A stretch of DNA of 64,000 bases from Candidatus Saccharimonadota bacterium (GTDB lineage: Bacteria > Patescibacteriota > Saccharimonadia > QS-5-54-17). Positions 1 through 64,000 of the stretch are shown one piece after another. Positions within the stretch are counted from its first letter, which is position 1, and every line of letters begins with the position of its first letter. The DNA lies in NCBI GenBank assembly GCA_050486185.1, contig JBJHCT010000003.1, positions 37,500 to 101,499 on the forward strand. Direction: 5' to 3'. The translations under genes and the position numbers were made by a program. The notes below the pieces were generated by a model. That model had not been told where the DNA came from. It saw only the letters and a program-made list of their open reading frames with translations, and searched no databases.

Positions 1-168
1 ATAAGCAGCGGCATTGATAATGGTATCAACCTCGGAAAAATCAAAACTTTTAATAGACTCTTGATTGGCAATATCTAAATCTTCTCTAGTTGTAGCAATA
101 GCTTCAGGGAACTGCTCCTGCAGCGCTCTGCCTAATTGACCATTTGCACCAGTAATTAGCTCCGCCAT
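1..168 (-). CDS. rmlD: dTDP-4-dehydrorhamnose reductase, N-terminal part (runs off window)
   Basis: Reverse-strand translation from the ATG at 168 gives MAELITGANGQLGRALQEQFPEAIATTREDLDIANQES..., a Rossmann GxxGxxG start typical of RmlD/RfbD. It sits immediately downstream of rmlC. Confidence 0.7.
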   Translation of the reverse strand, partial: MAELITGANGQLGRALQEQFPEAIATTREDLDIANQESIKSFDFSEVDTIINAAAY

Positions 169-172
169 ATTA

Positions 173-754
173 TTAAACCTCCATAGGTGTTACATCACCT
201 AGCATTGGATGAGTTTTGTCTTTGTCAGAAACTACTGCCTCATCTAATGGAATCGGCCAATTGATGGCTGTATCTACATCAGCTAGATTGAGCATAGTGT
301 ATCGAGCCTGCTCGCTCCAGTGCTCATTGACTAGGTAGGTATAAACTACGTTATCTTCCAGAGTTTGAAATGAGTTACCACAACCTCTTGGTACGTATAT
401 AGCTACACTAGGATCTAGGTAGAAAGTCTCAACAACACCAAAAGTATCTCCCTGTCTTAAATCAACTATGGCGGCAAAGACCTCACCGTGAGCAATAGAG
501 ATATATTTATCCCAAGGTTCAGCATGGATGCCGCGAGTTACGCCACGTTCGGCGTTGAAGGATATATTATTCTGTACTGGTTGAAAATCTTCCGGCAAGC
601 CTAATTCTTTGAGTTTGGCGGCTTGGTAGTTTTCTTTAAACCAACCACGATTGTCCCCATGAACTGGTAAGTTTATTTCCAGTAGTCCGGGAATTTTAGT
701 TTCAATAACTTCTAGTTTTGGTTCACTTTGCGTTTTCATCTCTGGACTTCCCAT
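173..754 (-). CDS. rmlC: dTDP-4-dehydrorhamnose 3,5-epimerase
   Basis: 193 aa, cupin-fold RmlC-like sequence (…GLLEINLPVHGDNRGWFKENYQ…RGIHAEPWDKYISIAHGEVF…). Part of an rmlB-rmlC-rmlD gene string. Confidence 0.9.
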   Translation of the reverse strand: MGSPEMKTQSEPKLEVIETKIPGLLEINLPVHGDNRGWFKENYQAAKLKELGLPEDFQPVQNNISFNAERGVTRGIHAEPWDKYISIAHGEVFAAIVDLRQGDTFGVVETFYLDPSVAIYVPRGCGNSFQTLEDNVVYTYLVNEHWSEQARYTMLNLADVDTAINWPIPLDEAVVSDKDKTHPMLGDVTPMEV

Positions 755-822
755 ACTTTTACTACCTCTTTAACTAGTAGGTAATTATCAAACAATGAGA
801 TGTTACTTGCAAGCATGAGCAT

Positions 823-1818
<996 letters not shown>

Positions 1819-2069
1819 CTAGGTATTATATCAGCCCAATAAAGATACATCAGAAAGATATTTAACCAAAAAGAAAAGACTTCCCGCTGGGTGGCTTAGA
1901 AACCACGGTGCCAAAAGTCTTTCATTTATAATATTCTCATACATAAGCACAAGGCGCAAGTAAGCAGCCTCTTTGGTGTGGTTAGTAACTACATGTAATT
2001 AACTACTTGGTAGTTCTCTCTAACAAACAGCTAATTCCTGGTAGAATAAACATAAAGGTAAAACTGCTT

Positions 2070-3386
2070 ATGTCCACTATCAAAGCCTCTAAATTCCAAC
2101 ACCCTGACTCTCCTGATCCTAATCTAGAGACTAATGCTGATGGTTCAATACATGCTAATAAACTTGACGTAGATGAGATAACAACTAGCTCATTAAGACA
2201 CCCTGATTCAATAAATCCAGGACTTTCTATGATGGGTAACGGTGATGTGCATATGAATGGTAATTTGGTGGTGAATAATACGGTTAGCTTTACAGAAATA
2301 GATACGGTTAAAACAGCCTCTATACAGAATCCAAACTCTCAATCAGCTAGCATATCGATAGGGTCTGATGGTGGTGTTGGCATCCTATCGAATATGAGTG
2401 CAACTGGTGATGTCGATATTTCAGGCAGACTATCGGCAGGGTATTTAGATGATGGTATCGCAACGACCCAGCTATATAATTTTTCCGGGACAATTCGCTT
2501 TACCACTTGTGGGAAGACTGGACCGATTGGACCAAGTCTCTCAGATGCGGTTAGTAGCTACTCATTAGAGCCTTTCGCTAGTGAATGGCTTGAGGTTGAT
2601 GGTAGGTTTGAGGTTGTGGGAGGGGTTCAATACTTTAAGATTCCTAAGACAGGCCAATATCAAATCAGGGCCGCTGGGTCTAGGAGCGGTGATTCTAACT
2701 GGGGAGGTTTGGGTATAGATATAACTTCTACGGCAGAGTTTCGTGCCGGTGAAATTATACGTATAGTAGTCGGACAAAAGGGCCAAGGGAATAGTGCAAC
2801 ATATGCTGGCGGTGGTGGAGCTTCAGCCCTAGCTGTTAGGAGGATGGACTTGTGGGTACCTATCTTAATTGCTGGTGGAGGAGCAGGACAGTCAAATAAT
2901 AGTCCAAACTCTTTTAACGCCAACAGGAATGCTTTTGCTCCAGACGTTAGAAGTGGTGACAACTTTGGTGGTAGAGGCAGCTATTACAGTACTAGCTACA
3001 GTACCTCTATAGGTCATAATTGGCCAGGCGGTGGAGGTGGTGGTTGGTCATCAGATGGTTATGACGGTAGGATTAATTACTTTGGCTCCGGTCAACCGAT
3101 AGGTGGTAGGGCTTTGAGTTCAGAATCTCCCATGGGCGGTCGGTATTTTATAGACCCAAACAACACTTATGATGGTGGGTTTGGCGGTGGCGGAGCCACT
3201 GGTGTCGGTGGTGGTGCTGCTGGCGGTGGCGGCGGTTGGTGGGGAGGGAACTCTTCTTATGCAGGTATTGGTGCTAGTTCTGATGATACTAGTCATTTGG
3301 GCGGTGGTAGCTATTCCAGAAACAGTACTTATACTGTCGAGGGGACCAACAACGATCAAGGTTTTGTAGAGATAACTTTAACTTAA
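2070..3386 (+). CDS. Gly-rich paralog family member 1: conserved N-module MSTIKASKFQHPDS…, Gly-rich core, C-terminal …GFVEITLT
   Basis: Long ORF. The ATG at 2070 is chosen because the protein from there aligns with the N-termini of the three downstream paralogs. RBS-like AAAGG sits 11 nt upstream. A QHPDS/RHPDS motif is repeated internally. No N-terminal hydrophobic signal peptide. Confidence 0.75.
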   Translation: MSTIKASKFQHPDSPDPNLETNADGSIHANKLDVDEITTSSLRHPDSINPGLSMMGNGDVHMNGNLVVNNTVSFTEIDTVKTASIQNPNSQSASISIGSDGGVGILSNMSATGDVDISGRLSAGYLDDGIATTQLYNFSGTIRFTTCGKTGPIGPSLSDAVSSYSLEPFASEWLEVDGRFEVVGGVQYFKIPKTGQYQIRAAGSRSGDSNWGGLGIDITSTAEFRAGEIIRIVVGQKGQGNSATYAGGGGASALAVRRMDLWVPILIAGGGAGQSNNSPNSFNANRNAFAPDVRSGDNFGGRGSYYSTSYSTSIGHNWPGGGGGGWSSDGYDGRINYFGSGQPIGGRALSSESPMGGRYFIDPNNTYDGGFGGGGATGVGGGAAGGGGGWWGGNSSYAGIGASSDDTSHLGGGSYSRNSTYTVEGTNNDQGFVEITLT

Positions 3387-3459
3387 ATTAAGAAAGTCTT
3401 TAGTCTTTTTGCTAAACTTAAACATAACTAACTTTTTAAGAAAAGCGACTATATAGCTA

Positions 3460-4908
3460 ATGTCCACTATCAAAGCCTCTAACCTCCAGCACCCTGACTC
3501 ACTAGATCCTAACCTAGAGACTAATGCGGACGGCTCGGTTCATGCTAATAAACTGGATGCCGATGAGTTAACTGCCGGTACTATTAATGCTAGTGGGTTG
3601 AATATTAATGAAGCCAACATTCAAGATTCAATCGATCAATCTATCTCACAGTCCAAGCTAATGACTGAGAACACCCAAACCCAAGACTACACCTTGCAAC
3701 TTAGTGATATAGGTAGAGTAGTAGTGATAGATAGTGAGACAGATAGAACTATCACTATACCTAACTCATCAGCAGTAGATTTTCCCATAGGTTCCGTAAT
3801 TTATCTATACAGACAAGGTGAAGGGAGAGTAGTTGTTACTGGTGCAGAGGGTGTGACGGTTAAGAACGATGGTAATCTTCCTAAAGAAGAAGATATCTAT
3901 GTCCGTAAACGAGCTACTAATGAGTGGGTAGTCTTTCCTTCTTTGTGGAAACCCGTTAACGCTTCAGGAGGTCAGTTCAAGACTGTTACAGTTTCAGACA
4001 CAGTCTATGGGGTTCATATGTTCACTGATATTGGTTCAGCGGAATTTCATATCTTAGATGAAGGTTCTGAAAGTAAACTCGATGTTTTGATTGTCGGTGG
4101 CGGCGGCGGCGGCGGAGGTTACGGTGGCGGCGGCGGTGGAGGTGCCGTGCTTCACTCTGTAGATAGACCAATAGAAAAAAATACTTACCAGATAGTGGTT
4201 GGAGCAGGTGGAGATGCTAGGCCGTGGGTTAATAGCGTGGCTGGCCCTGAAGCTGCGGAGCCTTTCGGCGGGGGTTCATCTAGTGCTTTTGGTTTGGCGG
4301 CTACCGGTGGTGGTGCTGGCGGTAGCTATAACGGTAGAGATGCTGGTCATGGGGCTAATGGTGGTGGTAGTGGGGCTTATGGTAGCGGTGACTTAGGTGG
4401 TACTAGTAACAAGTCATTTCCTGGAGTTGGTGTAGTCCCAGAAGGCGATGATTATACAACGGTCTACGCAGGTAATACTGGTGGTGACGCTAATGTTACC
4501 TCGCCTAACTTCCCTTTAGCCGGTGGAGCTGGTGCCGGAGAGGACGGGCAATCACAACCTAGTAGCTCTGGTAACGGCGGTAATGGTGGTAACGGAGTTA
4601 TGATTAATATTGAAGGTAACGACTACTACTGGGGTGGTGGAGGCGCTGGTGGCGTATATACAACTAACGGAACTGGTGGTAACGGCGGACTAGGTGGCGG
4701 TGGCGGAGGCGGTCAACTTGGATCTGGTGGCGGCTCAGCCCTAAATCCTGGCGGTGATGCTGGATCGCATCTATCTTCTGGCGGGGCCGGCGGCGCTAAT
4801 ACTGGTGGCGGAGGTGGCGGAGGTGGGTACAATAGTAACGGCTCAATTGGTTCACCAGGTGGTTCCGGTATTGTTATTATTCGTTATCCACTAGAAAAAC
4901 CATCGTAA
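3460..4908 (+). CDS. Gly-rich paralog family member 2: N-module MSTIKASNLQHPDS…, poly-Gly core, C-terminal GGSGIVIIRY
   Basis: 482 aa. The first ~45 aa are ~80% identical to members 1 and 4. Long GGGGGGGGYGGGGGG runs. A conserved C-terminal beta-strand-like motif. Confidence 0.8.
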   Translation: MSTIKASNLQHPDSLDPNLETNADGSVHANKLDADELTAGTINASGLNINEANIQDSIDQSISQSKLMTENTQTQDYTLQLSDIGRVVVIDSETDRTITIPNSSAVDFPIGSVIYLYRQGEGRVVVTGAEGVTVKNDGNLPKEEDIYVRKRATNEWVVFPSLWKPVNASGGQFKTVTVSDTVYGVHMFTDIGSAEFHILDEGSESKLDVLIVGGGGGGGGYGGGGGGGAVLHSVDRPIEKNTYQIVVGAGGDARPWVNSVAGPEAAEPFGGGSSSAFGLAATGGGAGGSYNGRDAGHGANGGGSGAYGSGDLGGTSNKSFPGVGVVPEGDDYTTVYAGNTGGDANVTSPNFPLAGGAGAGEDGQSQPSSSGNGGNGGNGVMINIEGNDYYWGGGGAGGVYTTNGTGGNGGLGGGGGGGQLGSGGGSALNPGGDAGSHLSSGGAGGANTGGGGGGGGYNSNGSIGSPGGSGIVIIRYPLEKPS

Positions 4909-4980
4909 CCTTAAGCTACTTACACATAATGAAACCTGCTACACTTTAGGTGTAAGTAAAGAGTCAAAATAGGTATATAA

Positions 4981-6396
4981 ATGTCCACCATCAAAGCCTC
5001 TAAATTCCAACATCCAGACTCAGAAGGCAAGAACATAGAACTAGACTCTAGTGGCAATGCTTCATTTAGTGGGGAGATTAAAGCCTCAAGTATTCGCCAT
5101 CCTAACTCTTCAAACAGCCAAATCACTATGAATATCGATGGCACAGTTAATGTTAGCGGTTTAAGTGTTAACGATGAGGATATTCAAGACACCATATCCC
5201 AAACCAAACTTTCTTCAGAAAAAGAACTTACTCCTGATTTAAACGATGAATACACCCTAGGGCTAGAAGATGCTGGGAAAGTACTGACTTTAGATGATGC
5301 TGATGAAAACAAAGTAGTTACTGTCAATATTCCTAATGATAGTCAAGCTGATTTTGAAGTAGGTTCAACCGTAAAGTTGTATCGCGATAACGAAGCCGGT
5401 ATTACCATCAAAGCTAATGAGAGCGTTAGTATCAAAAGCCCTCTTGCTCCTGGGCCATACTACTTTGTTAGAAAGTATGGTGAACCTCAACTTAGAAAAA
5501 GAGCTGCTAACCAGTGGGTTTTAACCGAAAACGGTCTACTAATCCAGTCCCTACTTGCTGTAGGTGGTAACGAAGTTTTTGAAGAGATTATTAATGGAGC
5601 AGTGTATCGTATCCACGTTTTTACTACCGTAGGCTCTTCACAGGCTTTTGAAGTAGAGCTTGGCGGCGGCGAAGTTGAGTATCTAGTAGTTGCTGGAGGC
5701 GGTGGTGGTGGAATGGTTAACACTGGATCTGTTGGATCCGCAGGGGGTGGAGCCGGCGGATATAGATGTAGCGTCAAAGGAGAATTGTCTGGAGGTAATA
5801 ATCAAGCAGAACCTCCTTTGGTAGTAGAAAAAGGATCTTACACAGTTACAGTGGGAGCAGGAGGAGTAAAAGGTGTAACTACAAATAATCCTGGTGGAGA
5901 CGGTGGTGATTCGACACTAGGATCAGTAGTTAGTTTAGGCGGCGGCGGAGGCGGAGGTACTGGTCACGGTAGAAATGGTGGCTCTGGCGGCGGCGGAGGT
6001 TACGGTGGCGGCTCAGCTGGCAGCGGCACATCCAGTCAAGGCTTTGACGGTGGGGGTGGATCTACAGAAGCCGTTGCTCCCGGATCTGCAGGCGGTGGTG
6101 GAGGTGCATCTGAACCTGGTATTAAACCTGCGACTGCTTCATCAGCGGGGGGTAATGGCGGTGATGGTATAGAGTCAAATATTACAGGATTACCTACCTA
6201 TCGTGCTGGCGGCGGTGGAGGTGGACAGAATAACTCTGCCTGGGGTTCGGGAGGTTTAGGTGGCGGAGCCGATGCTGGTAATGGTAATAGCGGTGAGAAT
6301 AATACTGGCGGTGGCGGAGGTGGAACTCGCTCTGGCTTAGCTAACCCAGGTCAAGGCGGCTCCGGCATAGTCATAGTTCGTTACCGCATCGGTTAA
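4981..6396 (+). CDS. Gly-rich paralog family member 3
   Basis: 471 aa. N-module MSTIKASKFQHPDS plus a second RHPNS repeat. Shares a ~100-aa middle module with member 4 (EYTLxLEDAGKVLTLDD…VVTVNIPND…FEVGS…LYR…PLAPGP). Gly-rich core. C-terminal GGSGIVIVRYRIG. Confidence 0.8.
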   Translation: MSTIKASKFQHPDSEGKNIELDSSGNASFSGEIKASSIRHPNSSNSQITMNIDGTVNVSGLSVNDEDIQDTISQTKLSSEKELTPDLNDEYTLGLEDAGKVLTLDDADENKVVTVNIPNDSQADFEVGSTVKLYRDNEAGITIKANESVSIKSPLAPGPYYFVRKYGEPQLRKRAANQWVLTENGLLIQSLLAVGGNEVFEEIINGAVYRIHVFTTVGSSQAFEVELGGGEVEYLVVAGGGGGGMVNTGSVGSAGGGAGGYRCSVKGELSGGNNQAEPPLVVEKGSYTVTVGAGGVKGVTTNNPGGDGGDSTLGSVVSLGGGGGGGTGHGRNGGSGGGGGYGGGSAGSGTSSQGFDGGGGSTEAVAPGSAGGGGGASEPGIKPATASSAGGNGGDGIESNITGLPTYRAGGGGGGQNNSAWGSGGLGGGADAGNGNSGENNTGGGGGGTRSGLANPGQGGSGIVIVRYRIG

Positions 6397-6451
6397 ACTT
6401 CTTAATAAATAACTAAACCCTGCTAAAATAAACATAAAGGTAAAACCATTT

Positions 6452-7057
6452 ATGTCTACTATTAAAACCTCTAACATCCAACACCCTGACTCACCAGACT
6501 CTAATTTAGAGACCAATGCGGACGGCTCGGTCCATGCTAATAAGTTAGATGCTGATGAATTAACTACTGGGCAAATCAATGCCGATACTATTACAACCGG
6601 CACCATTAATGCTACTGGGATAAATATAGATGATACTAATATCCAAGAAACTATCTCTCAAACTAAACTATCTCTTGAAAAGAATATAGTCCCAAGTGAG
6701 AGCAATGAATACACCCTAGAGCTTGAAGATGCCGGTAAAGTCCTAACTCTTGATGATGAGGATGAAGAAAAAGTAGTGACTGTCAATATTCCTAATGATA
6801 ATGAAGTGAATTTTGAAGTAGGCTCTAATGTTAGTTTGTATCGTGGCGACAATGCCAACATCGAAGTATCTGCTAATAACGGAGTCGATATCAAAACCCC
6901 TCTAGCTCCAGGTCCTAGTAACGCCTCTGGTGGAAATCCAGGTAACGGCACCAATGGCTTAGGCGGTGGAGGCGGTGGATCAAATGGTTATAACGGTAAT
7001 TTAGATGGTGGAGCTGGTGGCTCTGGAATTGTCGTCGTTCGTTATCGCATCGGCTAG
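6452..7057 (+). CDS. Gly-rich paralog family member 4 (short form, 201 aa)
   Basis: Same N-module, the middle module shared with member 3, a short Gly-rich core, and C-terminal GGSGIVVVRYRIG. Its upstream 26 nt are nearly identical to those upstream of member 1. Confidence 0.8.
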   Translation: MSTIKTSNIQHPDSPDSNLETNADGSVHANKLDADELTTGQINADTITTGTINATGINIDDTNIQETISQTKLSLEKNIVPSESNEYTLELEDAGKVLTLDDEDEEKVVTVNIPNDNEVNFEVGSNVSLYRGDNANIEVSANNGVDIKTPLAPGPSNASGGNPGNGTNGLGGGGGGSNGYNGNLDGGAGGSGIVVVRYRIG

Positions 7058-7100
7058 CTTTATCAACAATAATATCCTTAGTTCCTGCTACAATTAAGAC

Positions 7101-8132
7101 ATGATCGCAGTGATTCTAGCTGGAGGTTCTGGTAGCCGGCTTTGGCCTTTGTCGACACCAGATAAGCCGAAGCATTTAATGTCGGTTAATGGTAGCAGTA
7201 CGTTGTTGCAAGATACTCTCGATAGAGCAGCTGTATTTGCTGATGATATTTATGTAGTTACTGATATATCTCATTCAAAGTTAGTAGCAGGTCAGCTCAA
7301 AGGTAGAATCGATGAAGACCATATCATAGTTGAACCTGATCGTCGCGGTACGGCATCGGCAATAGTACTAGCGCTGGCTACACTAGAGTCACTACATGGG
7401 CCCGATATGCCGGTCTGCTTTATGCATGCTGATCACTATATAACCGATAAGCAGGCCTTTGCTGAATCTGTTGAAAAAGCCATTAGTGCTGCTAGGAAAC
7501 ATCAATCCATAGCTCTAATCGGAGTTGAGCCTGACTATCCAGCTACCGGTTTTGGCTATATCAAAAAATCTAAGCAATTATCTGGTGGGGCTTTTGGCGT
7601 AGCTGGGTTTGAAGAGAAGCCAGATCTTGATACTGCCCAAGAGTATCTATCTAGCAGTAAGTATGTTTGGAACCTAGGTTTATTTGCTGCTCCAATCGAT
7701 ATATTTATCAAAGAGATGGATTCACATGCCAAGCACCTGCATCTAGGTCACAAGCAATTAAGTGATCACATCAAAGCGGGTAGGGACTACAGCGATACCT
7801 ATAAATCCATGATCAATGAGGCTATCGATACAGCTTTAATTGAAAAGTCGAGTAATTTAGTAGTGGTACCGGCCGGTTTTGACTGGCTAGATATTGGCTC
7901 CTACAAAGACCTACATGAAGTACTACCTAAAACCGATGAGTATGGCAATACTATAGAGGGCCAAGTGGTAGCTATCGATGCTAAAGACTCGATCATCATG
8001 GAACAGACTGGCGTACCACTAGCTATCTTAGGACTAGATGATGTGGTGGTAGTTAGCACTGATAAGGGTATATTAATTTGTTCTAAAGAGTACTCACAAA
8101 GAATTAAAGAGGCTACCGAGCAAATGCCCTAA
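7101..8132 (+). CDS. sugar-phosphate nucleotidyltransferase (mannose-1-phosphate guanylyltransferase-like)
   Basis: 343 aa. N-terminal IAVILAGGSGSRLWPLS…KPK motif of the NTP-transferase (GlmU/RmlA/ManC) fold. No C-terminal cupin. Confidence 0.75.
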   Translation: MIAVILAGGSGSRLWPLSTPDKPKHLMSVNGSSTLLQDTLDRAAVFADDIYVVTDISHSKLVAGQLKGRIDEDHIIVEPDRRGTASAIVLALATLESLHGPDMPVCFMHADHYITDKQAFAESVEKAISAARKHQSIALIGVEPDYPATGFGYIKKSKQLSGGAFGVAGFEEKPDLDTAQEYLSSSKYVWNLGLFAAPIDIFIKEMDSHAKHLHLGHKQLSDHIKAGRDYSDTYKSMINEAIDTALIEKSSNLVVVPAGFDWLDIGSYKDLHEVLPKTDEYGNTIEGQVVAIDAKDSIIMEQTGVPLAILGLDDVVVVSTDKGILICSKEYSQRIKEATEQMP

Positions 8133-8476
8133 ATACCTGAATTTATACCAAAGACATCAACAAGTGATTCCTTTACTTGGTTAAGTTTGTTTTGATTAAT
8201 TAGGGCTACAGTTTTCTTAATTAAGCTTTCATCTGCTGTAAATATTTTATCAGGGCGTATATAGCTAGTTATGGGTAGGCTAGATATAGCAAAATCCTTT
8301 TCAGATAATACTACTGCTCGTTTACTGCTATATGGTTGAGAGGTGATTTGGCATAAGATTAAGTTATCAAACTCAGCTTGAGCTAGCACTAGAGCAGGCC
8401 TAGATTTACTTTCTGTTAAATCAGAAAAAGGAAAATCAACTACAACTATTGATCCTGGTTCTAAAGTTTCGACCAT
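8129..8476 (-). CDS. mazF: MazF/PemK-family endoribonuclease toxin
   Basis: 115 aa. Sequence GSIVVVDFPFSDLTESKSRPALVL… matches PemK/MazF. Overlaps the upstream AbrB-type antitoxin gene by 16 nt. Confidence 0.7.
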   Translation of the reverse strand: MVETLEPGSIVVVDFPFSDLTESKSRPALVLAQAEFDNLILCQITSQPYSSKRAVVLSEKDFAISSLPITSYIRPDKIFTADESLIKKTVALINQNKLNQVKESLVDVFGINSGI

Positions 8477-8697
8477 GCCTTATCTTCCGCTGGGTTTAGC
8501 CAGTCTTTAGCCAAAGATTTTTCACTTAAAACAGCCGAACTGAAGGAGTCAGCTGTTTTAGCTGGAACTATACGTATCTCCCCGCGCTTAACCTCAAGCT
8601 CAACCTTATCAGGTAGCTCGCTTCTAATTAAAGCTTCTTTGGGTATGCGGATACCTTTGGAATTTCCGATTCTGGTTATATTAGTAATCTTATTCAT
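8461..8697 (-). CDS. mazE: AbrB/MazE-family antitoxin (SpoVT/AbrB domain)
   Basis: Internal Met start gives MNKITNITRIGNSKGIRIPKE…, the swapped-hairpin AbrB motif. Translationally coupled to mazF. Confidence 0.65.
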   Translation of the reverse strand: MNKITNITRIGNSKGIRIPKEALIRSELPDKVELEVKRGEIRIVPAKTADSFSSAVLSEKSLAKDWLNPAEDKAWSKL

Positions 8698-8768
8698 TGT
8701 AATTACAATTGTATATACAAAGTTAAGAAAAGTCAATAAGGTTAATTAGTATTTAGGAGATAAAAAAC

Positions 8769-9545
8769 CTACGGCTGCAACGTGCCACCGTAAACCTGCC
8801 AAGCTAGGGCTGATTTAGCTACTAGGCTTAAAACTATGTAGGTTTTCTCACCATACAGATAGTCATGCCACTTACCGACTTTTTTGTATTGTAAGATCAT
8901 ATTAATAGCAAAGCTATTAAAGAAGACAAAGATAGATCCATATATCCAGTAGACAAAGGTTGGGATTTCACCGACCCCATAACTATTTGCAATCCAGAAG
9001 TAGATAGCTATGACTATCCAAGGAACAGCTCCGGCCAATACGCCGATATTGTAACTCAACCAGTTGGTTTTAGTAGTGCTTTGGTTGTGAACTTCCATGA
9101 CTAGACCCATGAGATTCATCACGGCAGTGAGGGTAAATATCATGATTAAACTACCTAAGTCGTATATACCTACTAGCATGGCTATAGCTACTATCATGAT
9201 AGAAGCAGATAGAGAGTACTCATACCAGCGAGCCTTATTAATACCCAAGGCCAAATTAGCTTCATATTTCTGCCTATAGATAGTAGCGATTATTAGATGA
9301 GCTGTTGCTGATATAGCGAAGAAAGCAAATATCAACCAGGCTAGGGGCAAGCTAAATAGTTCCGTATTCATTAGAACCAAACTCTGAGTAGTATTATCAA
9401 AGTCTAGATAGGAGCCGTTGATAGGTAGAGCAAAGTCACTACTGAGCCAGGCTATAGCGGTTGCTTGAATGGCGTGCAGTCCAGCCATAGCCAGGTTAAA
9501 TGTTTTCAACCTCTTGAGCTTTGAGCTTATATCTTCAGGATTCAT
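8769..9545 (-). CDS. heliorhodopsin-like 7-TM retinal protein
   Basis: 258 aa. The N-terminus …LKTFNLAMAGLHAIQATAIAWLSSDFALP…, the mid-protein WYEYSLSASIMIVAIAML, and the TM7 motif YIVLSLVAKSALAWQ with a candidate Schiff-base Lys match my recollection of the heliorhodopsin (48C12/TaHeR) family. Confidence 0.65.
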   Translation of the reverse strand: MNPEDISSKLKRLKTFNLAMAGLHAIQATAIAWLSSDFALPINGSYLDFDNTTQSLVLMNTELFSLPLAWLIFAFFAISATAHLIIATIYRQKYEANLALGINKARWYEYSLSASIMIVAIAMLVGIYDLGSLIMIFTLTAVMNLMGLVMEVHNQSTTKTNWLSYNIGVLAGAVPWIVIAIYFWIANSYGVGEIPTFVYWIYGSIFVFFNSFAINMILQYKKVGKWHDYLYGEKTYIVLSLVAKSALAWQVYGGTLQP

Positions 9546-9633
9546 ATGTTTTAGCCTCCAATTTTTAAAATTACTTCTTTAAATCAATTATATACCAGTT
9601 CTTCTACACCTAATATGGCGCCAATGTTGACAA

Positions 9634-9648
9634 GTTCGGTCTATGTTC
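9634..9648 (+). promoter_or_regulatory. GTTC-N7-GTTC direct-repeat (LexA-box-like) operator between -35 TTGACA (9627-9632) and -10 TATACT (9651-9656) of lexA
   Basis: Read directly: TTGACAaGTTCggtctatGTTCgaTATACT. The same motif architecture recurs at 10328-10342 upstream of the next gene. Confidence 0.5.
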
Positions 9649-9663
9649 GATATACTAGTTGCC

Positions 9664-10284
9664 ATGATGAAGCAAACCTTAACTAAAAAACAAAAACAGA
9701 TGTTAGATTATATCCGTGAGTCCTCTAGTGAGTTTGGTTATGCGCCTACCTTTAGAGAGATTATGGATGGGCTTAATTACAGCTCAGTAGCTACAGTAGC
9801 TCAACATATCGATAACCTAGTTAAAAAAGGCTATTTATACAAGCGCAACAACGAAGCTAGATCGATTCAGTTAGTTGAAACTGATGTCGATACAGAAAGC
9901 ACGCATGGCTTACCCGTTATGGGTTGGATCGCTGCTGGTGAGCCAATCACTACTTTAGATAACCCCAACGAGACGCTGCAGGTACCTAACTTTATGATCA
10001 AAAGCGACACTAGCTATGTTCTGCAAGTAAAAGGCGAGAGTATGATTGAAGACGGCATATTAGATGGAGACTACATAGTAGTTAGAGAAAACCGCGTACC
10101 CCAAGATGGTGATGTGGTGGTTGCTATGATCGATGGGGACTCTGCTACCCTAAAACACTTCTACAAGGAAGGCGAACGCATTCGTCTAGAGCCGGCTAAC
10201 TCAGCATATGAGCCTATCTATATCGAAAAGGGCAGATCACTAGAAGTCCAAGGTGTAGTTACTGGAGTAGTTAGAGCCTATTAA
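9664..10284 (+). CDS. lexA: LexA repressor (S24 peptidase)
   Basis: N-terminal wHTH (MMKQTLTKKQKQMLDYIRES…GYAPTFREI). C-terminal S24 domain with GESMIEDGILDGDYIVV and the catalytic Ser/Lys context. Confidence 0.85.
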   Translation: MMKQTLTKKQKQMLDYIRESSSEFGYAPTFREIMDGLNYSSVATVAQHIDNLVKKGYLYKRNNEARSIQLVETDVDTESTHGLPVMGWIAAGEPITTLDNPNETLQVPNFMIKSDTSYVLQVKGESMIEDGILDGDYIVVRENRVPQDGDVVVAMIDGDSATLKHFYKEGERIRLEPANSAYEPIYIEKGRSLEVQGVVTGVVRAY

Positions 10285-10327
10285 ACCTCTTCTAGGTTAA
10301 GACTCCATAAAACATCTAACAATTGAT

Positions 10328-10342
10328 TTTCGTATTCTGTTC
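10328..10342 (+). promoter_or_regulatory. second GTTC-N7-GTTC-like operator (TTTC-N7-GTTC) inside a TTGATT / TATAAT promoter
   Basis: Sequence TTGATTttCgtattctGTTCgtaTATAAT lies 16-35 nt upstream of the HNH-like ORF start. Confidence 0.45.
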
Positions 10343-10357
10343 GTATATAATGTTTTC

Positions 10358-10666
10358 ATGCCAAGAGAAAAAAGAACTTACGCAGACCGTAGAGAAGAGC
10401 TCATAAAAGCGGTCGCTAAAAGACGAAGAAAGCTCAAAGAATTAGCCATTGAGTACAAAGGTGGTAGCTGCCAAGTGTGCGGATATGATAGATATCAAGG
10501 AGCTCTTGAGTTTCATCATCTAAACCCTAAAGAGAAGAAATTCGGCATAGCTGACAAGGGATATACCCGCTCCTGGGATGAAGTAAAAGAAGAGTTAGAT
10601 AAATGCGTTTTGGTTTGCGCTAATTGCCATAGGGAAGTTGGGTTTGGTGGTGTGAAGCTGAGTTAG
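10358..10666 (+). CDS. small HNH-family nuclease-like protein
   Basis: 102 aa, basic N-terminus. The CxxCG…EFHHLNP…CANCH pattern has the HNH/His-Me finger layout. Probable SOS-regulon member, by promoter architecture only. Confidence 0.55.
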   Translation: MPREKRTYADRREELIKAVAKRRRKLKELAIEYKGGSCQVCGYDRYQGALEFHHLNPKEKKFGIADKGYTRSWDEVKEELDKCVLVCANCHREVGFGGVKLS

Positions 10667-10722
10667 TTGTTTACGAGGGGGGATATACAGGCTAGAATAT
10701 ATACTGTCCAATAACTGGATGA

Positions 10723-11030
10723 TCCTGGGTAGCTCAATGGTAGAGCAACTGGCTGTGAAAACGCAGCTTTCCGATCGAAAGACGGATCGAATAACGAGGT
10801 GAACTGCTGGAAGCCTAAGGCCTATTTAGCTAAGGTAATCAGCATCCAAGCCTTGCTACAAGATAGCAAGGAAGGTTCAGAGACTATCTCGCAAGAGAGT
10901 ACTCCACTTACCCTGGAGGAAGCGCCTCGCTCCCTTTTATTTTTGGGAGATGATATAGTCCACGCCCGTTGGAAACAGCGGGATAAGTGTAACCAGTAGG
11001 TTGGCGGTTCGAGTCCGCCCCCAGGAGCCA
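10723..11030 (+). tRNA. tRNA-Asn(GUU) interrupted by a group I intron (exon 1 10723-10756, exon 2 10990-11030, CCA encoded)
   Basis: Acceptor TCCTGGG/CCCAGGA, discriminator G, D-arm GCTC-AATGGTA-GAGC, anticodon stem ACTGG/CCAGT, T-arm GGCGG-TTCGAGT-CCGCC. The spliced loop is cuGUUaa, which matches the classical Asn anticodon loop CUQUUAA. Confidence 0.7.
10757..10989 (+). ncRNA. group I self-splicing intron in the tRNA-Asn anticodon loop, ~233 nt, no ORF
   Basis: P1 is exon gcugU paired to the intron guide sequence Gcagc (10763-10767), giving a U•G wobble at the 5' splice site. P7-like 5' strand ..cAGAGACUAucucg.. and 3' strand ..GAUAUAGUCCacgcc.. (compare Tetrahymena …AGAUAUAGUCGGACC). Terminal omega-G at 10989. 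Confidence 0.65.
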
Positions 11031-11994
11031 AGATTGATTTTTAGAACACTCTGCGATTACATCAAAGGGTGTTTTCAGATTAAAAACCAGCTTTTTGTCT
11101 TGAATTACGAGGTTCGAAAGCAGAAAGCGTAAAAGTTTGGATTTTAGTGCCGCTTTCGAACTTTGGAACAGTTTAGGTGCTTTTGTGGCTATCTCTAACA
11201 GATACGAACTGGTTAACATAAAACTTTTGTCATTGTGCGTTAAAGTAACCAGCTGTTCGTCTAGTTGCTCTTGTCGGGCTTTCAGGTCCTTAACATATTC
11301 GTCATAGTCATTGAGAGTAATACGCCCATCGAGCCTGTCCTCGTACAGCACACGCAGCTTTTTCTGTATTGTATCGTACTCTACACGGGTCTGCTCAATA
11401 GCGTTGGCGTAGTAAAGCTGCTGGTTATCGTGGTGCTTACGAAGCTCGTCAATTACGTATTTAACAATATCCTCGTTCATTTCAAGCTGTCCAACCATAG
11501 CAGCAACCTGCGGCACAAGGTCCTTTTCTTTGATGTGAGCCTGTTTGCACGGACCTTTGCCTTTGCTGCATTGCATATAAACGTTACCTTTGGCTGTATA
11601 AGAGGATATGCTACAACCACAGCTACCGCATTTTAATAAGCCGTTAAACGTATAGTCAGTCTTTTGCTTTTTGGTCCTGTTAGTACCACGCTGGTCATTT
11701 ACAGCCTGTACCTTATCAAACATCTTGCGGCTTATAAGCGGCTCGTATTTATGAGGGTACAGTTTGCCGTTATACCGCATAACGCCATAGTAAAACGGGT
11801 TTTTAAGTATCTGCTCAATCGTGCTTTGACCAATAGGGGTTAGTTTGGCTGTATTATTTCTTAAACCCTCTTTTTTGAGTTGTGCAGCAATGCCTCTATA
11901 AGGTGTGCCGATTAACCGCAGTTCAAATGCCTTTTTAATGTAGCCAGCTCGTTCTTGGTCTAACAGTACGGTTGTTTCTTTGTCGCTAATTCTA
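10908..11994 (-). pseudogene. large serine recombinase (integrase) fragment: recombinase domain, Zn-ribbon and coiled-coil, lacking the N-terminal catalytic resolvase domain
   Basis: Homology to serine integrases runs from …ISDKETTVLLDQERAGYIKKAFELRLIG… through the CGSCG Zn-ribbon and coiled-coil to …FDVIAECSKNQ. The first ~100 codons of the 460-aa ORF are antisense read-through of the adjacent ATPase fragment. The last ~40 codons run over the tRNA-Asn 3' exon. Confidence 0.6.
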
Positions 11995-12510
11995 TGGATT
12001 AATCTGGTGACCGACAGTGCGATGGTAATTCCCTTAGGGATGGAGCCGGGTGAGTCCGATCTGATGGAGCGACCACCGCGTAAGCCCAAAAAACCGATCC
12101 TCGGTAAAGTCGTGATTACACGTATGATCTTTATCGCCAGTATAATGGCGTTGGTGACCTTAAGTCTATTCACCTTCTTCCTGCAGTTTATGAGCGAAGA
12201 GTATGCGCGTACTATCGCTTTTAATGCCCTGGTTGTTATGCAGTGGGCCGATGCCTTTAACGCCCGTTCGCTCTGGCAGTCGATATTCATTCGTATTAAG
12301 ACGATGAATAAGTCGTTCTACGTAGGTTTGACGATTGCTGTTTCGATGCATATTTTAGCCATGTTCGGACCGATGCAAAACCCATTGTCAATCGAAAATG
12401 TCCAGCTCAATCATCTGCTCATCACGAGCCTCATCGCTATCGTGCCGATCATCATCGCCGGAGAGCTTCACAAGTTGATTATCCAGCGTATCGATCCAGA
12501 TTTCCGCTAG
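11980..12510 (+). pseudogene. C-terminal fragment (TM7-10) of a P2-type cation-transporting ATPase
   Basis: LILWINLVTDSAMVIPLGMEPGESDLMERPPRKPK… is the signature of the cation_ATPase_C region. No upstream A, P or N domains. It abuts the integrase fragment with no gap. Confidence 0.6.
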
Positions 12511-12710
12511 CAGCGGGCGCTAACTTGGGTTAGGTCGGCTGCGGCAAGCTGATCAAGCGTTAGCTGATCTACGATGACGACCGTAACTTATTAGTACGAG
12601 TTTGATGGAGCTGAATGGGGAGAGGCGGCCGATAGGTTGGACAATGATCACTGCGGTGTGGGATAATAAGCACAAGCAATCGATAAAAAATAAACAGCCT
12701 TAATACACCT

Positions 12711-14405
12711 ATGGATCTCAGTAGTCTCTTTACACAAATTAGCTTGATTGTAGCCGTCGGCGCAGTGGTTGCAACGGTGATGCGGCTGTTGCGACAACCG
12801 CTGATTATCGGCCATATCGTGACCGGAATCATCGTTGGCCCGATGTTACTAGCTATTGTTGGACCTGGCGGTGAGCTGGGCGGATTGAGTCGAATTGGCA
12901 TCGTATTACTGCTATTTATCGTCGGGCTGGAAATTAGCCTCAAAGTTTTCTCCAAGCTAGGGAGCGTAGTCTTCATAGCAGCACTGGTCCAGGTAGGGGT
13001 GGTCACAACTGTCGGAGCCACGGTGGCTACCGCTTTTGGTTTTGCTGGCGTAGAGAGCTTTATTATCGGCCTCGCCTTAGCTCTTAGCAGTACCTTGATC
13101 AGCGTGAAGTTATTCGGAGACAAGAAGGAGTTGACTCGACTGTATGCACAGATTGCGGTCGGGGTGCTGTTGCTGCAGGATATGGTGGCGACTGGTGCCA
13201 AAGTCTATCTATCTGGTTATGAAAAAAGTGGCTCTTTGATTGACATCCTTTGGTTAGGAGGCCGCGGCCTCGCCGCTTTATTAGCTCTCTACTTAACAGT
13301 CCGTTATATCTTGCCGAAATTGACTCATGCGATCGAGGATACCAAGGAGTTGCTTTTGTTATTCTCCCTGGGGTGGGGGTTGGGGGTGGCGACGCTGTTC
13401 GATATGGTCGGCTTTTCGATAGAAATCGGAGCCTTGCTGGCTGGAGTTAGTCTGGCCTCAGTGCCGTATGTGCACGAGATGGCATCACGGCTCAAGCCGC
13501 TACGCGACTTCTTCATTGTGCTGTTTTTCATCTCGATTGGCAGCACATTACTGCCGGGACAGTTGACGCAAGCGCTGCTGCCAGCAGCAATCTTTACGGT
13601 GCTCGTCTTACTCTTGAAGCCACTGGTGATTTTAATGTGTATGGGGCTACTTGGTTATGCCAAACGGACAAGTTTTAAAACAGCCGTTTCACTGGCCCAG
13701 GTGAGCGAGTTTTCATTAGTCTTAATCGTAGGGGCGCTAAGTGCCGGATTAATCAGTGCCGAAGTCCAGGCTATTATTACGGTAGTGGCACTTGTTACCT
13801 TCGCCGGCTCTACCTACATGATGAAGTATGACAACCAACTCTATAAGATGCTGGAACCACACTTGCGGCTATTTGAACGCAAAACCACTCGGTTAGAGCA
13901 ACCTGCTAGCCTTAGCCATTACCCGGCAGTGCTGTTCGGTTACCGCAAGGGCGGGATGGAGTTTATTCGGACATTTAAGAGCATGGGTAAGCGGTTTGTA
14001 GTGGTAGATTACGACCCAGAAGCTATCGAGCTACTCGAGCGCCAGCAGGTAAACTTGATTTTTGGCGATGCCACCGACCCAGAACTACTGGAAGAGCTAG
14101 GCCTAAACCAAAGCAAGGTCATAGTTTCAACCATTTCTGACCTCAAAACTAACGAGTTTTTAGCCCAGTGGTTGCACATCAATAATCCAGCAGCTGTCTT
14201 TGTCTGTTCGGCCGATAATGCGGCTCAGGCCAGCGCCCTCTATGAGCTGGGGGCTGCGTATGTGATGATGCCGCACTTTATCGGCTCGGAAAAAATCGGC
14301 AGTTTTATGAAGCGTAATGGACTCAAGAAGTCGGAGTTCCATAAATTTCGCCAACGCCACTTGCAGTATCTAGAGACACATTATGCCTTCGAATCAAACA
14401 GCTAA
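12711..14405 (+). CDS. Kef-type monovalent cation:proton antiporter (CPA2) with C-terminal RCK/TrkA-N domain
   Basis: 564 aa. About 12 TM helices of a Na+/H+-exchanger fold, followed by a Rossmann RCK domain (…RFVVVDYDPEAIELL…FGDATDPELLEE…). Confidence 0.8.
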   Translation: MDLSSLFTQISLIVAVGAVVATVMRLLRQPLIIGHIVTGIIVGPMLLAIVGPGGELGGLSRIGIVLLLFIVGLEISLKVFSKLGSVVFIAALVQVGVVTTVGATVATAFGFAGVESFIIGLALALSSTLISVKLFGDKKELTRLYAQIAVGVLLLQDMVATGAKVYLSGYEKSGSLIDILWLGGRGLAALLALYLTVRYILPKLTHAIEDTKELLLLFSLGWGLGVATLFDMVGFSIEIGALLAGVSLASVPYVHEMASRLKPLRDFFIVLFFISIGSTLLPGQLTQALLPAAIFTVLVLLLKPLVILMCMGLLGYAKRTSFKTAVSLAQVSEFSLVLIVGALSAGLISAEVQAIITVVALVTFAGSTYMMKYDNQLYKMLEPHLRLFERKTTRLEQPASLSHYPAVLFGYRKGGMEFIRTFKSMGKRFVVVDYDPEAIELLERQQVNLIFGDATDPELLEELGLNQSKVIVSTISDLKTNEFLAQWLHINNPAAVFVCSADNAAQASALYELGAAYVMMPHFIGSEKIGSFMKRNGLKKSEFHKFRQRHLQYLETHYAFESNS

Positions 14406-14581
14406 TTCCTTCACAAGCTACCGTGTCTAATAATTTGTTTATAACGCAAAAAACACAAGAAGTGTCTAATGAGTAGCTAGTCGAGAGCAATTGAAGTTCT
14501 GATTTTCTCTACTACCGAGAGGGTAAGGCAAACGGGCAACCTTTGTGCGGCACATTCGCTTCATTAAGATATAATGACATT

Positions 14582-15019
14582 ATGAAAGCGATGCAGTTCT
14601 CAATCGATATAAGTACCGGCAGAGAAAAGGTCTGGGATACGCTATGGCAAGATGAAACATTTCGCGAGTGGGCGGGTATTATTGACCCGGGAACACACAT
14701 GGTTGGCGATCTGGAGGAAGGCAATGAAGTACAGTTTATTTCCGGAAATGGGTATGGTGTAACCAGTCTGGTCGAAAAGCAGGTAGTAGGCGAATTTTTG
14801 CTACTCAGGCACCGTGCAGATACGAAAAGTAAGGGCGAGCGAGAGCGTGAAGATCAGTGGACTGGCGGTGAGGAAAGCTATTCGCTAACGGAAAAGGACG
14901 CTACTACGACCTTAACCGTCACATTTGATGTTCCGCCGGCACTGGAAGTGTATTTTAAGGATAACTACCCTAAAGCTTTGGCGCGAGTTAAGCTCTTAGC
15001 CGAAAGAGAGAAGCGGTAG
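14582..15019 (+). CDS. SRPBCC (AHSA1/START-like) domain protein
   Basis: About 145 aa from the internal Met. Sequence …REKVWDTLWQDETFREWAG… is a typical AHSA1-type SRPBCC. Confidence 0.55.
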   Translation: MKAMQFSIDISTGREKVWDTLWQDETFREWAGIIDPGTHMVGDLEEGNEVQFISGNGYGVTSLVEKQVVGEFLLLRHRADTKSKGEREREDQWTGGEESYSLTEKDATTTLTVTFDVPPALEVYFKDNYPKALARVKLLAEREKR

Positions 15020-15104
15020 CTAGGGCTAACTGCTTTAATTGTTTGACCGCCCTCTTATTTTTGGCGACTATACCCTCATAGCAAGTAGATGTTAAAGTGT
15101 CCTC

Positions 15105-15425
15105 ATGGACGCTATAGACCGACAGTTAGAACAAATTCAAAAAGCAGAAGCTAAACACAAAGGCGACAACAAAGCCTTAATCTTATTCTGGGAAGACCTA
15201 TGGAATAAAGGCGGTCTGAAATTTAACGGAGTAAAGTGGACATTCCGCATAGTTGACCTGTACTACAAAGAAAAGCGATATGACGACGCCTGGCGAGTGC
15301 TTAATGACTTTATAAAAACCAAGCCACAATACATTACTAATATTCGCAAATGGCAGATTAAAATACTAAAGAGAGAAAAGAAAGACTACGCTCATATCCA
15401 ACAGCTTTTAGATAACGGTCAGTAG
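15105..15425 (+). CDS. hypothetical protein
   Basis: 106-aa ORF followed by a hairpin and T-run. Confidence 0.45.
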   Translation: MDAIDRQLEQIQKAEAKHKGDNKALILFWEDLWNKGGLKFNGVKWTFRIVDLYYKEKRYDDAWRVLNDFIKTKPQYITNIRKWQIKILKREKKDYAHIQQLLDNGQ

Positions 15426-15454
15426 TATGCTAAAATATACTAAGTAAAACGCGT

Positions 15455-15490
15455 CCCAAACGGAGTAATCCGTCGGGGCGTTTTTTTATT
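15455..15490 (+). terminator. putative intrinsic terminator (hairpin ACGGA-GTAA-TCCGT, extended by CCC/GGG, then T8)
   Basis: Sequence aaaacgcgtcccaaacggagtaatccgtcggggcgttttttt lies directly after the 15105-15425 ORF. Confidence 0.55.
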
Positions 15491-15523
15491 GCCAAAATTC
15501 GTGTGGTGCCCTCATGAATTTAT

Positions 15524-15599
15524 GGGGCAGTAGTTTAACAGGTAAAATTTACGGTTTGGCATCGTAAGATACGGGTTCGAGTCCCGTCTCGCTCCACCA
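15524..15599 (+). tRNA. tRNA-like gene (Pro/UGG-like anticodon loop) with a mismatched acceptor stem; probable pseudo-tRNA or integration-site remnant
   Basis: D-arm GTTT-AACAGGTA-AAAT, anticodon arm TACGG-tttggca-TCGTA and T-arm ACGGG-TTCGAGT-CCCGT are all well formed, and CCA follows. The 5' acceptor GGGGCAG pairs only 5 of 7 with the 3' strand CTCGCTC. Confidence 0.35.
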
Positions 15600-15642
15600 G
15601 TAGAATATCCAAACTAGAAAGAGACCCTTTCAGGTCTCTTAA

Positions 15643-15656
15643 CGGTTTGGCATCGC
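15643..15656 (+). repeat. 14-nt direct repeat ACGGTTTGGCATCG (second copy; first copy 15551-15564 inside the tRNA-like anticodon arm)
   Basis: Exact duplication read in the sequence, 92 nt apart. The second copy is followed by the 8-bp hairpin CGCTATGC-acattgt-GCATAGCG. Confidence 0.6.
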
Positions 15657-15811
15657 TATGCACATTGTAGCATAGCGCAGATGGTTTATGCACCGCTTTT
15701 CGCGGACGCACGCATAGCTATTGCCAAAATTAAGGAGTTAAAAGTACAGTGACAACAGAGGTAAGTATATCCTTGACAACAAGTATACTAAAAGATATAC
15801 TTATAAGTACG

Positions 15812-16660
15812 ATGAGATACACGATAACCCAATTCAACAAAGACTTTCCAAACGATGATGTATGTCTTGATACTATTTTTGAGAATCGCTACGGCGATGT
15901 CAAAGACTGCCCGAAGTGTGGCGTAGTCGACACGAAGTTCTACCGTGTCAAAGGGCGCAAGTGCTACGCCTGTATGCACTGTGGCTATCAACTGCATCCT
16001 TTAGCCGACACTATCTTTCATAAGTCAGCTACACCACTTAAAAGTTGGTTTTATGCAATATATCTATTTTCAGTATCGAAGAATGGCGTATCAGCTAAAG
16101 AGCTAGAGCGACACTTAGGAGTAACTTACAAGACTGCACACCGCATGGCAGCACAAATCCGCAAACTCATGAAAGACAATGAAGATCCGCTCAGTGGCGA
16201 AGTAGAAGTAGACGAAACCTATATTGGTGGTCGCCGTAAACTAGCACAGAAATTTGATAATAAAAGCGTAGTATTCGGTATGGTAGAACGGGACGGATTT
16301 GCGAAGACTAAACATGTTATTAGCTCTGGTAGCCGCGTTCTACTGCCAGTGATCGTTAAAGGGGTAGCGCCAAAGTCTAGTATCCACAGTGACGAGTGGA
16401 GAGCATACAAAACACTTTCAAGACGAGGCTACACTCACACCACAGTCAATCACTCTAAATTAGAGTACGTACGCGGTGCAACTCACACCAACACCATAGA
16501 GGGCTATTGGAGCCAACTAAAACGTTCTATCGACGGGACTTACCACTCTGTTTCGCCGAAGTATTTACAGGCTTACCTTGACGAGTTTTCTTTTCGTTAT
16601 AACTTGAGGGGTTCAGCTGTTTATCCTGTTCTTTTGGGACGGGCGTCGACGCCTTTTTAA
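15812..16660 (+). mobile_element. IS1595-family (ISXO2-like) DDE transposase gene
   Basis: N-terminal Zn-ribbon CPKCG…CYACMHCG and the hallmark …EVEVDETYIGG… of the IS1595/ISXO2 transposase domain. The internal Met at 15812 is chosen as start. Terminal inverted repeats could not be convincingly identified by eye. Confidence 0.7.
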
Positions 16661-16687
16661 TTAGTTTCTTGAATTGCTTTTTACCCA

Positions 16688-17023
16688 TTATCTAAACCAA
16701 ACCTCAATAATCACATTTATGATAGTTGCTATAGTTATTATAACAGCGGTAGTCACCTGTATAAAGTTCTTGTTGTCCCCCAGTATAGCTCTAACTAATC
16801 CTGTTGGTATTTTTCCTCTCTTATATATTAAATCGTAGCCATCAGACAGTACTTTCAACTTGTCAGTACCATCAAGTGTACTACTTGGGATTAATTCTAT
16901 GTAATTTCTTTTCAGGGCAGACTTATAAATCGCCTTTGCCTTAGAGTCTCTTAGTTCATGCTTTACGGAAAACTCTTTTATGAAGGCTACTTTATCTTCA
17001 CAATGCTCATCTTCATGTCCCAA
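16688..17023 (-). CDS. hypothetical protein with C-terminal TM helix
   Basis: 111-aa ORF. No recognisable domain. Confidence 0.35.
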   Translation of the reverse strand: MGHEDEHCEDKVAFIKEFSVKHELRDSKAKAIYKSALKRNYIELIPSSTLDGTDKLKVLSDGYDLIYKRGKIPTGLVRAILGDNKNFIQVTTAVIITIATIINVIIEVWFR

Positions 17024-17161
17024 AAAACCTTGTGAAAAATAGTCGTCTAGACTCTCGTTGTTCTTTTCGTTGAGCGATAGCTCTAGCCCCTACTACTAAG
17101 AGCCAATCTTAAGTTTCCATACTATAAAAAATTCTAAACAAACCTTGATATAATCAAAACT

Positions 17162-17395
17162 ATGAATCCAACTACAATCACAGGCCGCATATACGCTACA
17201 ATATTTGAACTACTTGAACAAAACCCCGAAGGTCTGCGTTGGTCGGAGCTGCTAGAAAAAATTCAAGAATCAGACCCTAGCTTTCACCCCAAAACAGTCA
17301 ATGGTTGCGTCTGGAAGTTGATTGAAAAATATCCCGAGGAGGTACATAAACCCTCAAAAGGGGTATTTCAGCTTACGAAGTATAAATCTAACTAA
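17162..17395 (+). CDS. small winged-helix protein (Mrr_N-like wHTH)
   Basis: 77 aa. …GLRWSELLEKIQES…KTVNGCVWKL… resembles the Mrr N-terminal wHTH family. Confidence 0.45.
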   Translation: MNPTTITGRIYATIFELLEQNPEGLRWSELLEKIQESDPSFHPKTVNGCVWKLIEKYPEEVHKPSKGVFQLTKYKSN

Positions 17396-17418
17396 CAACA
17401 AAGCCTAGATTTACAAAG

Positions 17419-18264
17419 CTATTTTTTAACTACTTTAGCCAGGGACGACTCACGAAATTCACGGGTAAAAGCCAGTATTCCAGCTACTAGCATTGTTATA
17501 CCCATTAGTTCAATACTTTCTTCAAGTACCGAGTCGGTAAACATAAAGTAGGTAAAGCCTTGGGTTCTACCAGGCAAGAGCGGTAGATTGCTACCAAAAA
17601 ACAGGATATCGAAAGCTCCACCGATGATGACGTAGGAATGGAATAGGTTGCTCATCAGTGATCCACCAGCGGCCATGGCATAAAGAATAAAGCCTATTAA
17701 AAAGAGCTTACGAGCACTAACAGCTCGCCAGGCCTGGCGCCAGTACCGAGCAAAAGCATAGACTGGTACTGCTGCTAGAGCTAGAAAATAGGGAGCTTCA
17801 ACTACAAAACTGTGTCTTAAACCAAAAATCTCACCACCAAAAGCCCTTTCAGCTTCACGGTTTAGCACATGTCTAATATCACCAGCATCCTCAATCAACA
17901 TCAGGCCAAACCCGATAGCAATCAAAAAGAAGAACTTAGCGGCGTCTTTCTCGCCGCTAGCACTTAATCTACCGGCCAAAAACCCCGATATACCAGCGGC
18001 AAAGGCCAACATAAACCACTGAGTCCATTCTACTGGTCTATCGTTAAAGAGAAATGTCCAGGCCGGAGCTCTTAATTCAACACTGATCCAGCCTAAGATA
18101 TCGATTGATATGAATATAGCCCAGGCTATAGCTATCCAAGTGGCAATAGCTAGTACTACGACTTTAGGTCTGATATTAAATAGCTTGGGCCAGGTTGTGT
18201 CTATTTGATTTGGCTGATTTGATTGGTCTTTTACATCTTTCATAGATTGCCTAAAATTATACAC
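17419..18264 (-). CDS. integral membrane protein (hypothetical)
   Basis: 281 aa with multiple hydrophobic helices. Confidence 0.5.
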   Translation of the reverse strand: MYNFRQSMKDVKDQSNQPNQIDTTWPKLFNIRPKVVVLAIATWIAIAWAIFISIDILGWISVELRAPAWTFLFNDRPVEWTQWFMLAFAAGISGFLAGRLSASGEKDAAKFFFLIAIGFGLMLIEDAGDIRHVLNREAERAFGGEIFGLRHSFVVEAPYFLALAAVPVYAFARYWRQAWRAVSARKLFLIGFILYAMAAGGSLMSNLFHSYVIIGGAFDILFFGSNLPLLPGRTQGFTYFMFTDSVLEESIELMGITMLVAGILAFTREFRESSLAKVVKK

Positions 18265-18382
18265 TTAAAATTAGTTAAATGCGCTTGGAGCTTGTATAAC
18301 AACAACCAAATCTAAAGATAGCTCTTACCGCTCATGCTTGTGATGTCTGAACTATTGGCCCATAATTTGGGTCTAGATAGCT

Positions 18383-20749
18383 ATGAGACGTCAAAGCTTT
18401 AACCACTACCACCAAGGCAAAACTAGATTCTTGCAGTATGTCTGGATATTGTCGCTAGTATTATCACCTCTATCAAATCCTCAATCAGTAGATGCTGATG
18501 ACCCTATAGATATATCAAGCTGCTTAGAGCTACAAGATGTCGGTAGCGATCCTTCGGATCTTCCCCTAGATGGTTATTATCGGTTGCTCGATCATATAGA
18601 TTGTACTTTTGAGACCTCTGATCCTGATGGCACTCTATATAACGGGGGTGAGGGTTTTGATCCGATCGGAAGCGAACTCGAGCCTTTTATCGGCATATTA
18701 GACGCTCAAGGTTTTTCTATAACCGGTCTACATATTAATAGAGGCGAAGTAAGGGTCGGCTTATTCAGTAGTATAGATGCTCCGGCCGAGATATTAAATC
18801 TTGATTTAATAGATATCGATATCGCCAATTCACTAGACTATACGGCCGGGCTAGTAGGCTATATGCAGGCAGGCAGTATTAATAACGTTAATATTAGCGG
18901 TATAAGCAATATATCTGGAGGCAATAAGGTCGGTGGTTTGGTGGGATTTGCTAGCAGTGACGTCAGTATTACTAACTCCTCTGTGACTGTTGATGTTGAT
19001 GGTGGTAGTGATGTCGGCGGGCTGATTGGCGAAAACGCCGGCATAGTCTCGCAGTCTGTCTCGGTCGGTAGTGTTAGTGGCGTTAGTAATATTGGTGGTT
19101 TAGCAGGCTTTAGTAGTGGCGATATTAATGAGTCACAGAGCCAAAGTAGTGCAATAGGAAGCGGTAATAACATCGGTGGGTTGGTGGGAGAAAATCAAGG
19201 CAATATCACTGATTCCTATGCTGTAAGCAACATTTCATCGATGGGTGATAATGCTGGTGGTTTAGTGGGGTATAACAACGGTAATGTCGAAGGGTCTCAT
19301 GCTACGGGTGAGGTAGAGGGGATTAATCATGTCGGTGGTTTAGCTGGGTACAATAGTGCTACTATCACTAGTTCGTATGCTGAGGGTGACGTTAGCGCTA
19401 GTGACTCTTATGCTGGCGGGTTGGTAGGGTATAACGATAACAATATAACACTGACTCATGCTAGCGGCAGAGTCACTATTGATGAAGATTCTGGATTTGG
19501 AGCTGGTGGACTAGCCGGCTATAACGAGGGAGAGATATATAGATCCTACTCTGAAGGAGATATATATTTTGAACACACCAACAACGTGTGGGATATCGGC
19601 GGTTTGGTAGGAGAGAATCATGGTCTTATCTCACAATCTTTCTCTACCAGTAATGTGGTTGATATTAATGGCGCACCCATAGCGGACACTAATTTTGTTG
19701 GTGGGTTGGTAGGCACACTAAATGGAGGGTCGATAACAAACACTTATGCTAGAGGAGCTACATATAGTACTCTTTTGGGAGGATCTTTAGTCGGTGATGT
19801 CCTTGATGGTGAAGTAAGTAACTCGTATGGTACAGGAGAGGTTTCAGGAGATGATTTAGGTGGCCTAATAGGAGATAACTGGAATGATGCTCCAGTAACC
19901 AACTCTTTTTGGGACATGGATAGTACCGGTATCGATGAGGCTAACAATACCAGTGGCTCAGGTACCGGCAAAACCACCGAAGAGATGAAGGATGTACGCA
20001 CCTATACGGATGAAGAGTTCTCTAGTGGTTTAGATCTGCCGGTTTGGGACTTTGTCGGTAATCCAAACGATGATGTTGGCCTAGATGATATCTGGAGCAT
20101 AGATTCAGAAGGTGTTATTAATGATGGCTATCCTTTCTTTGATTGGTGGTGGCAACTACAACAAGAGGGCGATGGGGATGATAACGGTAATGGCGATGAC
20201 GGTGAAGATAACGGCGATGATGAGATAGAAACTAACTTAGATAACGATAAGAACGGCGACGGTATACCAGATGATCAGCAAGATAACGTTGCTTATATCA
20301 TCAGCCCGATTACCGGTGAATTAGTAGTCTTAGAGGTAGATGAGCAGTGCTCAATTACGGCTCTTTTCATAGTTAGTGAAGATGATAACGATGTGAGCGA
20401 TATAGGTTACGATTATCCCCAAGGCTTTATAACTTTTACGATTAACTGTGTGACCCCAGGGTATACTTCTGATATCATTTTATACTATTACGGTATTGAA
20501 ACTAGTGATTTAGATAAGTATCTTTTGCGTAAACACAATCCCAACACCGGTGCATACTTCAGTATTGAGGGTGTGAGTATAGATACTACTAATATATATA
20601 GCGAGATGGTTTTAAGAGTTAATTACCAGGCTACCGATGGTGGTGAGCTTGATATAGATGGTGAGACTAACGGTATCATCACTGACCCTGTCGGCTTAGG
20701 TGTAGAGGTAGTCGGCGTACCCGATACCGGTTTGGGTGGCGGTAGATAG
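18383..20749 (+). CDS. secreted GLUG-repeat surface protein with an acidic Asp/Gly-rich linker and C-terminal …VPDTGLGGGR
   Basis: 788 aa with an N-terminal signal-like hydrophobic segment. More than 10 tandem ~28-aa repeats of the form (V/I/A)GGL(V/I/A)G.N.G.I…S(Y/F)(A/S).G.V.G match the GLUG motif family. Confidence 0.75.
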   Translation: MRRQSFNHYHQGKTRFLQYVWILSLVLSPLSNPQSVDADDPIDISSCLELQDVGSDPSDLPLDGYYRLLDHIDCTFETSDPDGTLYNGGEGFDPIGSELEPFIGILDAQGFSITGLHINRGEVRVGLFSSIDAPAEILNLDLIDIDIANSLDYTAGLVGYMQAGSINNVNISGISNISGGNKVGGLVGFASSDVSITNSSVTVDVDGGSDVGGLIGENAGIVSQSVSVGSVSGVSNIGGLAGFSSGDINESQSQSSAIGSGNNIGGLVGENQGNITDSYAVSNISSMGDNAGGLVGYNNGNVEGSHATGEVEGINHVGGLAGYNSATITSSYAEGDVSASDSYAGGLVGYNDNNITLTHASGRVTIDEDSGFGAGGLAGYNEGEIYRSYSEGDIYFEHTNNVWDIGGLVGENHGLISQSFSTSNVVDINGAPIADTNFVGGLVGTLNGGSITNTYARGATYSTLLGGSLVGDVLDGEVSNSYGTGEVSGDDLGGLIGDNWNDAPVTNSFWDMDSTGIDEANNTSGSGTGKTTEEMKDVRTYTDEEFSSGLDLPVWDFVGNPNDDVGLDDIWSIDSEGVINDGYPFFDWWWQLQQEGDGDDNGNGDDGEDNGDDEIETNLDNDKNGDGIPDDQQDNVAYIISPITGELVVLEVDEQCSITALFIVSEDDNDVSDIGYDYPQGFITFTINCVTPGYTSDIILYYYGIETSDLDKYLLRKHNPNTGAYFSIEGVSIDTTNIYSEMVLRVNYQATDGGELDIDGETNGIITDPVGLGVEVVGVPDTGLGGGR

Positions 20750-20821
20750 TAGGGAGAAGATAAAAATATCTATTAAAAACTAAAGAGTATCAGGGTGTTA
20801 AAATTATCTCTGCTACTGAAT

Positions 20822-21850
20822 TTATGGATTTAACCCCAAGACGGCTTGCTTGATCTTGTTTAAGTTATCCTGAGCTATTGGCCTAACCTTCTCGGCACCT
20901 ACCCTTAGCACCTCATCTAGTTGTTCGGAGCTATTAATTAGCTGGTGGTATTTTTCCGACATTGGCCCGAATCTATCTACTATTACTTCTAGCAATCTTT
21001 CCTTGGCCTCTTTCCAGCCGATATTGCCTGACTCTAGGTCACTCTTTAGCGCTTGGGACTGCTCAGCATCTGCTAGGGTTGTAAATATTTGGTATATCAG
21101 GCTGTCTTCTGCTACCAACTGCTCACCGGCTGATGATGAGTCGGTGACTATCTTGCGAACTGCCTCCCACCACCCATCTTTATCGGTAAATAGGGGGATG
21201 ATATTGTCATAACTCTTGCTCATCTTGCGTCCATCTACACCTACCACTTCTTTAGCCTCATCTTTGAGTAGGTGTTCTGGCAGGGTGATTATCTCATCTC
21301 CGATCGCATGGTTGAATCTCTGAGCGATATCACGAGCAATCTCTACATGCTGGGCCTGGTCTTTACCGACCGGTATTACATCGGCGTTAAACAGCAAGAT
21401 ATCACTAGCCATCAGTAAGGGGTAGGTATATAGGCCCATATTTATACCTTCATCTGGGTCTTTGTTGTTTTGGGTATTTAAATCTACCGCGGCTTTGTAG
21501 GCATGAGCTTTATTCATCCAGCCCTTAGGAGTGAAGTTAGTTAGTATGGTAGCTAACTCAAAAACTTCTGGGACATCCGATTGGCGGTATAGGTTGAACT
21601 TGTCGGTATCTAGTCCAGCTGCTATCCAGGTAGCTGCTACTAAGTAAGTCTGTTTTTTGATTAGTTCACCATCATAGGTAGTGTTGAGAGCATGATAGTC
21701 AGCTATAAATAGGTTGCCTTGGTCGTATTGATTTACTAGCTCAAGACTAGGCTCTATAGCGCCTAGGTAGTTGCCGATATGTGGAGTGCCGGTCGGCTTG
21801 ATGCCGGTTAGTAGAACTTGCTTAGATGTATCTGTTTTACTCATGTTCAA
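20822..21850 (-). CDS. trpS: tryptophan--tRNA ligase
   Basis: 342 aa with class I HIGH (TGTPHIGNY) and KMSKS motifs. Confidence 0.9.
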   Translation of the reverse strand: MNMSKTDTSKQVLLTGIKPTGTPHIGNYLGAIEPSLELVNQYDQGNLFIADYHALNTTYDGELIKKQTYLVAATWIAAGLDTDKFNLYRQSDVPEVFELATILTNFTPKGWMNKAHAYKAAVDLNTQNNKDPDEGINMGLYTYPLLMASDILLFNADVIPVGKDQAQHVEIARDIAQRFNHAIGDEIITLPEHLLKDEAKEVVGVDGRKMSKSYDNIIPLFTDKDGWWEAVRKIVTDSSSAGEQLVAEDSLIYQIFTTLADAEQSQALKSDLESGNIGWKEAKERLLEVIVDRFGPMSEKYHQLINSSEQLDEVLRVGAEKVRPIAQDNLNKIKQAVLGLNP

Positions 21851-21858
21851 TCTATATT

Positions 21859-21966
21859 ATGCCACTAGATTTAGATATAGAGAAATCTGCGCCTTATAAA
21901 GGTTTATTAGGACTAGGCGCGCAAATGGTCAACGCACCTGATACCGGGCTTGACGGCGGTAGGTAA
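21859..21966 (+). other. 35-codon stub ORF whose last ~20 codons are homologous to the C-terminus of the GLUG protein (…GLGAQMVNAPDTGLDGGR*)
   Basis: The 39 nt at 21928-21966 are ~75% identical to 20711-20749. Likely a gene remnant or mini-ORF flanking trpS. Confidence 0.4.
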
Positions 21967-22093
21967 TACTAACTATCTAACTGTAGATAATCTACTTGAT
22001 AGACTTTGCCATCCTCTATAAGGTAATAGTGAAACCTGCTGCATAGAAGGTATACTAGTTATATAACCCCCCAAAAAAGGTAATATTTGAGTA

Positions 22094-23905
22094 ATGCAAG
22101 ATCAATATCAATCATCCATAGACAACCAAATCAAGCAATCTCTAGTTAAGCTAGATAGTAATGTCAAAGTAGGCACTAATTTAGCGTCTGAATCCTCCTT
22201 GCTAGATGAATTAGCTACTAATATAGCTGAAGCCACTAGTTTGGATAAGCTTGAGATTAAGCAACTACTATCGCCACCACCAGAGCGAGATGATTTAACT
22301 CTAGACTTTGATTATGGGTTAGCTACCTTTACTTTAGCTAAAGACACCAAAAAATCCCCAGTAGATGTAGCTAAAAGCCTGGCTAAGAGCCTATCAGGAA
22401 GCGACCTCATAGCTGATGTCCAGGCTGTAGGTCCATATCTCAACGTCGCTATTAAAGACCAAGGAGTTATTGAATCTTTACGCCAAATAGTTGATGCAGG
22501 GGAAGAAGAGCAAGCCTCTAAGGGTACAGTCGTCATAGATTTTTCTTCTCCTAATGTAGCTAAACCTTTCGGAGTAAACCACCTGCGTTCTACTGTGATC
22601 GGCGAAGCTATAGCTAGGTTGTTAGAGTCTCAAGGCTTTGTAGTGATTAGAGATAATCATTTAGGTGATTGGGGTACTCAGTTTGGTAATATCTTAGCTG
22701 CCTATGACATCTACAACCCAGAAAAAGATTTCAGTGATTTAAATATTGATGAGATCAATGAACTATACATTCGTTACTCCCAAGAGATGAAAACAGATGA
22801 GGATCTAGTAGAGAAAGGCAGAGAGTATTTCTCTCGTCTCAGCCAGGGTGATGAGGAGTTGCTAACTAGGTGGCAACACTGCGTTGATTTAAGCCAGCAG
22901 GATTTTGATAGAGTCTATCAGCGTCTAGGTGTTGAGTTTGACATCCAAATCGGTGAAGCCTACTTTGCCGAAACCACCGATGAGTTATTAGATGAGCTGG
23001 TTAAAGATAGTGGCTCAAAATCGGTAGTAGTAGATGAAGACGGCAGCATTCATATAGACGGCAAGCATCCAGTAATGCTTCGTACAGCTGGTGGTTATTC
23101 GGTCTATGCAGCTAGAGATCTAAGCACTATTAAATTTAGAAGTCAGACATATAACCCTAATGCGATTATCTATGTAGTCGGTCATGAGCAATCTACTTCT
23201 TTTGAGGCGGTTTTTGATGTTGCTAAGCAGCTGGGGTTGAACAAGACTGATCGGGGCGAGGCCGACTTAGAGCATGTCGGCTTCGGCCTATTAGTTGGAA
23301 CAGATGGCAAGAAGCTCTCAACTAGGAAAGGTACTAGCGGTAAGCTAGAAGATCTGATTAACCAGCTAGAAGAGAGGGCTTTAGCTGAAATTAAATCCAG
23401 GAATCCCGATATGAATGAATCAGAAGCTCAAGACAACGCCAAAGTCTTAAGTGTAGCGGCACTAGTTTGGCACGATCTTAGGACTGATAGGAACACTAAT
23501 GTCCGTTTTGATCCAGGTGCTATGTTAGCTTTAGGTTCAGGTAGCGTAGTTGACGTGCTTTATTCGTATGTACGTAGTCAGAGGATTTTAGCCAATCTCG
23601 GTGAGGTTGATTTATCGAACGTAGCTTTAGAGTTCAGCGCTGGGATAGAGCATAGTTTAGGTGTTAAGTTGGCTGAACTGCCGGAAATAGTAGCTAAAGC
23701 AGCTCAAATGAAGTCACCACACATATTAGTCGGCTATTTGCATGAGCTATCGAAACTACATGGTAGTTTCTACGAAGCTAGCCCGGTTATAGGTGAGGAA
23801 GATCAGAGCAAGCAGGCACTAAGAGTCTTACTCCATCAAGCCTACATCAAGGTGGTTGCTCAGGGGCTAGATCTACTTAATATCAAACCACCCTCTAGGC
23901 TTTAG
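22094..23905 (+). CDS. argS: arginine--tRNA ligase
   Basis: 603 aa. The N-terminal Arg-tRNA-binding domain, the class I catalytic core (…SSPNVAKPFGVNHLRS…) and the DALYS anticodon-binding domain are arranged as in ArgS. Confidence 0.85.
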   Translation: MQDQYQSSIDNQIKQSLVKLDSNVKVGTNLASESSLLDELATNIAEATSLDKLEIKQLLSPPPERDDLTLDFDYGLATFTLAKDTKKSPVDVAKSLAKSLSGSDLIADVQAVGPYLNVAIKDQGVIESLRQIVDAGEEEQASKGTVVIDFSSPNVAKPFGVNHLRSTVIGEAIARLLESQGFVVIRDNHLGDWGTQFGNILAAYDIYNPEKDFSDLNIDEINELYIRYSQEMKTDEDLVEKGREYFSRLSQGDEELLTRWQHCVDLSQQDFDRVYQRLGVEFDIQIGEAYFAETTDELLDELVKDSGSKSVVVDEDGSIHIDGKHPVMLRTAGGYSVYAARDLSTIKFRSQTYNPNAIIYVVGHEQSTSFEAVFDVAKQLGLNKTDRGEADLEHVGFGLLVGTDGKKLSTRKGTSGKLEDLINQLEERALAEIKSRNPDMNESEAQDNAKVLSVAALVWHDLRTDRNTNVRFDPGAMLALGSGSVVDVLYSYVRSQRILANLGEVDLSNVALEFSAGIEHSLGVKLAELPEIVAKAAQMKSPHILVGYLHELSKLHGSFYEASPVIGEEDQSKQALRVLLHQAYIKVVAQGLDLLNIKPPSRL

Positions 23906-24459
23906 TGTTGGTCCCAATGGAAGATTGTGTAGGTGCGTTAATTAATGGTGGAGTGGGGGTGATTCCAACTGATACTATTTATGGAGTTGTGGCTTCAGCA
24001 CATGATCGTAAAGCCGTTGAGAGGGTTTATGAGGTTAAAGGCAGAAATTCAGACAAACCCTTCATTATTTTAATCGGCAGCATTGATGATGTAGGTGGAT
24101 TCGGGGTTAAGTTAGGTGATGATATTAAAGCTAAGTTAGATGAGTATTGGCCGGGTCCGATCAGCATTATCTTGCCAAGCCAGGATGATAAATATGAGTA
24201 TTTACACAGGGGTACTCAGTCATTAGCCTTTCGTCTGCCAGATAAGCAAGATTTGATTACACTACTAAAACTAACCGGTCCATTAATAGCGCCATCTGCT
24301 AATCCAGAAGGATTACCACCTGCTAAAGATATTAATCAAGCTAAAGAGTATTTTGGTGATGAGCTAGATTTCTATATTGACGGTGGAGATTTAGAAGCAA
24401 ATCCATCAAAATTGCTGAAATTAGAGGTCGATGGGTCAATTAGGGTAATTAGAGACTAG
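23905..24459 (+). CDS. tsaC: L-threonylcarbamoyladenylate synthase (YrdC/TsaC family)
   Basis: 184 aa. …IPTDTIYGVVASAHDRKAVERVYEVKGR…KPFIIL… matches the YrdC fold. Confidence 0.8.
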   Translation: MLVPMEDCVGALINGGVGVIPTDTIYGVVASAHDRKAVERVYEVKGRNSDKPFIILIGSIDDVGGFGVKLGDDIKAKLDEYWPGPISIILPSQDDKYEYLHRGTQSLAFRLPDKQDLITLLKLTGPLIAPSANPEGLPPAKDINQAKEYFGDELDFYIDGGDLEANPSKLLKLEVDGSIRVIRD

Positions 24460-24521
24460 TTTAAAATCAACAACTTAATCTAAGAGTTCGAAGACTATAA
24501 CAGCTACTGCACACCCTTGTT

Positions 24522-24752
24522 TCATGAAAGAGCAGCCTCTAATTTAGCTTTATCAAAACCGATGATGTATTGATCATCAATTTGTGTAACCGGTACGCCC
24601 ATTTGACCGGTTTTTTCTACTATTTCTTGAGCAGCCTGTTGATCAGTGGATACATCAATCTCTTCATACTCAGCGCCTTTATCTTGCAAGAACTGCTTAG
24701 TCATGTGGCAAAAAGCACATGTTGGGGTGGTATATACTTTGATATTGCTCAT
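24522..24752 (-). CDS. glutaredoxin-like protein (NrdH/YruB-type, CxxC = CAFC)
   Basis: 76 aa with thioredoxin-fold motifs: CAFC…GVPV…. Confidence 0.75.
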   Translation of the reverse strand: MSNIKVYTTPTCAFCHMTKQFLQDKGAEYEEIDVSTDQQAAQEIVEKTGQMGVPVTQIDDQYIIGFDKAKLEAALS

Positions 24753-24755
24753 TAT

Positions 24756-25073
24756 CTACCCTTTCTTTAATGTTTTAATACAGCCAAATAAGAGTTTAGC
24801 TCGCGGGTTAACGTAATTAGGTTTATAGCAGGCTTTTTGGCCCATCCGTAGACGCTTGATCAAATCGGCATTCTCCAAGATTTTTAGTTGCTGAGAAGTA
24901 CCCGGCATCGAGATACCTATCTTTTCGGTAATTTCACTAACGCAAAGATCGTTGTTATCGAGTAATAAGCAGACTATCTTCAGCCTGGTAGGATCACCAA
25001 TAGCATCAAAGAGCTTGGCTAGCTCCTCCTCTTCAATCTGTGTATCGCCGTATTTATTTAGAAGATTTAGCAT
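24756..25073 (-). CDS. ArsR/SmtB-family metalloregulator
   Basis: 105 aa. …DPTRLKIVCLLLDNNDLCVSEITEKIGISMPGTSQQLKIL… is an ArsR-type HTH with Cys residues in the alpha3 region. Confidence 0.8.
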   Translation of the reverse strand: MLNLLNKYGDTQIEEEELAKLFDAIGDPTRLKIVCLLLDNNDLCVSEITEKIGISMPGTSQQLKILENADLIKRLRMGQKACYKPNYVNPRAKLLFGCIKTLKKG

Positions 25074-25263
25074 CGATATTCCATATATAATTATTTAATT
25101 AAACAATTAAATGATAACATAGAATAGATTTAACTTACAAATCATTATAGTTGCAGGCAGTCTTTTTAATATTTTTGTATTAGGGGATTGGTTTTTGCAA
25201 TCTAAGCAGCTTATTGCTAACTAGGATATTATATAAAGTATAGACAAACAGGAGACCAATACT

Positions 25264-27306
25264 ATGTTTGAGCACAGTCGCTCTGATGAGATAAACCACC
25301 ATAAACACGATGATCATGATAATCATGATGAACACGACAAGCATGCCCATCACTCGGTAGCCATGTTTCGTAGTAAGTTTTGGTTATCACTTGTCTTAAC
25401 CGTGCCGGTGTTGATTTACTCTGAAATGATTCAGGCATGGCTAAGCTTTTCTCCGCCAGCATTTACCGGTTCTGAATATATTCCGGCATTACTTGCCAGC
25501 GTAATCTTCTTTTACGGCGGGCTAGTCTTTATTAAAGGCGCTATTTCGGAAATAAAGAGTCGCTCTCCGGGCATGATGAGCTTAATCGCTCTGGCTATTA
25601 TCACAGCCTATAGCTACTCTTTAGCCACCCTCTTTATTATTGATGGTGAGAGTTTCTTCTGGGAGCTAGCTACTTTAATTACCATCATGCTCTTGGGTCA
25701 CTGGTTAGAAATGGCCGCTATATCCAAAGCCGAAGGTGCGTTAGAAGCTATATCTAAACTACTGCCTGATATGGCTGAAAAGTTAATTCCAGGCCAACAA
25801 CATCCAGAAAAAGTAGCGGTTTCTCAGCTGGTCAAGGGTGATTTAGTCTTAGTTCGACCGGGTAGCAGTGTACCGGTGGATGGAGTAGTTAAAGAAGGAG
25901 ATTCTTCAGTTGATGAAGCTATCATAACGGGCGAATCTAAACCGGTGGCCAAATCGGTAGGTGATAACGTCATTGCCGGTAGTATCAATCAAGATGGATC
26001 ACTAACGATCGAAGTCAAAGAAGTAGGTGAGAGTACGGCCCTAGCTGGAATTATGAGGTTGGTTTTAGAGGCCCAAAAGTCCAAATCAAAATCTCAAGTA
26101 TTAGCCGATAAGGCAGCACTTCTACTAACGATTGTAGCTGTAGTATCGGGACTAGTTACTTTAGGTGTTTGGTGGTTGCTAGGTGATATTAACTTTGCTG
26201 TAGCTCGAGCCGTGACAGTAATAATTATTGCCTGTCCCCATGCTTTAGGACTAGCTATACCTCTAGTAGTCTCGATATCTACTACTCTATCGGCCCAAAA
26301 CGGTCTGTTGATTCGCAAACGACCAAGTCTGGAGGCAGCTCGCAATATAGATGTAGTGTTGTTTGATAAGACGGGCACATTAACTCGTGGTGAACATGGA
26401 GTGAGTGATATCTGGACTGTAGATGGATTGGGCGAGGAAGAAGTGCTTAAAATCGCGGCTTCACTAGAGCAAAACAGTGAGCATATCATAGGCCGAGGCA
26501 TAGTGGCTGCAGCTAAGGATAGAGATATCAAGCTGGATAAGGTAGATGAGTTTAAGGCATTAGCTGGTGCGGGAGTTGAGGGTGCTATATCAGGTGAAAA
26601 CTTTAGGGCCGTATCAAGAAGATATATCGAAGAAAATGGTTTAGTAGCACCTAAAGAGATATCAAGCCAGGCACTAACAGCAGCTAAAGAGGGTAAAACT
26701 GAAGTCTATTTACTCAACCAAGACGACAAAGTTCTTGGACTCATAGCTTTAGCTGATATGGTGCGAGAAGAGTCTAAGCAGACTATTGAAGATCTGCGGA
26801 CCTTAGGCATTAAAACAGCTATGATTACTGGTGATTCTAAAGAAGTAGCTGCTTACGTATCGAAAAGCTTAGGTATAGATCAATACTTTGCTGAAGTTAA
26901 ACCAGAGGATAAGGTGGCTAAAGTTAAAAGCCTGCAGGTTGATGGCAGTAAGGTAGCTATGGTAGGAGATGGGGTGAACGATGCGCCAGCTCTAATGCAA
27001 GCAGATATCGGTATAGCTATAGGTGCTGGTACCGATGTAGCTATTAAATCGGCCGACATTATTTTAGTTAAAAACAACCCTCTAGATGTCATCAAAGTCA
27101 TCAACCTCTCAAAAGCTGCTTATCGGAAAATGGTACAGAATCTAATTTGGGCTAGCGGGTATAACGTATTAGCTATACCGCTAGCTGCTGGTGCGGCTAT
27201 TAGTTTTGGTATAGTTTTATCACCAGCTGTGGGTGCAGTATTGATGTCACTTTCTACAATTATTGTGGCCTTAAACGCCCAACTATTGAGGGGTCAGAAA
27301 CTTTAA
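25264..27306 (+). CDS. P1B-type heavy-metal ATPase with His-rich N-terminus and CPH transmembrane motif (CopB-like)
   Basis: 680 aa. His/Asp-rich N-terminal tail. TM6 motif IIACPHALGLAIP. DKTGTLT phosphorylation site. GDGVNDAPAL hinge. Confidence 0.85.
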   Translation: MFEHSRSDEINHHKHDDHDNHDEHDKHAHHSVAMFRSKFWLSLVLTVPVLIYSEMIQAWLSFSPPAFTGSEYIPALLASVIFFYGGLVFIKGAISEIKSRSPGMMSLIALAIITAYSYSLATLFIIDGESFFWELATLITIMLLGHWLEMAAISKAEGALEAISKLLPDMAEKLIPGQQHPEKVAVSQLVKGDLVLVRPGSSVPVDGVVKEGDSSVDEAIITGESKPVAKSVGDNVIAGSINQDGSLTIEVKEVGESTALAGIMRLVLEAQKSKSKSQVLADKAALLLTIVAVVSGLVTLGVWWLLGDINFAVARAVTVIIIACPHALGLAIPLVVSISTTLSAQNGLLIRKRPSLEAARNIDVVLFDKTGTLTRGEHGVSDIWTVDGLGEEEVLKIAASLEQNSEHIIGRGIVAAAKDRDIKLDKVDEFKALAGAGVEGAISGENFRAVSRRYIEENGLVAPKEISSQALTAAKEGKTEVYLLNQDDKVLGLIALADMVREESKQTIEDLRTLGIKTAMITGDSKEVAAYVSKSLGIDQYFAEVKPEDKVAKVKSLQVDGSKVAMVGDGVNDAPALMQADIGIAIGAGTDVAIKSADIILVKNNPLDVIKVINLSKAAYRKMVQNLIWASGYNVLAIPLAAGAAISFGIVLSPAVGAVLMSLSTIIVALNAQLLRGQKL

Positions 27307-27351
27307 CCATCTGTTGAAACTTTATAAAGTTTATGATAGTATTATAAAGTT

Positions 27352-28269
27352 ATGAAATATATCAGACAATTAAAAACCATTTTAGAAGCAGCCTCGTGGT
27401 CTCAAGAAGAGCTAGCTAAGAATTTGGGCGTGTCTTTCCCAACCGTTAACTCATGGATTAATAGTCGCTCAAAACCACGCAAAAACTCTATTTTAAAGAT
27501 AGATAAACTATATATGGATATAGTAGGTGTTGATAGTGTTAGTGAAGATGATCTCAGCACGGCAAAGCAAGAAGCCCTAAACAGTGTTGTTGATATAAAT
27601 AATCTGATTAAAGATTCAGAGGCTCTAGATAAGTTAACGCTTTATCTGACCTACCACACCAACACAATTGAAGGTAGTACGATGACGATATCTGATGTGC
27701 AAAATGTTATTTTTGAAGACAAGGTACTGAGCAATAGGACCTCTATTGAGCAAGCTGAAGCTCGCAATCATCAGGCAACACTAAACTGGCTTCTTAGTAA
27801 GATAGTAGATGAGGAAGATGACTTTGTTGTAGATGAAGAGCTAATAATAGGCATACACTTACGACTCATGAACGGCATCATTAGTGATGCTGGGGAGTAC
27901 AGGAAGCATTCAGTTAGGATTATGGGTTCTTCAGTTCCCTTGGCTAATCCTGTTAAGATACCAGACTTAATAACTAGTTTATCGGAATATATCAAGAACT
28001 CACCTGATGACGTAGTTGCTCACTTGACCAAGACGCATGCTGATTTTGAGAAGATACACCCTTTTAGCGATGGTAATGGGCGAGTTGGCAGGTTGCTGAT
28101 GTTAGCGCAGGCGCTAAAAGCAGGAATACTACCCCCTATAATTAGCAAAGAGCGTAAGTATGCGTACTACAAGTACCTTGAACTTGCTCAAACTAAATCA
28201 CAATATGGGTCGTTAGAACTTTTTGTATGTGAATCTATACGCTTCAGTAAGAATTTGCTCGAAGTATAA
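27352..28269 (+). CDS. Fic-family protein with N-terminal XRE-type HTH
   Basis: 305 aa. HTH …ELAKNLGVSFPTVNSWIN… and the canonical Fic motif HPFSDGNGRVGR. Confidence 0.8.
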   Translation: MKYIRQLKTILEAASWSQEELAKNLGVSFPTVNSWINSRSKPRKNSILKIDKLYMDIVGVDSVSEDDLSTAKQEALNSVVDINNLIKDSEALDKLTLYLTYHTNTIEGSTMTISDVQNVIFEDKVLSNRTSIEQAEARNHQATLNWLLSKIVDEEDDFVVDEELIIGIHLRLMNGIISDAGEYRKHSVRIMGSSVPLANPVKIPDLITSLSEYIKNSPDDVVAHLTKTHADFEKIHPFSDGNGRVGRLLMLAQALKAGILPPIISKERKYAYYKYLELAQTKSQYGSLELFVCESIRFSKNLLEV

Positions 28270-28356
28270 TTTCTTAGTTGGAGATTTGTATTTTCAGAAC
28301 CTTTTAGTTAACATGAAATTAACAATTTTAATTATAGGTTTTAGACTGGGGATATT

Positions 28357-28782
28357 TTGGGATACAGGATAAATGAGTTTACAAACAGTATCTGGCAACA
28401 GTTAATAGCAGCTGTTGTTTATGGGTTGGTGGTTGGCGGTGTAGTTTTTATTTCGTCAACAGATATTTTTACTAAAGATATAACTAGCGATATACTCTGG
28501 GGTGTGTTAGGTACAAGTATGGCATTTACCTATACCTTAATCCTCCTGCCATTTCTAGCTGCTCTCTTAAACAAACTAAGGTTCTTTAATAGAGCTCGAG
28601 GCGTATTAGCTGCTTGGATACTGGGCGGAGGCTCAGGTCTGACTCTGGCTATTTATGTAGCTATCATTACTGCATCTGAGCCGGCCGGCGGCTGGGCTAT
28701 ACTGGCTATTATTCCGCTAGCACCACTAACTACAGGAGTTGGTTTATTGCTAGGATTTGGCAAAAAGAAAAATGATATATAG
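28357..28782 (+). CDS. small multi-pass membrane protein (hypothetical)
   Basis: 141 aa, hydrophobic. Confidence 0.45.
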   Translation: MGYRINEFTNSIWQQLIAAVVYGLVVGGVVFISSTDIFTKDITSDILWGVLGTSMAFTYTLILLPFLAALLNKLRFFNRARGVLAAWILGGGSGLTLAIYVAIITASEPAGGWAILAIIPLAPLTTGVGLLLGFGKKKNDI

Positions 28783-28808
28783 ATAAGGGAGATGGTATTA
28801 GGGTTAAG

Positions 28809-31349
28809 GTGACAAAAAGGTGGGGATTAGGGATAACTTGGAAGCGTTTAGTCTCAAGCCTAGCTATTTTAGCTATATTAATATCTAGTTTATTCTTGGT
28901 AGTACCAACTGCCGAAGCTGATACTTGTGCAGACGTATTAGCTATATTCGCTAGAGGCTCTGGTCAAGACCACATCGACAGTAGCGGTAGTGATATTGAT
29001 CATACCGCCACCTTTTTTGATGAGCTGGAGAGTCGCAACGATGGTTCGCTAACCATAGAGACTGTAGACCTAGACTACCCTGCTCCAGGTATAGAAAGTT
29101 TTCTTAATGCTAAATTCCCATTTTTTCCAGGGGGATACCGCAAGAGCGTATCTAGCGGGGTTGATCAGCTCGAACAAGAGCTATTAGACCGTAGTCACTG
29201 TGAGGATCAAAAGATAGTTTTGGGCGGGTTTTCTCAAGGAGCTCACGTGATTGGTGATGCTTTGGAGGTAGTGGCTAGTTATGGTGGCATAGAATCCAGG
29301 GTGGTTGGTATCGGTATGTTTGGTGACCCTAAGTTTAATCCTGATTCCTATGCAGCTCATGGCACCTATCAAGCCCCGCAGCATAATCGCCTCCTAAATT
29401 CAGGAGGTATTTTAGGTTCTCGTGATGAATTTCCAGGGTTTTTTGAAGACAGATTACAGAGTTGGTGTAGGTATATGGACGGTATTTGTGAGAACAGTTT
29501 AACTGATGCAGTAATGCATATGCCGGCTCATACAGAGAGTTATCAGAACCGAGAAATACCCACCTTTATCAACCAAGTAGCCGATTCTATTGCGGGTTTG
29601 AGTTATGAGCCTACGTATGAATATAGTCCTGATTTATCCGAAAACTTAGATGTGATGTTTGTGGCTGAAAACATAGAGAGTAATTTACACCAAAGCCGAC
29701 TTAGAAGTATGGCCGTATATCATCAGCTAGATGATATACTGCACGGTCTTGATGGCCTTAGCGAAAGTACTAGGTTTGCTTATCTAGGCTATGGTGGGGG
29801 CTCCTCAGGTTTAAGTGATCCTGACTTGTGGTTACAACACGGACCCTTTACAGATGATATAGATGAATTTATCAATGATATTAGGGATAATACGAGGGAT
29901 TGGAGAAGCAACAGAGCCCACCCTCTTAATGCTTTAGTTAAAGCTTTTGAGTATGATTGGCGTGATGATGCTCGTAAAATCGTCTTCTTGATTACCGATA
30001 GAGGTCATCCAGAAGAGGTTGAAGCCGATACGGGTTATACTCTAGAGTCGGTTATCAATACAGCTCAGGCTTCTGAAATATCTATTTATCCAATATCGTC
30101 GCGTTTACTCAACCCAGACCTTTCTGAGTTAGATGCAGAGAGAGTAGCTAGGTATGAAAGGTTAGCCGATGAAACTCAGGGTATACGTTTCCCAGGCAAC
30201 TTAGGGTCTAGTGGTACAACTTCATTACTGCATGCTGTCGTTAATACTATCCCAATATTTCCTGATATATATAACGGTAGGCCGGGTATAGTTGACGAAC
30301 CGGGTGAAGAGTTTATTTTTGACCTTAGTGAATGGAGAAACCAAAATTATTACGATAAAGATATTAGATATAGGTGGCGATTTAGCAGTAACGACACTAC
30401 CTTCTTAGGTCCAACTGAGATAGTCTATAGTCCGACGGTCTATCATCAGTATGATGAGCCTTTTGAAGGTTTTGTTAGGGCTCAAGTCCAGGGAGAGCAT
30501 TGGTTAGGAGGATTCTCAAGAACTCCTAATATATTAACTAACCTAATTATTCCAGTAGATATAGATCCAGATAGAGGATATGTGCCAAATATTAATACCC
30601 CTAGAGACTTTGAAGTTATCGTGGAAGACGGTAGCTTAAATGCTAGCTGGTCGCCGCCAGATAACGCCTCCCCAGCTAGGTTAAGGGGGTATAATCTATA
30701 TACTGCTGACGGCGAAGAGCTGGCTACGCTAGACAGCAAGCTTAATGGTGTTGATATAACTAACATTACAGATGATCATGACCCTAATATTTTACTTAGC
30801 GCTATTAGCGCTCAGGGTGAGAGTCAAAAGATCAGCCCCAAAGTGACCGTTATAACGGATGGCGAACAAGTAGATAATAATCCTGATGAAAATACAGGTG
30901 AGAATGTGGATAATGAAGAATCGGACAATGATCAGTACAGCGATGATTTAGTAGCAGATATCGGTAGTGATGGCGATGAGCCAGAACCTATAGACCAAAC
31001 TAATGAGTCAGAAAGAAATCAGGATCAAGAAGATGGGTTGATTTCAGGAAGTGGTGACAGTGATTTTAGAGATGAACAGCAGGAGCTAGGTATATTCAAT
31101 AATGATGGCTCAAATCTATTAGGCATGTTTTTTGAAGATAGGTTTAATATCATCAAACTTGCGTCTATATCTATGCCTACAGCTGATATCAACAACTCCA
31201 GAGCCAATGTCTTAGGCGTTGGTGATGAAAACAGGCGTTACATTTGGCCCTATCTAGTATCTATATTCTTTTTCTTGAGCGCTGGATACTTAATCTATAG
31301 AAGGAAGTCTATAAATTTTAAAAAACATATAAGCAAAGTTAATCGATAG
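28809..31349 (+). CDS. large membrane-anchored surface protein: signal peptide, cutinase-like alpha/beta-hydrolase, central region, FN3-like module, acidic linker, C-terminal TM anchor
   Basis: 846 aa. N-terminal …CADVLAIFARGSGQD…GGFSQGAHVIGDAL matches the cutinase family (G-Y/F-SQG). …ASWSPPDNASPARLRGYNLY… is FN3-like. A DE-rich tract follows. The C-terminus is YIWPYLVSIFFFLSAGYLIY + RRKS…. Confidence 0.6.
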   Translation: MTKRWGLGITWKRLVSSLAILAILISSLFLVVPTAEADTCADVLAIFARGSGQDHIDSSGSDIDHTATFFDELESRNDGSLTIETVDLDYPAPGIESFLNAKFPFFPGGYRKSVSSGVDQLEQELLDRSHCEDQKIVLGGFSQGAHVIGDALEVVASYGGIESRVVGIGMFGDPKFNPDSYAAHGTYQAPQHNRLLNSGGILGSRDEFPGFFEDRLQSWCRYMDGICENSLTDAVMHMPAHTESYQNREIPTFINQVADSIAGLSYEPTYEYSPDLSENLDVMFVAENIESNLHQSRLRSMAVYHQLDDILHGLDGLSESTRFAYLGYGGGSSGLSDPDLWLQHGPFTDDIDEFINDIRDNTRDWRSNRAHPLNALVKAFEYDWRDDARKIVFLITDRGHPEEVEADTGYTLESVINTAQASEISIYPISSRLLNPDLSELDAERVARYERLADETQGIRFPGNLGSSGTTSLLHAVVNTIPIFPDIYNGRPGIVDEPGEEFIFDLSEWRNQNYYDKDIRYRWRFSSNDTTFLGPTEIVYSPTVYHQYDEPFEGFVRAQVQGEHWLGGFSRTPNILTNLIIPVDIDPDRGYVPNINTPRDFEVIVEDGSLNASWSPPDNASPARLRGYNLYTADGEELATLDSKLNGVDITNITDDHDPNILLSAISAQGESQKISPKVTVITDGEQVDNNPDENTGENVDNEESDNDQYSDDLVADIGSDGDEPEPIDQTNESERNQDQEDGLISGSGDSDFRDEQQELGIFNNDGSNLLGMFFEDRFNIIKLASISMPTADINNSRANVLGVGDENRRYIWPYLVSIFFFLSAGYLIYRRKSINFKKHISKVNR

Positions 31350-31441
31350 GCAGATTCTAAACCCGTAACTCCCATGCTAGAATAATATAAACATATTTCT
31401 CTATATATAAATCAAAAAATTCAAATTAGGAACCTAAGCTT

Positions 31442-32410
31442 ATGCCCAGACTACCAATTCCAGGACAAGACTCAGGTACATGGGGAGACATCCTTAATGA
31501 ATTCCTGAATGTAGCCCACAACTCAGACGGTAGTCTAAGAAACATCAACCTAGAATTAATCTCTAATATCGATACCACTAACCTCCAAGACGGCGATGTT
31601 TTAGTTTATGACCAAGCAACTACCACTTGGCTAACCTCTACCCCAGCTAATAATGCCAGTGATGTTAGCTATGACGATACCAATACTACTCACGTCTCAG
31701 GAAACAACGTTCAATCAGCTCTAGAGTCAGTTGATAGCACCCTAGGTACTCACACCACTACCCTTGAATCAACCGGTTCACTTACCGATATAGTTACCTT
31801 TACTTCGTCAGGTACTTTTACCAAGGCCAACTATCCAGGTCTAAAACGCATTAGAGTTAGGCTAGTTGGAGGCGGTGGAGGCGGGGCAGGGGTTGCAGGT
31901 GCTGGATCTGGTAATGCTAGAGCTGGCGGCGGAGGGGGAGGAGGTGGTTATGCTGAGAGTTTAATTACTGAATCACAATTAGCAGCTTTGGAAACTGTAA
32001 CGGTTGGCGGTAGTGGGATACGTGGGTCTAATGGTAATAATGCTGGCGGCGGAGGGGGAACTAGCTCATTTGGCTCTTTAGTTGTCGCAACAGGTGGTGG
32101 AGGTGGTGGAGTAGCTATCGGAACCGGTGATGGTGGTGGTGCGGGTGCAGGAACTGCTGGAGATATAATTATTGGTGGCGGTAGCGGTGGCGGCGCCGGG
32201 GTGGCTAGAGCTAGTAGCGGAGCTGGTGGATCATCTGCTTTAGGCGGCGGCGGCCGAGGTATGTTTGCTTCAGACCCTACTGCCCGTAACGGAATCAACG
32301 CTAGCGGCTATGGCGGAGGTGGTAGCGGAGCATATGGCTTCAGTACTGGTTATGATCTAATCGGTGGACACGGTAGAGCCGGTATCGTCATCATCGAAAT
32401 ATATCGATAA
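31442..32410 (+). CDS. Gly-rich protein, divergent member of the 2070-7057 family (same C-terminal strand motif …GRAGIVIIEIYR)
   Basis: 322 aa. Poly-Gly/Ala core with VGGGGGGAGVAGAG… runs. The C-terminal GIVII-IYR compares with GIVIIRY and GIVIVRYRIG in the array. The N-terminus differs (MPRLPIPGQDSGTWGDILNEF…). Confidence 0.7.
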   Translation: MPRLPIPGQDSGTWGDILNEFLNVAHNSDGSLRNINLELISNIDTTNLQDGDVLVYDQATTTWLTSTPANNASDVSYDDTNTTHVSGNNVQSALESVDSTLGTHTTTLESTGSLTDIVTFTSSGTFTKANYPGLKRIRVRLVGGGGGGAGVAGAGSGNARAGGGGGGGGYAESLITESQLAALETVTVGGSGIRGSNGNNAGGGGGTSSFGSLVVATGGGGGGVAIGTGDGGGAGAGTAGDIIIGGGSGGGAGVARASSGAGGSSALGGGGRGMFASDPTARNGINASGYGGGGSGAYGFSTGYDLIGGHGRAGIVIIEIYR

Positions 32411-32499
32411 TAAGTTCTAACAACTTTGCTCTAGCAAGTTGATACATGATATAATAATCTGCAAAGGTCAATATTAGTAAAGTTTGAAGGAGGCAGCTA

Positions 32500-32625
32500 A
32501 TGCCCGAACCTAAGAAGCGTCGCAGTCCGCGCAAACAAGGATTGCATAGATCGCACGAAGTTAGAAAGCTAGCAGAAGCGGTTAACAAGAGATCACCTGT
32601 TAAGGTGAAGCTAGGTAAGAAGTAA
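32500..32625 (+). CDS. rpmF: 50S ribosomal protein L32 (41 aa; absent from the ORF track because <60 aa)
   Basis: MPEPKKRRSPRKQGLHRSHEVRKL… has the bL32 N-terminal pattern PK(K/R)RTS.S…RRSH. A strong RBS, GAAGGAGG, sits 7 nt upstream. Confidence 0.6.
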   Translation: MPEPKKRRSPRKQGLHRSHEVRKLAEAVNKRSPVKVKLGKK

Positions 32626-32703
32626 GTAAAATAAGATGTTATCTATAATCAAAGAGATTTTAGCTCTACTAACATTTTTCAAGTAAATTAACAAAATAGG
32701 TTA

Positions 32704-33171
32704 TTGCAAATGGCATCCAATCGACATCTAGGCCGTATAGTCGCACTACAGAGTCTGTATGAGTACGATTTTCGCAGTGGTGAAGATTTAAGTATCAAAG
32801 AGGTTACAGATCGCAACTTAGTCCAGTACGAAGATGTGATTGATGATAAGGACTTTGTCTACAATCTAACCAATTCAGTAGTTGATAGGCTCAAAGAGAT
32901 CGATGCCATCATAGCTCCGGCTGCACCAGAGTGGCCAGTTGAACAGATTGCTAGGGTCGATAGAGTTATCTTGCGCATGGCAGTTTATGAGTTAGCGCTA
33001 GATGAAGAAACCCCACCCAAAGTTGTTATCAACGAGGCCGTAGAGCTAGCTAAATCTTTCGGAGCCGATAACTCATCAAAATTCATTAACGGAGTATTAG
33101 GAACAGTATATAGTGAACGAATCGAAGACAAATCAACCAAAGCCAAACAGCCAAAAGCAGACGAACAATAA
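32704..33171 (+). CDS. nusB: transcription antitermination factor NusB
   Basis: 155 aa. …RIVALQSLYEYDF… and the helical NusB fold pattern. Confidence 0.8.
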   Translation: MQMASNRHLGRIVALQSLYEYDFRSGEDLSIKEVTDRNLVQYEDVIDDKDFVYNLTNSVVDRLKEIDAIIAPAAPEWPVEQIARVDRVILRMAVYELALDEETPPKVVINEAVELAKSFGADNSSKFINGVLGTVYSERIEDKSTKAKQPKADEQ

Positions 33172-33697
33172 CCGTCCGGCCAACCATTCTAAGAACAAAA
33201 ACAAGGGTGGCGGACGTCAGCGTCGAGGCAGTAAACTTCAACATATACGCAGGCGTATTCGCCGTACGGTAGAGGAAGAGACTGCCGGTGGTGTAGTTTT
33301 TCGCCGTGGCAAAGAAGGAATTGAGATATTGATGATTCAAGATATCAAGGGCCGCTGGACCATACCGAAAGGTCACGTAGAGGAAGGTGAGCGGATTGAA
33401 GAAACCGCCCTAAGAGAGATTGAGGAAGAGACAGGTCTAAAGTACATTAAAATCCTAGACCGTTTAGGTAAAATCGATTTCCGTTATCGCAAGTTCGACA
33501 AATTGATCTTGATGACTACTCATATCTTTTTAATCCATGCTTTTAAAGATAGCGACAACTACCGTCCTGAAGAAAGCGAAGGTATTAAAGACGTAAAGTG
33601 GTTCCCAGCTAATGAAGCTTTAGATTTAATCGAGTATGATGATATAGGGAAGCTTTTCCTAATAGCATTAAAGAAAATACGCCATGGCGGATATTAA
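33113..33697 (+). CDS. NUDIX hydrolase with a basic low-complexity N-terminal extension
   Basis: NUDIX box GHVEEGERIEETALREIEEETG. The ORF overlaps the nusB 3' end by 59 nt, so the true start may be internal and non-ATG. Confidence 0.6.
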   Translation: MNESKTNQPKPNSQKQTNNNRPANHSKNKNKGGGRQRRGSKLQHIRRRIRRTVEEETAGGVVFRRGKEGIEILMIQDIKGRWTIPKGHVEEGERIEETALREIEEETGLKYIKILDRLGKIDFRYRKFDKLILMTTHIFLIHAFKDSDNYRPEESEGIKDVKWFPANEALDLIEYDDIGKLFLIALKKIRHGGY

Positions 33698-34376
33698 AGA
33701 TTTAGCTAAAACTATCGAAATTGAGATGAAGGATGAGTCGCTGTATGAGACGGCTCTAACTCATCGGTCATTTCTAAATGAAAAGGACACTTCAGCTCAA
33801 GAACACAATGAGCGCATGGAGTTTTTGGGTGATGCTGTCTTAGAGCTAATCGTAACTGAGTATCTATACCGTAAATACGATGATCCAGAAGGAGTATTAA
33901 CTAACTGGCGTAGTGCACTGGTTAAAACGGAATCTTTAAGTTCTGTGGCAGAAAATCTTGGCATTGAACAGTACTTGCGTCTAAGTCGTGGTGAGCGCAA
34001 AGGCTCACGCCGGGCACGGCTGCAGATACTAGCCAATGCCATTGAAGCTATCATCGGCGCTATTTATTTAGATAGAGGATATAAACAAGCCCAAGAGTTT
34101 GTAACTAAAAACATCATTTCTACCCTACCTACTATCTTAGAAGAAGGAAGTTGGCGGGACGCTAAGACCGCCTATCAGGAATTAATTCAAGAGCAAGAAG
34201 GCCATACCCCAGAATATGAAGTCATTAGCGAATCCGGGCCAGATCATGATAAGCAGTTTGTTTTCGGTGTCTACGTCGATGGTGATTTACGCGGGAAAGG
34301 CGAGGGGGCTAGCAAGCAGAGCGCCCAACAGTCGGCTGCTAAAGATGCCCTAGAGTCGATCGAAGAGAGTCAGTAA
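33684..34376 (+). CDS. rnc: ribonuclease III
   Basis: 230 aa. Signature ERMEFLGDAVLELIVTEYLY plus a C-terminal dsRBD. Confidence 0.9.
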   Translation: MADIKDLAKTIEIEMKDESLYETALTHRSFLNEKDTSAQEHNERMEFLGDAVLELIVTEYLYRKYDDPEGVLTNWRSALVKTESLSSVAENLGIEQYLRLSRGERKGSRRARLQILANAIEAIIGAIYLDRGYKQAQEFVTKNIISTLPTILEEGSWRDAKTAYQELIQEQEGHTPEYEVISESGPDHDKQFVFGVYVDGDLRGKGEGASKQSAQQSAAKDALESIEESQ

Positions 34377-34508
34377 ATTTATTAATAGTTTGACAGTTCG
34401 TCCAGAGGTGGTTAAAATATGACGAGTTGTAATTAATAAGTAAAAGTTTAAATAGCTTTTCCCCGCTCCAGATCAAGCTGAGCGGCGATTAAATTTAAGA
34501 GAGGAATC

Positions 34509-35063
34509 ATGCTAACAATCAGATTAGCCAGAACTGGCCGTAAAAATCTTGCCAACTACCGTGTAGTAGTAGCAGATTCTCATCGTGCCGCCACTGGTAA
34601 ATTCGTATCCCAACTAGGTCACTATAATCCCCACACCAAAGAACTGGTAATAGATGAGGATAAAACTCAAAAGTTTCTAGATAATGGTGCCCAGCCATCT
34701 AGTAAGATGGTTAGATTGCTAGACACTCAGAAAGGTATCAAATTGCCAGACTGGGCCAAGTCTAACCTAGTAGAAAAACAAAGTAAGCCAAAGAAGCAAG
34801 CTGAGGAGCAGGCCGAGGAAGGTGCTGCTGAAGCTAAGTCTGAAGCAGAAGTAGAAGCTGAATCTCAAAAGGATTCCGAGGATGAGACTAAGGAAGAAAA
34901 CAGTAAAGATAAGAAAGCTGATCAAGAAAATGCTGCAGAGTCAGCAGAAGAGTCCGGTTCTAAAGAAGATGATAAGTCTGAAGAGAAAACTGATTCGAAA
35001 GAAGCAAAAGAGTCTGATAAATCAGATGAAGCCCCGGCCGATACCTCAAAAGACGAAAAATAG
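34509..35063 (+). CDS. rpsP: 30S ribosomal protein S16 with a long acidic/Lys-rich C-terminal extension
   Basis: MLTIRLARTGRKNLANYRVVVADSHRAATGKFVSQLGHYNP… is bS16. About 100 extra residues are rich in E/K/D/A. Confidence 0.85.
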   Translation: MLTIRLARTGRKNLANYRVVVADSHRAATGKFVSQLGHYNPHTKELVIDEDKTQKFLDNGAQPSSKMVRLLDTQKGIKLPDWAKSNLVEKQSKPKKQAEEQAEEGAAEAKSEAEVEAESQKDSEDETKEENSKDKKADQENAAESAEESGSKEDDKSEEKTDSKEAKESDKSDEAPADTSKDEK

Positions 35064-35167
35064 CTTATAGCAACCGATACTACTTTGGCCTACTTTGTTA
35101 GCGCCAAGGTAGCTGTGCTAATATAGAGTTTGAGTGAGTAAATTAATAAATTAGAAGGAGTGCCGAT

Positions 35168-35650
35168 ATGGCAGATACTATCGACCAGCAGTTTGTAGAA
35201 TATATAGCGAAAGCATTAGTGGATAATCCCGACGAAGTTAGAGTAGAGAGAATTATTGATGAGCGAGGAGTTTTGCTCCAGCTACATGTAGCACCAGGAG
35301 ACTTGGGCCGAGTTATCGGTCGAGCAGGCTCTACTGCTAAAAGTATCCGTACACTACTTCGAGCTTTGAGTGTTAAAAACGATGCTAGATACAACCTCAA
35401 AATTATCGAGCCAGATGAAGAGGGTGGTGACTCAAGAACTACTTCCGAAGACACAGTAGCTGAAGATCAACAAGTAGAAGCTAGTGTTGATGAAGCTACC
35501 GATCAGACCGACGAAGTAGTTGAAGAAGAGCAGGTAGAAGAAGTAGAAGCTGAAGTTGAAGAGCCAGCAGCTGAAGAGGAAGAAGAAAGCGACCTAGTTA
35601 GTCGTAGCCGCAGAGAAATCGCTGATTTAACTGACGATCTAGACGACTAA
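35168..35650 (+). CDS. KH-domain RNA-binding protein (YlqC/UPF0109-like) with an acidic tail
   Basis: …LQLHVAPGDLGRVIGRAGSTAKSIRTLL… is a KH GXXG loop. The rpsP-KH-trmD neighbourhood is conserved. Confidence 0.8.
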   Translation: MADTIDQQFVEYIAKALVDNPDEVRVERIIDERGVLLQLHVAPGDLGRVIGRAGSTAKSIRTLLRALSVKNDARYNLKIIEPDEEGGDSRTTSEDTVAEDQQVEASVDEATDQTDEVVEEEQVEEVEAEVEEPAAEEEEESDLVSRSRREIADLTDDLDD

Positions 35651-35700
35651 TCTTAAAGCTAAACTTGTTTGCAGCCGATAATTCCTAGATACTAGTCGTT

Positions 35701-36360
35701 ATGAAGATTAGTATTATTACCCTATTTCCCGATATGTTTTCGGGCCCCTTTGATATGAGCATGCTCAAAAAAGCTCAAGATAACAATCTCTTAGAGTTAG
35801 AGTTTATCGACCTGCGAGATTTTGGTGTGGGACCAAGAAGGCAAGTAGACGATAGCCCCTATGGCGGTGGTGATGGCATGGTGTTAAGACCTGAGCCGGT
35901 AGTTGAGGCTATCGAGCAAGTTCTAAAGCAGTCCGAATTTAGCAAGGAAGAGACTAAAGTCATACTACTTACCCCAAGAGGTGATACGTATATTCAATCA
36001 GCTGCTAGAGACTTAGTTGAAAGCAAACACCTAGTATTAATCTGTGGACACTACGAAGGATTTGATGAGCGTATAGTTGAATTTGTAGATTTGCAAGTTT
36101 CAATCGGTGACTACGTTCTAACTGGCGGTGAAATACCAGCTATGGTATTAGTTGACTCAGTAGTTAGACTTATCCCAGGAGTCTTGGGCGGTGAGCGCTC
36201 AGCTATAGATGAATCATTTAGCGATGATCAGACTCTAGAACATCCCCACTATACTCGCCCCGAAGAGTTTAGAGGACAAAAAGTACCAGAAGTGCTTTTG
36301 AGTGGTAATCATCAAGAGATTGCCAAGTGGCGACAAGACAATAGCATTGCTAAGAATTGA
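35701..36360 (+). CDS. trmD: tRNA (guanine37-N1)-methyltransferase
   Basis: 219 aa. MKISIITLFPDMF… and SPOUT knot motifs. Confidence 0.9.
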   Translation: MKISIITLFPDMFSGPFDMSMLKKAQDNNLLELEFIDLRDFGVGPRRQVDDSPYGGGDGMVLRPEPVVEAIEQVLKQSEFSKEETKVILLTPRGDTYIQSAARDLVESKHLVLICGHYEGFDERIVEFVDLQVSIGDYVLTGGEIPAMVLVDSVVRLIPGVLGGERSAIDESFSDDQTLEHPHYTRPEEFRGQKVPEVLLSGNHQEIAKWRQDNSIAKN

Positions 36361-36417
36361 TAAATACTTATAAATATTGCATAGTATAGAGACTATTAAT
36401 TCTATGTCAGGATAAAT

Positions 36418-37395
36418 ATGTCTGAATATATCCCTAAAACACCGGAAACAATCCCCTCCGAAGAAGAGTTCTTTACTGAACTGGCTGCTTCGGCCTTTTA
36501 TATCCGTCAAGTAGCGGATAATCAACTGGTTGGTGGCGAGATTGAGAGCTTAAGCCAATCCATCGGCAATGTCTTAAATTGGCCAAATAGACCAGCTAAT
36601 AGGGGTTCAGAAAAGCCTAATTTAGTACCAGTGCCATCAGCTGATATGACTGATGATCCTATGGATTGGATTAAACCTTTCACCAAGAGCTCAACACTGT
36701 ATCTACACAGGATTGCAGCTAGCTGTTTAGATACCGGTAAAGACAATCAAGAAAATACTCCGGCACGCATGTCTATATATACCGACTTCAATATACTATA
36801 TCGATCGGTTGAGAATAGCCTAGATAGCATCGGTATAGCTATAGATGATCAAACCAAAGTAGACATAGTTAGATGGTATGGTGTTAGCTTTGTTCTAGCT
36901 AGAGCCTTAAATGCTGTAGGTTTAGAGCATGAATCAGCGATATTGGTAGGACATCAAGACTGGCGAAGAAGAGAGGTTGAGCCTAGATCAGAGGTATTTC
37001 GGCACAACCCTGTGTATCGAGACTATATTAACGATAGAAACAATCAGGTGTACGACAATCTAAGACGCCTAGTGTCTAATGAAGATTGGTACTATGAGGG
37101 GATTCAATGGTCAGCTTATGCCCATAGCTTAGGACTAGAGTATCTTTATGAATTGCTAGCAGACAAACTACACGCTACAGGACCTATCGGTATAAGTTTC
37201 GAGGATTTACTGAACAAGATCGAAATTGAGCAGATGATCTATATATGCCAGTACTTAGCAGATAGTAATTTTAAAATATCATCTGCTAAGCGCTTACTAT
37301 CTAGGGTATTTAGTTTTAGGAACAAAGATCTAGTGGCTATGGCGACAGACAACCTATACTTACTTCATATGCCAGATGGTGACTCTACGGCCTAA
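36418..37395 (+). CDS. hypothetical protein (325 aa)
   Basis: Long ORF with no recognisable domain. It sits between trmD and sodN. Confidence 0.5.
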   Translation: MSEYIPKTPETIPSEEEFFTELAASAFYIRQVADNQLVGGEIESLSQSIGNVLNWPNRPANRGSEKPNLVPVPSADMTDDPMDWIKPFTKSSTLYLHRIAASCLDTGKDNQENTPARMSIYTDFNILYRSVENSLDSIGIAIDDQTKVDIVRWYGVSFVLARALNAVGLEHESAILVGHQDWRRREVEPRSEVFRHNPVYRDYINDRNNQVYDNLRRLVSNEDWYYEGIQWSAYAHSLGLEYLYELLADKLHATGPIGISFEDLLNKIEIEQMIYICQYLADSNFKISSAKRLLSRVFSFRNKDLVAMATDNLYLLHMPDGDSTA

Positions 37396-37440
37396 GGTTT
37401 GCGTCCAGCCAGTGCTATACTAGATAAAAAGGAGGGATTT

Positions 37441-37836
37441 ATGATTAAAACTATTCTATCAAGTCTAGCTACACCGGTATCGGCTCACTGTGACTTAATG
37501 TGCGGGGTTTATGACCCAGCTCAAGCTCGTATCGAGGCCGAATCTGTTAAAGCTATCATGGAAAAATACCAAGATTCAGATGATGAGGTATTCAAGCAAA
37601 GATGCATTATCATCAAAGAACAGCGTGCCCAGTTAGTTAAAGAGCACTTATGGGTGCTATGGACAGACTATTTCAAACCAGAACATGTAGAGTCACACCC
37701 TGATTTACACGATCTAATCTGGCGAGCCACTAAATGCGCAGGAGATTGCAAGAAATCAACCGATCCAGAAGATGGCCAAAAACTACTAGACCTAATTACT
37801 GAAGTAGCTAGAGTATTTGCTGAAACTAAGAAATAG
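37441..37836 (+). CDS. sodN: nickel superoxide dismutase precursor
   Basis: A 14-aa leader (MIKTILSSLATPVSA) followed by HCDLMCGVYDPAQARIEAESV…, the Ni-hook motif His-Cys-x-x-x-Cys-Gly-x-Tyr at the mature N-terminus. Confidence 0.8.
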   Translation: MIKTILSSLATPVSAHCDLMCGVYDPAQARIEAESVKAIMEKYQDSDDEVFKQRCIIIKEQRAQLVKEHLWVLWTDYFKPEHVESHPDLHDLIWRATKCAGDCKKSTDPEDGQKLLDLITEVARVFAETKK

Positions 37837-37846
37837 TAAGTAAATC

Positions 37847-38131
37847 ATGCTGAAACTACCCTGGTTAAAACTCTACAGAGTGGAAGGTGAATCTATGCAG
37901 CCAACCTTCAAGCCAGGTGATTTACTACTAGGATCAGCCCTAGTTACACCTAAAGTAGGTCATCCCGTAGTTCTCAAACGCCAACCCTTAAGTATAAAGC
38001 GGATCAAAAAGCTCAACGCTCAGGGGGTGTGGCTAGAGGGGGATAACAGTAGTCAAAGTAGCGATAGTCGGCAGTATGGGTATGTTAATGATAAGGATAT
38101 AGAGTCGGTGATATTTATGAAGCTAGCCTAA
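37847..38131 (+). CDS. sodX: Ni-SOD maturation peptidase (S26/LexA-like signal-peptidase fold)
   Basis: 94 aa. …VEGESMQPTFKPGDLLL… is the S26 catalytic Ser motif. Directly downstream of sodN, the usual sodN-sodX arrangement. Confidence 0.7.
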   Translation: MLKLPWLKLYRVEGESMQPTFKPGDLLLGSALVTPKVGHPVVLKRQPLSIKRIKKLNAQGVWLEGDNSSQSSDSRQYGYVNDKDIESVIFMKLA

Positions 38132-38162
38132 TAGTTTGCTACAATATACCAGCGTATCTTAT

Positions 38163-38236
38163 TGGGGTGTAGCCAAGCGGTAAGGCAACGGATTCTGGTT
38201 CCGTGATCCTAGGTTCGAATCCTAGCACCCCAGCCA
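38163..38236 (+). tRNA. tRNA-Gln(CUG)
   Basis: Acceptor TGGGGTG/CACCCCA, D-arm AGCCAAGCGGTAAGGC, anticodon stem ACGGA/TCCGT with loop ttCUGgt, T-arm CTAGGTTCGAATCCTAG, and CCA. Confidence 0.8.
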
Positions 38237-38325
38237 AGCATAAGCAATATACTATTAAAATGTATGTTTTAAAATATATAGACATTTCTGTATAATATCT
38301 GTACGCGTAACTAGGAGATAAGACT

Positions 38326-38658
38326 ATGAGTATTGAAAAGCCAACAGCAGAAATTTTCAAGGGTGGTGACAGAAGTGAGGTAGCTAGTGATCGTGAGATA
38401 CCTACAGTAAAAGAGCAAATCCTCACTAGCATTCAAGGATATGTTGATGCTAGAAGCAAAATGGTAGCAGAGATCAGTACACTACCGTTAGACGGTATCG
38501 TAAAGATGGTGAAGGAATTAGATACCGCATGCAGAGACGAGACCCTAAATAAGGAGCAGCAAACAGAAGCCACTCTTCTAAGCACAGTCCTGCAAGAGCA
38601 GGCTATACGAATACACGGGCAGGATTCATATCAAAGAGCCTTCTTTCAGTCTGAGTAA
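38326..38658 (+). CDS. hypothetical protein
   Basis: 110-aa ORF. Confidence 0.4.
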   Translation: MSIEKPTAEIFKGGDRSEVASDREIPTVKEQILTSIQGYVDARSKMVAEISTLPLDGIVKMVKELDTACRDETLNKEQQTEATLLSTVLQEQAIRIHGQDSYQRAFFQSE

Positions 38659-38767
38659 TAGCCTCCTGAAATGCATCCACTAGCCCCAGCCACGAATTTT
38701 CACGAAAGAATACCCAGCGGCAGATTATGCGTAGTAATAAGAAGATTGAATCGTTATACTTAGCTAC

Positions 38768-39460
38768 ATGAATAGCATCAAGGCACTAACGTATAGTCTG
38801 CAGAAATTTGGCGGCTTCGCTTCATTGATTATGGCCTCTACATTTATATTTGGAATGGTCATATTTTTTATGTTCTTGGATTCATCCAGTTTTATCGCTA
38901 CTAATTCTGACCCAGTAGAAAATGCGGCCTTTCTTGTAGATAACCATGCAATTGTAGCTTTGTGGTATTTGGTAATCTACATAGTATTCGGTATTTTTCT
39001 TGTCGCTTTAGTCATAGCTTTACACGAAAGACTAAAAGCAGCAGCCCCATCGTTAATGAAGATTGCAACGACTTTTGGGCTTATCTGGGCAGGACTGATG
39101 TTTGCTAGCGGTATGATAGCGAATGTAGGGACTTCAGCTGTTATTGATCTGTATGTACAAAATCCGGAACAAGCTGGTCTCTTGTGGCTCTCGATTAACT
39201 CGGTGATTATGGGACTAGGTGGCGGTAATGAAATTGTCGGTGGTCTATGGGTATTGCTAATCAGTCTAGTAGCATTGCAGATAACCGATAAACTACTACT
39301 GCCAAAAGGCCTGGTCTATTTAGGATTAATCGTCGGCGCAACTGGCGTTTTCCAGACACTTATTACAGAAATCGAAGTGTTGGATGCAATCTTTGGATTA
39401 GGATTAATCATCTGGTTTGTTTGGGTCGGGGTGCACCTACTTCGCAATCCGGGAAGCTAG
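38768..39460 (+). CDS. integral membrane protein (hypothetical)
   Basis: 230 aa with ~6 TM helices. Confidence 0.5.
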   Translation: MNSIKALTYSLQKFGGFASLIMASTFIFGMVIFFMFLDSSSFIATNSDPVENAAFLVDNHAIVALWYLVIYIVFGIFLVALVIALHERLKAAAPSLMKIATTFGLIWAGLMFASGMIANVGTSAVIDLYVQNPEQAGLLWLSINSVIMGLGGGNEIVGGLWVLLISLVALQITDKLLLPKGLVYLGLIVGATGVFQTLITEIEVLDAIFGLGLIIWFVWVGVHLLRNPGS

Positions 39461-39484
39461 TAGAGAATTAACTCAGCGTAGATA

Positions 39485-41320
39485 CTACCGCTTCTTTTGC
39501 CGCTTATTTTTCTCTAGCTCTCGTTTTCTCAAACGAAGTGACTCAGGCGTGATTTCTAGTAGTTCGTCATCTTCTAGGAAGTCGATAGCTTGCTCTAAAC
39601 TCAATATAGTTGCAGGTGTTAACTGTACGGTACCGTCACTACTTTTTGAGCGCATATTAGTAAGCTGTTTTTCCTTGGTTACGTTTATCTCAATATCCTC
39701 ATTGCGGGAGTTAAGACCGATTATCTGTCCACCATATACTTTAGCTCCAGGCTCTATGAACACGGTTCCTCTAGCCTCGGCGTTTTGTAGAGCGTAAGGT
39801 GTCGCTACGCCGTTTTCCCAAGCAATCATTACGCCGTTACGCTGCTGACCCAAGGTAGCCCCAAGGGGCTCATAGCCGCTCATCAGGCTGTTCATAGTGA
39901 TAGTGCCTTTGGTTTCGGTCATAAGGATTGTGCGCATACCTAAAAGAGTTCTGGTAGGCATCTGGTAGACCAGCTTGGTAATATTGCCATCCATCGGCAC
40001 CTGTTCGATTAACTGGGCTTTGCGTTTACCAAATTCCGATTGAATCGTACCGGTAAACTCATTTGGAACTTCAACCGTAATCTCCTCATAAGGCTCAAGT
40101 TTCTGGCCATTCTCTTCGATAACTACCACTTCTGGCCGACCGACCTCTAATTCAAAGCCTTCGCGCCGCATCGTCTCTATGAGAACACTTAAATGCAGTT
40201 CTCCTCGACCTTTTATAACGTAGCCTATACCTTCAGGCTCGACTTCTAAGCCTATATTGGTTTCCAGTTCCTTATTTAGGCGCTCACCGATTTGACGGGA
40301 GGTGGTTAAATCACCTTCCTTGCCTTTATAGGGGGAGGTATTCGGTCCTAGGTACATACTTAATGTGGGCGGTTCGAGCTTTATTTCCGGCAAAGCTTCC
40401 GGATTCTTCTTATCTGTAATAGTCTGGGATATCTTGATATCACCAAGACCAGTGACGGCTACTATTTCACCGGCCGAAGCAGAATCTACTTCGCGTCTAC
40501 CCAAGCCTTCATATATAAACAACTTGTCGATTTTGCCACTAGAGATGGTTTCAGCGCTAGTTATAGCTACAGCTTGGGATTTCTCAACCATGCCACGATG
40601 AACCCTACCGATAGCGTATTTACCAAGGTAGCTATCCCAGTCTAGCGCAGTGACCAGGATTTGCAGTCCGCCATCTTCCTCTACTTGAGGGGCGGGAACT
40701 TCAGATAGAATGGCGCTAAAGACCGGTTCAAGATCGGCGTCAGAATCAAGATTATCCGGAGGGGAGTTCCAGGCCTTGCCGATTCTACCAACTGCATAAA
40801 TGGTGATGTAATCGAGCTGATCTTCATTTGTAGCTAGTTCTAGAAAGAGATCAGATATAGCGTCCTCAACCTTTTGTAGGTTTGCATCGGATTTGTCGAT
40901 CTTATTTATAACTACAATCGGTTTAAGCCCGCTTTCGAAGGCTTTCTTCAGTACAAACTTGGTTTGTGGCATCGGGCCTTCTTGGGCATCTACTACTAAC
41001 AGACAGCCGTCTGCCATATTCAATGTTCTCTCAACTTCACCGCCAAAGTCCGCATGACCAGGGGTGTCTATGATGTTTATCTTATAGCCCTGGTATTTAA
41101 CGGCTGTAATCTTGGCAGTAATAGTGATTCCACGTTCTTTCTCTTGGTCACCGGAGTCCATGATCAACTCCTGCTCCATCTCACTCTGATGAGAGCTAAA
41201 GGTTTCGGTCTGTTTCAATAGGCCATCGATCAAGGTAGTTTTACCGTGATCTACGTGGGCGATAATTGCGATGTTGCGAATTTGGTCACTAGACATACTC
41301 AAGCGATTATACACTCTCAC
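39485..41320 (-). CDS. typA: translational GTPase TypA/BipA
   Basis: 611 aa. G1 motif AHVDHGKTTL, with EF-G-like domains II, III and V. Confidence 0.9.
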   Translation of the reverse strand: MRVYNRLSMSSDQIRNIAIIAHVDHGKTTLIDGLLKQTETFSSHQSEMEQELIMDSGDQEKERGITITAKITAVKYQGYKINIIDTPGHADFGGEVERTLNMADGCLLVVDAQEGPMPQTKFVLKKAFESGLKPIVVINKIDKSDANLQKVEDAISDLFLELATNEDQLDYITIYAVGRIGKAWNSPPDNLDSDADLEPVFSAILSEVPAPQVEEDGGLQILVTALDWDSYLGKYAIGRVHRGMVEKSQAVAITSAETISSGKIDKLFIYEGLGRREVDSASAGEIVAVTGLGDIKISQTITDKKNPEALPEIKLEPPTLSMYLGPNTSPYKGKEGDLTTSRQIGERLNKELETNIGLEVEPEGIGYVIKGRGELHLSVLIETMRREGFELEVGRPEVVVIEENGQKLEPYEEITVEVPNEFTGTIQSEFGKRKAQLIEQVPMDGNITKLVYQMPTRTLLGMRTILMTETKGTITMNSLMSGYEPLGATLGQQRNGVMIAWENGVATPYALQNAEARGTVFIEPGAKVYGGQIIGLNSRNEDIEINVTKEKQLTNMRSKSSDGTVQLTPATILSLEQAIDFLEDDELLEITPESLRLRKRELEKNKRQKKR

Positions 41321-41475
41321 GAGGCTTGGTCTAGCTATTTTTTATCTAAGCCTATGGTCGGTCTAGACCTATACATTCTCAGTTAGAAGTAAATACTCGA
41401 CTCTTCATGGAGTAATATATCTGTCTCATACGACAAAAAGTAGTATTTATTTAAAAAATATGCTAAAATTGTCGT

Positions 41476-42459
41476 ATGAAATTAAATAAAAGCAATTCAT
41501 ATACACTAATCCATCTCCTTAATGGCGATTCTACGGTTGCGTCTATTGCTAAGCAGGCAGATGCCCCAGATGTGCGCTCAATTCAGCGGGCCATGCAACG
41601 ACTAACAGAGCTAGATCTTATCACCAAGAAGGGGGCTAACAACAACCCATCCTACGCATGTAACTTTACTAATATATTGCATGCAGAGATACCAGAGAAA
41701 ATATTTGATGAGGAGACGCGACCAATTTCACATTATAGGTTCAATCTAATTGATTGGTTAGATGCGCTCAATACTTCTGAACTTGAGAGTCTTTTTTCTA
41801 AAGACTTAAGTCTCATTGGAGAGAAAGAGAAGATGTCGGTTAAAGAGTTAGAGCATCTTACCATCGAACTGTCGTGGAAGTCCTCTGCACTTGAAGGTAA
41901 TACTTACACTCTTTTAGATACACAACTACTTCTCACAGAAGGCGTACGTGCTCCAAACCGAACCGAGTTCGAGACACAGATGATTCTTAATCACCGAGAT
42001 GCTATATCGTTCATTCTCAACCATGCTAACTTATTCAGTGGAGCACTTGAATTCAAGACTGTAGAAGAACTCCACCGAATTATTGGCAATAATCTCGGAA
42101 TAGGTAAGGGAGTTCGCAAAAAAATAGTGCGAATTACTGCCAGTAACTATGAGCCACTTGAGAATCCTCAGCAACTCCGCGAACAGGCAGATAAAATACT
42201 TGGAATAATTAATAAGTCAAAAACTCCTTACATACGAGCACTACTTGCCCTAGCATTCATACCATACTTGCAAATATTTGAGGATGGTAATAAGCGCACA
42301 GGCCGAATGCTTGCTAATGCTCTGCTAATTTCCTCTATTGGTCGTGGTTTCAGCTTACGAAAAGTTGATGCGCGTAAACTCGCAATCGCATACTTAAGCT
42401 TCTATGAATTTAGTAGTATGCAATCACTTGAGACTATCCTGCAAAATGAGCTAAGGTAA
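41476..42459 (+). CDS. Fic/DOC-family protein with a degenerate active-site motif (…QIFEDGNKRTGR…)
   Basis: 327 aa. Has a Fic-like helical core, but the canonical HPFx[DE]GNGR has become IFEDGNKRTGR and lacks the His. Confidence 0.55.
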   Translation: MKLNKSNSYTLIHLLNGDSTVASIAKQADAPDVRSIQRAMQRLTELDLITKKGANNNPSYACNFTNILHAEIPEKIFDEETRPISHYRFNLIDWLDALNTSELESLFSKDLSLIGEKEKMSVKELEHLTIELSWKSSALEGNTYTLLDTQLLLTEGVRAPNRTEFETQMILNHRDAISFILNHANLFSGALEFKTVEELHRIIGNNLGIGKGVRKKIVRITASNYEPLENPQQLREQADKILGIINKSKTPYIRALLALAFIPYLQIFEDGNKRTGRMLANALLISSIGRGFSLRKVDARKLAIAYLSFYEFSSMQSLETILQNELR

Positions 42460-42486
42460 TTTCTATCTTCGCTGCACATTGAAAGG

Positions 42487-43005
42487 CTATGTCTTTATAG
42501 GTGTAGTCTTAAGCAGAGACTTGGTTTTAAATAGTCTTAGCTGAACTAACGTAGAGTTATAGGCTAATACCTCAGGTTGACTACTGGGTATCAGTGATTG
42601 TATATAGTGGAAACTTTTCGCCATGAAATTGGATCTTTGGACAGATAAGTCAGCACCTAGAATAATCGATAAGATACCTGCTTCAACAAGCAGTAGTGAA
42701 TCGGCAAGTAGTATGTAGGAAATGTTGTATCCCATAAATGTAGACGACACAGTACTGGCTGCACCTATAACTATCATAAAGATACCACCTATGTAGAGTG
42801 TGGTCCTTGCTGTGTATGTCCGCAATTTCGGCATAAAGACGTAAGCTAGTAAGATCGCAACCAATGCGATACGGGCGCAGATAATAAGTGTGTCGAGATT
42901 AATTAGTAGGTGCACATAATGTGAGCTGCTAATTAAACCATAGAAACTAAATCCTAATAGCGCCATGCTAAATATCAGGGTTTCAAAAACATTGTTTTCT
43001 TTCAT
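42487..43005 (-). CDS. membrane protein (hypothetical)
   Basis: 172 aa with ~5 TM helices. Confidence 0.45.
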   Translation of the reverse strand: MKENNVFETLIFSMALLGFSFYGLISSSHYVHLLINLDTLIICARIALVAILLAYVFMPKLRTYTARTTLYIGGIFMIVIGAASTVSSTFMGYNISYILLADSLLLVEAGILSIILGADLSVQRSNFMAKSFHYIQSLIPSSQPEVLAYNSTLVQLRLFKTKSLLKTTPIKT

Positions 43006-43156
43006 AATTTTAATTCCATCCTTTCTAGATTGATAGAGCGCACATTACTGCTACATAAAATGCAACTAATCAAAGGGTATACTTAATTAGAGCCTTGAAT
43101 TATTTATCAGGACGTAAAATCAGTAAATTACTATTTTTAAGCTATACTTTTTGTCT

Positions 43157-43303
43157 TTATGCTTTTTGTCTTTTAGCAAGCATGTTGTAGATGAATACAA
43201 CTAGAGCGGCAACAAGAAGGATGTGAATCATTCCTCCGCCTATGTCTATAGCAAAACCTAACGCCCATAATACTGCGAGAATAATCACAATTGTTATTAA
43301 CAT
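43157..43303 (-). CDS. lmo0937-family small membrane protein (48 aa; not in the ORF track)
   Basis: MLITIVIILAVLWALGFAIDIGGGMIHILLVAALVVFIYNMLAKRQKA matches my memory of the lmo0937 family pattern. Confidence 0.5.
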   Translation of the reverse strand: MLITIVIILAVLWALGFAIDIGGGMIHILLVAALVVFIYNMLAKRQKA

Positions 43304-43493
43304 ATTATAAAACCTTTCTTATTAATTACTACTGATCTTTTCCTAATAGCCCTCTTAAGGACCCCGCGTGATAATATCAGTGTACTTTTAATAATATCCC
43401 TAAACCCTGCAGGCGTCTGTGTCATAGGACACAGGATTAAAATAGCTTTAACACGAGAGGCCACAGGGTATTGCTTGCCCAACGTCACCTGCT

Positions 43494-44876
43494 TTGGTTA
43501 CAATAAAGCTTATATTTATGGACAGAATTAAAAAAATACTTATAAATATCTTAGAGCCAATATTTGGGGTGTTTACTAAACTAAAGAAAACTTCAGGGCT
43601 ATGGCTAACGATCATTATCATAGCTATTCCGTCATTTGCCTGGGTAATCGGCTATGACTTTAGCGGTATGTCCGGTTTGGAGATAGCTGGCACTATCCTC
43701 AAAAGAGGAGCGGCATTTGCCGGTATGGCCATGTTTGCCTGGACGTTGATACTAAGCGGTAGGTACAAAATTTTAGATGGTCTATTTAACGGCCTAGATC
43801 AAACCTATATAGCTCACCGTTTCCTAGGTACCACTGTGATGGCGCTTTTAATCCTGCACCCCTTTGGCTACACACTGCTTCATATAGCAGCCCAAGGTGC
43901 TACAGGGTTAACCCAACATTTCCTAGGCTTTGAAAGTATAGCTTTGACTATGGGTAGATTGTCGCTATATGGCCTGATTTTGCTTGGTATTTGGTCAGTC
44001 TTTGCGAAAGTCAAACATGAAACCTTCATCAAGGTGCACTTGTGGCTAGGGGTATTGTTTGTAGCAGGAGCCGCACATGCGTTTATGTCAGGACCGGAAT
44101 CAGTGCTAGCTAATAACGCCTTTATGTTTTGGTATATGTTAATTTTATCAACTACTGCGACACTAACATTCTTGCACTACTCGATCTTTGGTGACTTCTT
44201 GCATCCATACTATAAATACAAGGTTGCGTCTGTAAATGTATTACCAGGTGATGTTGTCGATATAGAGCTTACACCGAAGTATAGGATAGTGAACTTTAAG
44301 CCAGGACAGTTCTTTTATGTAGCTTTTGATCAGATGGGGGAGGATAGGTACCATCCATACTCGGTAGCTTCGAGTAAGGATAGTTCTAAAATGCGCTTCT
44401 TGGTTAAAAAGCTAGGTGATTACACCAACCAGCTTGATGAGCTATCTGTTGGAACCGTTGCTAGATTAAAGGGTCCTTACGGAGGGTTTACCTTTGATGA
44501 TGATAAGCATGCCAAGCAGCTATGGCTAGCTGGAGGTATAGGTGTGACGCCTTTTTTGAGCAAGGCTCACAGTCTAAGGTTTTCTCAGCTTCATCCAGAG
44601 GTAAAGATGTTCCACTTTGCTAAAGATAAACAAGAGGCGATCGATAGGGAGGTGTTAAACATCATCCAAAAAGACCACAAGGCCTTTGACTATAAGTGTA
44701 TACCGGAGGATAAGTTTGGTATTGTTTCGCTCAAAGATATTTCCAAACAGCTAGGTTCATTGAAAGATTATGCTATCTATCTGTGTGGCCCTCCTGCTAT
44801 GCTCAAGGCTTATGATGAACAGGCTAAAGAGTTAAATATAGAAAAACAGCTACATTACGAAGAGTTTAGCTACTAA
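43494..44876 (+). CDS. NOX/ferric-reductase-like membrane flavocytochrome (bis-heme TM domain plus FAD/NAD(P)-binding domain)
   Basis: Two His pairs spaced 13-14 residues apart in TM helices (HRFLGTTVMALLILH and HLWLGVLFVAGAAH). FAD site KPGQFFYVAF…HPYS and NAD site LAGGIGVTPF. Confidence 0.7.
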   Translation: MVTIKLIFMDRIKKILINILEPIFGVFTKLKKTSGLWLTIIIIAIPSFAWVIGYDFSGMSGLEIAGTILKRGAAFAGMAMFAWTLILSGRYKILDGLFNGLDQTYIAHRFLGTTVMALLILHPFGYTLLHIAAQGATGLTQHFLGFESIALTMGRLSLYGLILLGIWSVFAKVKHETFIKVHLWLGVLFVAGAAHAFMSGPESVLANNAFMFWYMLILSTTATLTFLHYSIFGDFLHPYYKYKVASVNVLPGDVVDIELTPKYRIVNFKPGQFFYVAFDQMGEDRYHPYSVASSKDSSKMRFLVKKLGDYTNQLDELSVGTVARLKGPYGGFTFDDDKHAKQLWLAGGIGVTPFLSKAHSLRFSQLHPEVKMFHFAKDKQEAIDREVLNIIQKDHKAFDYKCIPEDKFGIVSLKDISKQLGSLKDYAIYLCGPPAMLKAYDEQAKELNIEKQLHYEEFSY

Positions 44877-44899
44877 CTCATTAAAAGAGAGAACTGCTT

Positions 44900-45796
44900 T
44901 TAAAACCCATCGATAATTAGCTTTTTCATCTGCATCATCTTGCCAAAAGCTCCAGGCTTCTCCATCAGCTCTTCGATATTTTCTGGCGTAATCTGCCAAC
45001 TAACGCCGTATTTATCCTTACACCAACCGCATTGTTCAAACTCTGGTTGGTGGGAGAGTTTTTCCCAGAAATAATCAATTTCTTCTTGATCCTTACACAT
45101 TACAGCCAGTGAAACCGCTTCATTGAAAGTAAAATCTTGTTCAACACCGCTGTCCATAACTACAAGCCACTGATCGTTCAAAGTAAAATCAGCAAACATC
45201 AATGAACCTGATTTAGCCGGCCCAGTGCTTTCGTTGTAGCGAGCAACTATCCCAGATTTTGAACCGCTAAAGATTGATTTATAGAACTCCATGGCTTCTT
45301 CGGCGCGGTTAGTGTTTGCTTGTGAAAACAGCAAGGAAGGGGTAATAAATGGACGAGGGTCGCCTTCTGGGTCGGTTAGAATCAGCTGCCAAGTTAAACC
45401 ATATCGATCCTTAACCCAGCCATATTTTTTACTAAAGGGGTATTCATCTATCGGCATTAACGCCTGGCCGCCATCTATGAGCTGGCTCCATAGTTTATCT
45501 AAATTTTCACTAGCCTGGTCGTCTTTTGAGGGGTCAAAATTAACCATGAATGATATAGATGGGTTGAACGAAAACTCTGGACCAGCATTTATAGCTGTAA
45601 ATCTCATATCCCCAAGCTGAAAGTCGATAGTTAATTCTTTGCCGGCCAAACCTAGTTGAAAATCGGCCAAACCCTCTTCAATACTATTTGGATAGTAGGA
45701 AGTAGATATAACTTTACTGTTAGGGAATATGGATGTATAGAAATCGACCGCCTTACTAGCACCATCGAACCATAAGTTTGGTATTATTTTCTGCAT
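44900..45796 (-). CDS. tandem VOC/glyoxalase-like (PhnB-type) domain protein
   Basis: 298 aa. Two copies of the …I.P.LWFDG…A..FY..IF… module. Confidence 0.65.
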   Translation of the reverse strand: MQKIIPNLWFDGASKAVDFYTSIFPNSKVISTSYYPNSIEEGLADFQLGLAGKELTIDFQLGDMRFTAINAGPEFSFNPSISFMVNFDPSKDDQASENLDKLWSQLIDGGQALMPIDEYPFSKKYGWVKDRYGLTWQLILTDPEGDPRPFITPSLLFSQANTNRAEEAMEFYKSIFSGSKSGIVARYNESTGPAKSGSLMFADFTLNDQWLVVMDSGVEQDFTFNEAVSLAVMCKDQEEIDYFWEKLSHQPEFEQCGWCKDKYGVSWQITPENIEELMEKPGAFGKMMQMKKLIIDGF

Positions 45797-45895
45797 TATA
45801 TAATCCTTTCTATAAATTATAGCAAAAATTACCGTAGCTATTTTGGTGGTATAATTTCTATAGTTTTAAAGCTGATAATAAAGGAAAAATTCGCT

Positions 45896-46177
45896 ATGGG
45901 AAAGAAAATAATTCGCATCTTAATAATAACCGCATTAATTTTGGCTGTGCCACTTATAGCTATGTGGTTTAGCAGTGAGGTTAACTGGAGCTTAGCAGAC
46001 TTTATTATTAGTGGCGCTTTGTTGATTATTACAGGAACTACCTATGAAGTGTTGATTAGTCGGTTTAATACCGCTAGACAAAGAGTTGTTATCGGTGCAG
46101 TTTTAGCTGTAATTTTGCTTATTATCTGGGTGGAGCTTGCGGTAGGAGTCTTTGGTACCCCATTTGCCGGTAGTTAG
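45896..46177 (+). CDS. small membrane protein
   Basis: 93 aa with 3 TM helices. Confidence 0.4.
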   Translation: MGKKIIRILIITALILAVPLIAMWFSSEVNWSLADFIISGALLIITGTTYEVLISRFNTARQRVVIGAVLAVILLIIWVELAVGVFGTPFAGS

Positions 46178-46279
46178 TTTTAAGCAAAAAAGCTGTTTAC
46201 TATTCAGTAGTAATTAATATTGCTCATGCTTTATGTTAGGATATAGTTACATATTTATTAACAACCAAAAGGAGTTAAT

Positions 46280-46846
46280 ATGTTATCTAAAATAATAGAC
46301 GAAACAACCAACGCAGTAGTTTCTGCCGTTAAGGGAGTAGACAATATTCTCAAAGCAGTGACAGATACTGTTAAAAATCAAGTAGTTAATGTACTCAGTA
46401 GCACGGGTGAAGTAGCCGAAGCCGGAGTAGAATCTATCGCTTCTGTAGCTAGTGGTGCTATCAAGGGTGCTGGTGAGGTGGGAGAATCAATCACTGATAC
46501 CGTAGCCGGTACTATGAGCGGCGTGGTTAACGGTGTTAACCAAGTAGGTGGCGATGTAGTAGGAGCTGTTTATGGAGCTGCTAAGGGAGTAGTCACAGCC
46601 ACAGCTGAAACCGGTGGTAGTATCGGTACAGCGGCCGTATCGGCCGTAGAAGGTGCTATTAAAGCTGCCGGTGATGTTGGAGCTGATGTAGCAGGAGCTG
46701 CTAAATCAGCAGTAGGCGGCGCATTAGATGCAGCTACTGAAGTAGGCGGTGATGCCGTCGGTACAGTCCGAGAGGCTCTATTATCTGCAGCAGCACTACC
46801 TAGAGATGTAATCGAATCTGCGCTCAAGGGATCAGACAAAGAGTAG
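46280..46846 (+). CDS. Ala/Gly/Val-rich repetitive protein (11-mer-like amphipathic repeats)
   Basis: 188 aa with recurring …AV.GA.KGAGEVG… units. No TM segment. Confidence 0.5.
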   Translation: MLSKIIDETTNAVVSAVKGVDNILKAVTDTVKNQVVNVLSSTGEVAEAGVESIASVASGAIKGAGEVGESITDTVAGTMSGVVNGVNQVGGDVVGAVYGAAKGVVTATAETGGSIGTAAVSAVEGAIKAAGDVGADVAGAAKSAVGGALDAATEVGGDAVGTVREALLSAAALPRDVIESALKGSDKE

Positions 46847-47172
46847 TTTCAAGAAGCAGAGTAGTTAGACTAACAGCAACAGACACAGTCTGGTTGATGC
46901 TCAGAATCACTATCCTCATTTATGACCGCTTGATGCAAGCTGGCTAGAGCTACTTCACTGGGGTTATATGAGGATCTGATGTGATTGTTATTAATAATGC
47001 TTAATATAGTGATAGTTAGTATAGCCATAGCTATAGCAGTAAAAGTGACAGTTAGTATTGGTATTAGGCTAGCGGTTTTAGTTTGAGTTTGTGGTTTTTT
47101 CATAGTCTTAAAGCCAGCATAAGAGGTGATTGTTTGGCAATATTGCTTTATTAGTATCGTTTCTTAATTAGT

Positions 47173-47850
47173 TTAGCTAACTAACTCGGCCGAAACTATA
47201 ACTCTCTCATCATAGCTACGAGACTCTTGATCGAATAAACCACCACAGGTAATTAAATTAACCTGGTGTGATACTTGTGGGTGTTGAGAGAATAATACAC
47301 TGGCTGCTTCACTCTCATGCATTGAAACTACTTCCATAACTCGATAGGTGAGTATGCGCCCATCACCCATCTCGATCTCAAATTCATCACCACTATTAAT
47401 ATATTCTAGGTGCATAAATATGCCATTCCTAGAAGTTGCCCCATCTACGTGGCCATCGATAATGCTTAAACCCATCTCACCAGGTCGCACACTATTTATG
47501 AACCAACCAGCTTTATGAACATTATCAGGTACGGCTATCTGTTGATTTTGATCAATACCAACGTTTTGAATATATCCACCACTATCGATACTGGGCAATC
47601 TAATATATTTAGGATCATCTGAAGACCCTTGCCACTGGTAGTTATCATCTGGCTCTTCTTCGCTAGGTTGATCGGTAGAGAAAGTTATCGGTTCAGTCGC
47701 TATCATCTCATCAACTTCGTTATCATGAGAAGCTATTTGGTTAGAAAACCAGATTGCAGAGAATGTAATAGTTATTAACAACAAAACAGATAGGGCTAGG
47801 ATTGCCTGCGTACCTGGTAGTCTATCTTTTCTAATTAAGGCTTTAATCAT
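47173..47850 (-). CDS. sortase (class E/F-like transpeptidase)
   Basis: 225 aa with an N-terminal TM anchor, catalytic His (…IIDGHVD…) and the TLITCGG Cys motif. Confidence 0.7.
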   Translation of the reverse strand: MIKALIRKDRLPGTQAILALSVLLLITITFSAIWFSNQIASHDNEVDEMIATEPITFSTDQPSEEEPDDNYQWQGSSDDPKYIRLPSIDSGGYIQNVGIDQNQQIAVPDNVHKAGWFINSVRPGEMGLSIIDGHVDGATSRNGIFMHLEYINSGDEFEIEMGDGRILTYRVMEVVSMHESEAASVLFSQHPQVSHQVNLITCGGLFDQESRSYDERVIVSAELVS

Positions 47851-47912
47851 ACTCCTAACATCATAGTCTAGATATTTGTTTTTTAAAAATGTAGTAACAT
47901 AAAGGGTAGTAT

Positions 47913-48902
47913 ATGTTAGAAAAAACTAAAAATTTTAATCCCTTCACCATCTTTATATTGGCAAATATAGTTATTGGTACCAATGTTGTGGCTTTCAAGA
48001 TAGCTACAGAAGGAGCGATGGATCCATTACTATTCTCGGCCCTACGCTTTGGTGGTGCCGGTATGTTACTCCTGGGATTTATATGGAGTGGTGTATTAAA
48101 GAACCCTTCCGTACTTTGGCGAGTGTTACTTAATGCCAGCTTTATAGTAATCTTTTTATTTCTTTGGTCGTATGGCTTAGATCAATCTACAGCCATTAAA
48201 GCCTCTTTCTTAAGCCTAACCACACCGTTAATGATCTATGTTATGTCAGTGCTATTTTTGCATGAAAAAGCTAATAAACTAGCTTTAGTAGGCTGCTTAA
48301 CCGGATTATTGGGCAGTCTAATGATTATCGGTTTGCCGGCACTGTTTACCGATAGATTAGTGGTTGGTGATGTAATGCTTTTAGTCTCTTATCTATTCGC
48401 AGCTATTACGATTGTACATACCAAACACATGTATAGATGGGTAGGGCCGGCTGAGATAGTTAGTTACCGCTTCTTTGTAGCCGGTTTTATCGCTTTGGCT
48501 TACTTATTAATAGCCCAAGGTTCGGGAGTTTTTACCGGTGTTAGCCTTCAGGGATGGGTGGCTACGATTTACGGTATATTGATTACGGGCCTATTGGGTA
48601 ATGTGGTCTTTTTCTGGGCTTTAAAGCGAATTAGAGCTGAAGATGCCTCACCAGGTTTTTATGCCGATCCTTTAACCGGTACAGTTGCTTCAGTGTTGAT
48701 ATTAGGAGATGTCTTAGAACCACTAGCAGCTATTGGTGTAGCTATAGTTATATTGGGCTTAATAATCTCACATCCTCACCATCACAATATAATGTACCGT
48801 CTCCATACCAAAGAGCATCACCTATTACGACGGATTAGAGTTTGGTTGGGTGGCATACTAAGATATCGTCACTTTAACCACCTGCATATCAACCAGCGTT
48901 AG
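47913..48902 (+). CDS. EamA/DMT-family transporter
   Basis: 329 aa, 10 TM helices, duplicated EamA pattern. Confidence 0.7.
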   Translation: MLEKTKNFNPFTIFILANIVIGTNVVAFKIATEGAMDPLLFSALRFGGAGMLLLGFIWSGVLKNPSVLWRVLLNASFIVIFLFLWSYGLDQSTAIKASFLSLTTPLMIYVMSVLFLHEKANKLALVGCLTGLLGSLMIIGLPALFTDRLVVGDVMLLVSYLFAAITIVHTKHMYRWVGPAEIVSYRFFVAGFIALAYLLIAQGSGVFTGVSLQGWVATIYGILITGLLGNVVFFWALKRIRAEDASPGFYADPLTGTVASVLILGDVLEPLAAIGVAIVILGLIISHPHHHNIMYRLHTKEHHLLRRIRVWLGGILRYRHFNHLHINQR

Positions 48903-48940
48903 AAGCTTACGAATATCTGATATAATCTCTCATATAGGTT

Positions 48941-49312
48941 ATGTTTAATAATAAAGATTCCAAAATTATCAAACTCAGAGGTGACATCGACACCTCAACT
49001 AAGCCTATACATATCCATATCAACTCTAGTACTGATGATTTATGGAAGGACTTTAGCTACTGGCTAGAAGCTATTAGCTTTTTAGCTCATGAAGTACAGA
49101 AAGAGCGTGGCTGGAGCAAGAAACAGGTAGAGGAGTGTGTAGCCGAATACCTAGATAGAGCTTTAGATGATGTTAGTGATGATGAGGATAGAAAAGATAA
49201 TGACAATAATGACAATATTGACTTAAAAGACGCTCAAACCAAAGCTCTGACTAAGACTAAACATAAAGATAAGAAAAATGATAATCAATCAACTAAGAAG
49301 ACGAGTTCTTAG
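48941..49312 (+). CDS. hypothetical acidic protein
   Basis: 123-aa ORF. Confidence 0.4.
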   Translation: MFNNKDSKIIKLRGDIDTSTKPIHIHINSSTDDLWKDFSYWLEAISFLAHEVQKERGWSKKQVEECVAEYLDRALDDVSDDEDRKDNDNNDNIDLKDAQTKALTKTKHKDKKNDNQSTKKTSS

Positions 49313-49329
49313 AAGAAAGCAGGAAAGGT

Positions 49330-50241
49330 ATGGATAATATCAACCAAGACCCTAAATCACCAGTCATATCAATCAACGGCTTAGTTAAAAAGTTCGGCTC
49401 CACAGTAGCTTTAGATGGATTAGATATGCAAGTTGGGACTGGAGAGGTTCATGGGCTGCTTGGCCCCAATGGAGCCGGTAAATCTACTACTATTAGGGTA
49501 CTTTTAGGATTACTTCGCCAAGATCAAGGAGAGATCGAGTTGCTTGGTGGTGACCCTTGGCATGATGCTGTTAAGTTGCACGAGAAGCTGGCTTACGTGC
49601 CTGGTGAAGTTAATCTTTGGGATAATCTATCTGGTGGTGAGATTATCGATTTATTGATTGATTTACGAGGTAATGTAGATATTAATCGTCGTCAGGAACT
49701 AATAGAGCGTTTCCGTCTAGATTCAAGTAAAAAGTTTCGCACCTATTCCAAGGGCAATAGACAGAAAGTAGCCTTAATTGCGGCTCTGGCCTCAGATGTT
49801 GATTTGTATATTTTAGATGAACCAACATCAGGGTTAGATCCTTTATTAGAATTAGTTTTTCAAGATGAGATTAGAAGATTAAAAGACCTAGGCAAAACTA
49901 TTTTGCTATCTAGTCATATCTTAGCCGAAGTTGAGGCTTTATGTGACCGAGTAACTATCATTAGGGAAGGCCAAGTTGTTGAGTCAGGTTCATTAGATGA
50001 GTTGCGCCATCTAACCAGAACTACTATTAAAGTAGCCACAACCAAACCACTAGCTGAGATCGGCCGATTGCCTGGTATGCATGAATTTAAATCCGAAGGT
50101 AGATATGCTGAATTTGAAGTTGAGCCGGAGTATCTCAACAATGTTCTTACCCACTTAAGTCAGTTGCAGGTTGAGTCGATCATCTCTCATCCACCGACTC
50201 TAGAGGAGATGTTTATGGGACATTACAAAGGCGATGACTAG
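49330..50241 (+). CDS. ABC transporter ATP-binding protein
   Basis: Walker A GPNGAGKST, signature LSGGE, Walker B ILDEPTSGLD. Confidence 0.85.
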   Translation: MDNINQDPKSPVISINGLVKKFGSTVALDGLDMQVGTGEVHGLLGPNGAGKSTTIRVLLGLLRQDQGEIELLGGDPWHDAVKLHEKLAYVPGEVNLWDNLSGGEIIDLLIDLRGNVDINRRQELIERFRLDSSKKFRTYSKGNRQKVALIAALASDVDLYILDEPTSGLDPLLELVFQDEIRRLKDLGKTILLSSHILAEVEALCDRVTIIREGQVVESGSLDELRHLTRTTIKVATTKPLAEIGRLPGMHEFKSEGRYAEFEVEPEYLNNVLTHLSQLQVESIISHPPTLEEMFMGHYKGDD

Positions 50242-50262
50242 AAAGGTGAGTTTTCAAGATCA

Positions 50263-51897
50263 ATGAAAGAACACTTTAAAGGAACTTTAAGACTACTGAG
50301 GTTGGCTATTCGTCGGGATAGACTGAAGCTATCTATAACTTTTGTGGCCGTAGCGGTATTAGTTCCTGCTTTAGTTAACGGAGTGAAGGAGATTTTTCCC
50401 TCTCAAGCCGAGATGGTTCAAGGCGCTACGCTGCTAGCTGCTAATCCAGCCATGCGTTTATTTGGTCTACCTATAGGAACAGATATGGGCCATATTCTAA
50501 TGCTAAGATCTTTTGTAACACTCGCTATTTTAGCTGCTTTTGTTAGTACTTTCTTAGTTATTAGGCACACTAGGCAGAACGAGGAGGTCGGTAGATCAGA
50601 ACTAGTTAAATCTGGCCCTGTGGGTCGGTATAGCTTTTTAACATCTAGCCTTATACTAGTTTTGTTAGTTAACTCGATCTTAGGATTATTAATAGCTACT
50701 GGATTTATATTAGGAGACCTACCCATAAGAGGTGCTATTTTAGTAGGTACAGCTGCCGGTTTAGTTGGTCTAGCTTTTGCATCCATAGCATTTATCTGCG
50801 CCCAAGTTGCCCAGACCTCTAGAAGCGCTAATAACTTAGCAGCTTCTACTATTGGAGTCAGCTTTATATTGAGTGGAATCGGTAGTGTTTTGGGCCAGGC
50901 TAGAGACGGCCATTTAGCGGTAATAGATCCTCATTGGGCCTCGTGGCTTTCGCCTATTGGTTGGGCTCAGACAATGAGGCCGTTTGCGGAAAATAATCTA
51001 TCGATAATCTGGCTGTTTGTGATCTTTAGTCTAATCTGTATAGTCACAGCCTGGATATTAGCAAGCAAACGGGATGATGGTCAGGGCATATTAGCGGCCA
51101 GTTCTGGTAAAGCTTCGGCCTCGTCTTGGTTATTGAGTCTAACGGGTTTAAATTGGCGGCTTAACAGAGGTGTATTTATCGGCTGGTTGATTGGATCTAC
51201 TGCTACGGCGGCTGTTTTTGCTGTCATGGCTCCTGATGTATCTGAACTGCTATCTCAAGCCGAGGGTATCGCCGATATCTTAATTGCTGCTACCGGATCA
51301 GCAGATATAGTTCTAGCCTTTTTTGGCGCTGGTACCGGTATAGCCGGTATCTTATCTGCCATCTATGTAGTGCAGATGGTTTTGAAACTACGAGTCGAGG
51401 AGAATCGAGCCTTAGAGTTGATGTTTTCTGGGAAGCTATCTAAAAGCAGATGGTTAATCTCTAGTACGTTATACATAGTAGCAACTACCACCTTGATACT
51501 ACTAGCTTTTGGTTTAGTGACGTCTCTACTATCAAACTTGATGTTAGAGGATTTCGCCAACTTATTTAGCGAAATAGTTATCGGCTCTATGGTCCAGCTT
51601 CCGGCAGTACTGCTCATCATGAGCTTAGTTTTAACCGCATTTGCACTGCTGCCCAGACTAACCAATGCTCTAGCTTGGAGCATACTATCTATCAGCATTA
51701 TCTTTAGCCCCTTCTTTAGTTCCATGTTCAACCTACCAGATGCGTTAATCAATCTATCGCCTCTAGCTCACAGCCCATCAGTGCCGCCACTGGATAATCT
51801 AGAGGCCGAGCCGCTAATTATTCTCTCAGTTATAGCTTTAGTGTTGATAAGTATTAGTATTATAGCTTTTAGGCGGCGGGATCTACAGACTAACTAG
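50263..51897 (+). CDS. ABC-2-type exporter permease
   Basis: 544 aa, 12 TM helices. Downstream of and coupled to the ATPase gene. Confidence 0.7.
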   Translation: MKEHFKGTLRLLRLAIRRDRLKLSITFVAVAVLVPALVNGVKEIFPSQAEMVQGATLLAANPAMRLFGLPIGTDMGHILMLRSFVTLAILAAFVSTFLVIRHTRQNEEVGRSELVKSGPVGRYSFLTSSLILVLLVNSILGLLIATGFILGDLPIRGAILVGTAAGLVGLAFASIAFICAQVAQTSRSANNLAASTIGVSFILSGIGSVLGQARDGHLAVIDPHWASWLSPIGWAQTMRPFAENNLSIIWLFVIFSLICIVTAWILASKRDDGQGILAASSGKASASSWLLSLTGLNWRLNRGVFIGWLIGSTATAAVFAVMAPDVSELLSQAEGIADILIAATGSADIVLAFFGAGTGIAGILSAIYVVQMVLKLRVEENRALELMFSGKLSKSRWLISSTLYIVATTTLILLAFGLVTSLLSNLMLEDFANLFSEIVIGSMVQLPAVLLIMSLVLTAFALLPRLTNALAWSILSISIIFSPFFSSMFNLPDALINLSPLAHSPSVPPLDNLEAEPLIILSVIALVLISISIIAFRRRDLQTN

Positions 51898-51961
51898 GTT
51901 TATTTAGAAATACCCAGGGCTATACTTGCTCCTGTGATAAAGATGCTATAATGCTCTTACT

Positions 51962-52561
51962 ATGGCAAATCAGCCAGCTAAGAGGGCGCTTTTTATACTG
52001 TTACTGCTTGTGGGGGCTGGGGTGATTGGCCTAGGCGCTTTCTGGTTAACTAATAGATTCGTAACTCAAGAAGCAGCAAATATCAGTTCCTTTACTGAGT
52101 GTGAGGCGGCTGGATATCCGGTCATGGAGTCTCACCCTAGGAGGTGTAATACACCGGGCGGCAAGACCTTTGTTGAAGATATAGAAGGTGAAGAAGATAA
52201 CGGAATAGAGATGGCCGAGTATGCTTCTACTAAAGGCGAGACTATTCGTTTGTTTTCTCCGCAATCAGGAGACGTTATTACCTCACCTTTGAGTATTTCC
52301 GGAGAAGTTAGAGGTAATTGGTCGTTTGAAGCTGACTTTCCTATAGAGATTTGGGACTGGCAGGGAAATGTAGTAGCTAGTGGTATCGGTACTCTAACAG
52401 ATGATTGGATGACTGACGAGTATGTTTTATTTGAGTCAACTATAGAATTTGATGATGCTGATTTAGATGGTCAGGGGATGTTGGTGCTACATAAAGACAA
52501 CCCATCAGACCTAGAAGAGCATGACGATCGTTTAGAGATTCCGATTTTATTTAACAACTAA
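51962..52561 (+). CDS. secreted Gmad2-like Ig-fold protein
   Basis: Signal anchor. …FSPQSGDVITSPLSISGEVRGNWSFEADFPIEIWDWQGN… resembles the Gmad2 domain. Confidence 0.5.
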   Translation: MANQPAKRALFILLLLVGAGVIGLGAFWLTNRFVTQEAANISSFTECEAAGYPVMESHPRRCNTPGGKTFVEDIEGEEDNGIEMAEYASTKGETIRLFSPQSGDVITSPLSISGEVRGNWSFEADFPIEIWDWQGNVVASGIGTLTDDWMTDEYVLFESTIEFDDADLDGQGMLVLHKDNPSDLEEHDDRLEIPILFNN

Positions 52562-52573
52562 ATCTTTTAGTTG

Positions 52574-53431
52574 TTAGTCTTTGTCTTTGTCTTTATCTTT
52601 GTCTTTGTCTTTATAGCTACCTTTCCATAGGCGCAAGATTCCAGCTAGAATCAGCGCTAGTAAACTCAAGCCGGTTAAAGTAGCGATGACGGGTAGTAGT
52701 GCACCGGTGATAATGGGGGCTACTTCGTTAATGATAGAATCAACCCTACCACTACCAGCCTCAGAAGCCATACCGCTTAATATTCCCAAAACTGCTACTA
52801 AAGGCAGTAAACTCATCAATACCACAAAACTAGGAGATACTAATCTCCCGAAGCGATGGCTGAAATAGGTGAGGCTACTTAGCAGCAGCAGGCTTACTAG
52901 GCTTAAAATTATGAGGGTACCCCTAGATTTTAAGTGCGAGTCATAGCTAACTAGCGAGATAAAACTAGCATCATTAATAAAGCTATCGATCTCGTCTTGA
53001 TCATCGGTTATTTGAGCGGCTAACTCCTCAGGACCATTATAGTAAAGCGGTTCGGTGATTTGGCGAAATATTGCTAGCCTCAACTCTCTAGGAGATAACT
53101 CTTGGGCCTCAGCCTTGGTAATGCTGATAAACTCCATGCCTTCGATTGGATGTATAACATCTTCATCCTTAAACTCATCTAAAATCTCGTTAATATCACC
53201 TTCATAATCTAACCCTTCAGGACTGAAGGCTGCAGCTATTGCTAGTGTCGATATATCGATAGCATTTTCAGGGCTACTCAGCCGCCAAAAACTAAAGACT
53301 AGCAGTGTAGCTAGTACTAATAGGATCGATAGTATGCCGCTGATCCATTTAAGATCGACATGCCAATACGGTCTGATTTTAGGAGTTTTATCCTGGCTCT
53401 TTGGGCGTTTAAACATAAGCTGATTATACAC
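52574..53431 (-). CDS. membrane protein with a C-terminal (KD)n tail
   Basis: 285 aa with multiple TM helices. It ends …GSYKDKDKDKDKDKD, encoded by the hexanucleotide repeat at 52576-52615. Confidence 0.55.
   Translation of the reverse strand: MYNQLMFKRPKSQDKTPKIRPYWHVDLKWISGILSILLVLATLLVFSFWRLSSPENAIDISTLAIAAAFSPEGLDYEGDINEILDEFKDEDVIHPIEGMEFISITKAEAQELSPRELRLAIFRQITEPLYYNGPEELAAQITDDQDEIDSFINDASFISLVSYDSHLKSRGTLIILSLVSLLLLSSLTYFSHRFGRLVSPSFVVLMSLLPLVAVLGILSGMASEAGSGRVDSIINEVAPIITGALLPVIATLTGLSLLALILAGILRLWKGSYKDKDKDKDKDKD
52576..52615. repeat. (GTCTTT/ATCTTT)n hexanucleotide microsatellite at the 3' end of the 52574-53431 gene
   Basis: Sequence gtctttgtctttgtctttatctttgtctttgtctttat read directly. 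Confidence 0.8.
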
Positions 53432-53483
53432 CGCCTATCTTTTAAAGCGCCAACTCAAGCAGTTTTTGCTATGATATACCTAT

Positions 53484-53831
53484 ATGGTTAAACACTTTAT
53501 CTTTAAATACGCCTATCATCTCCTATTTATACTATCAATATCTGCCATCCTAGCCGGTGTCTGGGTTTATCACTACATTGAGGGTATGAGCTGGATCGAT
53601 GCTTATTATTTTAGTGTTATTACTTTAGCTACTGTCGGTTACGGTGATATAACCCCTCAGACTAACTTTGGCAAAATATTTACTACTATATATGTACTAG
53701 TCGGTATAGCCATAATCGGTGGATTTATAGGTACTATAATTAGCCGCGGCAGAGATAGACTAGCCCAGAAGGTTCACTATCACCGCAGTCAGGACTATTA
53801 TAGCGAGGACAAGGAAGAGCCAAGACTTTAG
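53484..53831 (+). CDS. minimal 2-TM potassium channel (TVGYGD selectivity filter)
   Basis: 115 aa. M1 helix, pore helix with …ITLATVGYGDITP…, M2 helix, and a short cytoplasmic tail. Confidence 0.7.
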   Translation: MVKHFIFKYAYHLLFILSISAILAGVWVYHYIEGMSWIDAYYFSVITLATVGYGDITPQTNFGKIFTTIYVLVGIAIIGGFIGTIISRGRDRLAQKVHYHRSQDYYSEDKEEPRL

Positions 53832-53878
53832 CTGATCGGACTTGGTGATTTTAAGTCTTTCATGTTACATTAACCCTT

Positions 53879-54358
53879 ATGAATACTAAAGCCATTATTG
53901 CCATAGTATTAGCTGTAGTTGCTGTCGGCTTAGTTGCTATATTCTTTTTTGCAGGCGGTGTTAATGACGAAGATGTGGACGATACCACTACTCAAGAAGA
54001 GACAACAGCTAACGGTGAAGCTGAGACGACTCCAGGAGATGATCCTAGAACTATCGATGATGGCAGCGATGAGGTTGAGGGCGTAGAAGGAACTACGGTT
54101 AGGTATAGCTCCAGTGGCTTTGCTCCAGCTACATTAACAGTTAGTGTTGGTGGCACGGTTTCGTTTATGAATGGTAGTAATACCAACATGTGGGTGGCAT
54201 CCGACCCACATCCAATTCACAACGACTACCCGGATTTCGATGCCGGCAGAGGTTATGCTCCAGGAGATACTTATGAGTTTACTTTCACTAAAACTGGCAC
54301 ATATGGCTATCACGACCATCTCAATCCTACTCGTGGCGGCACTATAGTCGTTGAGTAG
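53879..54358 (+). CDS. secreted cupredoxin-like protein
   Basis: Signal anchor, acidic linker, then a beta-sandwich region with His-rich loops (…ASDPHPIHNDYP…YGYHDHLNP…) suggesting a Cu-binding site. Confidence 0.5.
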   Translation: MNTKAIIAIVLAVVAVGLVAIFFFAGGVNDEDVDDTTTQEETTANGEAETTPGDDPRTIDDGSDEVEGVEGTTVRYSSSGFAPATLTVSVGGTVSFMNGSNTNMWVASDPHPIHNDYPDFDAGRGYAPGDTYEFTFTKTGTYGYHDHLNPTRGGTIVVE

Positions 54359-54362
54359 CTAT

Positions 54363-55892
54363 TTAATAACCGGGGAAATAATCGGTTTTAACTTGTAATT
54401 TATCTATATTTGCTTCTATCAACATAACCTCAACATCTTTAATCATGGCCGGTGGTCCAGATAAGTAGTAAGTTGCGTCAGTGTAGTTATCTACATACTC
54501 TTTAACTAAATCGATATCTAGCTGATGAGACTTATCTCTATATAGGTAAACTACTTTGAGTCCTATGCTACTAGCGTTTTTATCAAAGTAGTCTTTAAAG
54601 ATAACAGAATCCTCACCTCTATTGATATAAAAAAGAGTAATATCTCTTGTTTGATCTTCGTCTTTCAACCACTGGGCCATAGCTTTGAAGGGAGTAATCC
54701 CTACTCCTGCTGCTATCCAAACTAAAGGTTTATCTTCATTTTTAGGCAATACAAACTCTCCCTCGGGTCCGGTAACAGATAGCTCATCCTCTGGTTTTAA
54801 CTCAAGCAAGGCTTTCTTGAAACTACTGATTTTATCTGACTCACGAGGAAATTTAGCTGTTAATCTAAGCTCTTTTTCGCTAGGAGAGGAAGCGATCGTG
54901 AAAAAGCGTCTACTGCCTCGTAAATCTATCTTTTTGTGCGGCAAGGACCAATCCAGGTATTGACCAGCTAGAAACTCTAAGCCATCTGGCCTATTAAAGA
55001 CCAAGGTTTTAATATCGCTAGCTTCATCAACAACTGATTGTAATTTGAGCTTAAACCTACGACTTGCGCCTAAGAGTAGGGCTAGTAAGTTAGCAATCAA
55101 CAGACTTAATTCCAGAGAGTAAAATACGCTCAAGAGATTTTGAATCGATACTAGTAAGATAGCTGTAACTATCCCGAATACGATCTGTTGGTTCTTTCTA
55201 GTTGGTGAGGTCTGTGGTTCAACCAACATCACAAAAGCAAAGAAGATAATCGGGGAGTTAAGTAGAATTCTTTCCAGCAAGCCATAGGTACTAGCAAGGT
55301 CACTACCACCAATTAAGTTAGTTGCAAACATCAACGTAAAGTAGGTCAGCAAAAAGGCCGCAATCATACCGAAACGTTTGATCTTTTTAACAATCAAGAG
55401 ACCGCCTAGCAATACTACTGGCAAGATCCAAGCTCCGCTCACCCACCAGCTAGCTCCTTGGTCGAAGATGATGTAGCTAGCCATGACAGCTACTACAGCC
55501 GGATTAAATATATGTTTGCGCCTGTAGGTAAGTAAATATTTTGAAGCCATAGCAGCGGCTGCTAGGAGGATAAATATATGTAAATTAGCAGCTATAGGTA
55601 GAGGTCCGACTATTAAAGTCAGTATTAGACCGGTAATCAAAGGCGATTCTATAGTTGCATCAGCTTTAAATAGTCTTGCTAAGACCCAGTTAAAGATTAA
55701 ACAAAGACCGGGCAGGATGAGGCTAGCAAGTATTAACTCTAAGGGGTTGTAAAACAATACATCAAAGAAGCTTAAAATTACTACGTAGAAGATGATGGAG
55801 GCTAGATAGGCTCTCATTAAAAACAGCATACTAAAGCGATTTAGGAGTGAGTCTATATACCTCATATACTTCTTAGGGTAACAGAAATGCAA
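54363..55892 (-). CDS. membrane-bound oxidoreductase: N-terminal polytopic domain plus FNR-like FAD/NAD(P)-binding domain
   Basis: 509 aa. C-terminal RRFFTIASSP (FAD) and AGVGITPF (NAD) motifs. No His pairs were seen in the TM part, so it is not a classical ferric reductase. Confidence 0.55.
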   Translation of the reverse strand: MHFCYPKKYMRYIDSLLNRFSMLFLMRAYLASIIFYVVILSFFDVLFYNPLELILASLILPGLCLIFNWVLARLFKADATIESPLITGLILTLIVGPLPIAANLHIFILLAAAAMASKYLLTYRRKHIFNPAVVAVMASYIIFDQGASWWVSGAWILPVVLLGGLLIVKKIKRFGMIAAFLLTYFTLMFATNLIGGSDLASTYGLLERILLNSPIIFFAFVMLVEPQTSPTRKNQQIVFGIVTAILLVSIQNLLSVFYSLELSLLIANLLALLLGASRRFKLKLQSVVDEASDIKTLVFNRPDGLEFLAGQYLDWSLPHKKIDLRGSRRFFTIASSPSEKELRLTAKFPRESDKISSFKKALLELKPEDELSVTGPEGEFVLPKNEDKPLVWIAAGVGITPFKAMAQWLKDEDQTRDITLFYINRGEDSVIFKDYFDKNASSIGLKVVYLYRDKSHQLDIDLVKEYVDNYTDATYYLSGPPAMIKDVEVMLIEANIDKLQVKTDYFPGY

Positions 55893-56043
55893 GCCCAGTA
55901 CCTAGAAATAAAAGATTTTAAATCCAGGTTTCAAGGGGTAATAAGAAGGTCGTTTTATTTGCCCTTTTAACTAAAAAGGTATATCATTGTCACTATAAAC
56001 TCTTTGAAGTTAACAGTATAAATAAATAAGGAGCATTAAAGTT

Positions 56044-56250
56044 ATGAATATTTTCGGATTAGGCGTACCAGAACTGATACTAATCATCGTGTTAGTACTA
56101 TTACTATTCGGAGGCAAGAAGCTTCCTCAACTATCTAGAAACGTATCTTCCGCCATCAAAGATCTAAGACGCGGTTTCTCAGGTGATATCGATGAAGAAA
56201 TGGACATAGAGAACGTAGCTAAAAACAGCAGTAAGAAAAGCTCTAAATAA
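56044..56250 (+). CDS. tatA: twin-arginine translocase TatA/E
   Basis: 68 aa. MNIFGLGVPELILIIVLVLLLFGGKKLP is the TatA TM-hinge-amphipathic pattern. Confidence 0.85.
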   Translation: MNIFGLGVPELILIIVLVLLLFGGKKLPQLSRNVSSAIKDLRRGFSGDIDEEMDIENVAKNSSKKSSK

Positions 56251-56364
56251 CTCTTCCAAACTTCCAAGAAGTACCTTTTAAAAATTTCAAAACAAACCAA
56301 CCAAACCTCAAACTAGATATCAACAAAAAAGATATCTCTTAGTGAAACAAATAGAAAAGTAAAA

Positions 56365-57219
56365 ATGAGCAAAAGCAAAAACCAAGATCAGTTAGATAAT
56401 GTCACTACTTTCCACGGCCACCTAAGAGAGCTGCGGAACAGGTTTTTCTATGTCGGCATGATTCTAATCGTCGGCTCAATCTTGGGTTTTATGGCTCATG
56501 AGCCAATCCAGGATATTTTGGTATCACCCCTAGGTCATCAGCTGCACTACACCTCTCCTATGGGAGGGTTGCAGTTTATCTTCAAAATCAGTCTTTTTGC
56601 CGGTATCTTACTGTCAATCCCAGCTTTTATATATAACTTAATCAAGTTTGTAGAACCTTCTATAGGTAAAGAGAATGTTAACTATAGCCTCAAGATTATC
56701 AGCGCGTCATTCTTGCTACTTGCCACCGGTATATCTTTCGGTTACTTCGTATCGTTACCGGCTGTACTATCATTCCTAGTCGGTTTTGCACCTGATAGTA
56801 TTGCCCCGATTATCACCACCAATGAATACTTATCATTCGTAACACTATATCTATTTGCTTTTGGTCTAATCTTCCAAATACCCCTAATATTCTTAATCAT
56901 CAACAACTTTACTCCCCTAAATCCAGATAAGCTGAATAAATCACAAAAGTATGTAGTAGTAGTAAGTTACATTGCAGCAGCTATCATTAGTCCAACTATC
57001 GATGTCATCAACCAAACCATCATGGCTCTGCCTATAATCGTGCTTTATGAAATATCTATCGGTCTAGTCTGGGTAGTTAACCGCTACGCTAAATACGATT
57101 GGGGAGAAGAGTTGGTTGAGGATGAGTTTGGCAATCTGGTAAACACTGAACCTGAAGAAGGCTTTGTAGCCTTGGTCGGCCAGGCTTTAAAGTCCCACCA
57201 ACTAGATAGATCATCCTAA
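56365..57219 (+). CDS. tatC: twin-arginine translocase TatC
   Basis: 284 aa, 6 TM helices. N-terminal …FHGHLRELRNR…. Confidence 0.85.
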   Translation: MSKSKNQDQLDNVTTFHGHLRELRNRFFYVGMILIVGSILGFMAHEPIQDILVSPLGHQLHYTSPMGGLQFIFKISLFAGILLSIPAFIYNLIKFVEPSIGKENVNYSLKIISASFLLLATGISFGYFVSLPAVLSFLVGFAPDSIAPIITTNEYLSFVTLYLFAFGLIFQIPLIFLIINNFTPLNPDKLNKSQKYVVVVSYIAAAIISPTIDVINQTIMALPIIVLYEISIGLVWVVNRYAKYDWGEELVEDEFGNLVNTEPEEGFVALVGQALKSHQLDRSS

Positions 57220-57240
57220 GTCCGTTATCATATGTAGTGT

Positions 57241-58047
57241 ATGAACAAGATAGTTATATCAGCAATAGCGGTATTAGTGCTAGTAGTCGGTGGCTACGGA
57301 CTGTATTGGTATTTAGATAATCAAGCAGATGAAGTAGTTGAAGATAGCCTTGAACAAGAACAGATAGAGGAGCAGCCACAGCTAAGCCTGCAGGAGAGAT
57401 TTGTGAAAGTATTCTATGATGCTGATTTACCTAACCTAGAATGGCTAGAGGAAGCACCAGCTATAACCGGCAATGAAGAGGCCGACGCTCGCATTCGCTC
57501 CATAGCTGAGCAACGAGGATACAAACTGCAAGCCATACCAACGGTAGAGCTAGTAGAACTACAAGGTATATTAGTGCAAGAACCGGTAGTTGAAGCTTGG
57601 AACCAGATGCAGGCAGCTGCTATTGAAGAAGGTGTCTACCTAGGACTTGTATCGGGCCATAGATCGGTAGATAACCAAAGAGAGATATTTATAAATCAAT
57701 TACATGAGCGAGCCGATGAAGAGATTGGCAATCGCTACACCTTTGCTCAGATAGCTGGCGGTACAGCCGATGCGGTTCTTAACGATATACTAAGAGAATA
57801 TTCCATACCTGGCTATTCCAAGCACCACAACGGTTATACTATCGATATTACCGATACTACGGATGAGTATCCTTTCTATCAATTCGATAAAACTGCCGGG
57901 TATGCCTGGGTGAGCGGTAACGACTATGCCAACATTAGACGTTTCGGTTTTGTGCCTAGTTATCCTGAGGGTGGGCCAAGTCAAGGACCAGATCCGGAGC
58001 CGTGGGAGTATGTTTGGGTCGGTGAGGATAGAGCGCAGAATCTATAA
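57241..58047 (+). CDS. M15-family D-Ala-D-Ala carboxypeptidase (VanY-like)
   Basis: Signal anchor. Zn-binding SGHRS…D and YSKHHNGYTIDI motifs. Confidence 0.65.
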   Translation: MNKIVISAIAVLVLVVGGYGLYWYLDNQADEVVEDSLEQEQIEEQPQLSLQERFVKVFYDADLPNLEWLEEAPAITGNEEADARIRSIAEQRGYKLQAIPTVELVELQGILVQEPVVEAWNQMQAAAIEEGVYLGLVSGHRSVDNQREIFINQLHERADEEIGNRYTFAQIAGGTADAVLNDILREYSIPGYSKHHNGYTIDITDTTDEYPFYQFDKTAGYAWVSGNDYANIRRFGFVPSYPEGGPSQGPDPEPWEYVWVGEDRAQNL

Positions 58048-58052
58048 ATGTA

Positions 58053-58082
58053 AAAACCCCACTAAAATAGCGGGGTTTTTAC
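58053..58082. terminator. bidirectional intrinsic terminator between convergent genes (AAAAACCCCactaaaatagcGGGGTTTTT)
   Basis: Hairpin flanked by an A-run and a T-run, between 57241-58047 (+) and 58101-58349 (-). Confidence 0.6.
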
Positions 58083-58100
58083 TACCTAAATAGAGTTTAT

Positions 58101-58349
58101 CTATTCTTTAGGACGAGCAATGTCTACTCGCAAATTGCGACCTTCGAATTCCTTCTCATTTAGCTGATCAACAGCTGCCTGAGCTTCTTCGTCGCTAGAC
58201 ATCTCTACAAAGCCGAAGCCCTTAGATCTGCCAGTCTCACGGTCGGTAATGATAGCTACCGAAGTAACTGTACCTGCTTGTGAGAAGTGTTGAGTTAGGG
58301 CATCATCCGTAGTTCGATACGGTAGGTTGCCTACATATAGTTTAGCCAT
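58101..58349 (-). CDS. RRM-type RNA-binding protein
   Basis: 82 aa. RNP2 LYVGNL and RNP1 KGFGFVEM. Confidence 0.85.
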   Translation of the reverse strand: MAKLYVGNLPYRTTDDALTQHFSQAGTVTSVAIITDRETGRSKGFGFVEMSSDEEAQAAVDQLNEKEFEGRNLRVDIARPKE

Positions 58350-58504
58350 TTTGGCTCCTTATATTAATTTTATAGCACTAACTTTTTCTAAGGGTCCGGG
58401 GTCAGGGCTATAAAAATGAGCCAAATCTTACCTTGCGTTGCCTAAAATCTAAAAGTTAGTTCACTACTAAGTTTAACCCCTCGAGGGGGTTTTGTCTATA
58501 TCCC

Positions 58505-59941
58505 TTACTTCTTGAGTAGCTTTCTAGCTTGTTTCAAAGCCTCTTCCTGATTATCTATCTCGTGATTGAGGTAGGCGTCTTCTAGGTCTTTTAGTAGTTG
58601 ACCTAGTATAGAATCTGCCGGCAATTTCAATTCGTCCATCAACCACTTACCATCAACTCCTAAGTCTTCCTTAAGAGACGGTGGTCTCTTGGCTTTCCTA
58701 GCTTGGTAGTTAGCCCACATGTTATCTAGTTCGGTGAAATCTGCCGGGCCATCATCAACAGAGCCGTCATCTCGCAAGCTCCAGGCTGCATGAGCATCGG
58801 CTCTGTGAAGTTCTAGCAGATCACCGAAGGCAGGATGGGACATGAAGTTATCGGCTTTTCTGGGTCTCATCTTGGGTAGAGTGTCGATACTTAGGTGATT
58901 ATGTATCATCCAAGCTACTTCTTCACGAAAACGTTTAGCAAAACGCAATCTTTTTAACATTTTTGTAGAAATCTCAGCACCTAGGCGGTGATGATCACTA
59001 AAGCGTATTCTATCGCCACTGTCTTTAGCTGGCTGAAAGCTGGGCGCCTTGCCAATATCATGAAGCAATGTAGCCCAAGCTAGCCTAGGGGAGACGATAT
59101 CAGGTAGATGTCCGATACTAATCATAGTATGAGTAAATACATCTCCTTCGGCATGTAGTTTTTCAGGCTGCTCAACCCCTTTAGTAGCGGCCAGTTCTGG
59201 CAAGAGCTGTTTTATAGCGCCTAAATGATCTAGGTCCTCAAAAGCTACTTGCCTTCTAGGGTGCATTAATATGCGAGTAAGCTCTGTTTTAACTCTCTCT
59301 GGAGCTATATCTTGGAGTCTGCCTTTTGAAATAGCTTGTTTAATGGCTTGCTTAGTTTTAGTCTCAAAACTAAATCCTAAGACATGCTTAAGCCTAATAG
59401 CGCGCAAGATACGAAGCGGGTCTTCTTTGATCCGTTTCTTAGGAGTTCCTACAAAGCGAATTAGGTGGCTTTTGAGATCCTTCATACCATCAACTTCATC
59501 AACAATTTCTTTGGTCAGGGGATCATAAGCTAGGGCGTTGATAGTAAAGTCACGTCTGTAGATATCTTCTTTTAGGCTAGCAAACTTAATTTTGGTATCT
59601 TTTCTACCCTTTCTAGCACCTACATCTTTTCTGTATGTAGCTATCTCGATCTCTACTTCATGAGTTTGCGAGGAATCCTCATCGGGTATGCGCAAATATA
59701 CCCTAGTTACTCCGTAAGCTTGAGCTGTGTCTTTGTAGAAAGATTTACTAAAGTCTTTAATCTTTAAGATTTCTTCAGGCCTAGCATTAGTGGCAAGGTC
59801 AAAGTCTTTAGGTTTTTTACCCAGCAACATATCCCTAACGGCTCCACCGATAATGTAGGCTTCAAAGCCTTTTTGGTTAAGTTTTTCAGCCGCTAGCTCA
59901 GCAGCTTTAAAATGAGGGGAGTTAGGGGTAGTAATATCCAT
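58505..59941 (-). CDS. cca: CCA-adding enzyme / poly(A) polymerase-family nucleotidyltransferase with HD domain
   Basis: 478 aa. GGAVRDxLLG…DxD head motif and a downstream HD domain (…HDIGK…). Confidence 0.8.
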   Translation of the reverse strand: MDITTPNSPHFKAAELAAEKLNQKGFEAYIIGGAVRDMLLGKKPKDFDLATNARPEEILKIKDFSKSFYKDTAQAYGVTRVYLRIPDEDSSQTHEVEIEIATYRKDVGARKGRKDTKIKFASLKEDIYRRDFTINALAYDPLTKEIVDEVDGMKDLKSHLIRFVGTPKKRIKEDPLRILRAIRLKHVLGFSFETKTKQAIKQAISKGRLQDIAPERVKTELTRILMHPRRQVAFEDLDHLGAIKQLLPELAATKGVEQPEKLHAEGDVFTHTMISIGHLPDIVSPRLAWATLLHDIGKAPSFQPAKDSGDRIRFSDHHRLGAEISTKMLKRLRFAKRFREEVAWMIHNHLSIDTLPKMRPRKADNFMSHPAFGDLLELHRADAHAAWSLRDDGSVDDGPADFTELDNMWANYQARKAKRPPSLKEDLGVDGKWLMDELKLPADSILGQLLKDLEDAYLNHEIDNQEEALKQARKLLKK

Positions 59942-59970
59942 ATATCTAAGATACCACTAATGCTTTAAGT

Positions 59971-61161
59971 TTACTCCTTTTCCCAGATCACTTGATCTTT
60001 AATCTCCTCAGGCAAAAAACCCTTATCATGCTCAAAACCCGCTTCCCACTTGTAATCTTGGCCGTAGCCTAAATCTTTCATTAATTTAGTCGGGGCGTTA
60101 CGTACGTGCAAAGGCACGCTTAAATCTTGGTACTCTTCTGCTAGTTTCAGAGCTTTGTTCATAGCCTCAGTTACTTTTCTTGATTTATCACATCTAGCTA
60201 GTACGCTAGCGCAGTGGAACAGGTTGTACTGGCACTCAGGCATACCGATCTTTTCTACGGCCTCAAAAGTAGCTACTGCTAGGTTTAAGGCTCCATTAGT
60301 AGCTATACCGACATCTTCGCTAGCAAAAACTGCCATCCGGCGAGCGATGAACTTAGGGTCTTCACCAGCTTGAAGCATCCTAGCTAGGTAATAGAGGGTG
60401 GCGTCGATATCACTACCCCGCATAGATTTAATGAAGGCTGAGATGAGGTTATGGTGCATCTCGCCAGCTTTATCAAATCCTGGGATGCGTTTTTGGGCAG
60501 CGGTTTTAATATCATCTATAGAGACCTTCTTACTACTTACTCGTAAGGCTAACTCCAGGATATTCAGTGCTATGCGGCTATCACCACCTGATAGCTGGGT
60601 GATATATTCAACCGCTCTTTTATCTAACTTACTTTTAGCTTTAATACTGCGAGCTGCTCTATCTATGATTTTTTCTATATCTTTAGGTTTTAGCGGCTCT
60701 AAAACCAAAACTCTAGAGCGAGATATGAGGGGTCTAATAACTTCAAAGCTAGGGTTTTCTGTAGTAGCACCGATTAAGGTAATTAGCCCGCTTTCTACGT
60801 GGGGTAAGAAGGCATCTTGCTGGGCTTTGTTGAACCTGTGGATCTCATCCACAAATAGGATAGTAGGGGTCTTGAGCCTCCTATTTTCCTCAGCAGTCTT
60901 AATAACTCTACGGACATCCTCTAATTTTGCCGATACGGCCGATATCTCTATGAATTCAGCCTCTACTTCACTAGCTATGATGCGAGCTAGAGTGGTCTTG
61001 CCGCTACCAGGAGGCCCCCAAAGTATCAAAGATGTTAGTTGCTTGCTATCAACTAATTTTTTAATTAGTCCACTCTTGCCCACTAAATGATCTTGGCCTA
61101 TGAATTCGTCTAGGCTTTTAGGTCGCATAGATTCTGCTAGTGGTACGTCTGAATCTCTCAC
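59971..61161 (-). CDS. rarA: replication-associated recombination protein A (AAA+ ATPase)
   Basis: 396 aa. Walker A GPPGSGKTT, Walker B FVDEIHR, and the MgsA C-terminal domain. Confidence 0.85.
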   Translation of the reverse strand: MRDSDVPLAESMRPKSLDEFIGQDHLVGKSGLIKKLVDSKQLTSLILWGPPGSGKTTLARIIASEVEAEFIEISAVSAKLEDVRRVIKTAEENRRLKTPTILFVDEIHRFNKAQQDAFLPHVESGLITLIGATTENPSFEVIRPLISRSRVLVLEPLKPKDIEKIIDRAARSIKAKSKLDKRAVEYITQLSGGDSRIALNILELALRVSSKKVSIDDIKTAAQKRIPGFDKAGEMHHNLISAFIKSMRGSDIDATLYYLARMLQAGEDPKFIARRMAVFASEDVGIATNGALNLAVATFEAVEKIGMPECQYNLFHCASVLARCDKSRKVTEAMNKALKLAEEYQDLSVPLHVRNAPTKLMKDLGYGQDYKWEAGFEHDKGFLPEEIKDQVIWEKE

Positions 61162-61245
61162 TAGTTTCAGTATAGCATCAGGGGTGTTTGATCTAAGCAG
61201 GAAAACGCGTAGTTCTCCTTAAGCCTGATATACTCTATAAGTATA

Positions 61246-64000
61246 ATGGCAGATTTTGACTCAGAGTATTCTAAGCTAAATAGCGCCCAAAAACAGGCGG
61301 TCGATAGTATCGACGGCCCGTTACTCGTCATAGCCGGTCCTGGTACCGGTAAAACCCAGCTGTTATCTATGCGAGTAGCCAATATCTTACGACTCAGCGA
61401 CGTATCACCTAGAAATATTTTGTGTCTAACCTTTACCGACTCAGCGGCTACTGCTATGCGGGAGAGGTTGCTTGGTCTAATCGGCATCGATGCGCATAAG
61501 GTAGCTATACATACTTTTCACAGCTTTGGTGTTGAGGTTATCAACCAATACCCAGAGTATTTTTACTCTAGTGCTAGGTTCTCTCCATCAGATGACGTGA
61601 CTCAGGTAGAAATCATTAATAGTATCCTAGCTAAACTCGATCACGATAGCCCACTAGCCTCAACGATGAATAATCGTTTTATCTATCTCAAACCTATTAA
61701 ATCGGCCATCGACTATTTGAAGAAATCCGGTCTTAACTCTGAGGACTTACGCTCAATTTTAGCTGCTAATGAGAGCGATATAGCAGAGATTGAGCCTAAG
61801 ATCGCAGCAGTCTTTAATCAAGGACGTATTTCTAAGAGCATGTTACCTAAACTAGCTGATGTAGCTAGTAAAATAACGATATCTAAACAACCAGATCTAC
61901 CTAAGCCTTTCGAGCCCCTGTCTAAAGTCTTACTCCATAGCCTGTCCCTAGCTTTAGATGAAGCAGAAGATCTTGGTAAAACCACACCGATTACTAACTG
62001 GCGTAATGCTTGGATGGAGAAAAGTTCTAGGGGCGAGTATGTCTTTAAAGACCATCACAACAACGCCAAACTCTATGTTCTAGCTGATGTCTATGAAGAG
62101 TATCAGCAAACACTAAAAAGGGAAGAGAAGTATGATTTCTCCGACATGGTTCTAGACGTGGTCCAAGCCATTGAATCCCATGATGAGCTGCGCTTTGCCT
62201 TGCAAGAACAGTACCAATACTTCCTAGTTGATGAGTTTCAAGATACTAATGAAGCCCAATTGAGATTACTAAACAATCTAGTTGATAATCCAATTCATGA
62301 AGGTAGGCCTGATGTGATGGTGGTGGGAGATGATGATCAGGCTATCTATAAGTTTCAAGGAGCTGAGGTTAGCAATATCGTTAGCTTCTACAACAAATAT
62401 CGTGATGTTCAATTAATTACTTTGACGCAAAACTACAGATCGACCCAAGAGATTCTAGATCTAGCCAAATCGGTAATTACTGGTGCTGAAACTAGATTAG
62501 AAAACACTATAGATGAGGTACATAAAGACCTTACTTCTGATAATAAGAAGCAAGACAAAGGTCAGATTCAATACAAAAGATTACCTACTTCCGAGCATCA
62601 GTATCTATTCGTAGCTGAGGAAATATCCAGGCTCATTAAGCAAGGCAAATCAGCTAGCGATATAGCGGTATTAGCTAGGCAACATACTCAACTAGAACAG
62701 CTGATGCCCTACTTGAGTGAAGCTAATATCCCGGTAGTATATGAGCGGCGTAGCAATGTCTTAGATCAGCGCCACATTGCTCAATTGCTTGATCTAGCTT
62801 ATCTAGTGCACTTTCTAACTAGTGATAACCAGGAGCTAGCTAATGAGTACCTATCCAAAGTCTTGAGCTATCCTTTCTGGGGGATTGACCCAGTCACAAC
62901 CTGGCGACTTAGTAGGCAAGCCTATGAGGAAGGTCAGCTATGGCTAGAAGCTATGCTAGCTAGTAAAGATAAAAGCCTATCGAAACTAGCTAATTGGCTA
63001 CTAGAGTGTGCCCACCAGGCCAAGAGTCAGCCATTAGAACATGTAATTGATATTTTAATCGGTGTTAAGAAACTATCAGGGTTTAAAAGTCCGTACCGTG
63101 ACTACTACTTCTCTAGTGAAAAGTTTGATGAAAACAGAGGTGAATATCTAGCCTTTCTATCAGCCCTGAGGTTGCTACGTAACAAACTGCGTGAATACCA
63201 CTACCGCGAGGTTATCTACCTTAAAGACTTAGTCGGCTTTATCGATACACACCGAGATAACGAGATACCGATAGTCGATGAGACGCCTTTTGTATCTCAT
63301 GATACGGCAGTCGAAGTGATGAGCGCCCATAAGGCCAAAGGCTTAGAGTTTGATACCGTTTTCGTTTTAGATTGTCAGGAAAAAGTTTGGACTCCAAGTG
63401 CTTCTAGGCAATCGATTAGATTCCCAGCCAACCTACCCATTACTCCGGCTGGAGACCACTTAGATGATCAGTTGAGACTGTTTTTCGTAGCTGCAACTCG
63501 GGCTAAATCCAATCTATACCTACTAGGCAGTAAACATAGTAGTAGTGGCAAGGAATCGTTACTAGCGCCATTCCTAGATCATCAATTGTTTGAAGATATT
63601 AAGATGGATGATGCTAAAACTATTGAGGTACTAGAGACTTCATGGCAATCGTACCAGCCCTTGCCGAGGGAGGCCGATGCCAAGGCGGTACTCAAACCCA
63701 TACTGAAAGACTACAAACTCAACGCTACTGCTTACATTAAATTCCTAGACGTAATTCGTGGTGGGCCTAAAGCCTTCCTACTTGAGAGTTTATTAAGGTT
63801 TCCACAAGCACCATCGGTATCGGCAGCCTTTGGTACAGCTATGCACAATACTTTAAACGAACTATATTATCTGCTTTCTCAAGGCAAAAAACCCCAAAGA
63901 GCTGAAGTCTTAGATATTTTCGCCCAGGCACTACGCTCTAGAAGACTCAAAAAAGAGGATGAGGCCAAACTGCTCAAACGTGGCCAAGATAGCCTCAAAG
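61246..64000 (+). CDS. UvrD/PcrA/AddA-family SF1 DNA helicase (5' part; runs off window)
   Basis: MADFDSEYSKLNSAQKQAVDS…AGPGTGKTQ (motif I), …VDEFQDTN… (motif II), …VGDDDQAIYKFQGA… (motif III). Open to position 64000. Confidence 0.8.
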   Translation, partial: MADFDSEYSKLNSAQKQAVDSIDGPLLVIAGPGTGKTQLLSMRVANILRLSDVSPRNILCLTFTDSAATAMRERLLGLIGIDAHKVAIHTFHSFGVEVINQYPEYFYSSARFSPSDDVTQVEIINSILAKLDHDSPLASTMNNRFIYLKPIKSAIDYLKKSGLNSEDLRSILAANESDIAEIEPKIAAVFNQGRISKSMLPKLADVASKITISKQPDLPKPFEPLSKVLLHSLSLALDEAEDLGKTTPITNWRNAWMEKSSRGEYVFKDHHNNAKLYVLADVYEEYQQTLKREEKYDFSDMVLDVVQAIESHDELRFALQEQYQYFLVDEFQDTNEAQLRLLNNLVDNPIHEGRPDVMVVGDDDQAIYKFQGAEVSNIVSFYNKYRDVQLITLTQNYRSTQEILDLAKSVITGAETRLENTIDEVHKDLTSDNKKQDKGQIQYKRLPTSEHQYLFVAEEISRLIKQGKSASDIAVLARQHTQLEQLMPYLSEANIPVVYERRSNVLDQRHIAQLLDLAYLVHFLTSDNQELANEYLSKVLSYPFWGIDPVTTWRLSRQAYEEGQLWLEAMLASKDKSLSKLANWLLECAHQAKSQPLEHVIDILIGVKKLSGFKSPYRDYYFSSEKFDENRGEYLAFLSALRLLRNKLREYHYREVIYLKDLVGFIDTHRDNEIPIVDETPFVSHDTAVEVMSAHKAKGLEFDTVFVLDCQEKVWTPSASRQSIRFPANLPITPAGDHLDDQLRLFFVAATRAKSNLYLLGSKHSSSGKESLLAPFLDHQLFEDIKMDDAKTIEVLETSWQSYQPLPREADAKAVLKPILKDYKLNATAYIKFLDVIRGGPKAFLLESLLRFPQAPSVSAAFGTAMHNTLNELYYLLSQGKKPQRAEVLDIFAQALRSRRLKKEDEAKLLKRGQDSLK

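Follow-up and report, generated by a model that had tools for sequence, protein, structure and literature searches.

A probable phage-type tail-fibre gene cluster, orphan in a Saccharimonadales chromosome

Introduction

Branched systems with multiple receptor-binding proteins (RBPs) are described for Ackermannviridae and Klebsiella phages. Phage adaptor domains lie between the anchor and the part that binds the receptor. The fibre of cyanophage Pam3 has a TNF-like and glycine-rich tip, which serves in receptor recognition, and an N-terminus that docks on the baseplate (PMC9608196). In mycobacteriophage Bxb1, the gp33 'tail wing brush' and the gp29 tail spike subdomain (PDB 9D93) are PPII helical bundles resembling S16 gp38 (PMC13243192). 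Gp33 is an accessory tail-tip decoration attached via gp30 and gp31; deletion of gene 30 (wing base, required for gp33 assembly) causes a modest growth defect only (PMC12646305).

The window described here is the whole 64,000-nt stretch of DNA analysed. It contains a tandem array of four genes, M1–M4, whose products are modular and carry glycine-rich distal domains. The array is interpreted as a cluster of phage-type tail-fibre (receptor-binding protein) genes, orphan in a Saccharimonadales chromosome, with a probability of about 0.75.

Results

Array genes and their layout

Four consecutive genes of the plus strand make up the array: M1 (2070–3386, 438 aa), M2 (3460–4908, 482 aa), M3 (4981–6396, 471 aa) and M4 (6452–7057, 201 aa). 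Taken from the ORF list and the translations, they have exactly the coordinates and lengths of the same-strand quartet in the original prediction. The ORF list contains no small ORF inside the array. The rmlB-M1-M2-M3 junction is recovered at 100% identity in an independent Logan assembly (L069). Codon usage of M1–M4, and of the more distant gene M5 (see below), resembles that elsewhere in the window and thus gives no hint of recent import. Sequence upstream of M1 (2021–2069, plus strand) is duplicated together with the gene upstream of M4 (6403–6451, plus strand), and both copies belong to repeat family D2 (166 nt, 2021–2186 vs 6403–6568, 78% identical). Promoter-like sites lie upstream of M1 (2020–2047, CTAACA-16-TAGAAT, extended -10 TG) and of M4 (6402–6429, TTAATA-16-TAAAAT); they come from a consensus scan whose count is not above that in shuffled sequence and are a mere lead.

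N-module

All four proteins begin with MSTIK.S..QHPDS. The N-module occupies aa 1–40 in M1 (2070–2189), M2 (3460–3579) and M4 (6452–6571). In M1 it is followed by two more degenerate repeats, to about aa 110; in M3 it comprises two repeats, aa 1–63 (4981–5169). The predicted nucleotide identity of ~80% agrees with the 77–87% found over a 60-nt stretch common to all four genes, and copy-vs-copy tblastn gives E-values of 1e-16 to 1e-48, far beyond chance. The likeness of M3 to the other copies is strong in about the first 14 residues only (54–65% aa identity over 26 aa). The second, internal repeat expected in M1 and M3 is present in both (RHPDS/RHPNS), and M1 has a third, IQNPNS.

In comparisons among M1, M2 and M4, dN of the N-module is 0.06–0.11 and dS 0.96–2.0. 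Purifying selection acted on the N-module during paralog divergence. These values are no proof of function in the present genome, because they could have arisen in a phage before capture. As judged from sequence, M1–M4 are paralogous in the N-module only, since their C-terminal domains belong to two different families.

Middle module and distal domains

A middle module of ~95 aa follows the N-module in M2 (aa ~76–160, 3685–3939), M3 (aa ~90–182, 5248–5526) and, truncated, M4 (aa ~86–155, 6707–6916); M1 is devoid of it. The original prediction recognised it correctly in M3 and M4 but took it to be restricted to them; the M2 copy is 49% identical to that of M4. No Pfam model covers the module. 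It is very widespread (about 7000 representative proteins); in metagenomic proteins it can also form long tandem arrays (22 copies in P0241) or the C-terminal domain.

The distal part consists of a TNF-like and a glycine-rich region. It is of ALK/LTK-GRD-like type in M1 (aa ~134–438, 2469–3383; C-terminus GFVEITLT) and of Gly_rich_2 type in M2 (aa ~169–482, 3964–4905) and M3 (aa ~193–471, 5557–6393). M4 retains just the last ~46–50 aa of a Gly_rich_2 domain (6917–7054); it lacks the middle module's final strand and the entire TNF-like part. M4 looks like an M3-type gene after in-frame internal loss of ~270 aa. The terminal strand GGSGIV(I/V)(I/V)RY, predicted for all four proteins, is found in M2–M4; M1 ends with DQGFVEITLT.

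Membership of Pfam PF21722 (Gly_rich_2; profile length 226, gathering cutoff 24.3 bits) is above cutoff for M2 (54.6 bits, 2e-14, profile 15–225 of 226), M3 (71.0 bits, profile 4–226) and M4 (26.5 bits, profile 172–226 only, a fragment). M1 gives no match to PF21722. Taken alone, M1 is below the cutoff of PF12810 ALK_LTK_GRD (12.5 bits, E 0.15, cutoff 24.5). Some of its 353 homologues carry PF12810, and a profile of the 40-member M1 C-domain family matches PDB chains of the LTK/ALK GRD at E 3e-16 to 1e-10. On this profile evidence the M1 C-domain is assigned as a homologue of the ALK/LTK GRD, below the curated PF12810 threshold. Profile-profile comparison of the PF21722-type and M1-type families is not significant. 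Among PHROGs, M1 matches phrog_22713 (5e-24) and M2 matches phrog_2295 (9e-46) and, on aa 19–159, phrog_8780 'minor tail protein' (1e-19). The fold of the array proteins agrees with solved phage fibre or tail-tip proteins; M3 family sequence profiles find nothing among PDB sequences at E<=1. The family, which the original prediction could not assign to Pfam, is therefore assignable: it has Pfam relatives and many PHROG matches, and solved structures of phage fibres match its fold.

The glycine runs form GGGGG and GGxGG blocks that separate beta-strands inside a compact domain modelled with high confidence. A collagen-like protein was considered and rejected: there is no Pfam Collagen match, and long uninterrupted G-X-Y triplet repeats are absent. 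The cores described as hypervariable are folded domains of two different sequence families and not low-complexity sequence; the modular build, with a conserved terminus and an exchangeable remainder, holds.

Export signals

M1–M4 have no hydrophobic segment, twin-arginine motif or LPXTG. Their maximal Kyte-Doolittle 19-residue score is <=1.2, vs 2.3–2.7 in membrane controls, and the absence of a Sec signal noted earlier is confirmed by the missing hydrophobic N-terminus. A sortase gene lies at 47173–47850, although sortase anchoring is rejected by the lack of LPXTG in M1–M5. The sole Pfam match of the flagellin/pilin/S-layer class is SlpA_N, at 16.3 bits, below cutoff; NCBIfam gives no matches for the array proteins.

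Conserved termini with differing interiors, the adjoining nucleotide-sugar genes and inter-copy repeats of 60–166 nt, which could support recombination, speak for an undescribed self-assembling surface filament or S-layer-like glycoprotein, or for recombination cassettes for antigenic variation. This reading is highly improbable. The filament is already largely refuted by family and fold assignments, because the domains belong to known families and form fibre tips, not polymers; a flagellin-, pilin- or S-layer-like polymer is likewise unsupported, given neither export or anchoring signals nor a match to such families. Antigenic variation is opposed by a dS of ~1–2 between copies, a value that speaks against gene conversion still taking place. 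Silent or partial cassettes, invertase sites and an expression-site arrangement were not observed, and the one nearby recombinase is truncated.

Relatives and where they are encoded

Most relatives whose context was read lie in phage structural regions. The M1-type domain is encoded on at least 26 IMG/VR contigs. Contig L060 is a phage contig with holin and tail-fibre PHROGs. It carries three tandem fibre genes with a common N-terminus, the first ALK-GRD-like and the next two Gly_rich_2, which is the order of M1, M2 and M3; the first is 61% identical to M1 over aa 134–437. L064 and L070 are T4-like contigs (gp13, gp14, gp15, terminase; in L070 also sheath) with adjacent ALK-GRD-like and Gly_rich_2 genes. 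The L064 fibre gene begins with MSTLKTVGIQH, the N-terminal motif of the array. In L071 two PF21722 genes lie beside sheath, gp19 and a weak T4-baseplate match. A small 'MAHFA...' ORF (~123 aa) accompanies the fibre genes in L060 and L064 and, from its position, may encode a chaperone; tblastn with both ORFs finds nothing below E 5 in the window.

Two relatives have non-phage settings: one is cellular, with a signal peptide (L072), and another adjoins sigma-70 (L062). P0122, the nearest relative of the M1 domain (59% identical), bears a signal peptide and lies on a cellular contig of 70% GC with PilZ and a putative PilT-like gene, as read from the translation. The glycine-rich domain is not exclusive to phages. 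P0002, a full-length relative (56% identical pairwise), is encoded on a 264-kb contig of another genome. Relatives in cultured phages are mostly actinophage proteins (Gordonia, Streptomyces and Actinomycetia phages), and Synechococcus phages also match; the collection of cultured phages is heavily biased to actinophages, and these matches are weak evidence.

Fifth fibre-like gene

M5 (31442–32410, plus strand, 322 aa) is fibre-like and lies 24 kb from the array, outside the interval originally flagged. It has a phage-type N-terminus (MPRLPIPGQDSGTWGDILNEFL), unlike that of the array, a Gly_rich_2 domain and the C-terminal end GRAGIVIIEIYR. It matches PF21722 over the full length (26.5 bits, 7.6e-6, above the cutoff of 24.3), phrog_863 (1.7e-47) and phrog_6202 'tail fiber protein' (2e-22), and its aa 1–35 are 66% identical to Streptomyces phage proteins. 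It likewise possesses no signal peptide, TM segment, LPXTG or twin-arginine motif. Immediately upstream of it is the gene for a secreted, membrane-anchored cutinase-domain protein (28809–31349).

Genomes of the Saccharibacteria type have a strong deletion bias. Five intact fibre-like genes in two loci, with no virion genes found, are consistent with domesticated adhesins, that is, phage receptor-binding fibres adopted by the epibiont for recognition of the cell surface of its own host, probably an actinobacterium. With four tips, host range would be broadened or tuned, and the N-module would dock the fibres on a surface structure of the epibiont cell. Envelope functions adjoin both loci (rmlBCD with the manC-like gene; the secreted cutinase), and the native codon usage, P0002, the actinophage relatives and the secreted cellular versions of the M1 domain are of the same tendency. 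Domestication is nevertheless somewhat unlikely: none of the five proteins has an export or anchoring signal, whereas the clearly cellular homologue has a signal peptide; the N-terminus is of the type on T4-like phage fibres; and the actinophage likeness is subject to the collection bias.

Genomic setting

The left flank (1–1815) consists of the rmlD N-terminus (167–1), rmlC (173–754) and rmlB (823–1815), all on the minus strand and transcribed away from the array; it is cellular, not phage (translation MAELITGANGQLGRAL...NAAAY). A mannose-1-phosphate guanylyltransferase-like (manC-like) gene (7101–8132, plus strand; NTP_transferase PF00483 6e-40, ManC beta-helix PF22640 9e-14) begins 44 nt past M4. 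Both flanks are as originally described. The reduced-genome bacterium proposed earlier is borne out by ArgRS, which is 65% identical to that of a Candidatus Saccharimonadales MAG, with other Saccharibacteria as the next matches; the window belongs to a Saccharimonadales chromosome.

No capsid, terminase, portal, tube, sheath, baseplate or lysis gene occurs among the scanned ORFs of the window (most, not all, of those of >=150 aa). Around the array this covers 57 kb rightward, and 2 kb of cellular genes leftward to the window edge. The modules thus map to phage tail-fibre families, while the flanking prophage genes that the original prediction had coupled to such a mapping are absent among the scanned ORFs. 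Mobile-element debris lies 3–9 kb downstream of the array: an HNH gene, a group I intron, a 5'-truncated serine recombinase, IS1595, tRNA-Pro and a GC-rich Na+/H+ exchanger. PADLOC models of anti-phage defence give no match for M1–M5, the manC-like gene and the unlinked ORFs 17419–18264 and 18383–20749.

The debris is compatible with a prophage relic or cargo, in which the array would be the remnant of a former prophage's module for host recognition, or would serve a phage or particle encoded elsewhere in trans, with no function for the cell. Phage fibre loci have the same modules, module order and N-terminal motif as the array, export signals are absent, and M4 resembles a deletion derivative. 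Against this, manC, mazEF, heliorhodopsin and lexA lie between the array and the debris, virion genes were not found in the stretches given above, M5 forms a second orphan locus, and the four reading frames are uninterrupted despite saturated dS between copies. Such an origin without cellular use is possible, at somewhat less than even chances.

Discussion

Proposed function

As a phage-type tail-fibre cluster, the array may be read from N- to C-terminus, the order of modules in each protein being the same as in phages. The N-module (~40 aa, always from residue 1) would, by analogy with phage fibres, trimerise and plug the fibre into a common partner. Docking is an analogy only, because models of the N-module are of low confidence (pLDDT 39–69 in M3). 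In M2–M4 it is followed by the ~95-aa module, a beta-sandwich adaptor domain of the kind found N-terminally in T4-like gp34, gp9 and CBA120 TSP4. The distal TNF-like beta-sandwich with projecting glycine-rich polyglycine-II strands would form the receptor-binding tip, present in different versions: ALK/LTK-GRD-like in M1, PF21722 in M2 and M3, almost wholly deleted in M4. One anchor with alternative tips could give a single docking site several binding specificities, as in multi-RBP phages. Trimerisation, docking and ligand binding are inferred, and so is an origin by capture of a multi-fibre cassette from a phage.

The cassette may serve a phage-derived particle, be a prophage relic or have been adopted by the cell. 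There is a slight lean to retention under selection, given that a streamlined genome still has five intact orphan fibre-like genes in two loci. It is unlikely that a Saccharibacteria epibiont uses the captured multi-RBP cassette, together with M5 beside the cutinase, to attach to an actinobacterial host without a classical signal peptide; as part of that proposal, the polyglycine-II tips of the array would be related to those on actinophage tails.

Significance

To our knowledge, host choice and binding by ultrasmall Patescibacteria are largely unexplained; type IV pili are reportedly the main factor so far implicated in host binding. If used by the cell, the cluster would represent a second, phage-derived recognition system with swappable specificities, and an example of a reduced genome that has retained nothing of a phage but its part for host recognition. 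If a relic, it is a trace of earlier phage infection of the lineage and supplies sequences for finding its phages, of which few are known to us for Saccharibacteria. Either way, glycine-rich domains of ALK/LTK type and of PF21722 type occur paired in many phage fibre loci, and a widespread adaptor domain awaits a Pfam model. By its sequence families, the array is an addition to known phage-fibre families and not an undescribed filament family.

Comparison with known systems

Pam3 gp24 (PDB 7YPX / 7YFW) has a TNF-like and glycine-rich receptor-binding tip, as in the distal part of the array proteins. It differs in an alpha-helical N-terminal shaft, in place of a beta-rich N-module and adaptor domain (M2–M4); in its need for the adjacent chaperone gp25; and in being encoded in a phage genome. 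The small ORF beside the fibres of L060 and L064 lacks a counterpart in the window. The 'brush' of Bxb1 gp33 has the same kind of polyglycine-II tip as the array, without the shared N-module. The glycine-rich domain of ALK/LTK (PF12810; PDB 7NX0, 7LRZ, others) has the same TNF-like and polyglycine-II architecture as M1 but serves a eukaryotic receptor tyrosine kinase as its cytokine-binding ectodomain. Phage adaptor domains (T4-like gp34 proximal fibre, gp9, CBA120 TSP4 residues 1–250/335) are only 9–16% identical to the middle module. The multi-RBP locus of L060 lies among phage structural and lysis genes, unlike the array, and its shared N-terminus is a different module (MPIxFPxxP...); tandem genes, a common N-terminus and different C-terminal binding domains are features of both.

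Array structure and flanks

Four tandem genes on the plus strand (M1–M4, window positions 2070–7057) form a phage-type multi-fibre cassette of receptor-binding proteins, an identity that is well supported at the protein level. Such a cassette may be a relic or in particle-borne use; alternatively, it may be retained by the cell. The four open reading frames, of 438, 482, 471 and 201 aa, were confirmed, as was the common N-terminus, MSTIK.S..QHPDS, with which each begins. The start of M1 is likely the ATG at 2070 rather than the TTG at 2007; with this ATG, the first five residues are identical in M1–M4. A 60-nt stretch is common to all four genes (77–87% nucleotide identity), about 50 nt of upstream sequence to M1 and M4, and a 152-nt stretch inside the middle module to M3 and M4 (80% identity). 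The similarity of the copies is not due to chance, since they match one another at E values of 1e-16 to 1e-48 (tblastn). Alignment of M4 to M3 runs to ...KTPLAPGP and resumes only over the last ~45 residues, suggesting that M4 arose by an in-frame deletion. A truncated member is consistent with a relic or a particle-borne use.

The predicted flanks were found in place: to the left, all on the minus strand, rmlD (N-terminus at 167..1), rmlC and rmlB; to the right, 44 nt beyond the array, an NTP_transferase/ManC gene. The rmlB/array junction is not an assembly artefact, because a separate Logan assembly (run SRR31311414) is 100% identical over window positions 1159–5716. Promoter- and terminator-like sites are no more frequent in the window than in shuffled sequence.

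Distal glycine-rich domains

The glycine-rich parts, originally described as variable low-complexity cores, are not of that kind. M2 and M3 are members of PF21722, Gly_rich_2 (54.6 and 71.0 bits, Pfam cutoff 24.3), M4 matches only the last ~50 positions of this profile, and M1 is a relative of the ALK/LTK glycine-rich domain (GRD). In Pfam, M1 has no PF21722 match and only a sub-threshold one to ALK_LTK_GRD; a profile of 40 M1 relatives matches LTK/ALK glycine-rich domains in the PDB at E values of 3e-16 to 1e-10. No significant similarity between the M1 and M3 families was detected by hhalign except in the last strand, and paralogy of all four proteins is therefore confined to the N-module, their ~40-aa common N-terminus. 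The C-terminal strand GGSGIV(I/V)(I/V)RY, attributed to the whole array, is present in M2–M4 and absent from M1, which ends in GFVEITLT.

The AF2 model of M3 has a pLDDT of 83, exceeding 90 throughout residues 190–471, and phage entries rank first in its Foldseek search. The M3-family profile has no match among PDB sequences, and the array proteins none in NCBIfam or PADLOC. With distal domains that belong to PF21722 or are related to the ALK/LTK GRD, the undescribed surface filament of the original prediction is not supported. Collagen-like, flagellin/pilin/S-layer, sortase-substrate and recombination-cassette readings of the array were rejected.

Middle module and N-module

The middle module, an adaptor of ~95 aa for which Pfam has no model, is shared by M3 and M4 as predicted; it is not restricted to them, as M2 also has one. 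An HMM built from the N- and middle modules gave 6989 matches among 1.84 billion representative proteins, nearly all on the middle module. Elsewhere this module is the C-terminal domain of small proteins or occurs as tandem repeats. Two giant metagenomic proteins, P0241 (3206 aa) and P0242 (2401 aa), have 22 and 16 tandem copies, respectively. Residues 22–182 of M3 match 'minor tail proteins' of Gordonia phages (tblastn), and residues 19–159 of M2 are covered by phrog_8780, 'minor tail protein'.

Among the representative proteins, the HMM found the full N-module of ~40–60 aa only in proteins of the window, P0002 and a more distant match, P0298, which adjoins a sigma-70 gene and lies between two other glycine-rich ORFs. 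P0002, the only full-length relative, comes from another genome (contig of 264 kb), which argues for retention of the cassette by the cell. The first ~28–33 residues, MST[IL][KR]...IQH..S..PNI.L..DG.V, recur elsewhere, always from residue 1, followed by the middle module (P0272, P0283, P0294) or by an M1-type domain (P0123, P0166, P0178, P0159). Pattern scans of genome, viral and metagenome contigs with the N-module and stretches of M3/P0002 gave no confirmed relative. In comparisons of M1, M2 and M4, N-module dN is 0.06–0.11 and dS 0.96–2.0; low dN with high dS indicates that selection, and not recent conversion, has preserved the amino-acid sequence across old duplications. The N-module is predicted with low confidence in the M3 model. 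Such low confidence would be usual for parts that fold only as an oligomer.

Genomic settings of relatives

M1-type domains occur in at least 26 IMG/VR contigs. On L064, a T4-like contig, P0159 starts with MSTLKTVGIQH..., carries an M1-type domain, adjoins gp13, gp14, gp15 and terminase, and is followed by a Gly_rich_2 fibre gene and a 122-aa ORF. L070, likewise T4-like (gp13, gp14, gp15, terminase, sheath), has a Gly_rich_2 gene, a 123-aa ORF and an M1-type gene side by side. In L071, two PF21722 genes lie beside sheath, gp19 and a weak T4-baseplate match. L060, a phage contig with an r1t-type holin and a 1509-aa protein that matches many tail-fibre PHROGs, bears three consecutive fibre genes with a common N-terminal module: the first has an M1-type domain (61% identity to M1), the second and third are Gly_rich_2, in the same order as M1, M2 and M3. 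Pairs of ALK-GRD-like and Gly_rich_2 genes apparently recur as a unit in phages. A conserved ORF of ~123 aa (MAHFA...) beside the fibre genes of L060 and L064, matched in position by the 123-aa ORF of L070, is in the former two contigs probably a fibre chaperone; its homologue is absent from the window. Adjacent ALK-GRD-like and one or two Gly_rich_2 genes span 9618–14066 in L060, 593–3572 in L064 and 8213–10960 in L070.

The M1-type domain is also used by secreted cellular proteins, since P0122, which is closest to the M1 domain (59% identity), bears a clear signal peptide and is encoded on a cellular contig (L072, 7490–8587; 70% GC, with PilZ and a PilT-like neighbour read from translation only). 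By a crude N-terminal hydrophobicity rule, signal- or TM-like N-termini occur in 16 of the 119 M1-family and 5 of the 119 M3-family matches; the N-termini of the remainder are hydrophilic and in many cases phage-style. The array proteins lack an export signal, whereas the cellular homologue P0122 has one, and their architecture is phage-like, N-terminus included. Both features favour a relic or particle-borne cassette.

Fifth fibre-like gene

A fifth gene, M5 (31442–32410, plus strand), lies 24 kb from the array. It is a PF21722 member with strong tail-fibre PHROG matches (phrog_863, 1.7e-47). Its phage-type N-terminus differs from that of M1–M4 and, across 35 aa, is 66% identical to proteins of Streptomyces phages. 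Directly before it (both within 28809–32410, plus strand) is the gene of a secreted, membrane-anchored 846-aa protein, which has a cutinase domain (PF01083) and an acidic linker between its signal/TM N-terminus and its C-terminal TM anchor. The cutinase domain also matches phrog_102, 'endolysin' (1e-13), and has no match in cultured phages (tblastn). A LysB-like role was dropped, the PHROG profile match being its only basis. Retention by the cell is favoured by the presence of five intact orphan genes at two loci of a streamlined genome, with envelope functions adjoining both.

Chromosomal surroundings

The window is ordinary chromosome. The best match of its ArgRS (22094–23905), at 65% identity, comes from a Candidatus Saccharimonadales MAG; the next matches, from other Saccharibacteria, are at 44–49%. 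Cellular genes include aminoacyl-tRNA synthetases, BipA, nusB, rnc, rpsP, trmD, LexA and TatC. Also present are a sortase, two Fic/DOC-domain proteins on the plus strand (27352–28269, with an N-terminal HTH, and 41476–42459) and a heliorhodopsin (8769–9545, minus strand; PF18761, E 3e-96) adjoining a mazEF pair and lexA. A candidate surface protein is encoded at 18383–20749 (plus strand): a GLUG-motif protein of 788 aa whose N-terminus is signal-peptide-like, without PHROG or PADLOC match.

Pfam and PHROG scans that covered most window ORFs of 150 aa or more found no gene for capsid, portal, terminase, tube, sheath, baseplate or lysis; this absence of virion genes nearby is in line with a cassette kept by the cell. 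A 188-aa ORF (46280–46846, plus strand) weakly matches several tape-measure-protein PHROGs (best 2.8e-7), which may reflect composition only, because it stands alone among cellular genes. With Gly codons excluded, codon usage of M1–M5 resembles the rest of the window and bears no foreign signature; native usage would fit cellular retention, in a comparison that is uninformative for phage versus cell.

Mobile debris a few kilobases downstream of the array points instead towards a relic or particle-borne cassette. A free-standing HNH endonuclease ORF (10358–10666, plus strand) lies just upstream of a full-length group I intron (10746–10982, plus strand; Rfam RF00028, 69 bits, E 1.6e-15), for which no host gene was identified. 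The 3' part of the intron overlaps the end of a large serine recombinase ORF on the opposite strand (within 10908–12510, minus strand; Recombinase and Zn-ribbon domains), 5'-truncated as its N-terminal resolvase domain is absent. The region 10908–12510 is a patch of gene debris. By eye only, a plus-strand fragment overlapping the recombinase resembles a P-type ATPase C-terminus. The segment 12711–16660 was probably acquired horizontally. It comprises a Na+/H+ exchanger gene (GC 0.50 and GC3 0.57, against ~0.42 and ~0.38 in the window), followed by tRNA-Pro (15524–15595) and an IS1595-family transposase (15749–16660).

Comparison with known systems

The interest of the array lies in the organism, an epibiont with poorly known host-recognition machinery; a literature search on Saccharibacteria and fibre or glycine-rich proteins found no description of such proteins. 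The cassette combines a common N-terminal anchor with an adaptor domain and alternative distal tips, which come from two glycine-rich families; docking, trimerisation and binding would proceed as in solved phage homologues. A strict phage fibre locus has virion genes alongside and a homologue of the chaperone-like ORF adjacent; as neither was found in the searches of the window, the array is classed as an orphan chromosomal cluster of phage-type proteins rather than a prophage. Tandem genes with a common N-terminus are found in phage multi-RBP loci, as in the array. The closest solved structures to its distal domains are Bxb1 gp33 and Pam3 gp24. The Bxb1 domains have been described as S16 gp38-like polyproline-II bundles (PMC13243192), with gp30 and gp31 holding gp33 as an accessory structure (PMC12646305). 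In Pam3, the equivalent TNF-like/glycine-rich domain is the tip that recognises the receptor, and docking to the baseplate is by the N-terminus (PMC9608196).

Follow-up and report, generated by a model that had tools for sequence, protein, structure and literature searches.

Two promoters in a 64-kb stretch of DNA (the window), one in front of lexA and the other in front of a small HNH endonuclease gene, carry a direct repeat that is very likely the operator for this Saccharimonadales genome's own LexA. The first site would autoregulate lexA, and the second would control the HNH gene. We infer LexA binding, repression, and induction at both sites from sequence. The direct-repeat type of box was known before; what is new is the HNH gene as a predicted target.

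In a similarity search, the best genome matches to the window are Candidatus Saccharimonadales MAGs, whose LexA proteins are 88% and 73% identical to that of the window, and this places the source of the window among the Patescibacteria. The gene divergent from lexA, on its upstream side, codes for a heliorhodopsin (Pfam). In the relative L001, the gene order is heliorhodopsin, RhuM, lexA, and then a tRNA gene with an intron, with no HNH gene. No recA, uvrA, or dinB was found within the 64-kb window, where lexA is the sole canonical SOS gene, and a RarA-like gene at 59971-61161 is without a LexA site in the window searches.

The first-pass annotation of this DNA had described two promoters with a direct repeat between the -35 and -10 hexamers, and this arrangement is confirmed, with the repeat in the same register at both (Table 1). 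The coordinates it gave were right for the first promoter but one base short at the end of the second, which reaches 10351 and not 10350. In a consensus scan for promoters of the sigma-70 type, the lexA promoter has 11 of 12 hexamer matches and an 18-nt spacer, and the HNH promoter has 10 of 12 and a 17-nt spacer. Both -10 hexamers end 6-7 nt upstream of the ATG (at 10358 in the case of HNH) and no Shine-Dalgarno sequence precedes either lexA or HNH, so both mRNAs are probably leaderless.

Table 1. Features of the lexA, HNH, and tRNA region; positions are those of the window.
Feature	Position	Strand	Basis and remarks
-35 hexamer TTGACA, lexA promoter	9627..9632	+	Sequence, promoter scan; similar hexamer at the same place in relatives
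Predicted LexA operator of lexA, GTTCG-gtctat-GTTCG	9634..9649	+	Half-sites 9634-9638 and 9645-9649; 11-bp period
-10 hexamer TATACT, lexA promoter	9651..9656	+	1 nt past the operator; sequence, promoter scan
lexA gene	9664..10284	+	Likely start ATG 9667 (205 aa, the length in relatives); ATG 9664 is the alternative
-35 hexamer TTGATT, HNH promoter	10323..10328	+	Sequence, promoter scan
Second predicted LexA operator, TTTCG-tattct-GTTCG	10328..10343	+	TTCG 10329-10332, GTTCG 10339-10343
-10 hexamer TATAAT, HNH promoter	10346..10351	+	Follows ta; sequence, promoter scan
Free-standing HNH endonuclease gene, 102 aa	10358..10666	+	Pfam HNH, E = 1.4e-5
Promoter-like site TTTACG-17-TAGAAT, probably the tRNA gene's	10670..10698	+	Promoter scan; region kept in L001
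tRNA gene with ORF-less group I intron	10723..11030	+	Rfam RF00028, 69.3 bits
5' exon of the tRNA gene	10723..10756	+	P1 pairing, terminal G
Intron of the tRNA gene (233 nt)	10757..10989	+	P1 pairing, terminal G
3' exon of the tRNA gene	10990..11030	+	P1 pairing, terminal G

The pattern GTTC-N7-GTTC is not significant by itself, since it has one match in the window and 1.06 would be expected by chance. GTTC had been proposed as the unit of the repeat, and it is exact at the lexA site, but the first half of the HNH site is TTTC, and the conserved unit is better written as (T/G)TTCG followed by C or G. The core TTCG-N6-GTTCG has exactly two matches in the window, both of them at these promoters, compared to a chance expectation of 0.16 per 64 kb. 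When this core is combined in register with a -35 hexamer (at most two mismatches) and a -10 hexamer (at most one mismatch), two sites are observed versus 0.0007 expected per window, as estimated from 3000 Markov-chain sequences of matching composition. A matrix made from the relatives only places the lexA site first in the window at 19.7 bits and the HNH site second at 14.0 bits, with the next site at 11.3 bits. For comparison, lexA sites score 18.6-24.4 bits. With this small matrix, sites of 14 bits arise by chance 0.49 times per 64 kb, so the significance of the HNH site rests on its promoter context. Searches of the window with a relaxed core, with the matrix, and with half-sites yielded no further sites in promoter context.

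The repressor itself offers little difficulty, as the ORF at 9664/9667-10284 is predicted to code for a bona fide, cleavable LexA. It matches the Pfam families LexA_DNA_bind (PF01726) and Peptidase_S24 (PF00717) with E-values of 7.3e-16 and 2.2e-33, respectively, and it scores 196.7 bits with the NCBIfam equivalog TIGR00498, for which the cut-off is 110.95. Alignment to structures of E. coli LexA shows that Ala90-Gly91, the cleavage site, and Ser125/Lys163, the catalytic dyad, are kept, and the AAGEP, GESM, and TLKHF segments of the window protein align with VAAGEP, GMSM, and TVKRL of E. coli.

The repeat at 9634-9649 is very probably a LexA operator placed for autoregulation. The first-pass annotation had read it in this way, and the reading is borne out both by a footprint in relatives and by the SOS genes found behind the motif elsewhere. 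The lexA loci of relatives were gathered by protein similarity alone, and their upstream regions were then read. The operator is present at the same promoter position in every Saccharibacteria relative with a complete lexA, which amounts to 8 independent loci (L001, L002, L012, L016, L018, L019, L020, and L021; LexA identity 53-88%). The layout in these relatives is a TTGACA-like -35 hexamer, 0-2 bases, nTTCG, six bases, GT(T/A)CG, one base, and a TATAAT-like -10 hexamer. Both half-sites are nearly invariant, and the six bases between them differ among loci; on the aligned sequences, such conserved half-sites with a variable spacer are a classical phylogenetic footprint.

A second matrix, built from the eight relatives' operators and both window sites, was used to scan 226 kb of these relatives' loci. 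Sites of at least 18 bits occur there only at lexA operons, at one extra promoter of L001, and at the HNH site of the window. In L001, a near-exact 34-nt copy of the genome's own lexA promoter-operator stands before a RhuM-family gene. In L014, the promoter-operator precedes a GIY-YIG ORF that is inserted between the operator and lexA, forming a GIY-YIG-lexA operon. The lexA loci of Anaerolineales, Chloroflexi, Planctomycetota, and Moraniibacteriota (L003-L011) have no convincing site upstream, and L008 has a truncated match only.

The genes behind the motif could be surveyed on a larger scale in metagenomes. The JGI metagenomes were scanned by a promoter-operator pattern alone, TTGACN{1,3}TTCGNNNNTTGTTCGNTANNNT, which has 19 specified bases and therefore fixes the core bases of the loci it selects. 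The scan gave at least 120 loci, and chance matches would be roughly on the order of 10, a figure that rests on an assumed collection size. Among the matches listed, the first long ORF downstream is lexA in at least 31 cases and a Y-family polymerase in at least 32 (IMS domains; Pfam). The other downstream genes among the matches listed include recA (at least 3), rarA/mgsA and dprA (at least 1 each), DUF72 genes (at least 6), and genes for 23S-rRNA-IVP four-helix proteins (at least 4). Within the same list, a short ORF (about 85 aa) sometimes precedes the Y-family polymerase. Among the matches listed, the loci of low GC content (0.29-0.52), which are presumably Patescibacteria, include recA (L062 and L089), rarA (L073), lexA, and at least about 8 Y-family polymerase loci (e.g., L051, L087, L033, L121, and L140). 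Also among the matches listed is a soil group with a GC content of 0.54-0.62, in which one nearly identical site lies before Y-family polymerase and DUF72 genes; this is probably another phylum with an alphaproteobacterial-like box. All 31 of the 31 LexA proteins behind the motif among the matches listed are 31-70% identical to the window LexA (only one of them below 40%), and all have the recognition helix S(V/P)ATVxxH in common.

The positions that the pattern leaves free are informative as to the unit of recognition. In the 109 unique sites among the matches listed, C or G follows the first TTCG in 94 and the second in 100, and the last three free spacer positions are T. These base preferences define the unit as (T/G)TTCG plus a C or G, repeated every 11 bp. 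Since 11 bp is one helical turn, both units would be presented on the same face of the DNA. A scan for the motif upstream of canonical SOS genes had been suggested in the first-pass annotation as a check on the SOS reading, and in related metagenomic DNA the motif is indeed found before lexA, recA, dinB-type polymerases, and rarA.

How this box relates to those already known needs some care. It had been called an alphaproteobacterial-type box, and one that would be unexpected on phylogenetic grounds. The surprise disappears on closer inspection, because the direct repeat is the norm of this LexA clade and a motif for the Patescibacteria has already been reported. The likeness to the alphaproteobacterial GTTC-N7-GTTC box is genuine as far as the direct repeat, the 11-bp period, and the TTC core are concerned, and the lexA site of the window matches it exactly. 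The unit here is nevertheless (T/G)TTCG and then C or G with a T-rich spacer, and the repressor probably belongs to a different LexA lineage. The first half is TTTC or ATTC at the HNH site and in most relatives, leaving TTCG as the invariant core. The Gram-positive Cheo box, CGAAC-N4-GTTCG, has the GTTCG half-site in common with the present one, but the Cheo box is a palindrome with a 4-nt spacer, whereas the two half-sites here point the same way. The statement that the box is not the Gram-positive palindrome thus stands: the repeat is direct, its period is 11 bp, and no CGAAC-N4-GTTCG with up to two mismatches is present within 9400-9700. The palindrome was rejected as a candidate operator since none lies near lexA and its count over the whole window (14 versus 12 expected) equals chance.

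In a 2017 study, Sanchez-Osuna, Barbe and Erill reportedly analysed the SOS network of the Patescibacteria (Environ Microbiol 19:3465, PMID 28618189). That work concerns the same superphylum and the same repressor, and the lexA, recA, and Y-family polymerase genes recovered here fit a small SOS regulon. A later passage from the same laboratory counts that study among the works that established 17 distinct LexA motifs (PMC8565304). The data described here were gathered independently, and at the level of sequence they confirm a direct-repeat LexA box as governing a small SOS regulon in uncultured Patescibacteria. For annotation, the consensus can be written as TTGACa, n, (T/G)TTCG then C/G, a T-rich spacer, GTTCG then C/G, and TATAAT.

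The resemblance to the alphaproteobacterial box could also have arisen if the genome had received an alphaproteobacterial lexA by lateral transfer and its type of SOS box with it. Lateral acquisition of an alphaproteobacterial lexA has been reported for Acidobacterium capsulatum. The exact match of the lexA site to GTTC-N7-GTTC, including the 11-bp period, is what such a transfer would leave behind, and the pattern used for the metagenomes also retrieved many sites before Y-family polymerases in the GC-rich soil contigs. However, this origin is highly improbable for the window. The closest LexA proteins in the similarity search are all from Patescibacteria. The recognition helix S(V/P)ATVxxH points the same way: in the alignment it resembles the E. 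coli and Gram-positive types, and it looks closer to the Gram-positive type than to the alphaproteobacterial helix, SKSGIHRLI, which it does not seem to resemble. In addition, TTCG is invariant, and the relatives mostly have T or A in place of the first G of GTTC. The Patescibacteria are also cited, in a passage of PMC7739468, as a case of LexA independently evolving the recognition of direct repeats. The better reading of the resemblance is therefore that it is convergent. A different kind of doubt concerns the repressor and not its ancestry, as some other regulator might bind the repeat, or the repeat might be mere promoter architecture of this lineage. The motif is always inside a promoter spacer, as would be expected of an architectural element, but the region's third promoter, that of the tRNA gene (10670..10698), is without the repeat, and CG rather than TG precedes the hexamer, so the repeat is not an extended -10 element. 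Among the matches listed, the genes behind the motif are overwhelmingly lexA, Y-family polymerases, and recA, as expected of a LexA regulon and not of promoters in general, and there is very little probability left for another regulator or for architecture as such.

The HNH gene has a family background of its own, tied to group I introns. It had been annotated as an HNH-like nuclease gene, and this is supported by the Pfam HNH match and by the intact zinc cysteines. The HNH motif is complete (CxxC at 38-41, HH at 53-54, and CANCH at 87-91) and is kept in the homologues. About 2000 proteins of very diverse Patescibacteria share 70-79% identity with the window protein, and in the loci examined these homologues are mostly encoded within a group I intron of a tRNA gene or stand alone next to that tRNA gene. 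In L144-L149 and L150-L155, about 45 nt separate the tRNA 5' half from the start of the homologue, and the group I intron core follows and partly overlaps it, an arrangement that places these homologues in the P1 loop of the tRNA intron. Their C-terminal tail is usually AGITQLP, and it is the guide sequence of the intron that codes for it. The window protein falls into a subgroup whose tail is VK(L/I)S and whose genes are free-standing, just upstream (L156) or downstream (L157 and L159) of an intron-bearing tRNA gene. In the window, the HNH gene ends 57 nt before such a gene. The relative L001 is syntenic but has no HNH gene, and nothing of the kind separates its lexA from the intron-bearing tRNA gene, so the HNH cassette (about 10285-10670) is an insertion. 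The window HNH protein is a predicted member of a homing-endonuclease family, and its activity is presumed from that membership. The first-pass annotation had mentioned neither this family nor the adjoining tRNA gene with its intron.

Some known systems are similar in part. Colicins E7 and E9 are HNH nucleases under LexA control; they are secreted toxins, encoded on plasmids together with immunity genes. The window gene is like them in that an HNH-motif DNase stands behind a (predicted) LexA operator, but it codes for a 102-aa homing-type enzyme and is located on a chromosome. Another parallel is the pairing of free-standing homing endonucleases with ORF-less introns, since the HNH gene adjoins a gene with an ORF-less group I intron and its close homologues are encoded inside the same intron elsewhere. 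One such free-standing endonuclease accompanies the psbA intron of cyanophages. In phage T4, mobE is paired with the I-TevIII intron (PMC2790892). In contrast to the T4 mobE type, the host gene here is a bacterial chromosomal tRNA gene and not a phage gene, and a predicted LexA operator is present.

It is reasonably probable that LexA controls the HNH gene of the window. Only 3 spacer positions distinguish the HNH operator from the autoregulatory operator of lexA in L001 (TTTCGTTATTTGTTCGT), and the recognition helices of the window LexA and the L001 LexA are identical. The earlier prediction that the nuclease is SOS-induced is plausible in view of the in-register composite of operator and promoter, but it would apply to this lineage only. 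None of the 12 HNH loci inspected in four contexts has a LexA box, and since these include the free-standing L156, L157, and L159 as well as the intron-encoded homologues, the control of HNH is not conserved.

The same observations can be turned around, in that the lexA operator may be real while the HNH site is a non-functional look-alike or a relic, such as a promoter module copied at insertion. In that case, HNH expression would be constitutive or would come from lexA read-through, and no terminator was found between the two genes. The score of the HNH site, which falls short of the range of the lexA sites and is reached by chance about once in two windows, would suit a look-alike, but the composite of core, -35, and -10 is expected far too rarely for that. 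Both TTCG units of the HNH site are followed by T, where C or G is the rule in the listed metagenome sites; in the lexA operator of L001, however, T likewise follows both units, and the 3 spacer bases are the only difference. The lack of a box at the other HNH loci examined, together with the lack of any HNH gene downstream of the motif among the matches listed, would also be understandable if the site were a relic. On the other side, relatives have independently placed RhuM (L001) and GIY-YIG (L014) under the same operator. Taken together, a look-alike or relic at the HNH gene is unlikely.

If both sites are functional operators, the following sequence of events can be proposed on the basis of what is established about LexA elsewhere. 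A LexA dimer would bind the direct repeat of (T/G)TTCG with its 11-bp period and T-rich spacer, and because the repeat fills the spacer between -35 and -10, the bound LexA would block RNA polymerase. Upon DNA damage, RecA filaments would trigger the self-cleavage of LexA at Ala90-Gly91 by Ser125/Lys163, and both promoters would be freed. The first operator would serve the autoregulation of lexA, and the second would bring the inserted, free-standing HNH gene under the same LexA control. This means that HNH would be made only in the SOS response, when the recombinational repair needed for homing is active. The resident tRNA allele already has the intron and should therefore be immune to cleavage by HNH.

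The modest new element in all of this is that a homing-endonuclease-type gene, as well as GIY-YIG and RhuM genes in relatives, is apparently under LexA control. If confirmed, this would couple mobile-element activity with the response to DNA damage in organisms whose genomes are minimal. A broader proposal, tentative and for the present rather doubtful, is that in Saccharimonadales selfish or accessory nuclease-type genes have repeatedly, and each time separately, been placed behind the LexA boxes of lexA loci (HNH here, GIY-YIG in L014, and RhuM in L001), which in the window would give an SOS-induced, free-standing HNH that cooperates with the ORF-less intron of the neighbouring tRNA-Asn gene. 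If true, DNA cutting and homing would be limited to cells in which recombinational repair is already on.

The tRNA gene that carries this intron is easily overlooked. ARAGORN alone misses the gene at 10723-11030, and its search for splice sites is uninformative since it tolerates many junctions. The insert is not of one kind throughout the family, either: Rfam finds no intron in L156 or L157, though tRNA exons flank an insert of about 330 nt in them, and the intron there is either of another kind or more divergent. In the window, the 5' splice site lies at a U.G pair of the P1 helix GCUGU/GCAGC, and the intron ends with G10989. The identity of the tRNA was settled by this U.G and terminal-G rule together with consistency with L144. 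The spliced anticodon loop would read CUGUUAA, and the gene is probably that of tRNA-Asn(GUU).

The interrupted tRNA gene, which is probably a tRNA-Asn(GUU), was not reported in an ARAGORN run on the window. Many Patescibacteria share this tRNA together with its intron, and the HNH ORF is often found within the P1 loop of that intron. In the window, a large serine-recombinase ORF lies at the 3' side of the tRNA, its own 3' end overlapping the tRNA 3' exon and the intron. This ORF may be truncated, because no Resolvase catalytic domain is detected in it by Pfam. In three loci with HNH homologues (L147, L150, and L151), a full-length recombinase is found at the equivalent place, immediately 3' of HNH and tRNA and encoded on the other strand, which suggests that the intron-bearing tRNA is a hot spot for integration. 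In L144–L149 and L157–L159, GIY-YIG genes lie directly 5' of the intron-bearing tRNA.

Features of the window and of lexA loci in relatives
Feature	Location	Strand	Description
Four tandem paralogous genes	window 2007-7057	+	459, 482, 471, and 201 aa
ORF of 115 aa	window, within 8129-8736	-	PemK/MazF-type toxin look-alike, translation judged by eye
Small ORF upstream of the 115-aa ORF	window, within 8129-8736	-	AbrB/SpoVT-type antitoxin look-alike, judged by eye
Heliorhodopsin gene	window 8769-9545	-	Pfam E = 3.3e-96
tRNA gene with group I intron	window 10723-11030		intron 233 nt, no ORF; Rfam 69.3 bits
Large serine-recombinase ORF	window 10908-12290	-	Pfam Recombinase and Zn_ribbon_recom domains
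Promoter–operator module, two copies	L001 1782-1820 and 2914-2952		34 nt, near-identical
GIY-YIG gene	L014 9621-10004 (also L015)		98 aa; between LexA-box promoter and lexA
Inverted repeat	L020 9891-9929		CCGAACAAAAACCGC, 9 nt including the -35 hexamer, then GCGGTTTTTGTTCGG

Genes are also inserted around lexA in some relatives. The GIY-YIG gene of L014 overlaps the start codon of lexA with its end. In L001, the syntenic relative, a RhuM-family gene (335 aa) is an insertion between lexA and the heliorhodopsin gene; one copy of the module of promoter and predicted LexA operator is upstream of lexA and the other upstream of the RhuM-family gene. In L020, the half-site region of the lexA operator is itself an arm of an inverted repeat with 15 bp of perfect pairing, which could represent either two inverted operators or the terminator of the upstream gene doubling as an operator.

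Among the metagenome matches listed, the nearly invariant 28-nt promoter–operator TTGACTTTCGCTTTTTGTTCGCTATACT is present in dozens of soil contigs, with Y-family polymerase or DUF72 genes downstream. The GC content of these contigs (e.g., L028, L032, L041, L076, and L104) is 0.54–0.62, and they probably come from a different phylum using an alphaproteobacterial-like box. A conserved small ORF (~80–96 aa) with no Pfam match sits directly behind the LexA box in eight metagenome loci (L025, L026, L033, L046, L094, L121, L139, and L140), in several of them followed by the gene for a Y-family polymerase. This small ORF is a candidate for an uncharacterised patescibacterial SOS gene.

The heliorhodopsin gene of the window is divergent from lexA, and ~90 bp separate the heliorhodopsin start codon from the predicted LexA operator upstream of it; this neighbourhood is conserved in L001. 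The two minus-strand ORFs within 8129-8736, by the look of their translations, are a probable toxin-antitoxin pair. The four tandem paralogues have a nearly identical N-terminus, MSTIKASxxQHPDS...

Follow-up and report, generated by a model that had tools for sequence, protein, structure and literature searches.

The window, meaning the whole 64-kb stretch of DNA analysed, is part of a bacterial chromosome with genes for ArgRS, BipA and the CCA-adding enzyme, and carries on its forward strand a tRNA-Asn gene split in the anticodon loop by a group I intron and preceded by a small, free-standing gene for an HNH homing-endonuclease-like protein. Exon 1 of the tRNA gene (10723..10756) comprises tRNA positions 1-35 and ends in C32-U33-G34-U35, its 3' end in the DNA reading ...GGCTGT at 10756 (ACTGGCTGT). 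Exon 2 with the encoded CCA (10990..11033) runs from U36 to G73 and on through CCA at 11031-11033, the exon proper (10990-11030) beginning with TAACCAG (TAACCAGT). The 233 nt between the exons (10757..10989), recognised as an intron by the Rfam model, by covariation and by identity to published introns, hold no ORF and have the layout of subgroup IA. The HNH gene (10358..10666, + strand; 102 aa; Pfam HNH PF01844, 25.6 bits) ends 56 nt upstream of exon 1. Promoter-like sites lie on the same strand 5' of both genes, TTGATT-17-TATAAT (10/12) at 10323..10351 for the HNH gene and TTTACG-17-TAGAAT (9/12) at 10670..10698 for the tRNA gene, both being consensus matches only.

When the exons are joined they form a canonical 75-nt cloverleaf, which ARAGORN identifies as tRNA-Asn(gtt), in agreement with the original prediction of a canonical tRNA-Asn; the elements on which that prediction drew, namely the acceptor TCCTGGG/CCCAGGA, the discriminator G at 11030 and the T-loop TTCGAGT, are all present in the sequence. 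Searches of the window for uninterrupted genes with ARAGORN and the Rfam tRNA model returned a tRNA-Pro and a tRNA-Gln only, and neither a second tRNA-Asn nor a copy of the tRNA-Asn 3' half occurs in the 64 kb. The split gene is thus, as had been proposed, the sole tRNA-Asn in the window, and the accompanying claim that splicing would be essential holds for the 64-kb window only.

The Rfam model RF00028 (Intron_gpI) matched positions 10746-10982 over its full length (model positions 1-253) with 69.3 bits, against a gathering cut-off of 50 bits, and an E-value of 1.6e-15. Together with the covariation described below, this E-value excludes a chance match. The predicted intron of about 233 nt at 10757-10989 was recovered exactly, with G10989 as the terminal omega-G that had been called, and no further group I intron was found in the 64-kb window. 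The omega-G is read directly from the sequence as the last intron nucleotide; across the wider family it was imposed by the search pattern, and its conservation there is not independent evidence.

We wrote a secondary structure model from the window sequence, comprising P1 to P9 with the P3/P7 pseudoknot, and evaluated it on an alignment of 64 sequences, the window copy and 63 short homologs. Standard pairs filled 90.7% of the cells, compared with 37-45% when the 3' partners were slid by 1-3 columns, and the covariation score was 0.474 compared with at most 0.111 in the slid controls; none of 500 shuffles matched any observed measure. Because the model was drawn from one of the aligned sequences it is somewhat favoured on the paired-cells measure, yet compensatory changes were numerous nonetheless, occurring in 49 of the 67 pairs. 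P2, P3, P4, P5, P6, P8 and P9 all covary among the 64 sequences, every core helix of the window copy forms standard pairs, and all family-invariant residues are kept in the window intron.

The P1 hairpin (10752..10767) joins exon nucleotides G31-U35 and the first intron base, G+1, to the internal guide sequence C-GCAG-C (10762-10767) across an AAAA loop, through the pairs G10752-C10767, C10753-G10766, U10754-A10765, G10755-C10764, U10756.G10763 and G10757-C10762. The U10756.G10763 wobble, which marks the 5' splice site, is U.G in 64/64 aligned sequences, and the pair beside it, which links the first intron base to the one preceding the guide G, covaries (GC 26, CG 13, AU 11); in a separate tally this pair was formed in 65/79 homologs. 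P1 with its U.G wobble therefore stands as originally drawn, on both pairing and conservation. P2 (10771..10785) is a 5-bp helix in which A10774 is bulged and GAAA at 10777-10780 forms the tetraloop (5/5 pairs compensatory, 98% paired). The 5' strand of P3 (10795..10801) pairs with the likewise covarying 3' strand (10923..10929) to form the pseudoknot with P7, with compensatory changes in 4/7 pairs. P4 (10805-10810/10839-10844), 100% paired and covarying, encloses P5/P5a (10814-10835), the whole domain occupying 10805..10844, and is followed by P6/P6a (10846..10875), also backed by the covariation test. In P7, a 5' strand made of G10880, the bulged A10881 and G10882-A10886 (10880..10886) pairs with UAGUCC (10956..10961); all six pairs are invariant (64/64), so covariation is uninformative on this helix. 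The two P7 halves named by the original prediction, AGAGACUA (10879-10886) and GAUAUAGUCC (10952-10961), do contain both P7 strands along with joining segments. G10882-C10960, beside the bulged A, is presumably the guanosine-binding site, as in group I introns generally. The remaining helices are the P7.1 hairpin UCUC-GCAA-GAGA (10887..10898; 99% paired, 3/4 pairs compensatory), the P7.2 hairpin (10902..10918; 5/5 pairs compensatory), P8 (10930..10949), which shows compensatory changes, and P9 (10965..10982), a 7-bp helix with a GAAA tetraloop and 6/7 pairs compensatory.

Two features of the loops were observed in passing. The P5 internal loop CCUAAG...CUAAGG (10814-10835) resembles the 11-nt GAAA-tetraloop receptor, many homologs having CCUAA...UAUGG in this place, and the L2 (10777-10780) and L9 (10972-10975) loops are both GAAA, which suggests docking contacts of L9 with P5, or of L2.

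The presence of P7.1 and P7.2 between P7 and the P3 3' strand is the hallmark of subgroup IA, and by this hairpin layout the intron is of the IA structural type. The classical bacterial tRNA introns belong to subgroup IC3, which has no P7.1/P7.2; with both hairpins present and the insertion at 35/36, assignment to IC3 was rejected. The classical introns lie in tRNA-Leu(UAA) at 34/35, in tRNA-fMet at 33/34 and, in Azoarcus tRNA-Ile(CAU) and Agrobacterium tRNA-Arg(CCU), at 36/37. With these the window intron shares the anticodon-loop location, a P1 built from anticodon-loop bases, the U.G wobble, the omega-G and, as predicted here, self-splicing, in which the anticodon stem probably aids exon alignment; it differs from them in host tRNA, in insertion position and in having an IA rather than an IC3 layout.

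The insertion point is open to a second reading, in which the whole 233-nt intron slides 2 nt upstream to fall between positions 33 and 34, U10754 precedes the 5' splice site, G10987 becomes the omega-G and the gene would encode a tRNA-Thr(UGU). As GTG precedes TAA in the window, the shifted reading also yields a 7-nt loop, CUUGUAA, and ARAGORN run in intron mode on the unspliced gene makes exactly this call, which 67/87 family members would likewise permit among the matches listed. On the Thr reading, however, the base before the 5' splice site, U10754, forms a Watson-Crick pair with A10765, whereas the invariant wobble is U10756.G10763, and the other 20/87 homologs among the matches listed lack a G at position -3 and are therefore unreadable as tRNA-Thr. 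All 87 members fit the Asn reading, but this was imposed by the search pattern. The tRNA body itself is Asn-like: its identity to intron-less tRNA-Asn genes from the fetched loci is 0.76-0.79, compared with 0.68 or less to tRNA-Thr(UGU) genes, and like the former it has a UCC.../...GGA acceptor with U1-A72 and G73, tRNA-Thr(UGU) genes beginning GCC or GCU. The same 2-nt miscall, made by ARAGORN and tFind, is documented in the literature, where it was settled in favour of Asn by sequencing the spliced product (PMC13011429). We rejected tRNA-Thr(UGU), which is very improbable given the wobble position after U35, the covarying adjacent P1 pair and the Asn-like body, and the predicted Asn(GUU) identity with insertion between positions 35 and 36 survives this comparison. 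Standard tRNA finders thus either overlook a gene of this kind or report it as tRNA-Thr, and as a result the genome that carries it seems to be without tRNA-Asn and scores as less complete; such failures of standard tools on split tRNA-Asn genes have been reported (PMC13011429).

The combination of an Asn(GUU) host with the 35/36 site had been considered unusual in the original prediction, a view not borne out by published work. According to PMC13011429, host and site were first listed in the tFind preprint of Williams 2020 (bioRxiv 10.1101/2020.01.27.920355) as class 'Asn.4Ug', and they were characterised by Nakagawa et al. (bioRxiv 10.1101/2025.07.03.662931, July 2025, then mSystems 2026, PMC13011429), who found, across 95 complete genomes of Patescibacteria, 15 tRNA-Asn(GUU) genes split at 35/36 by a group I intron. 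In that study 25/28 introns at 35/36 were of subgroup IA and 81% of bacterial tRNA introns of subgroup IC, and the intron of GCA_016700035.1 self-spliced in vitro precisely at 35/36, a change of its omega-G to C stopping exon ligation (PMC13011429). Over aligned positions the window intron shows 74% identity to this tested intron and 77-79% to four further published members (Table S3 of PMC13011429). It agrees with the published class in host tRNA, insertion site, U-1, omega-G, IA-type layout and the Thr(UGU) miscall by ARAGORN, and like most members it is of the short, ORF-less form; it differs in being a new sequence and in the position of the HNH gene, which lies outside the intron, 5' of the tRNA gene, an arrangement unmentioned in PMC13011429, where the term 'free-standing' occurs 0 times. 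The intron thus adds one member to a published class and is not a discovery in itself.

We put at about 0.9 the probability that this locus is a functional tRNA-Asn(GUU) gene split at 35/36 by an ORF-less, self-splicing IA-type group I intron of the published Patescibacteria class, a reading based on comparison of sequences. By homology to the experimentally spliced relative the predicted splicing mechanism is well founded. Transcription of the gene would probably be driven by the promoter-like site at 10670-10698. P1 would form between the guide bases G-C-A-G (10763-10766) and C32-U35, so that cleavage falls at the U35.G wobble, where a free guanosine docked in P7 would attack the bond that follows U10756. 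The terminal G10989 would next take its place in the same P7 pocket, and the freed 3'-OH of U35 would attack after G10989, joining ...CUGU to UAACC... and restoring the GUU anticodon. Both transesterification steps follow general group I chemistry, which has been shown experimentally for a homolog of the class. The UAA that begins exon 2 finds no P10 partner 5' of the guide G, and we infer for this reason that the exons are aligned by the tRNA anticodon stem, which probably holds them together as in other tRNA introns.

The intron might instead have decayed and lost its splicing activity, leaving a tRNA-Asn pseudogene, with an intact copy elsewhere in the genome, of which the window covers 64 kb; the DNA downstream does show decay, in the form of a truncated recombinase and an ATPase fragment. 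Relic status is nevertheless improbable, since the core helices are all intact, with standard pairs and the family-invariant residues kept, the Rfam score is well over the cut-off, the tRNA exons are canonical and intron-bearing and intron-less copies with the same anticodon rarely occur in one genome (PMC13011429).

The distribution of the split gene's relatives was surveyed by scanning a genome collection with a pattern consisting of the P7 3'-strand core, then G|UAA, then a T-arm at tRNA spacing. At least 120 loci matched, mostly in Patescibacteria/CPR MAGs, the others among the matches listed coming from Omnitrophota, Elusimicrobia, Planctomycetes and MAGs labelled Gammaproteobacteria. For at least 87 loci a clean tRNA-Asn could be delimited, in which exon 1 ends in CTGT and the intron measures 185-630 nt. 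The pattern demanded GATATAGTC and consequently missed GAGATAGTC members such as the experimentally tested one, so that these counts are lower bounds. The best matches of window proteins to the named scan loci reached only 30-54% identity among the matches listed. The spread of the intron family suggests that the window, too, comes from a CPR bacterium.

The HNH protein encoded upstream of exon 1 belongs to the same family as ORFs found inside the long introns of this class, to which it is 52-69% identical (phmmer E 1e-36 to 5e-49), and it keeps all the family-invariant CxxC/HH/N/CxxCH residues. In the long introns (511-630 nt) the HNH gene occupies the P1 loop, starting 13-60 nt after the 5' splice site, and the C-terminal ...TQLP of the intron-borne proteins is encoded by the guide sequence (ACGCAGCTTCC), the frame running on into P2; the free-standing copies have no such TQLP tail. 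A metagenome scan with the endonuclease returned more than 580 relatives, and the best 80 of these were sorted by context: 61/80 lie inside the P1 loop of the intron, about 8/80 stand free immediately 5' of a split tRNA-Asn, as in the window, and at least 8 of the same 80 have an intron-less tRNA-Asn as neighbour, in some cases within phage-like tRNA arrays. A neighbour-joining tree intersperses the free-standing copies with intron-borne ones, a topology that is only indicative, given the shortness of the protein and the lack of support values. Within the same best 80 of more than 580, the nearest relatives of the window protein are intron-borne, with about 76% amino acid identity.

In one metagenome locus (L160, 2600-2950) the 3' end of a free-standing HNH ORF reaches into the tRNA-Asn gene, with the stop TAG in ...TCCGGGGTAGCTCAG..., and overlaps tRNA exon 1 by about 11 nt. 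In four others (L151, L197, L199 and L201) HNH homologs stand beside an intron-less tRNA-Asn in dense tRNA arrays, with up to 25 tRNAs in 5 kb and one contig from a human-gut metagenome; these arrays are probably phage tRNA clusters, and their HNH homologs recall SegB of the T4 tRNA region. Two loci with near-identical HNH proteins, L024 and L159, were considered as an intron-plus/intron-minus allelic pair and rejected, their homology being restricted to the HNH gene (81% nt identity) with none in the tRNA flanks.

A free-standing endonuclease gene beside an ORF-less intron is the layout of collaborative homing systems, described for F-CphI and the psbA intron of cyanophage S-PM2 and for mobE and I-TevIII in T-even phages (PMC3984707), and it is the layout found in the window, where the HNH ORF 10358-10666 stands free beside an intron without an ORF. 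The pattern of HNH contexts fits, by analogy, the collaborative-homing and endonuclease-invasion models of the same source (PMC3984707). In further agreement with those systems, the endonuclease family also occurs embedded in the intron in other genomes. The window differs from them in that the host is a cellular tRNA gene rather than a phage protein gene, and that the enzyme is an HNH protein of small size (about 100 aa) for which cleavage of the insertion site is suggested by intron-borne relatives only. The protein would probably cut tRNA-Asn loci devoid of the HNH gene or of the intron, and in doing so would spread its own gene, possibly with the intron; the free-standing arrangement may in this way allow homing in trans. 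The other stages of such a cycle do exist, as the same endonuclease occurs both beside intron-less tRNA-Asn and embedded in the intron. Tentatively, and at clearly less than even odds, the ORF-less intron and free-standing HNH gene could be read as a mobile intron at an active point of its life cycle, with homing in trans and repeated joining and separation at tRNA-Asn in CPR bacteria and phages.

The HNH gene may equally have no working relation to the intron and be an independent or decayed selfish element that favours the neighbourhood of tRNA-Asn and homes without an intron, a possibility that we place not far short of an even chance. The copies beside intron-less tRNA-Asn (at least 8 loci in the best 80 of more than 580, some in phage-like arrays) point in this direction, and no intron or exon remnants were found around the free-standing HNH genes, the one in the window included, when these were searched for signs of the direction of movement. 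Against it stand the 61/80 relatives (best 80 of more than 580) that this intron class carries in its P1 loop, the intron-borne nearest relatives of the window protein and the retention of all its catalytic-motif residues. On balance we regard an unrelated free-standing lifestyle and collaborative homing as about equally likely. Were collaborative homing to apply, introns devoid of an endonuclease gene would not necessarily be immobile, contrary to the limited horizontal transfer inferred in published work. The occurrence of the HNH gene inside the intron, beside split tRNA-Asn and beside intact tRNA-Asn offers a natural series for probing how free-standing endonucleases and ORF-less introns come together as mobile introns. 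The intron itself is of low novelty, the endonuclease arrangement of modest novelty.

Upstream of the HNH gene, a direct repeat of TTCGTAT (two copies, 11 nt apart, 10329-10346) lies between the -35 and -10 elements of the promoter-like site, just downstream of lexA (9643-10284), and could serve as an operator. A Logan contig from run SRR31311414 (SRR31311414_753913, L121) matches window positions 5845-10757 at 100% identity and breaks off 1 nt past the 5' splice site (...GGCTGTG), which hints at a branch of the assembly graph at the intron boundary, caused for example by another intron variant in the sample, or else at a coverage drop or artefact. Megablast of positions 9000-13000 against a phage collection gave no match.

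Downstream, the reverse strand carries a serine-recombinase remnant (10908-12290) with Recombinase and zinc-ribbon domains and no match to the catalytic resolvase domain; its ORF crosses tRNA exon 2 in antisense and reaches into the intron. The remnant is abutted by the C-terminal part of a P-type ATPase gene (11980-12510, + strand), and the junction looks like a scar that an integration or rearrangement left beside the tRNA 3' end, of which no repeat was found in the window. Recombinase homologs also occur near tRNA-Asn in six of the other loci (L086, L094, L020, L002, L029 and L117). On the far side of lexA and adjoining it, a heliorhodopsin gene (8769-9545, - strand; Pfam PF18761, 321.7 bits) was identified, and at 8129-8736 (- strand) a PemK/MazF-type toxin ORF of 115 aa, with its Pfam assignment taken from the Logan gene calls, overlaps an upstream ORF of 91 aa; the two look like a toxin-antitoxin pair.

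Follow-up and report, generated by a model that had tools for sequence, protein, structure and literature searches.

Transfer RNA genes are typical targets of tyrosine integrases. To our knowledge, few mobile elements of Saccharibacteria, which are hard to manipulate genetically, appear to have been characterised. AICEs are elements of 9-24 kb that insert at the 3' ends of tRNA genes, form tandem arrays there, can persist as replicating circles and carry rolling-circle modules; the single serine-integrase example in a review of these elements sits in thiC, not in a tRNA gene (PMC2440964). For the SSV-type 'suicidal' integrases, attP lies in the integrase ORF, and integration splits the gene and leaves the att sequence translated (PMC7253208). 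In rolling-circle replicons such as the pC194-family plasmids and qacC, deletions and cassette exchange leave abrupt junctions at the replication nick site, where identity is lost across one nucleotide pair, and no origin hairpin is required (PMC5703833; PMC5037232).

Here we describe a locus in a metagenome-assembled Saccharibacteria genome. The window (the whole stretch of DNA that was analysed, 64 kb of a 105-kb contig) contains a truncated serine integrase gene lying between an intron-bearing tRNA-Asn gene and a truncated P-type ATPase gene. With a probability of roughly three in four, we consider that an integrative element inserted at this tRNA gene and that a single illegitimate recombination, most simply a deletion, then left an immobile scar. 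The features on which the argument depends are as follows.

10723-11030, plus strand: tRNA-Asn(GUU) gene, with exon 1 at 10723-10756, a group I intron at 10757-10989 and exon 2 at 10990-11030 including CCA
10908-11027, minus strand: non-homologous read-through extension of the integrase ORF, on the strand opposite tRNA exon 2 and the intron's 3' end
11024-11030, plus strand: candidate att core, GGAGCCA, which reads TGGCTCC along the integrase strand and separates host tRNA from element
11028-11996, minus strand: fragment of a large serine recombinase (the integrase), residues 165-487, with recombinase domain and zinc ribbon (Pfam) and a putative coiled coil
11989-11997: junction microhomology ATTCTATGG, crossover within 11993-11997, from a three-way alignment of the window, the integrase homologs L002/L004/L005 and the L007 ATPase
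11986-12510, plus strand: C-terminal fragment of a P2-type cation ATPase, M6-M10, about 175 aa, A, P and N domains absent
12711-14405, plus strand: Kef-type cation/proton antiporter, with Na_H_Exchanger and TrkA_N (Pfam), intact

The intron in the tRNA gene, already recognised in the first-pass annotation, matches Rfam RF00028 at 10746-10982 with 69.3 bits. ARAGORN does not call the tRNA-Asn on the unspliced window, and splicing at 10756/10990 gives a 75-nt molecule that it calls as tRNA-Asn(gtt), homologous to the intron-less tRNA-Asn genes of L004 and L005. The coding sequence of the window integrase ends inside GGAGCCA of this tRNA, and identity to the intact element in L002 stops exactly at 11024-11030. 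The heptamer TGGCTCC, complementary to the 3' end of tRNA-Asn, bounds the intact homologous elements; it is found on both sides of those in L002, L005/L006, L047, L053 and L055, and the L005/L006 pair diverges exactly at the left copy. The repeat is short (7 nt), with no long arm repeats. At least seven further loci place the integrase gene immediately next to tRNA-Asn: the gene is intact, and the tRNA-Asn complete, in L045, L046, L048 and L049, and the gene is truncated in L055-L057. L011, the closest relative of the host, shows this arrangement too, with an intron-bearing tRNA-Asn and integrase. As far as sequence comparison can tell, these observations strongly support the earlier suggestion that the tRNA 3' end served as the attachment site.

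It had also been suggested that the integrase frame runs over the 3' exon of the tRNA. It does so through the antisense tail (WLLGADSNRQPTGYTY... to the stop), which has no counterpart in the homologs and differs in every integrated copy. The frame would run into the tRNA because the attP of the family appears to lie inside the integrase ORF. In the relatives, this ORF continues for 39-40 codons into the left end of the element (TGGCTCC GTCTAGTGGAAAC...; GTCTAGTNGAAAC...), six left ends share the position of the stop codon, homology ends at the stop, the extension has a pN/pS of 0-0.1 within clades, and contiguous integrase proteins of 527-532 aa exist. Integration would thus exchange the last 39-40 residues, a conserved acidic C-terminus that only the excised circle encodes, for a random tail.

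The integrase homology in the window had been noted to start abruptly near 11994 without a catalytic domain, and both protein and DNA comparisons bear this out. The minus-strand ORF at 10908-12290 matches the full profile of Recombinase (PF07508, E=4.4e-16, residues 113-201) and, after this domain, Zn_ribbon_recom (PF13408, E=3.3e-6); from the Cys cluster to the C-terminus, the sequence looks helical on visual inspection. The Resolvase domain with the nucleophilic serine (PF00239) is absent from this ORF in the Pfam search. DNA homology to intact integrase genes extends from 11996-12003 down to 11024-11000 and begins at residue 165 of the 515-aa homolog P0002, so that the first 164 codons with the catalytic serine region are missing. 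The fragment is 96% identical to P0002 in amino acids and 87.9% identical to L002 in nucleotides, and 83-88% identical in nucleotides to intact integrase genes generally over about 975-1,000 nt; with identities of this extent and such small Pfam E-values, chance matches are evidently not an issue. The window copy thus appears to be a fragment of a large serine recombinase and not a functional member. Look-ups of P0001, P0122 and the 176-aa ORF returned no record, and a scan of IMG/VR with the fragment found nothing.

The description of this fragment as 'decayed' was overstated. It has a dN/dS of 0.029, no stop and no frameshift, and its unique changes (22 synonymous, 5 nonsynonymous) follow the pattern of intact copies. 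Its GC3 of 0.44 is host-like. The surrounding ORF is intact, starts with ATG and encodes 460 aa, the first 98 of them antisense ATPase sequence. Because the fragment has not begun decaying, the truncation is probably recent.

On the opposite strand, the ORF at 11980-12510 has Cation_ATPase_C as its sole Pfam match (PF00689, E=3.2e-39, profile positions 9-175 of 175), which agrees with the first reading of P-type ATPase homology without A, P or N domains from about 11985. The fragment carries the motifs LWINLVTD and PGESDLMERPPR, and the DKTGT phosphorylation motif and the A, P and N domains were not found in this copy. We take LWINLVTD to be the M6 motif of SERCA-type pumps, so that the span previously given as TM7-10 is corrected to M6-M10. 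An intact counterpart was found in a related genome, L007, where an uninterrupted ORF of 803 aa (8141-10552) contains DKTGTLT and TGDGVND; L007 is a distant relative, with 70% nucleotide identity in the ATPase. Homology starts with ILWINLVTD at window 11989, opposite residue 630 of the L007 ORF, and the fragment is 76% identical in amino acids to residues 630-803. We considered a family of stand-alone proteins consisting of this C-terminal domain (best match P0121, 183 aa) and rejected it, since the L007 frame is open over 803 aa with all motifs; the short proteins of this type in L008-L010 are genes cut by contig ends. Another P-type ATPase in the window (680 aa, 25264-27306) is a distant paralog.

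The ATPase fragment and the Kef gene are the only GC3 outliers among the 49 ORFs of the window (mean 0.38, sd 0.06), with 0.585 for the full stop-to-stop frame of the former (0.61 for 11980-12510) and 0.57 for the latter. This is compatible with a foreign origin, and this segment may for that reason be foreign rather than native chromosome. In L007, too, a cation/proton exchanger comes after the ATPase, with no integrase there; this exchanger is 23% identical to the window Kef protein, and the gene order is common at the family level only.

The end points of the two homologies meet head-to-head and overlap at 11989-11997. In the alignment of the window (ATTCTATGG) with the integrase homologs (ATTCTGTGG) and the ATPase homolog (ATTTTGTGG), the microhomology amounts to 5 nt if perfect and 9 nt if imperfect matches are allowed. 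Such a short stretch is the signature of one illegitimate recombination event and supports a single junction, as the overlap of the two truncated genes by a few nucleotides had suggested. A sequencing or assembly error at about 11990 had been named as a danger to this reading; a second assembly, Logan contig L061 (run SRR31311414), gives the same junction with 100% identity over 10728-12592, although it may come from the same reads as the MAG and perhaps does not represent independent data.

From two truncations, the microhomology, a junction present in two assemblies, the att geometry of the relatives and the absence of the other element parts from the window, all of them observed directly, the following course of events can be proposed. 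An integrative element of 6.6-8.2 kb, of the kind found in Saccharibacteria/CPR, would have inserted at the tRNA-Asn 3' end by crossover within GGAGCCA, with its integrase gene facing the tRNA and the reading frame crossing the att junction. To the right of the element would have been a divergently oriented ATPase gene, and one illegitimate recombination at the microhomology would have joined integrase codon 165 to ATPase codon ~630. Most simply, this would be a deletion of at least 8 kb that took the integrase catalytic domain, the remaining element, the distal att, whatever DNA lay in between and some 1.9 kb from the start of the ATPase gene. The remnant lacks the nucleophile domain needed for recombination and the A, P and N domains needed for pumping, and can do neither. 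That the rearrangement was a deletion, the size of this deletion and the position of the ATPase gene to the right of the element beforehand are what we infer. The state before the event was not found: L011 is the only close host relative, and its contig (JBBDOS010000008.1) ends inside the integrase gene. The scar itself is ordinary, one more truncated remnant of a mobile element.

How far mobile DNA extends to the right bears on the most serious alternative. The region 10.7-17.1 kb had been regarded as one eroded island, and this is not established: the window contains no second copy of the 22-nt tRNA 3' end even when 3 mismatches are allowed, which also means that the suggested search for attL/attR repeats downstream yielded no distal repeat, and no other element remnant, left end or N-terminal ATPase part. 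The hexamer GAGCCA occurs at 13015, 16510, 17100 and 19138, which is the frequency expected by chance. The copy at 17100 was rejected as a distal att, as it shares only TAGTAGT with the left end of one clade and the window integrase belongs to the other. The IS1595 transposase lies 3.7 kb from the junction, is not implicated in it and showed only weak inverted repeats. In composition, the ATPase fragment and Kef gene are atypical (GC3 0.57-0.61), the integrase fragment is host-like, and IS1595 and its neighbours are typical. It is conceivable, though unlikely, that the ATPase fragment and Kef belong as cargo to a defective variant of the element or to an older stacked island, in which case the junction would have formed within mobile DNA and the island would extend to the right. 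The GC3 of these two genes, the nearby IS1595, the variable cargo regions of the elements and the tandem islands at tRNA-Asn that are common in relatives (L005, L047, L050 and L053) agree with this; however, intact elements always have the 363-aa replication gene next to the integrase, the window has no left end, coding tail or second tRNA-like repeat, and the flanks of the GAGCCA at 17100 do not match.

We give a slightly smaller chance to an inversion or translocation, after which the 5' part of the integrase gene, the rest of the element and the 5' part of the ATPase gene would survive elsewhere in the genome, of which only the 64-kb window was examined. The upstream neighbour of the L007 ATPase is a ferric reductase, and the window has a homolog of this gene at 43494-44876, at a distance of 31 kb and in opposite orientation, so that the region is rearranged relative to L007. 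Given the distance of L007, however, differences in gene order need not concern the junction event, and the reciprocal products (N-terminal ATPase, integrase 5' part or any other element gene) are absent from the window. In particular, an inversion placing the ATPase 5' part beside the ferric-reductase homolog was rejected, because the ORF at 39485-41320 and the rest of the window have no similarity to residues 1-629 of the L007 ATPase. It is improbable that the fragments were kept for a function, be it a dead integrase that blocks new insertions at tRNA-Asn or a stand-alone membrane protein from the ATPase C-terminus. The NCBI record lists both as proteins (P0001, P0122), and the ORF with its ATG start is intact and its dN/dS low; however, a very recent truncation equally predicts a low dN/dS, the ORF begins with antisense ATPase sequence, no promoter-like site was found upstream of the ATPase fragment on its own strand, and the short integrase remnants of L056-L058 carry frameshifts, so such remnants do decay. 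Least credible of all is a chimera of two unrelated contigs mis-joined at about 11990. Mobile elements are classic break points in metagenome-assembled genomes, and the L011 contig ends inside the same gene, but the junction offers only 5-9 nt of common sequence, far below assembler k-mer sizes, and the Logan contig spans it without mismatch. Insertion followed by a single rearrangement, most simply a deletion, is the reading that we retain.

The scar matters little in itself; its value is as a pointer to the family of elements from which it came. The intact relatives of the integrase (89-96% amino-acid identity) reside in elements of 6.6-8.2 kb in Saccharibacteria/CPR hosts. These homologs have about 490-530 aa with the architecture Resolvase, Recombinase, Zn_ribbon_recom, the Resolvase domain being present in P0002-P0014 and most others. 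The elements have a conserved gene module that combines the large serine integrase with a putative rolling-circle initiator of G2P type and an Xis-like HTH gene. The assignment of the initiator, the 363-aa protein, comes from its homologs: those with 45-49% identity pass the Pfam cut-off for PF05144 Phage_CRI/G2P (24-31 bits against 21.7), there is a weak match to phrog_702 'replication protein', and the AF2 model (pLDDT 89) resembles viral proteins without a name and nothing else. No translocase, FtsK/TraB or other transfer domain was recognised in the element proteins tested. A circular form is represented by five contigs from five runs, circular permutations of one another with 100% identity; four carry terminal overlaps of 29-30 nt, which gives a circle of 8,733 bp; this circle is that of a relative with 79% integrase identity and not the window element. 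We found no published description of this family, and the literature on mobile elements of Saccharibacteria yielded phage and CRISPR studies and no element like it, so that the family is apparently undescribed.

The integrase gene of the family contains a further site of interest, as follows.

11310-11333, minus strand: invariant site CTCGATGGGCGT / ATTACTCTCAAT (the slash marks the break) on the integrase strand, putative rolling-circle nick site

At synonymous positions, no stretch of the integrase gene is more conserved than this site (GATGGGCGTATTACTCTCAAT), which anchors recurrent deletions: in ten truncated relatives, homology starts at one and the same nucleotide, corresponding to a break point at 11321/11322. 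The products are integrated mini-elements with both att arms, and the left sides of their junctions show a GGNG(T/A) bias. These data suggest a nick site, at which aberrant termination would repeatedly spawn mini-elements of 2.5-3 kb that depend on Int and Rep in trans. No hairpins are predicted at the site (z-scores +1.4 and +0.1). We rank below this model a pseudo-att site of the integrase, for which there is a weak half-site resemblance (ATTAC..., ACTCT) in a comparison by eye and whose spacing to the break point does not match that of attP. The window junction does not coincide with the recurrent break point (11993-11997 as opposed to 11321/11322), and this origin was rejected for it.

Taken as a whole, we judge the odds to be about even that the scar is the footprint of an apparently undescribed family of small episomes of Saccharibacteria/CPR with a serine integrase acting at tRNA-Asn, attP in the ORF and a nick site in the integrase gene, features that would be unusual if true. 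If so, the location of attP would create two state-dependent isoforms of the integrase, which could contribute to the control of directionality; that a serine integrase might sense the integrated or excised state is a testable idea. The family is also a plausible starting point for CPR vectors and integration tools, in view of its compactness, the observed circle, the probable rolling-circle initiator, the 7-nt tRNA-Asn att core and the natural mini-derivatives. In the public record, both fragments should probably be flagged as pseudogenes.

The family can be compared with known systems. Large serine recombinases such as the integrases of phiC31, Bxb1, A118 and TP901-1 have the same architecture as the intact homologs, whose elements have short candidate att cores, although the integrase is at most 32% identical to any phage record and no PDB chain is detectable for it by sequence. 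Unlike the phage-type enzymes, those of the family target a tRNA 3' end and appear to have attP inside their own ORF, and the window copy lacks the catalytic domain. Compared with the P2-type ATPases, the window copy has the C-terminal membrane domain without the A, P and N domains and DKTGT. With the AICEs, the family shares small size (6.6-8.7 kb), integration at a tRNA 3' end, tandem stacking, a circle and a putative rolling-circle module; however, pSAM2-like AICEs use a tyrosine integrase, a RepSA-type initiator and an FtsK-like TraB, whereas the family has a serine recombinase, a G2P/Phage_CRI-like initiator, no recognised transfer gene and Saccharibacteria/CPR hosts. The SSV-type integrases also have attP inside the integrase ORF, but they are tyrosine recombinases split into two inactive halves, whereas the serine recombinase of the family would lose only its last 39-40 residues, replaced by the random tail. 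Deletions anchored at a nick site have a parallel in the f1/M13 miniphages, and the single break point that ten relatives share beside the invariant site resembles the junctions of pC194 and qacC. The family differs in that its putative nick site is part of the integrase coding sequence and that the deletions yield integrated mini-elements with both att arms. The junction in the window arose by a mechanism other than nick-site-anchored deletion.

The juxtaposition of a serine-integrase fragment and a P-type ATPase fragment at about position 11990 is real, and the core interpretation of the first-pass annotation, that an integrative element left a scar beside tRNA-Asn, is correct. The scar itself is an ordinary, recent mobile-element remnant; the features of the family of its intact relatives, small tRNA-Asn-targeting elements with a large serine integrase, merit dedicated study. 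Judging from related LexA loci and the name of the top ATPase match, the host belongs to Saccharimonadales (Saccharibacteria, CPR). The relevant features of the window are:

8769-9545: heliorhodopsin gene (Pfam, E=3e-96), adjoining lexA; order kept in L011, the closest host relative
10358-10666: free-standing HNH endonuclease gene between lexA and the intron-bearing tRNA-Asn
10757-10989: group I intron, splitting the tRNA-Asn(GUU) anticodon between nucleotides 35 and 36
10908-12290, minus strand: integrase-fragment ORF, 460 aa; Pfam Recombinase (E=4.4e-16, full profile) and recombinase zinc ribbon (E=3.3e-6)
11310-11333, minus strand: invariant site, surrounding the equivalent of a recurrent break point
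11980-12510, plus strand: ATPase-fragment ORF, 176 aa; Pfam PF00689 only, the C-terminal membrane domain of cation P-type ATPases (E=3.2e-39, profile 9-175 of 175)
12711-14405: intact Kef-type antiporter gene
15524-15595: tRNA-Pro(UGG), low score (43.9 bits), two mispaired acceptor positions
15749-16660: IS1595-family transposase gene, with tRNA-Pro ~150 nt upstream

Pfam detects no Resolvase catalytic domain in the minus-strand ORF at 10908-12290, and the homologs found by database search (P0002, 515 aa, 96% identical; P0003, 94%; P0004, 89%) are full-length proteins with that domain. The DNA of the window matches intact integrase genes from 11996-12003 down to 11024-11000; residues 165-487 are kept, whereas the catalytic serine region is lost with the rest of the first 164 codons. 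Measured against the closest intact gene, the fragment has a dN/dS of 0.029, and its lineage-specific changes comprise 22 synonymous and 5 nonsynonymous substitutions (24:8 and 17:4 in intact copies). Because this pattern is indistinguishable from that of intact copies and the frame contains no stops or frameshifts, the truncation is recent compared with the divergence among the sampled copies. The NCBI record annotates both fragments as ordinary proteins of 421 aa (P0001) and 106 aa (P0122), and the start of the 421-aa product is sequence antisense to the ATPase fragment.

The ATPase fragment starts at ILWINLVTD, residue 630 of 803 in its top homolog (76% identity), which lies on a 706-kb Saccharibacteria contig (L007). 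There, the ATPase frame (L007:8141-10552) is open over 803 aa, contains DKTGTLT and TGDGVND, and is directly followed by a cation/proton exchanger gene. The identification as a truncated ATPase C-terminus stands, but the proposed span of TM7-10 is corrected to M6-M10, since we take ILWINLVTD to be M6, as in SERCA-type pumps. All cytoplasmic domains are absent from the fragment; no N-terminal part was found anywhere in the 64-kb window, and no promoter-like site upstream of the fragment on its own strand. Short "C-terminal domain only" ATPase proteins in the match list were rejected as gene-calling or contig-end artefacts. In the protein collection, the 803-aa frame of L007 appears only as a 183-aa C-terminal call, and this copy may be damaged too, the expected N-terminal ~50 residues being seemingly missing or out of frame.

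The junction was located by a three-way alignment of the window (GCTAATTCTATGGATTAATCTGG), the integrase homologs in reverse complement (GCTAATTCTGTGGTT...) and the ATPase homolog (...CAGATTTTGTGGATTAACCTGG). Since 11992 is an integrase-specific C and 11998 an ATPase-specific A, the crossover falls within TGTGG (TATGG in the window) at 11993-11997. The two homologies thus meet in a microhomology of 5 nt if perfect, or of 9 nt if one mismatch is allowed. A single illegitimate-recombination event typically leaves such a signature, which bears out the claim of a single junction. An assembly error, raised in the first-pass annotation as a possible cause, is unlikely: a Logan contig from run SRR31311414 reproduces 10728-12592 at 100% identity, though both assemblies could derive in part from the same reads, and a shared stretch of 5-9 nt is far below assembler word sizes and cannot mislead a k-mer assembler.

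Most probably, a member of the element family integrated at tRNA-Asn, and one microhomology-mediated event then fused its integrase gene to the ATPase gene, which is oriented divergently. The simplest form of this event is a deletion, which would have taken out at least ~8 kb: 0.5 kb from the integrase gene, ~6-7.7 kb from the element, ~1.9 kb from the ATPase gene and whatever spacer lay between. On the 64 kb covered, it seems improbable that an inversion or translocation made the junction instead. Lacking its nucleophile domain as well as a distal att site, the remnant is immobile.

The tRNA to the left of the integrase fragment was missed by ARAGORN. The Rfam match to a group I intron spans 10746-10982 (69 bits), and splicing 10756 to 10990 yields a canonical 75-nt tRNA-Asn(GUU) that ends at 11030 with CCA. 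Among the related loci (L numbers), L011 and L052 share the intron, and the remaining 15 tRNA-Asn genes recovered from relatives are intron-free. The HNH gene, which may be a mobile homing-type gene, is present in L012 and missing in L011, where lexA is directly followed by the tRNA.

All integrase genes end in ...AATCAA(T/A)CT TGGCTCC and diverge thereafter; in reverse complement, TGGCTCC reads GGAGCCA, the tRNA-Asn 3' end. The opposite element end, TGGCTCC followed by GTCTAGT(T/G)GAAAC..., occurs in L002, L004, L005/L006, L047, L053 and L055; to the right of this end L005 and L006 are 99.98% identical (17,895 nt), and to the left they are unrelated. A complete tRNA-Asn lies directly beside the intact integrase gene in L045, L046, L048 and L049, and beside truncated copies in L055-L057. 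In L011 (LexA 88% identical), the same intron-bearing tRNA-Asn is followed by the same integrase, inside which the contig stops. Because TGGCTCC bounds the elements and integrase genes abut tRNA-Asn in relatives including L011, the earlier suggestion that the tRNA 3' end served as the att site is well supported; the left junction in the window is intact and precise (11024-11030). In L004, L005/L006, L047, L050, L053 and L058, the tRNA is 0.2-3.7 kb away, past extra DNA bounded by the same junction type, which points to tandem stacking of elements. Serial TGGCTC(C/A) junctions near tRNA-Asn in L005:1440-3640, L047, L050 and L053, some after a conserved hairpin (CCAGTAGCGTGAATGCTTACTGG), indicate stacked islands or their remnants.

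The extent of foreign DNA to the right is a separate matter. Of the eroded island claimed at 10.7-17.1 kb, junction and att context are both established, but the expected attL/attR repeats did not appear: the window holds no second copy of the tRNA 3' end and no distal boundary signal. Beyond integrase codon 165, other element sequence, a left end and a second tRNA-like repeat are all absent from the 64 kb. Among the 49 window ORFs of at least 180 aa (mean GC3 0.38 +- 0.06), the ATPase fragment (0.585; 0.57-0.61 for the block 11997-14405) and Kef (0.57) are the only outliers, which suggests a foreign origin of this block. The DNA right of the junction may belong to a larger foreign region, an older island, rather than to native chromosome, as these sole GC3 outliers, the use of tRNA-Asn as a stacking hot spot in relatives and the nearby IS1595 gene (the terminal repeats of which could not be defined) would favor. 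The missing distal boundary argues against this, as does, weakly, the distantly related L007 genome, where an exchanger follows the ATPase with no integrase, the exchangers being 23% identical.

The intact relatives are 6.6-8.2 kb long and share a module of an Xis-like HTH_17 gene, a 403-428 aa gene, two small genes, a SpoVG-like gene, a 363-aa gene and the integrase, with variable cargo to its left. The 363-aa gene beside the integrase probably encodes a rolling-circle initiator. Homologs 45-49% identical to its product exceed the Pfam threshold for PF05144 (Phage_CRI / G2P N-terminal), and H161, H163 and Y172 are invariant across 38 sequences. Its AF2 model is confident (pLDDT 89) and resembles unnamed viral proteins only; no PDB match to the model was found, and no relatives of the protein among 50,697 phage and 72,556 plasmid records. 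Five contigs of 8,742-8,763 nt (L062-L066), one from each of runs SRR31757423, SRR31757425, SRR31757426, SRR31757429 and SRR31757430, are circular permutations at 100% identity, with terminal overlaps of 29-30 nt in four, showing that a related element exists as an 8,733-bp free circle. The integrase of this relative shows 79% identity, and it probably has a different target, since its att core is TGGCGGGGG instead of TGGCTCC. The family is apparently undescribed in the searched literature and reference collections. In phage records, the integrase has its nearest relatives (29-32% identity) on MT836653.1 (9,264 nt) and MT837677.1 (6,409 nt). Both are "Bacteriophage sp." sequences of 6-9 kb that carry no annotation and come from human faeces; they are similar in size to the family and could be episomes of this kind that were deposited as phage.

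In ten metagenome loci (L050-L059), all that remains of the integrase gene is its final ~300 nt. In all ten, the gene breaks at the same nucleotide, between ...GGGCGT and ATTACTCTCA..., and continues into unrelated DNA; position -2 is G in nine. The equivalent in the window, between 11321 and 11322, is distinct from the window's own junction, and the invariant site around it shows, jointly with the presumed P arm of attP, the highest synonymous conservation in the integrase gene. The rolling-circle nick site of the family probably lies here and anchors the deletions, in a pattern that f1 miniphage match as well. Aberrant termination at the proposed nick site would generate attP-bearing minicircles, which could integrate via Int supplied in trans. 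Two complete mini-elements of 2.5-3.0 kb with TGGCTCC at both ends (L053:7853-10343 and L055:4292-7269) lack integrase and replication genes and presumably depend on functions supplied in trans; the left end points of L053 and L054 differ and fall within the same gene. Nick-site-anchored recombination is known in rolling-circle plasmids (PMC5703833, PMC5037232), which the shared-break pattern matches, the nick site of the element family being putative.

When the right and left element ends are joined, the integrase frame becomes longer by 39-40 codons (LVETLRT..EDYEF.DLAATV..YEP.LA.SF..L), encoded at L002:3251-3370 and from L004:164, L005:3637, L047:858, L053:7853 and L055:4292. The stop is at the same codon in all six left ends, between-clade similarity stops there, and within-clade substitutions in the tail are nearly purely synonymous (8:0, 9:3 and 11.5:2.5); this acidic C-terminal tail of 39-40 aa is under purifying selection. 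Contiguous proteins of 527-532 aa bearing the tail are present in the database, and the tails of integrated copies are unrelated to one another. These alignments place attP inside the integrase ORF, such that Int carries the conserved tail in the circular form alone. Integrated copies replace it with unrelated tails, and hence the integrase frame of the window runs into the tRNA. Full-text searches on serine integrases, mobile elements of Saccharibacteria and rolling-circle replicons gave no account of attP within the ORF of a serine integrase. The archaeal SSV-type "suicidal" integrases (PMC7253208) offer the nearest parallel, with a comparable arrangement; these are tyrosine recombinases, whereas the integrase of the present family is a serine recombinase.
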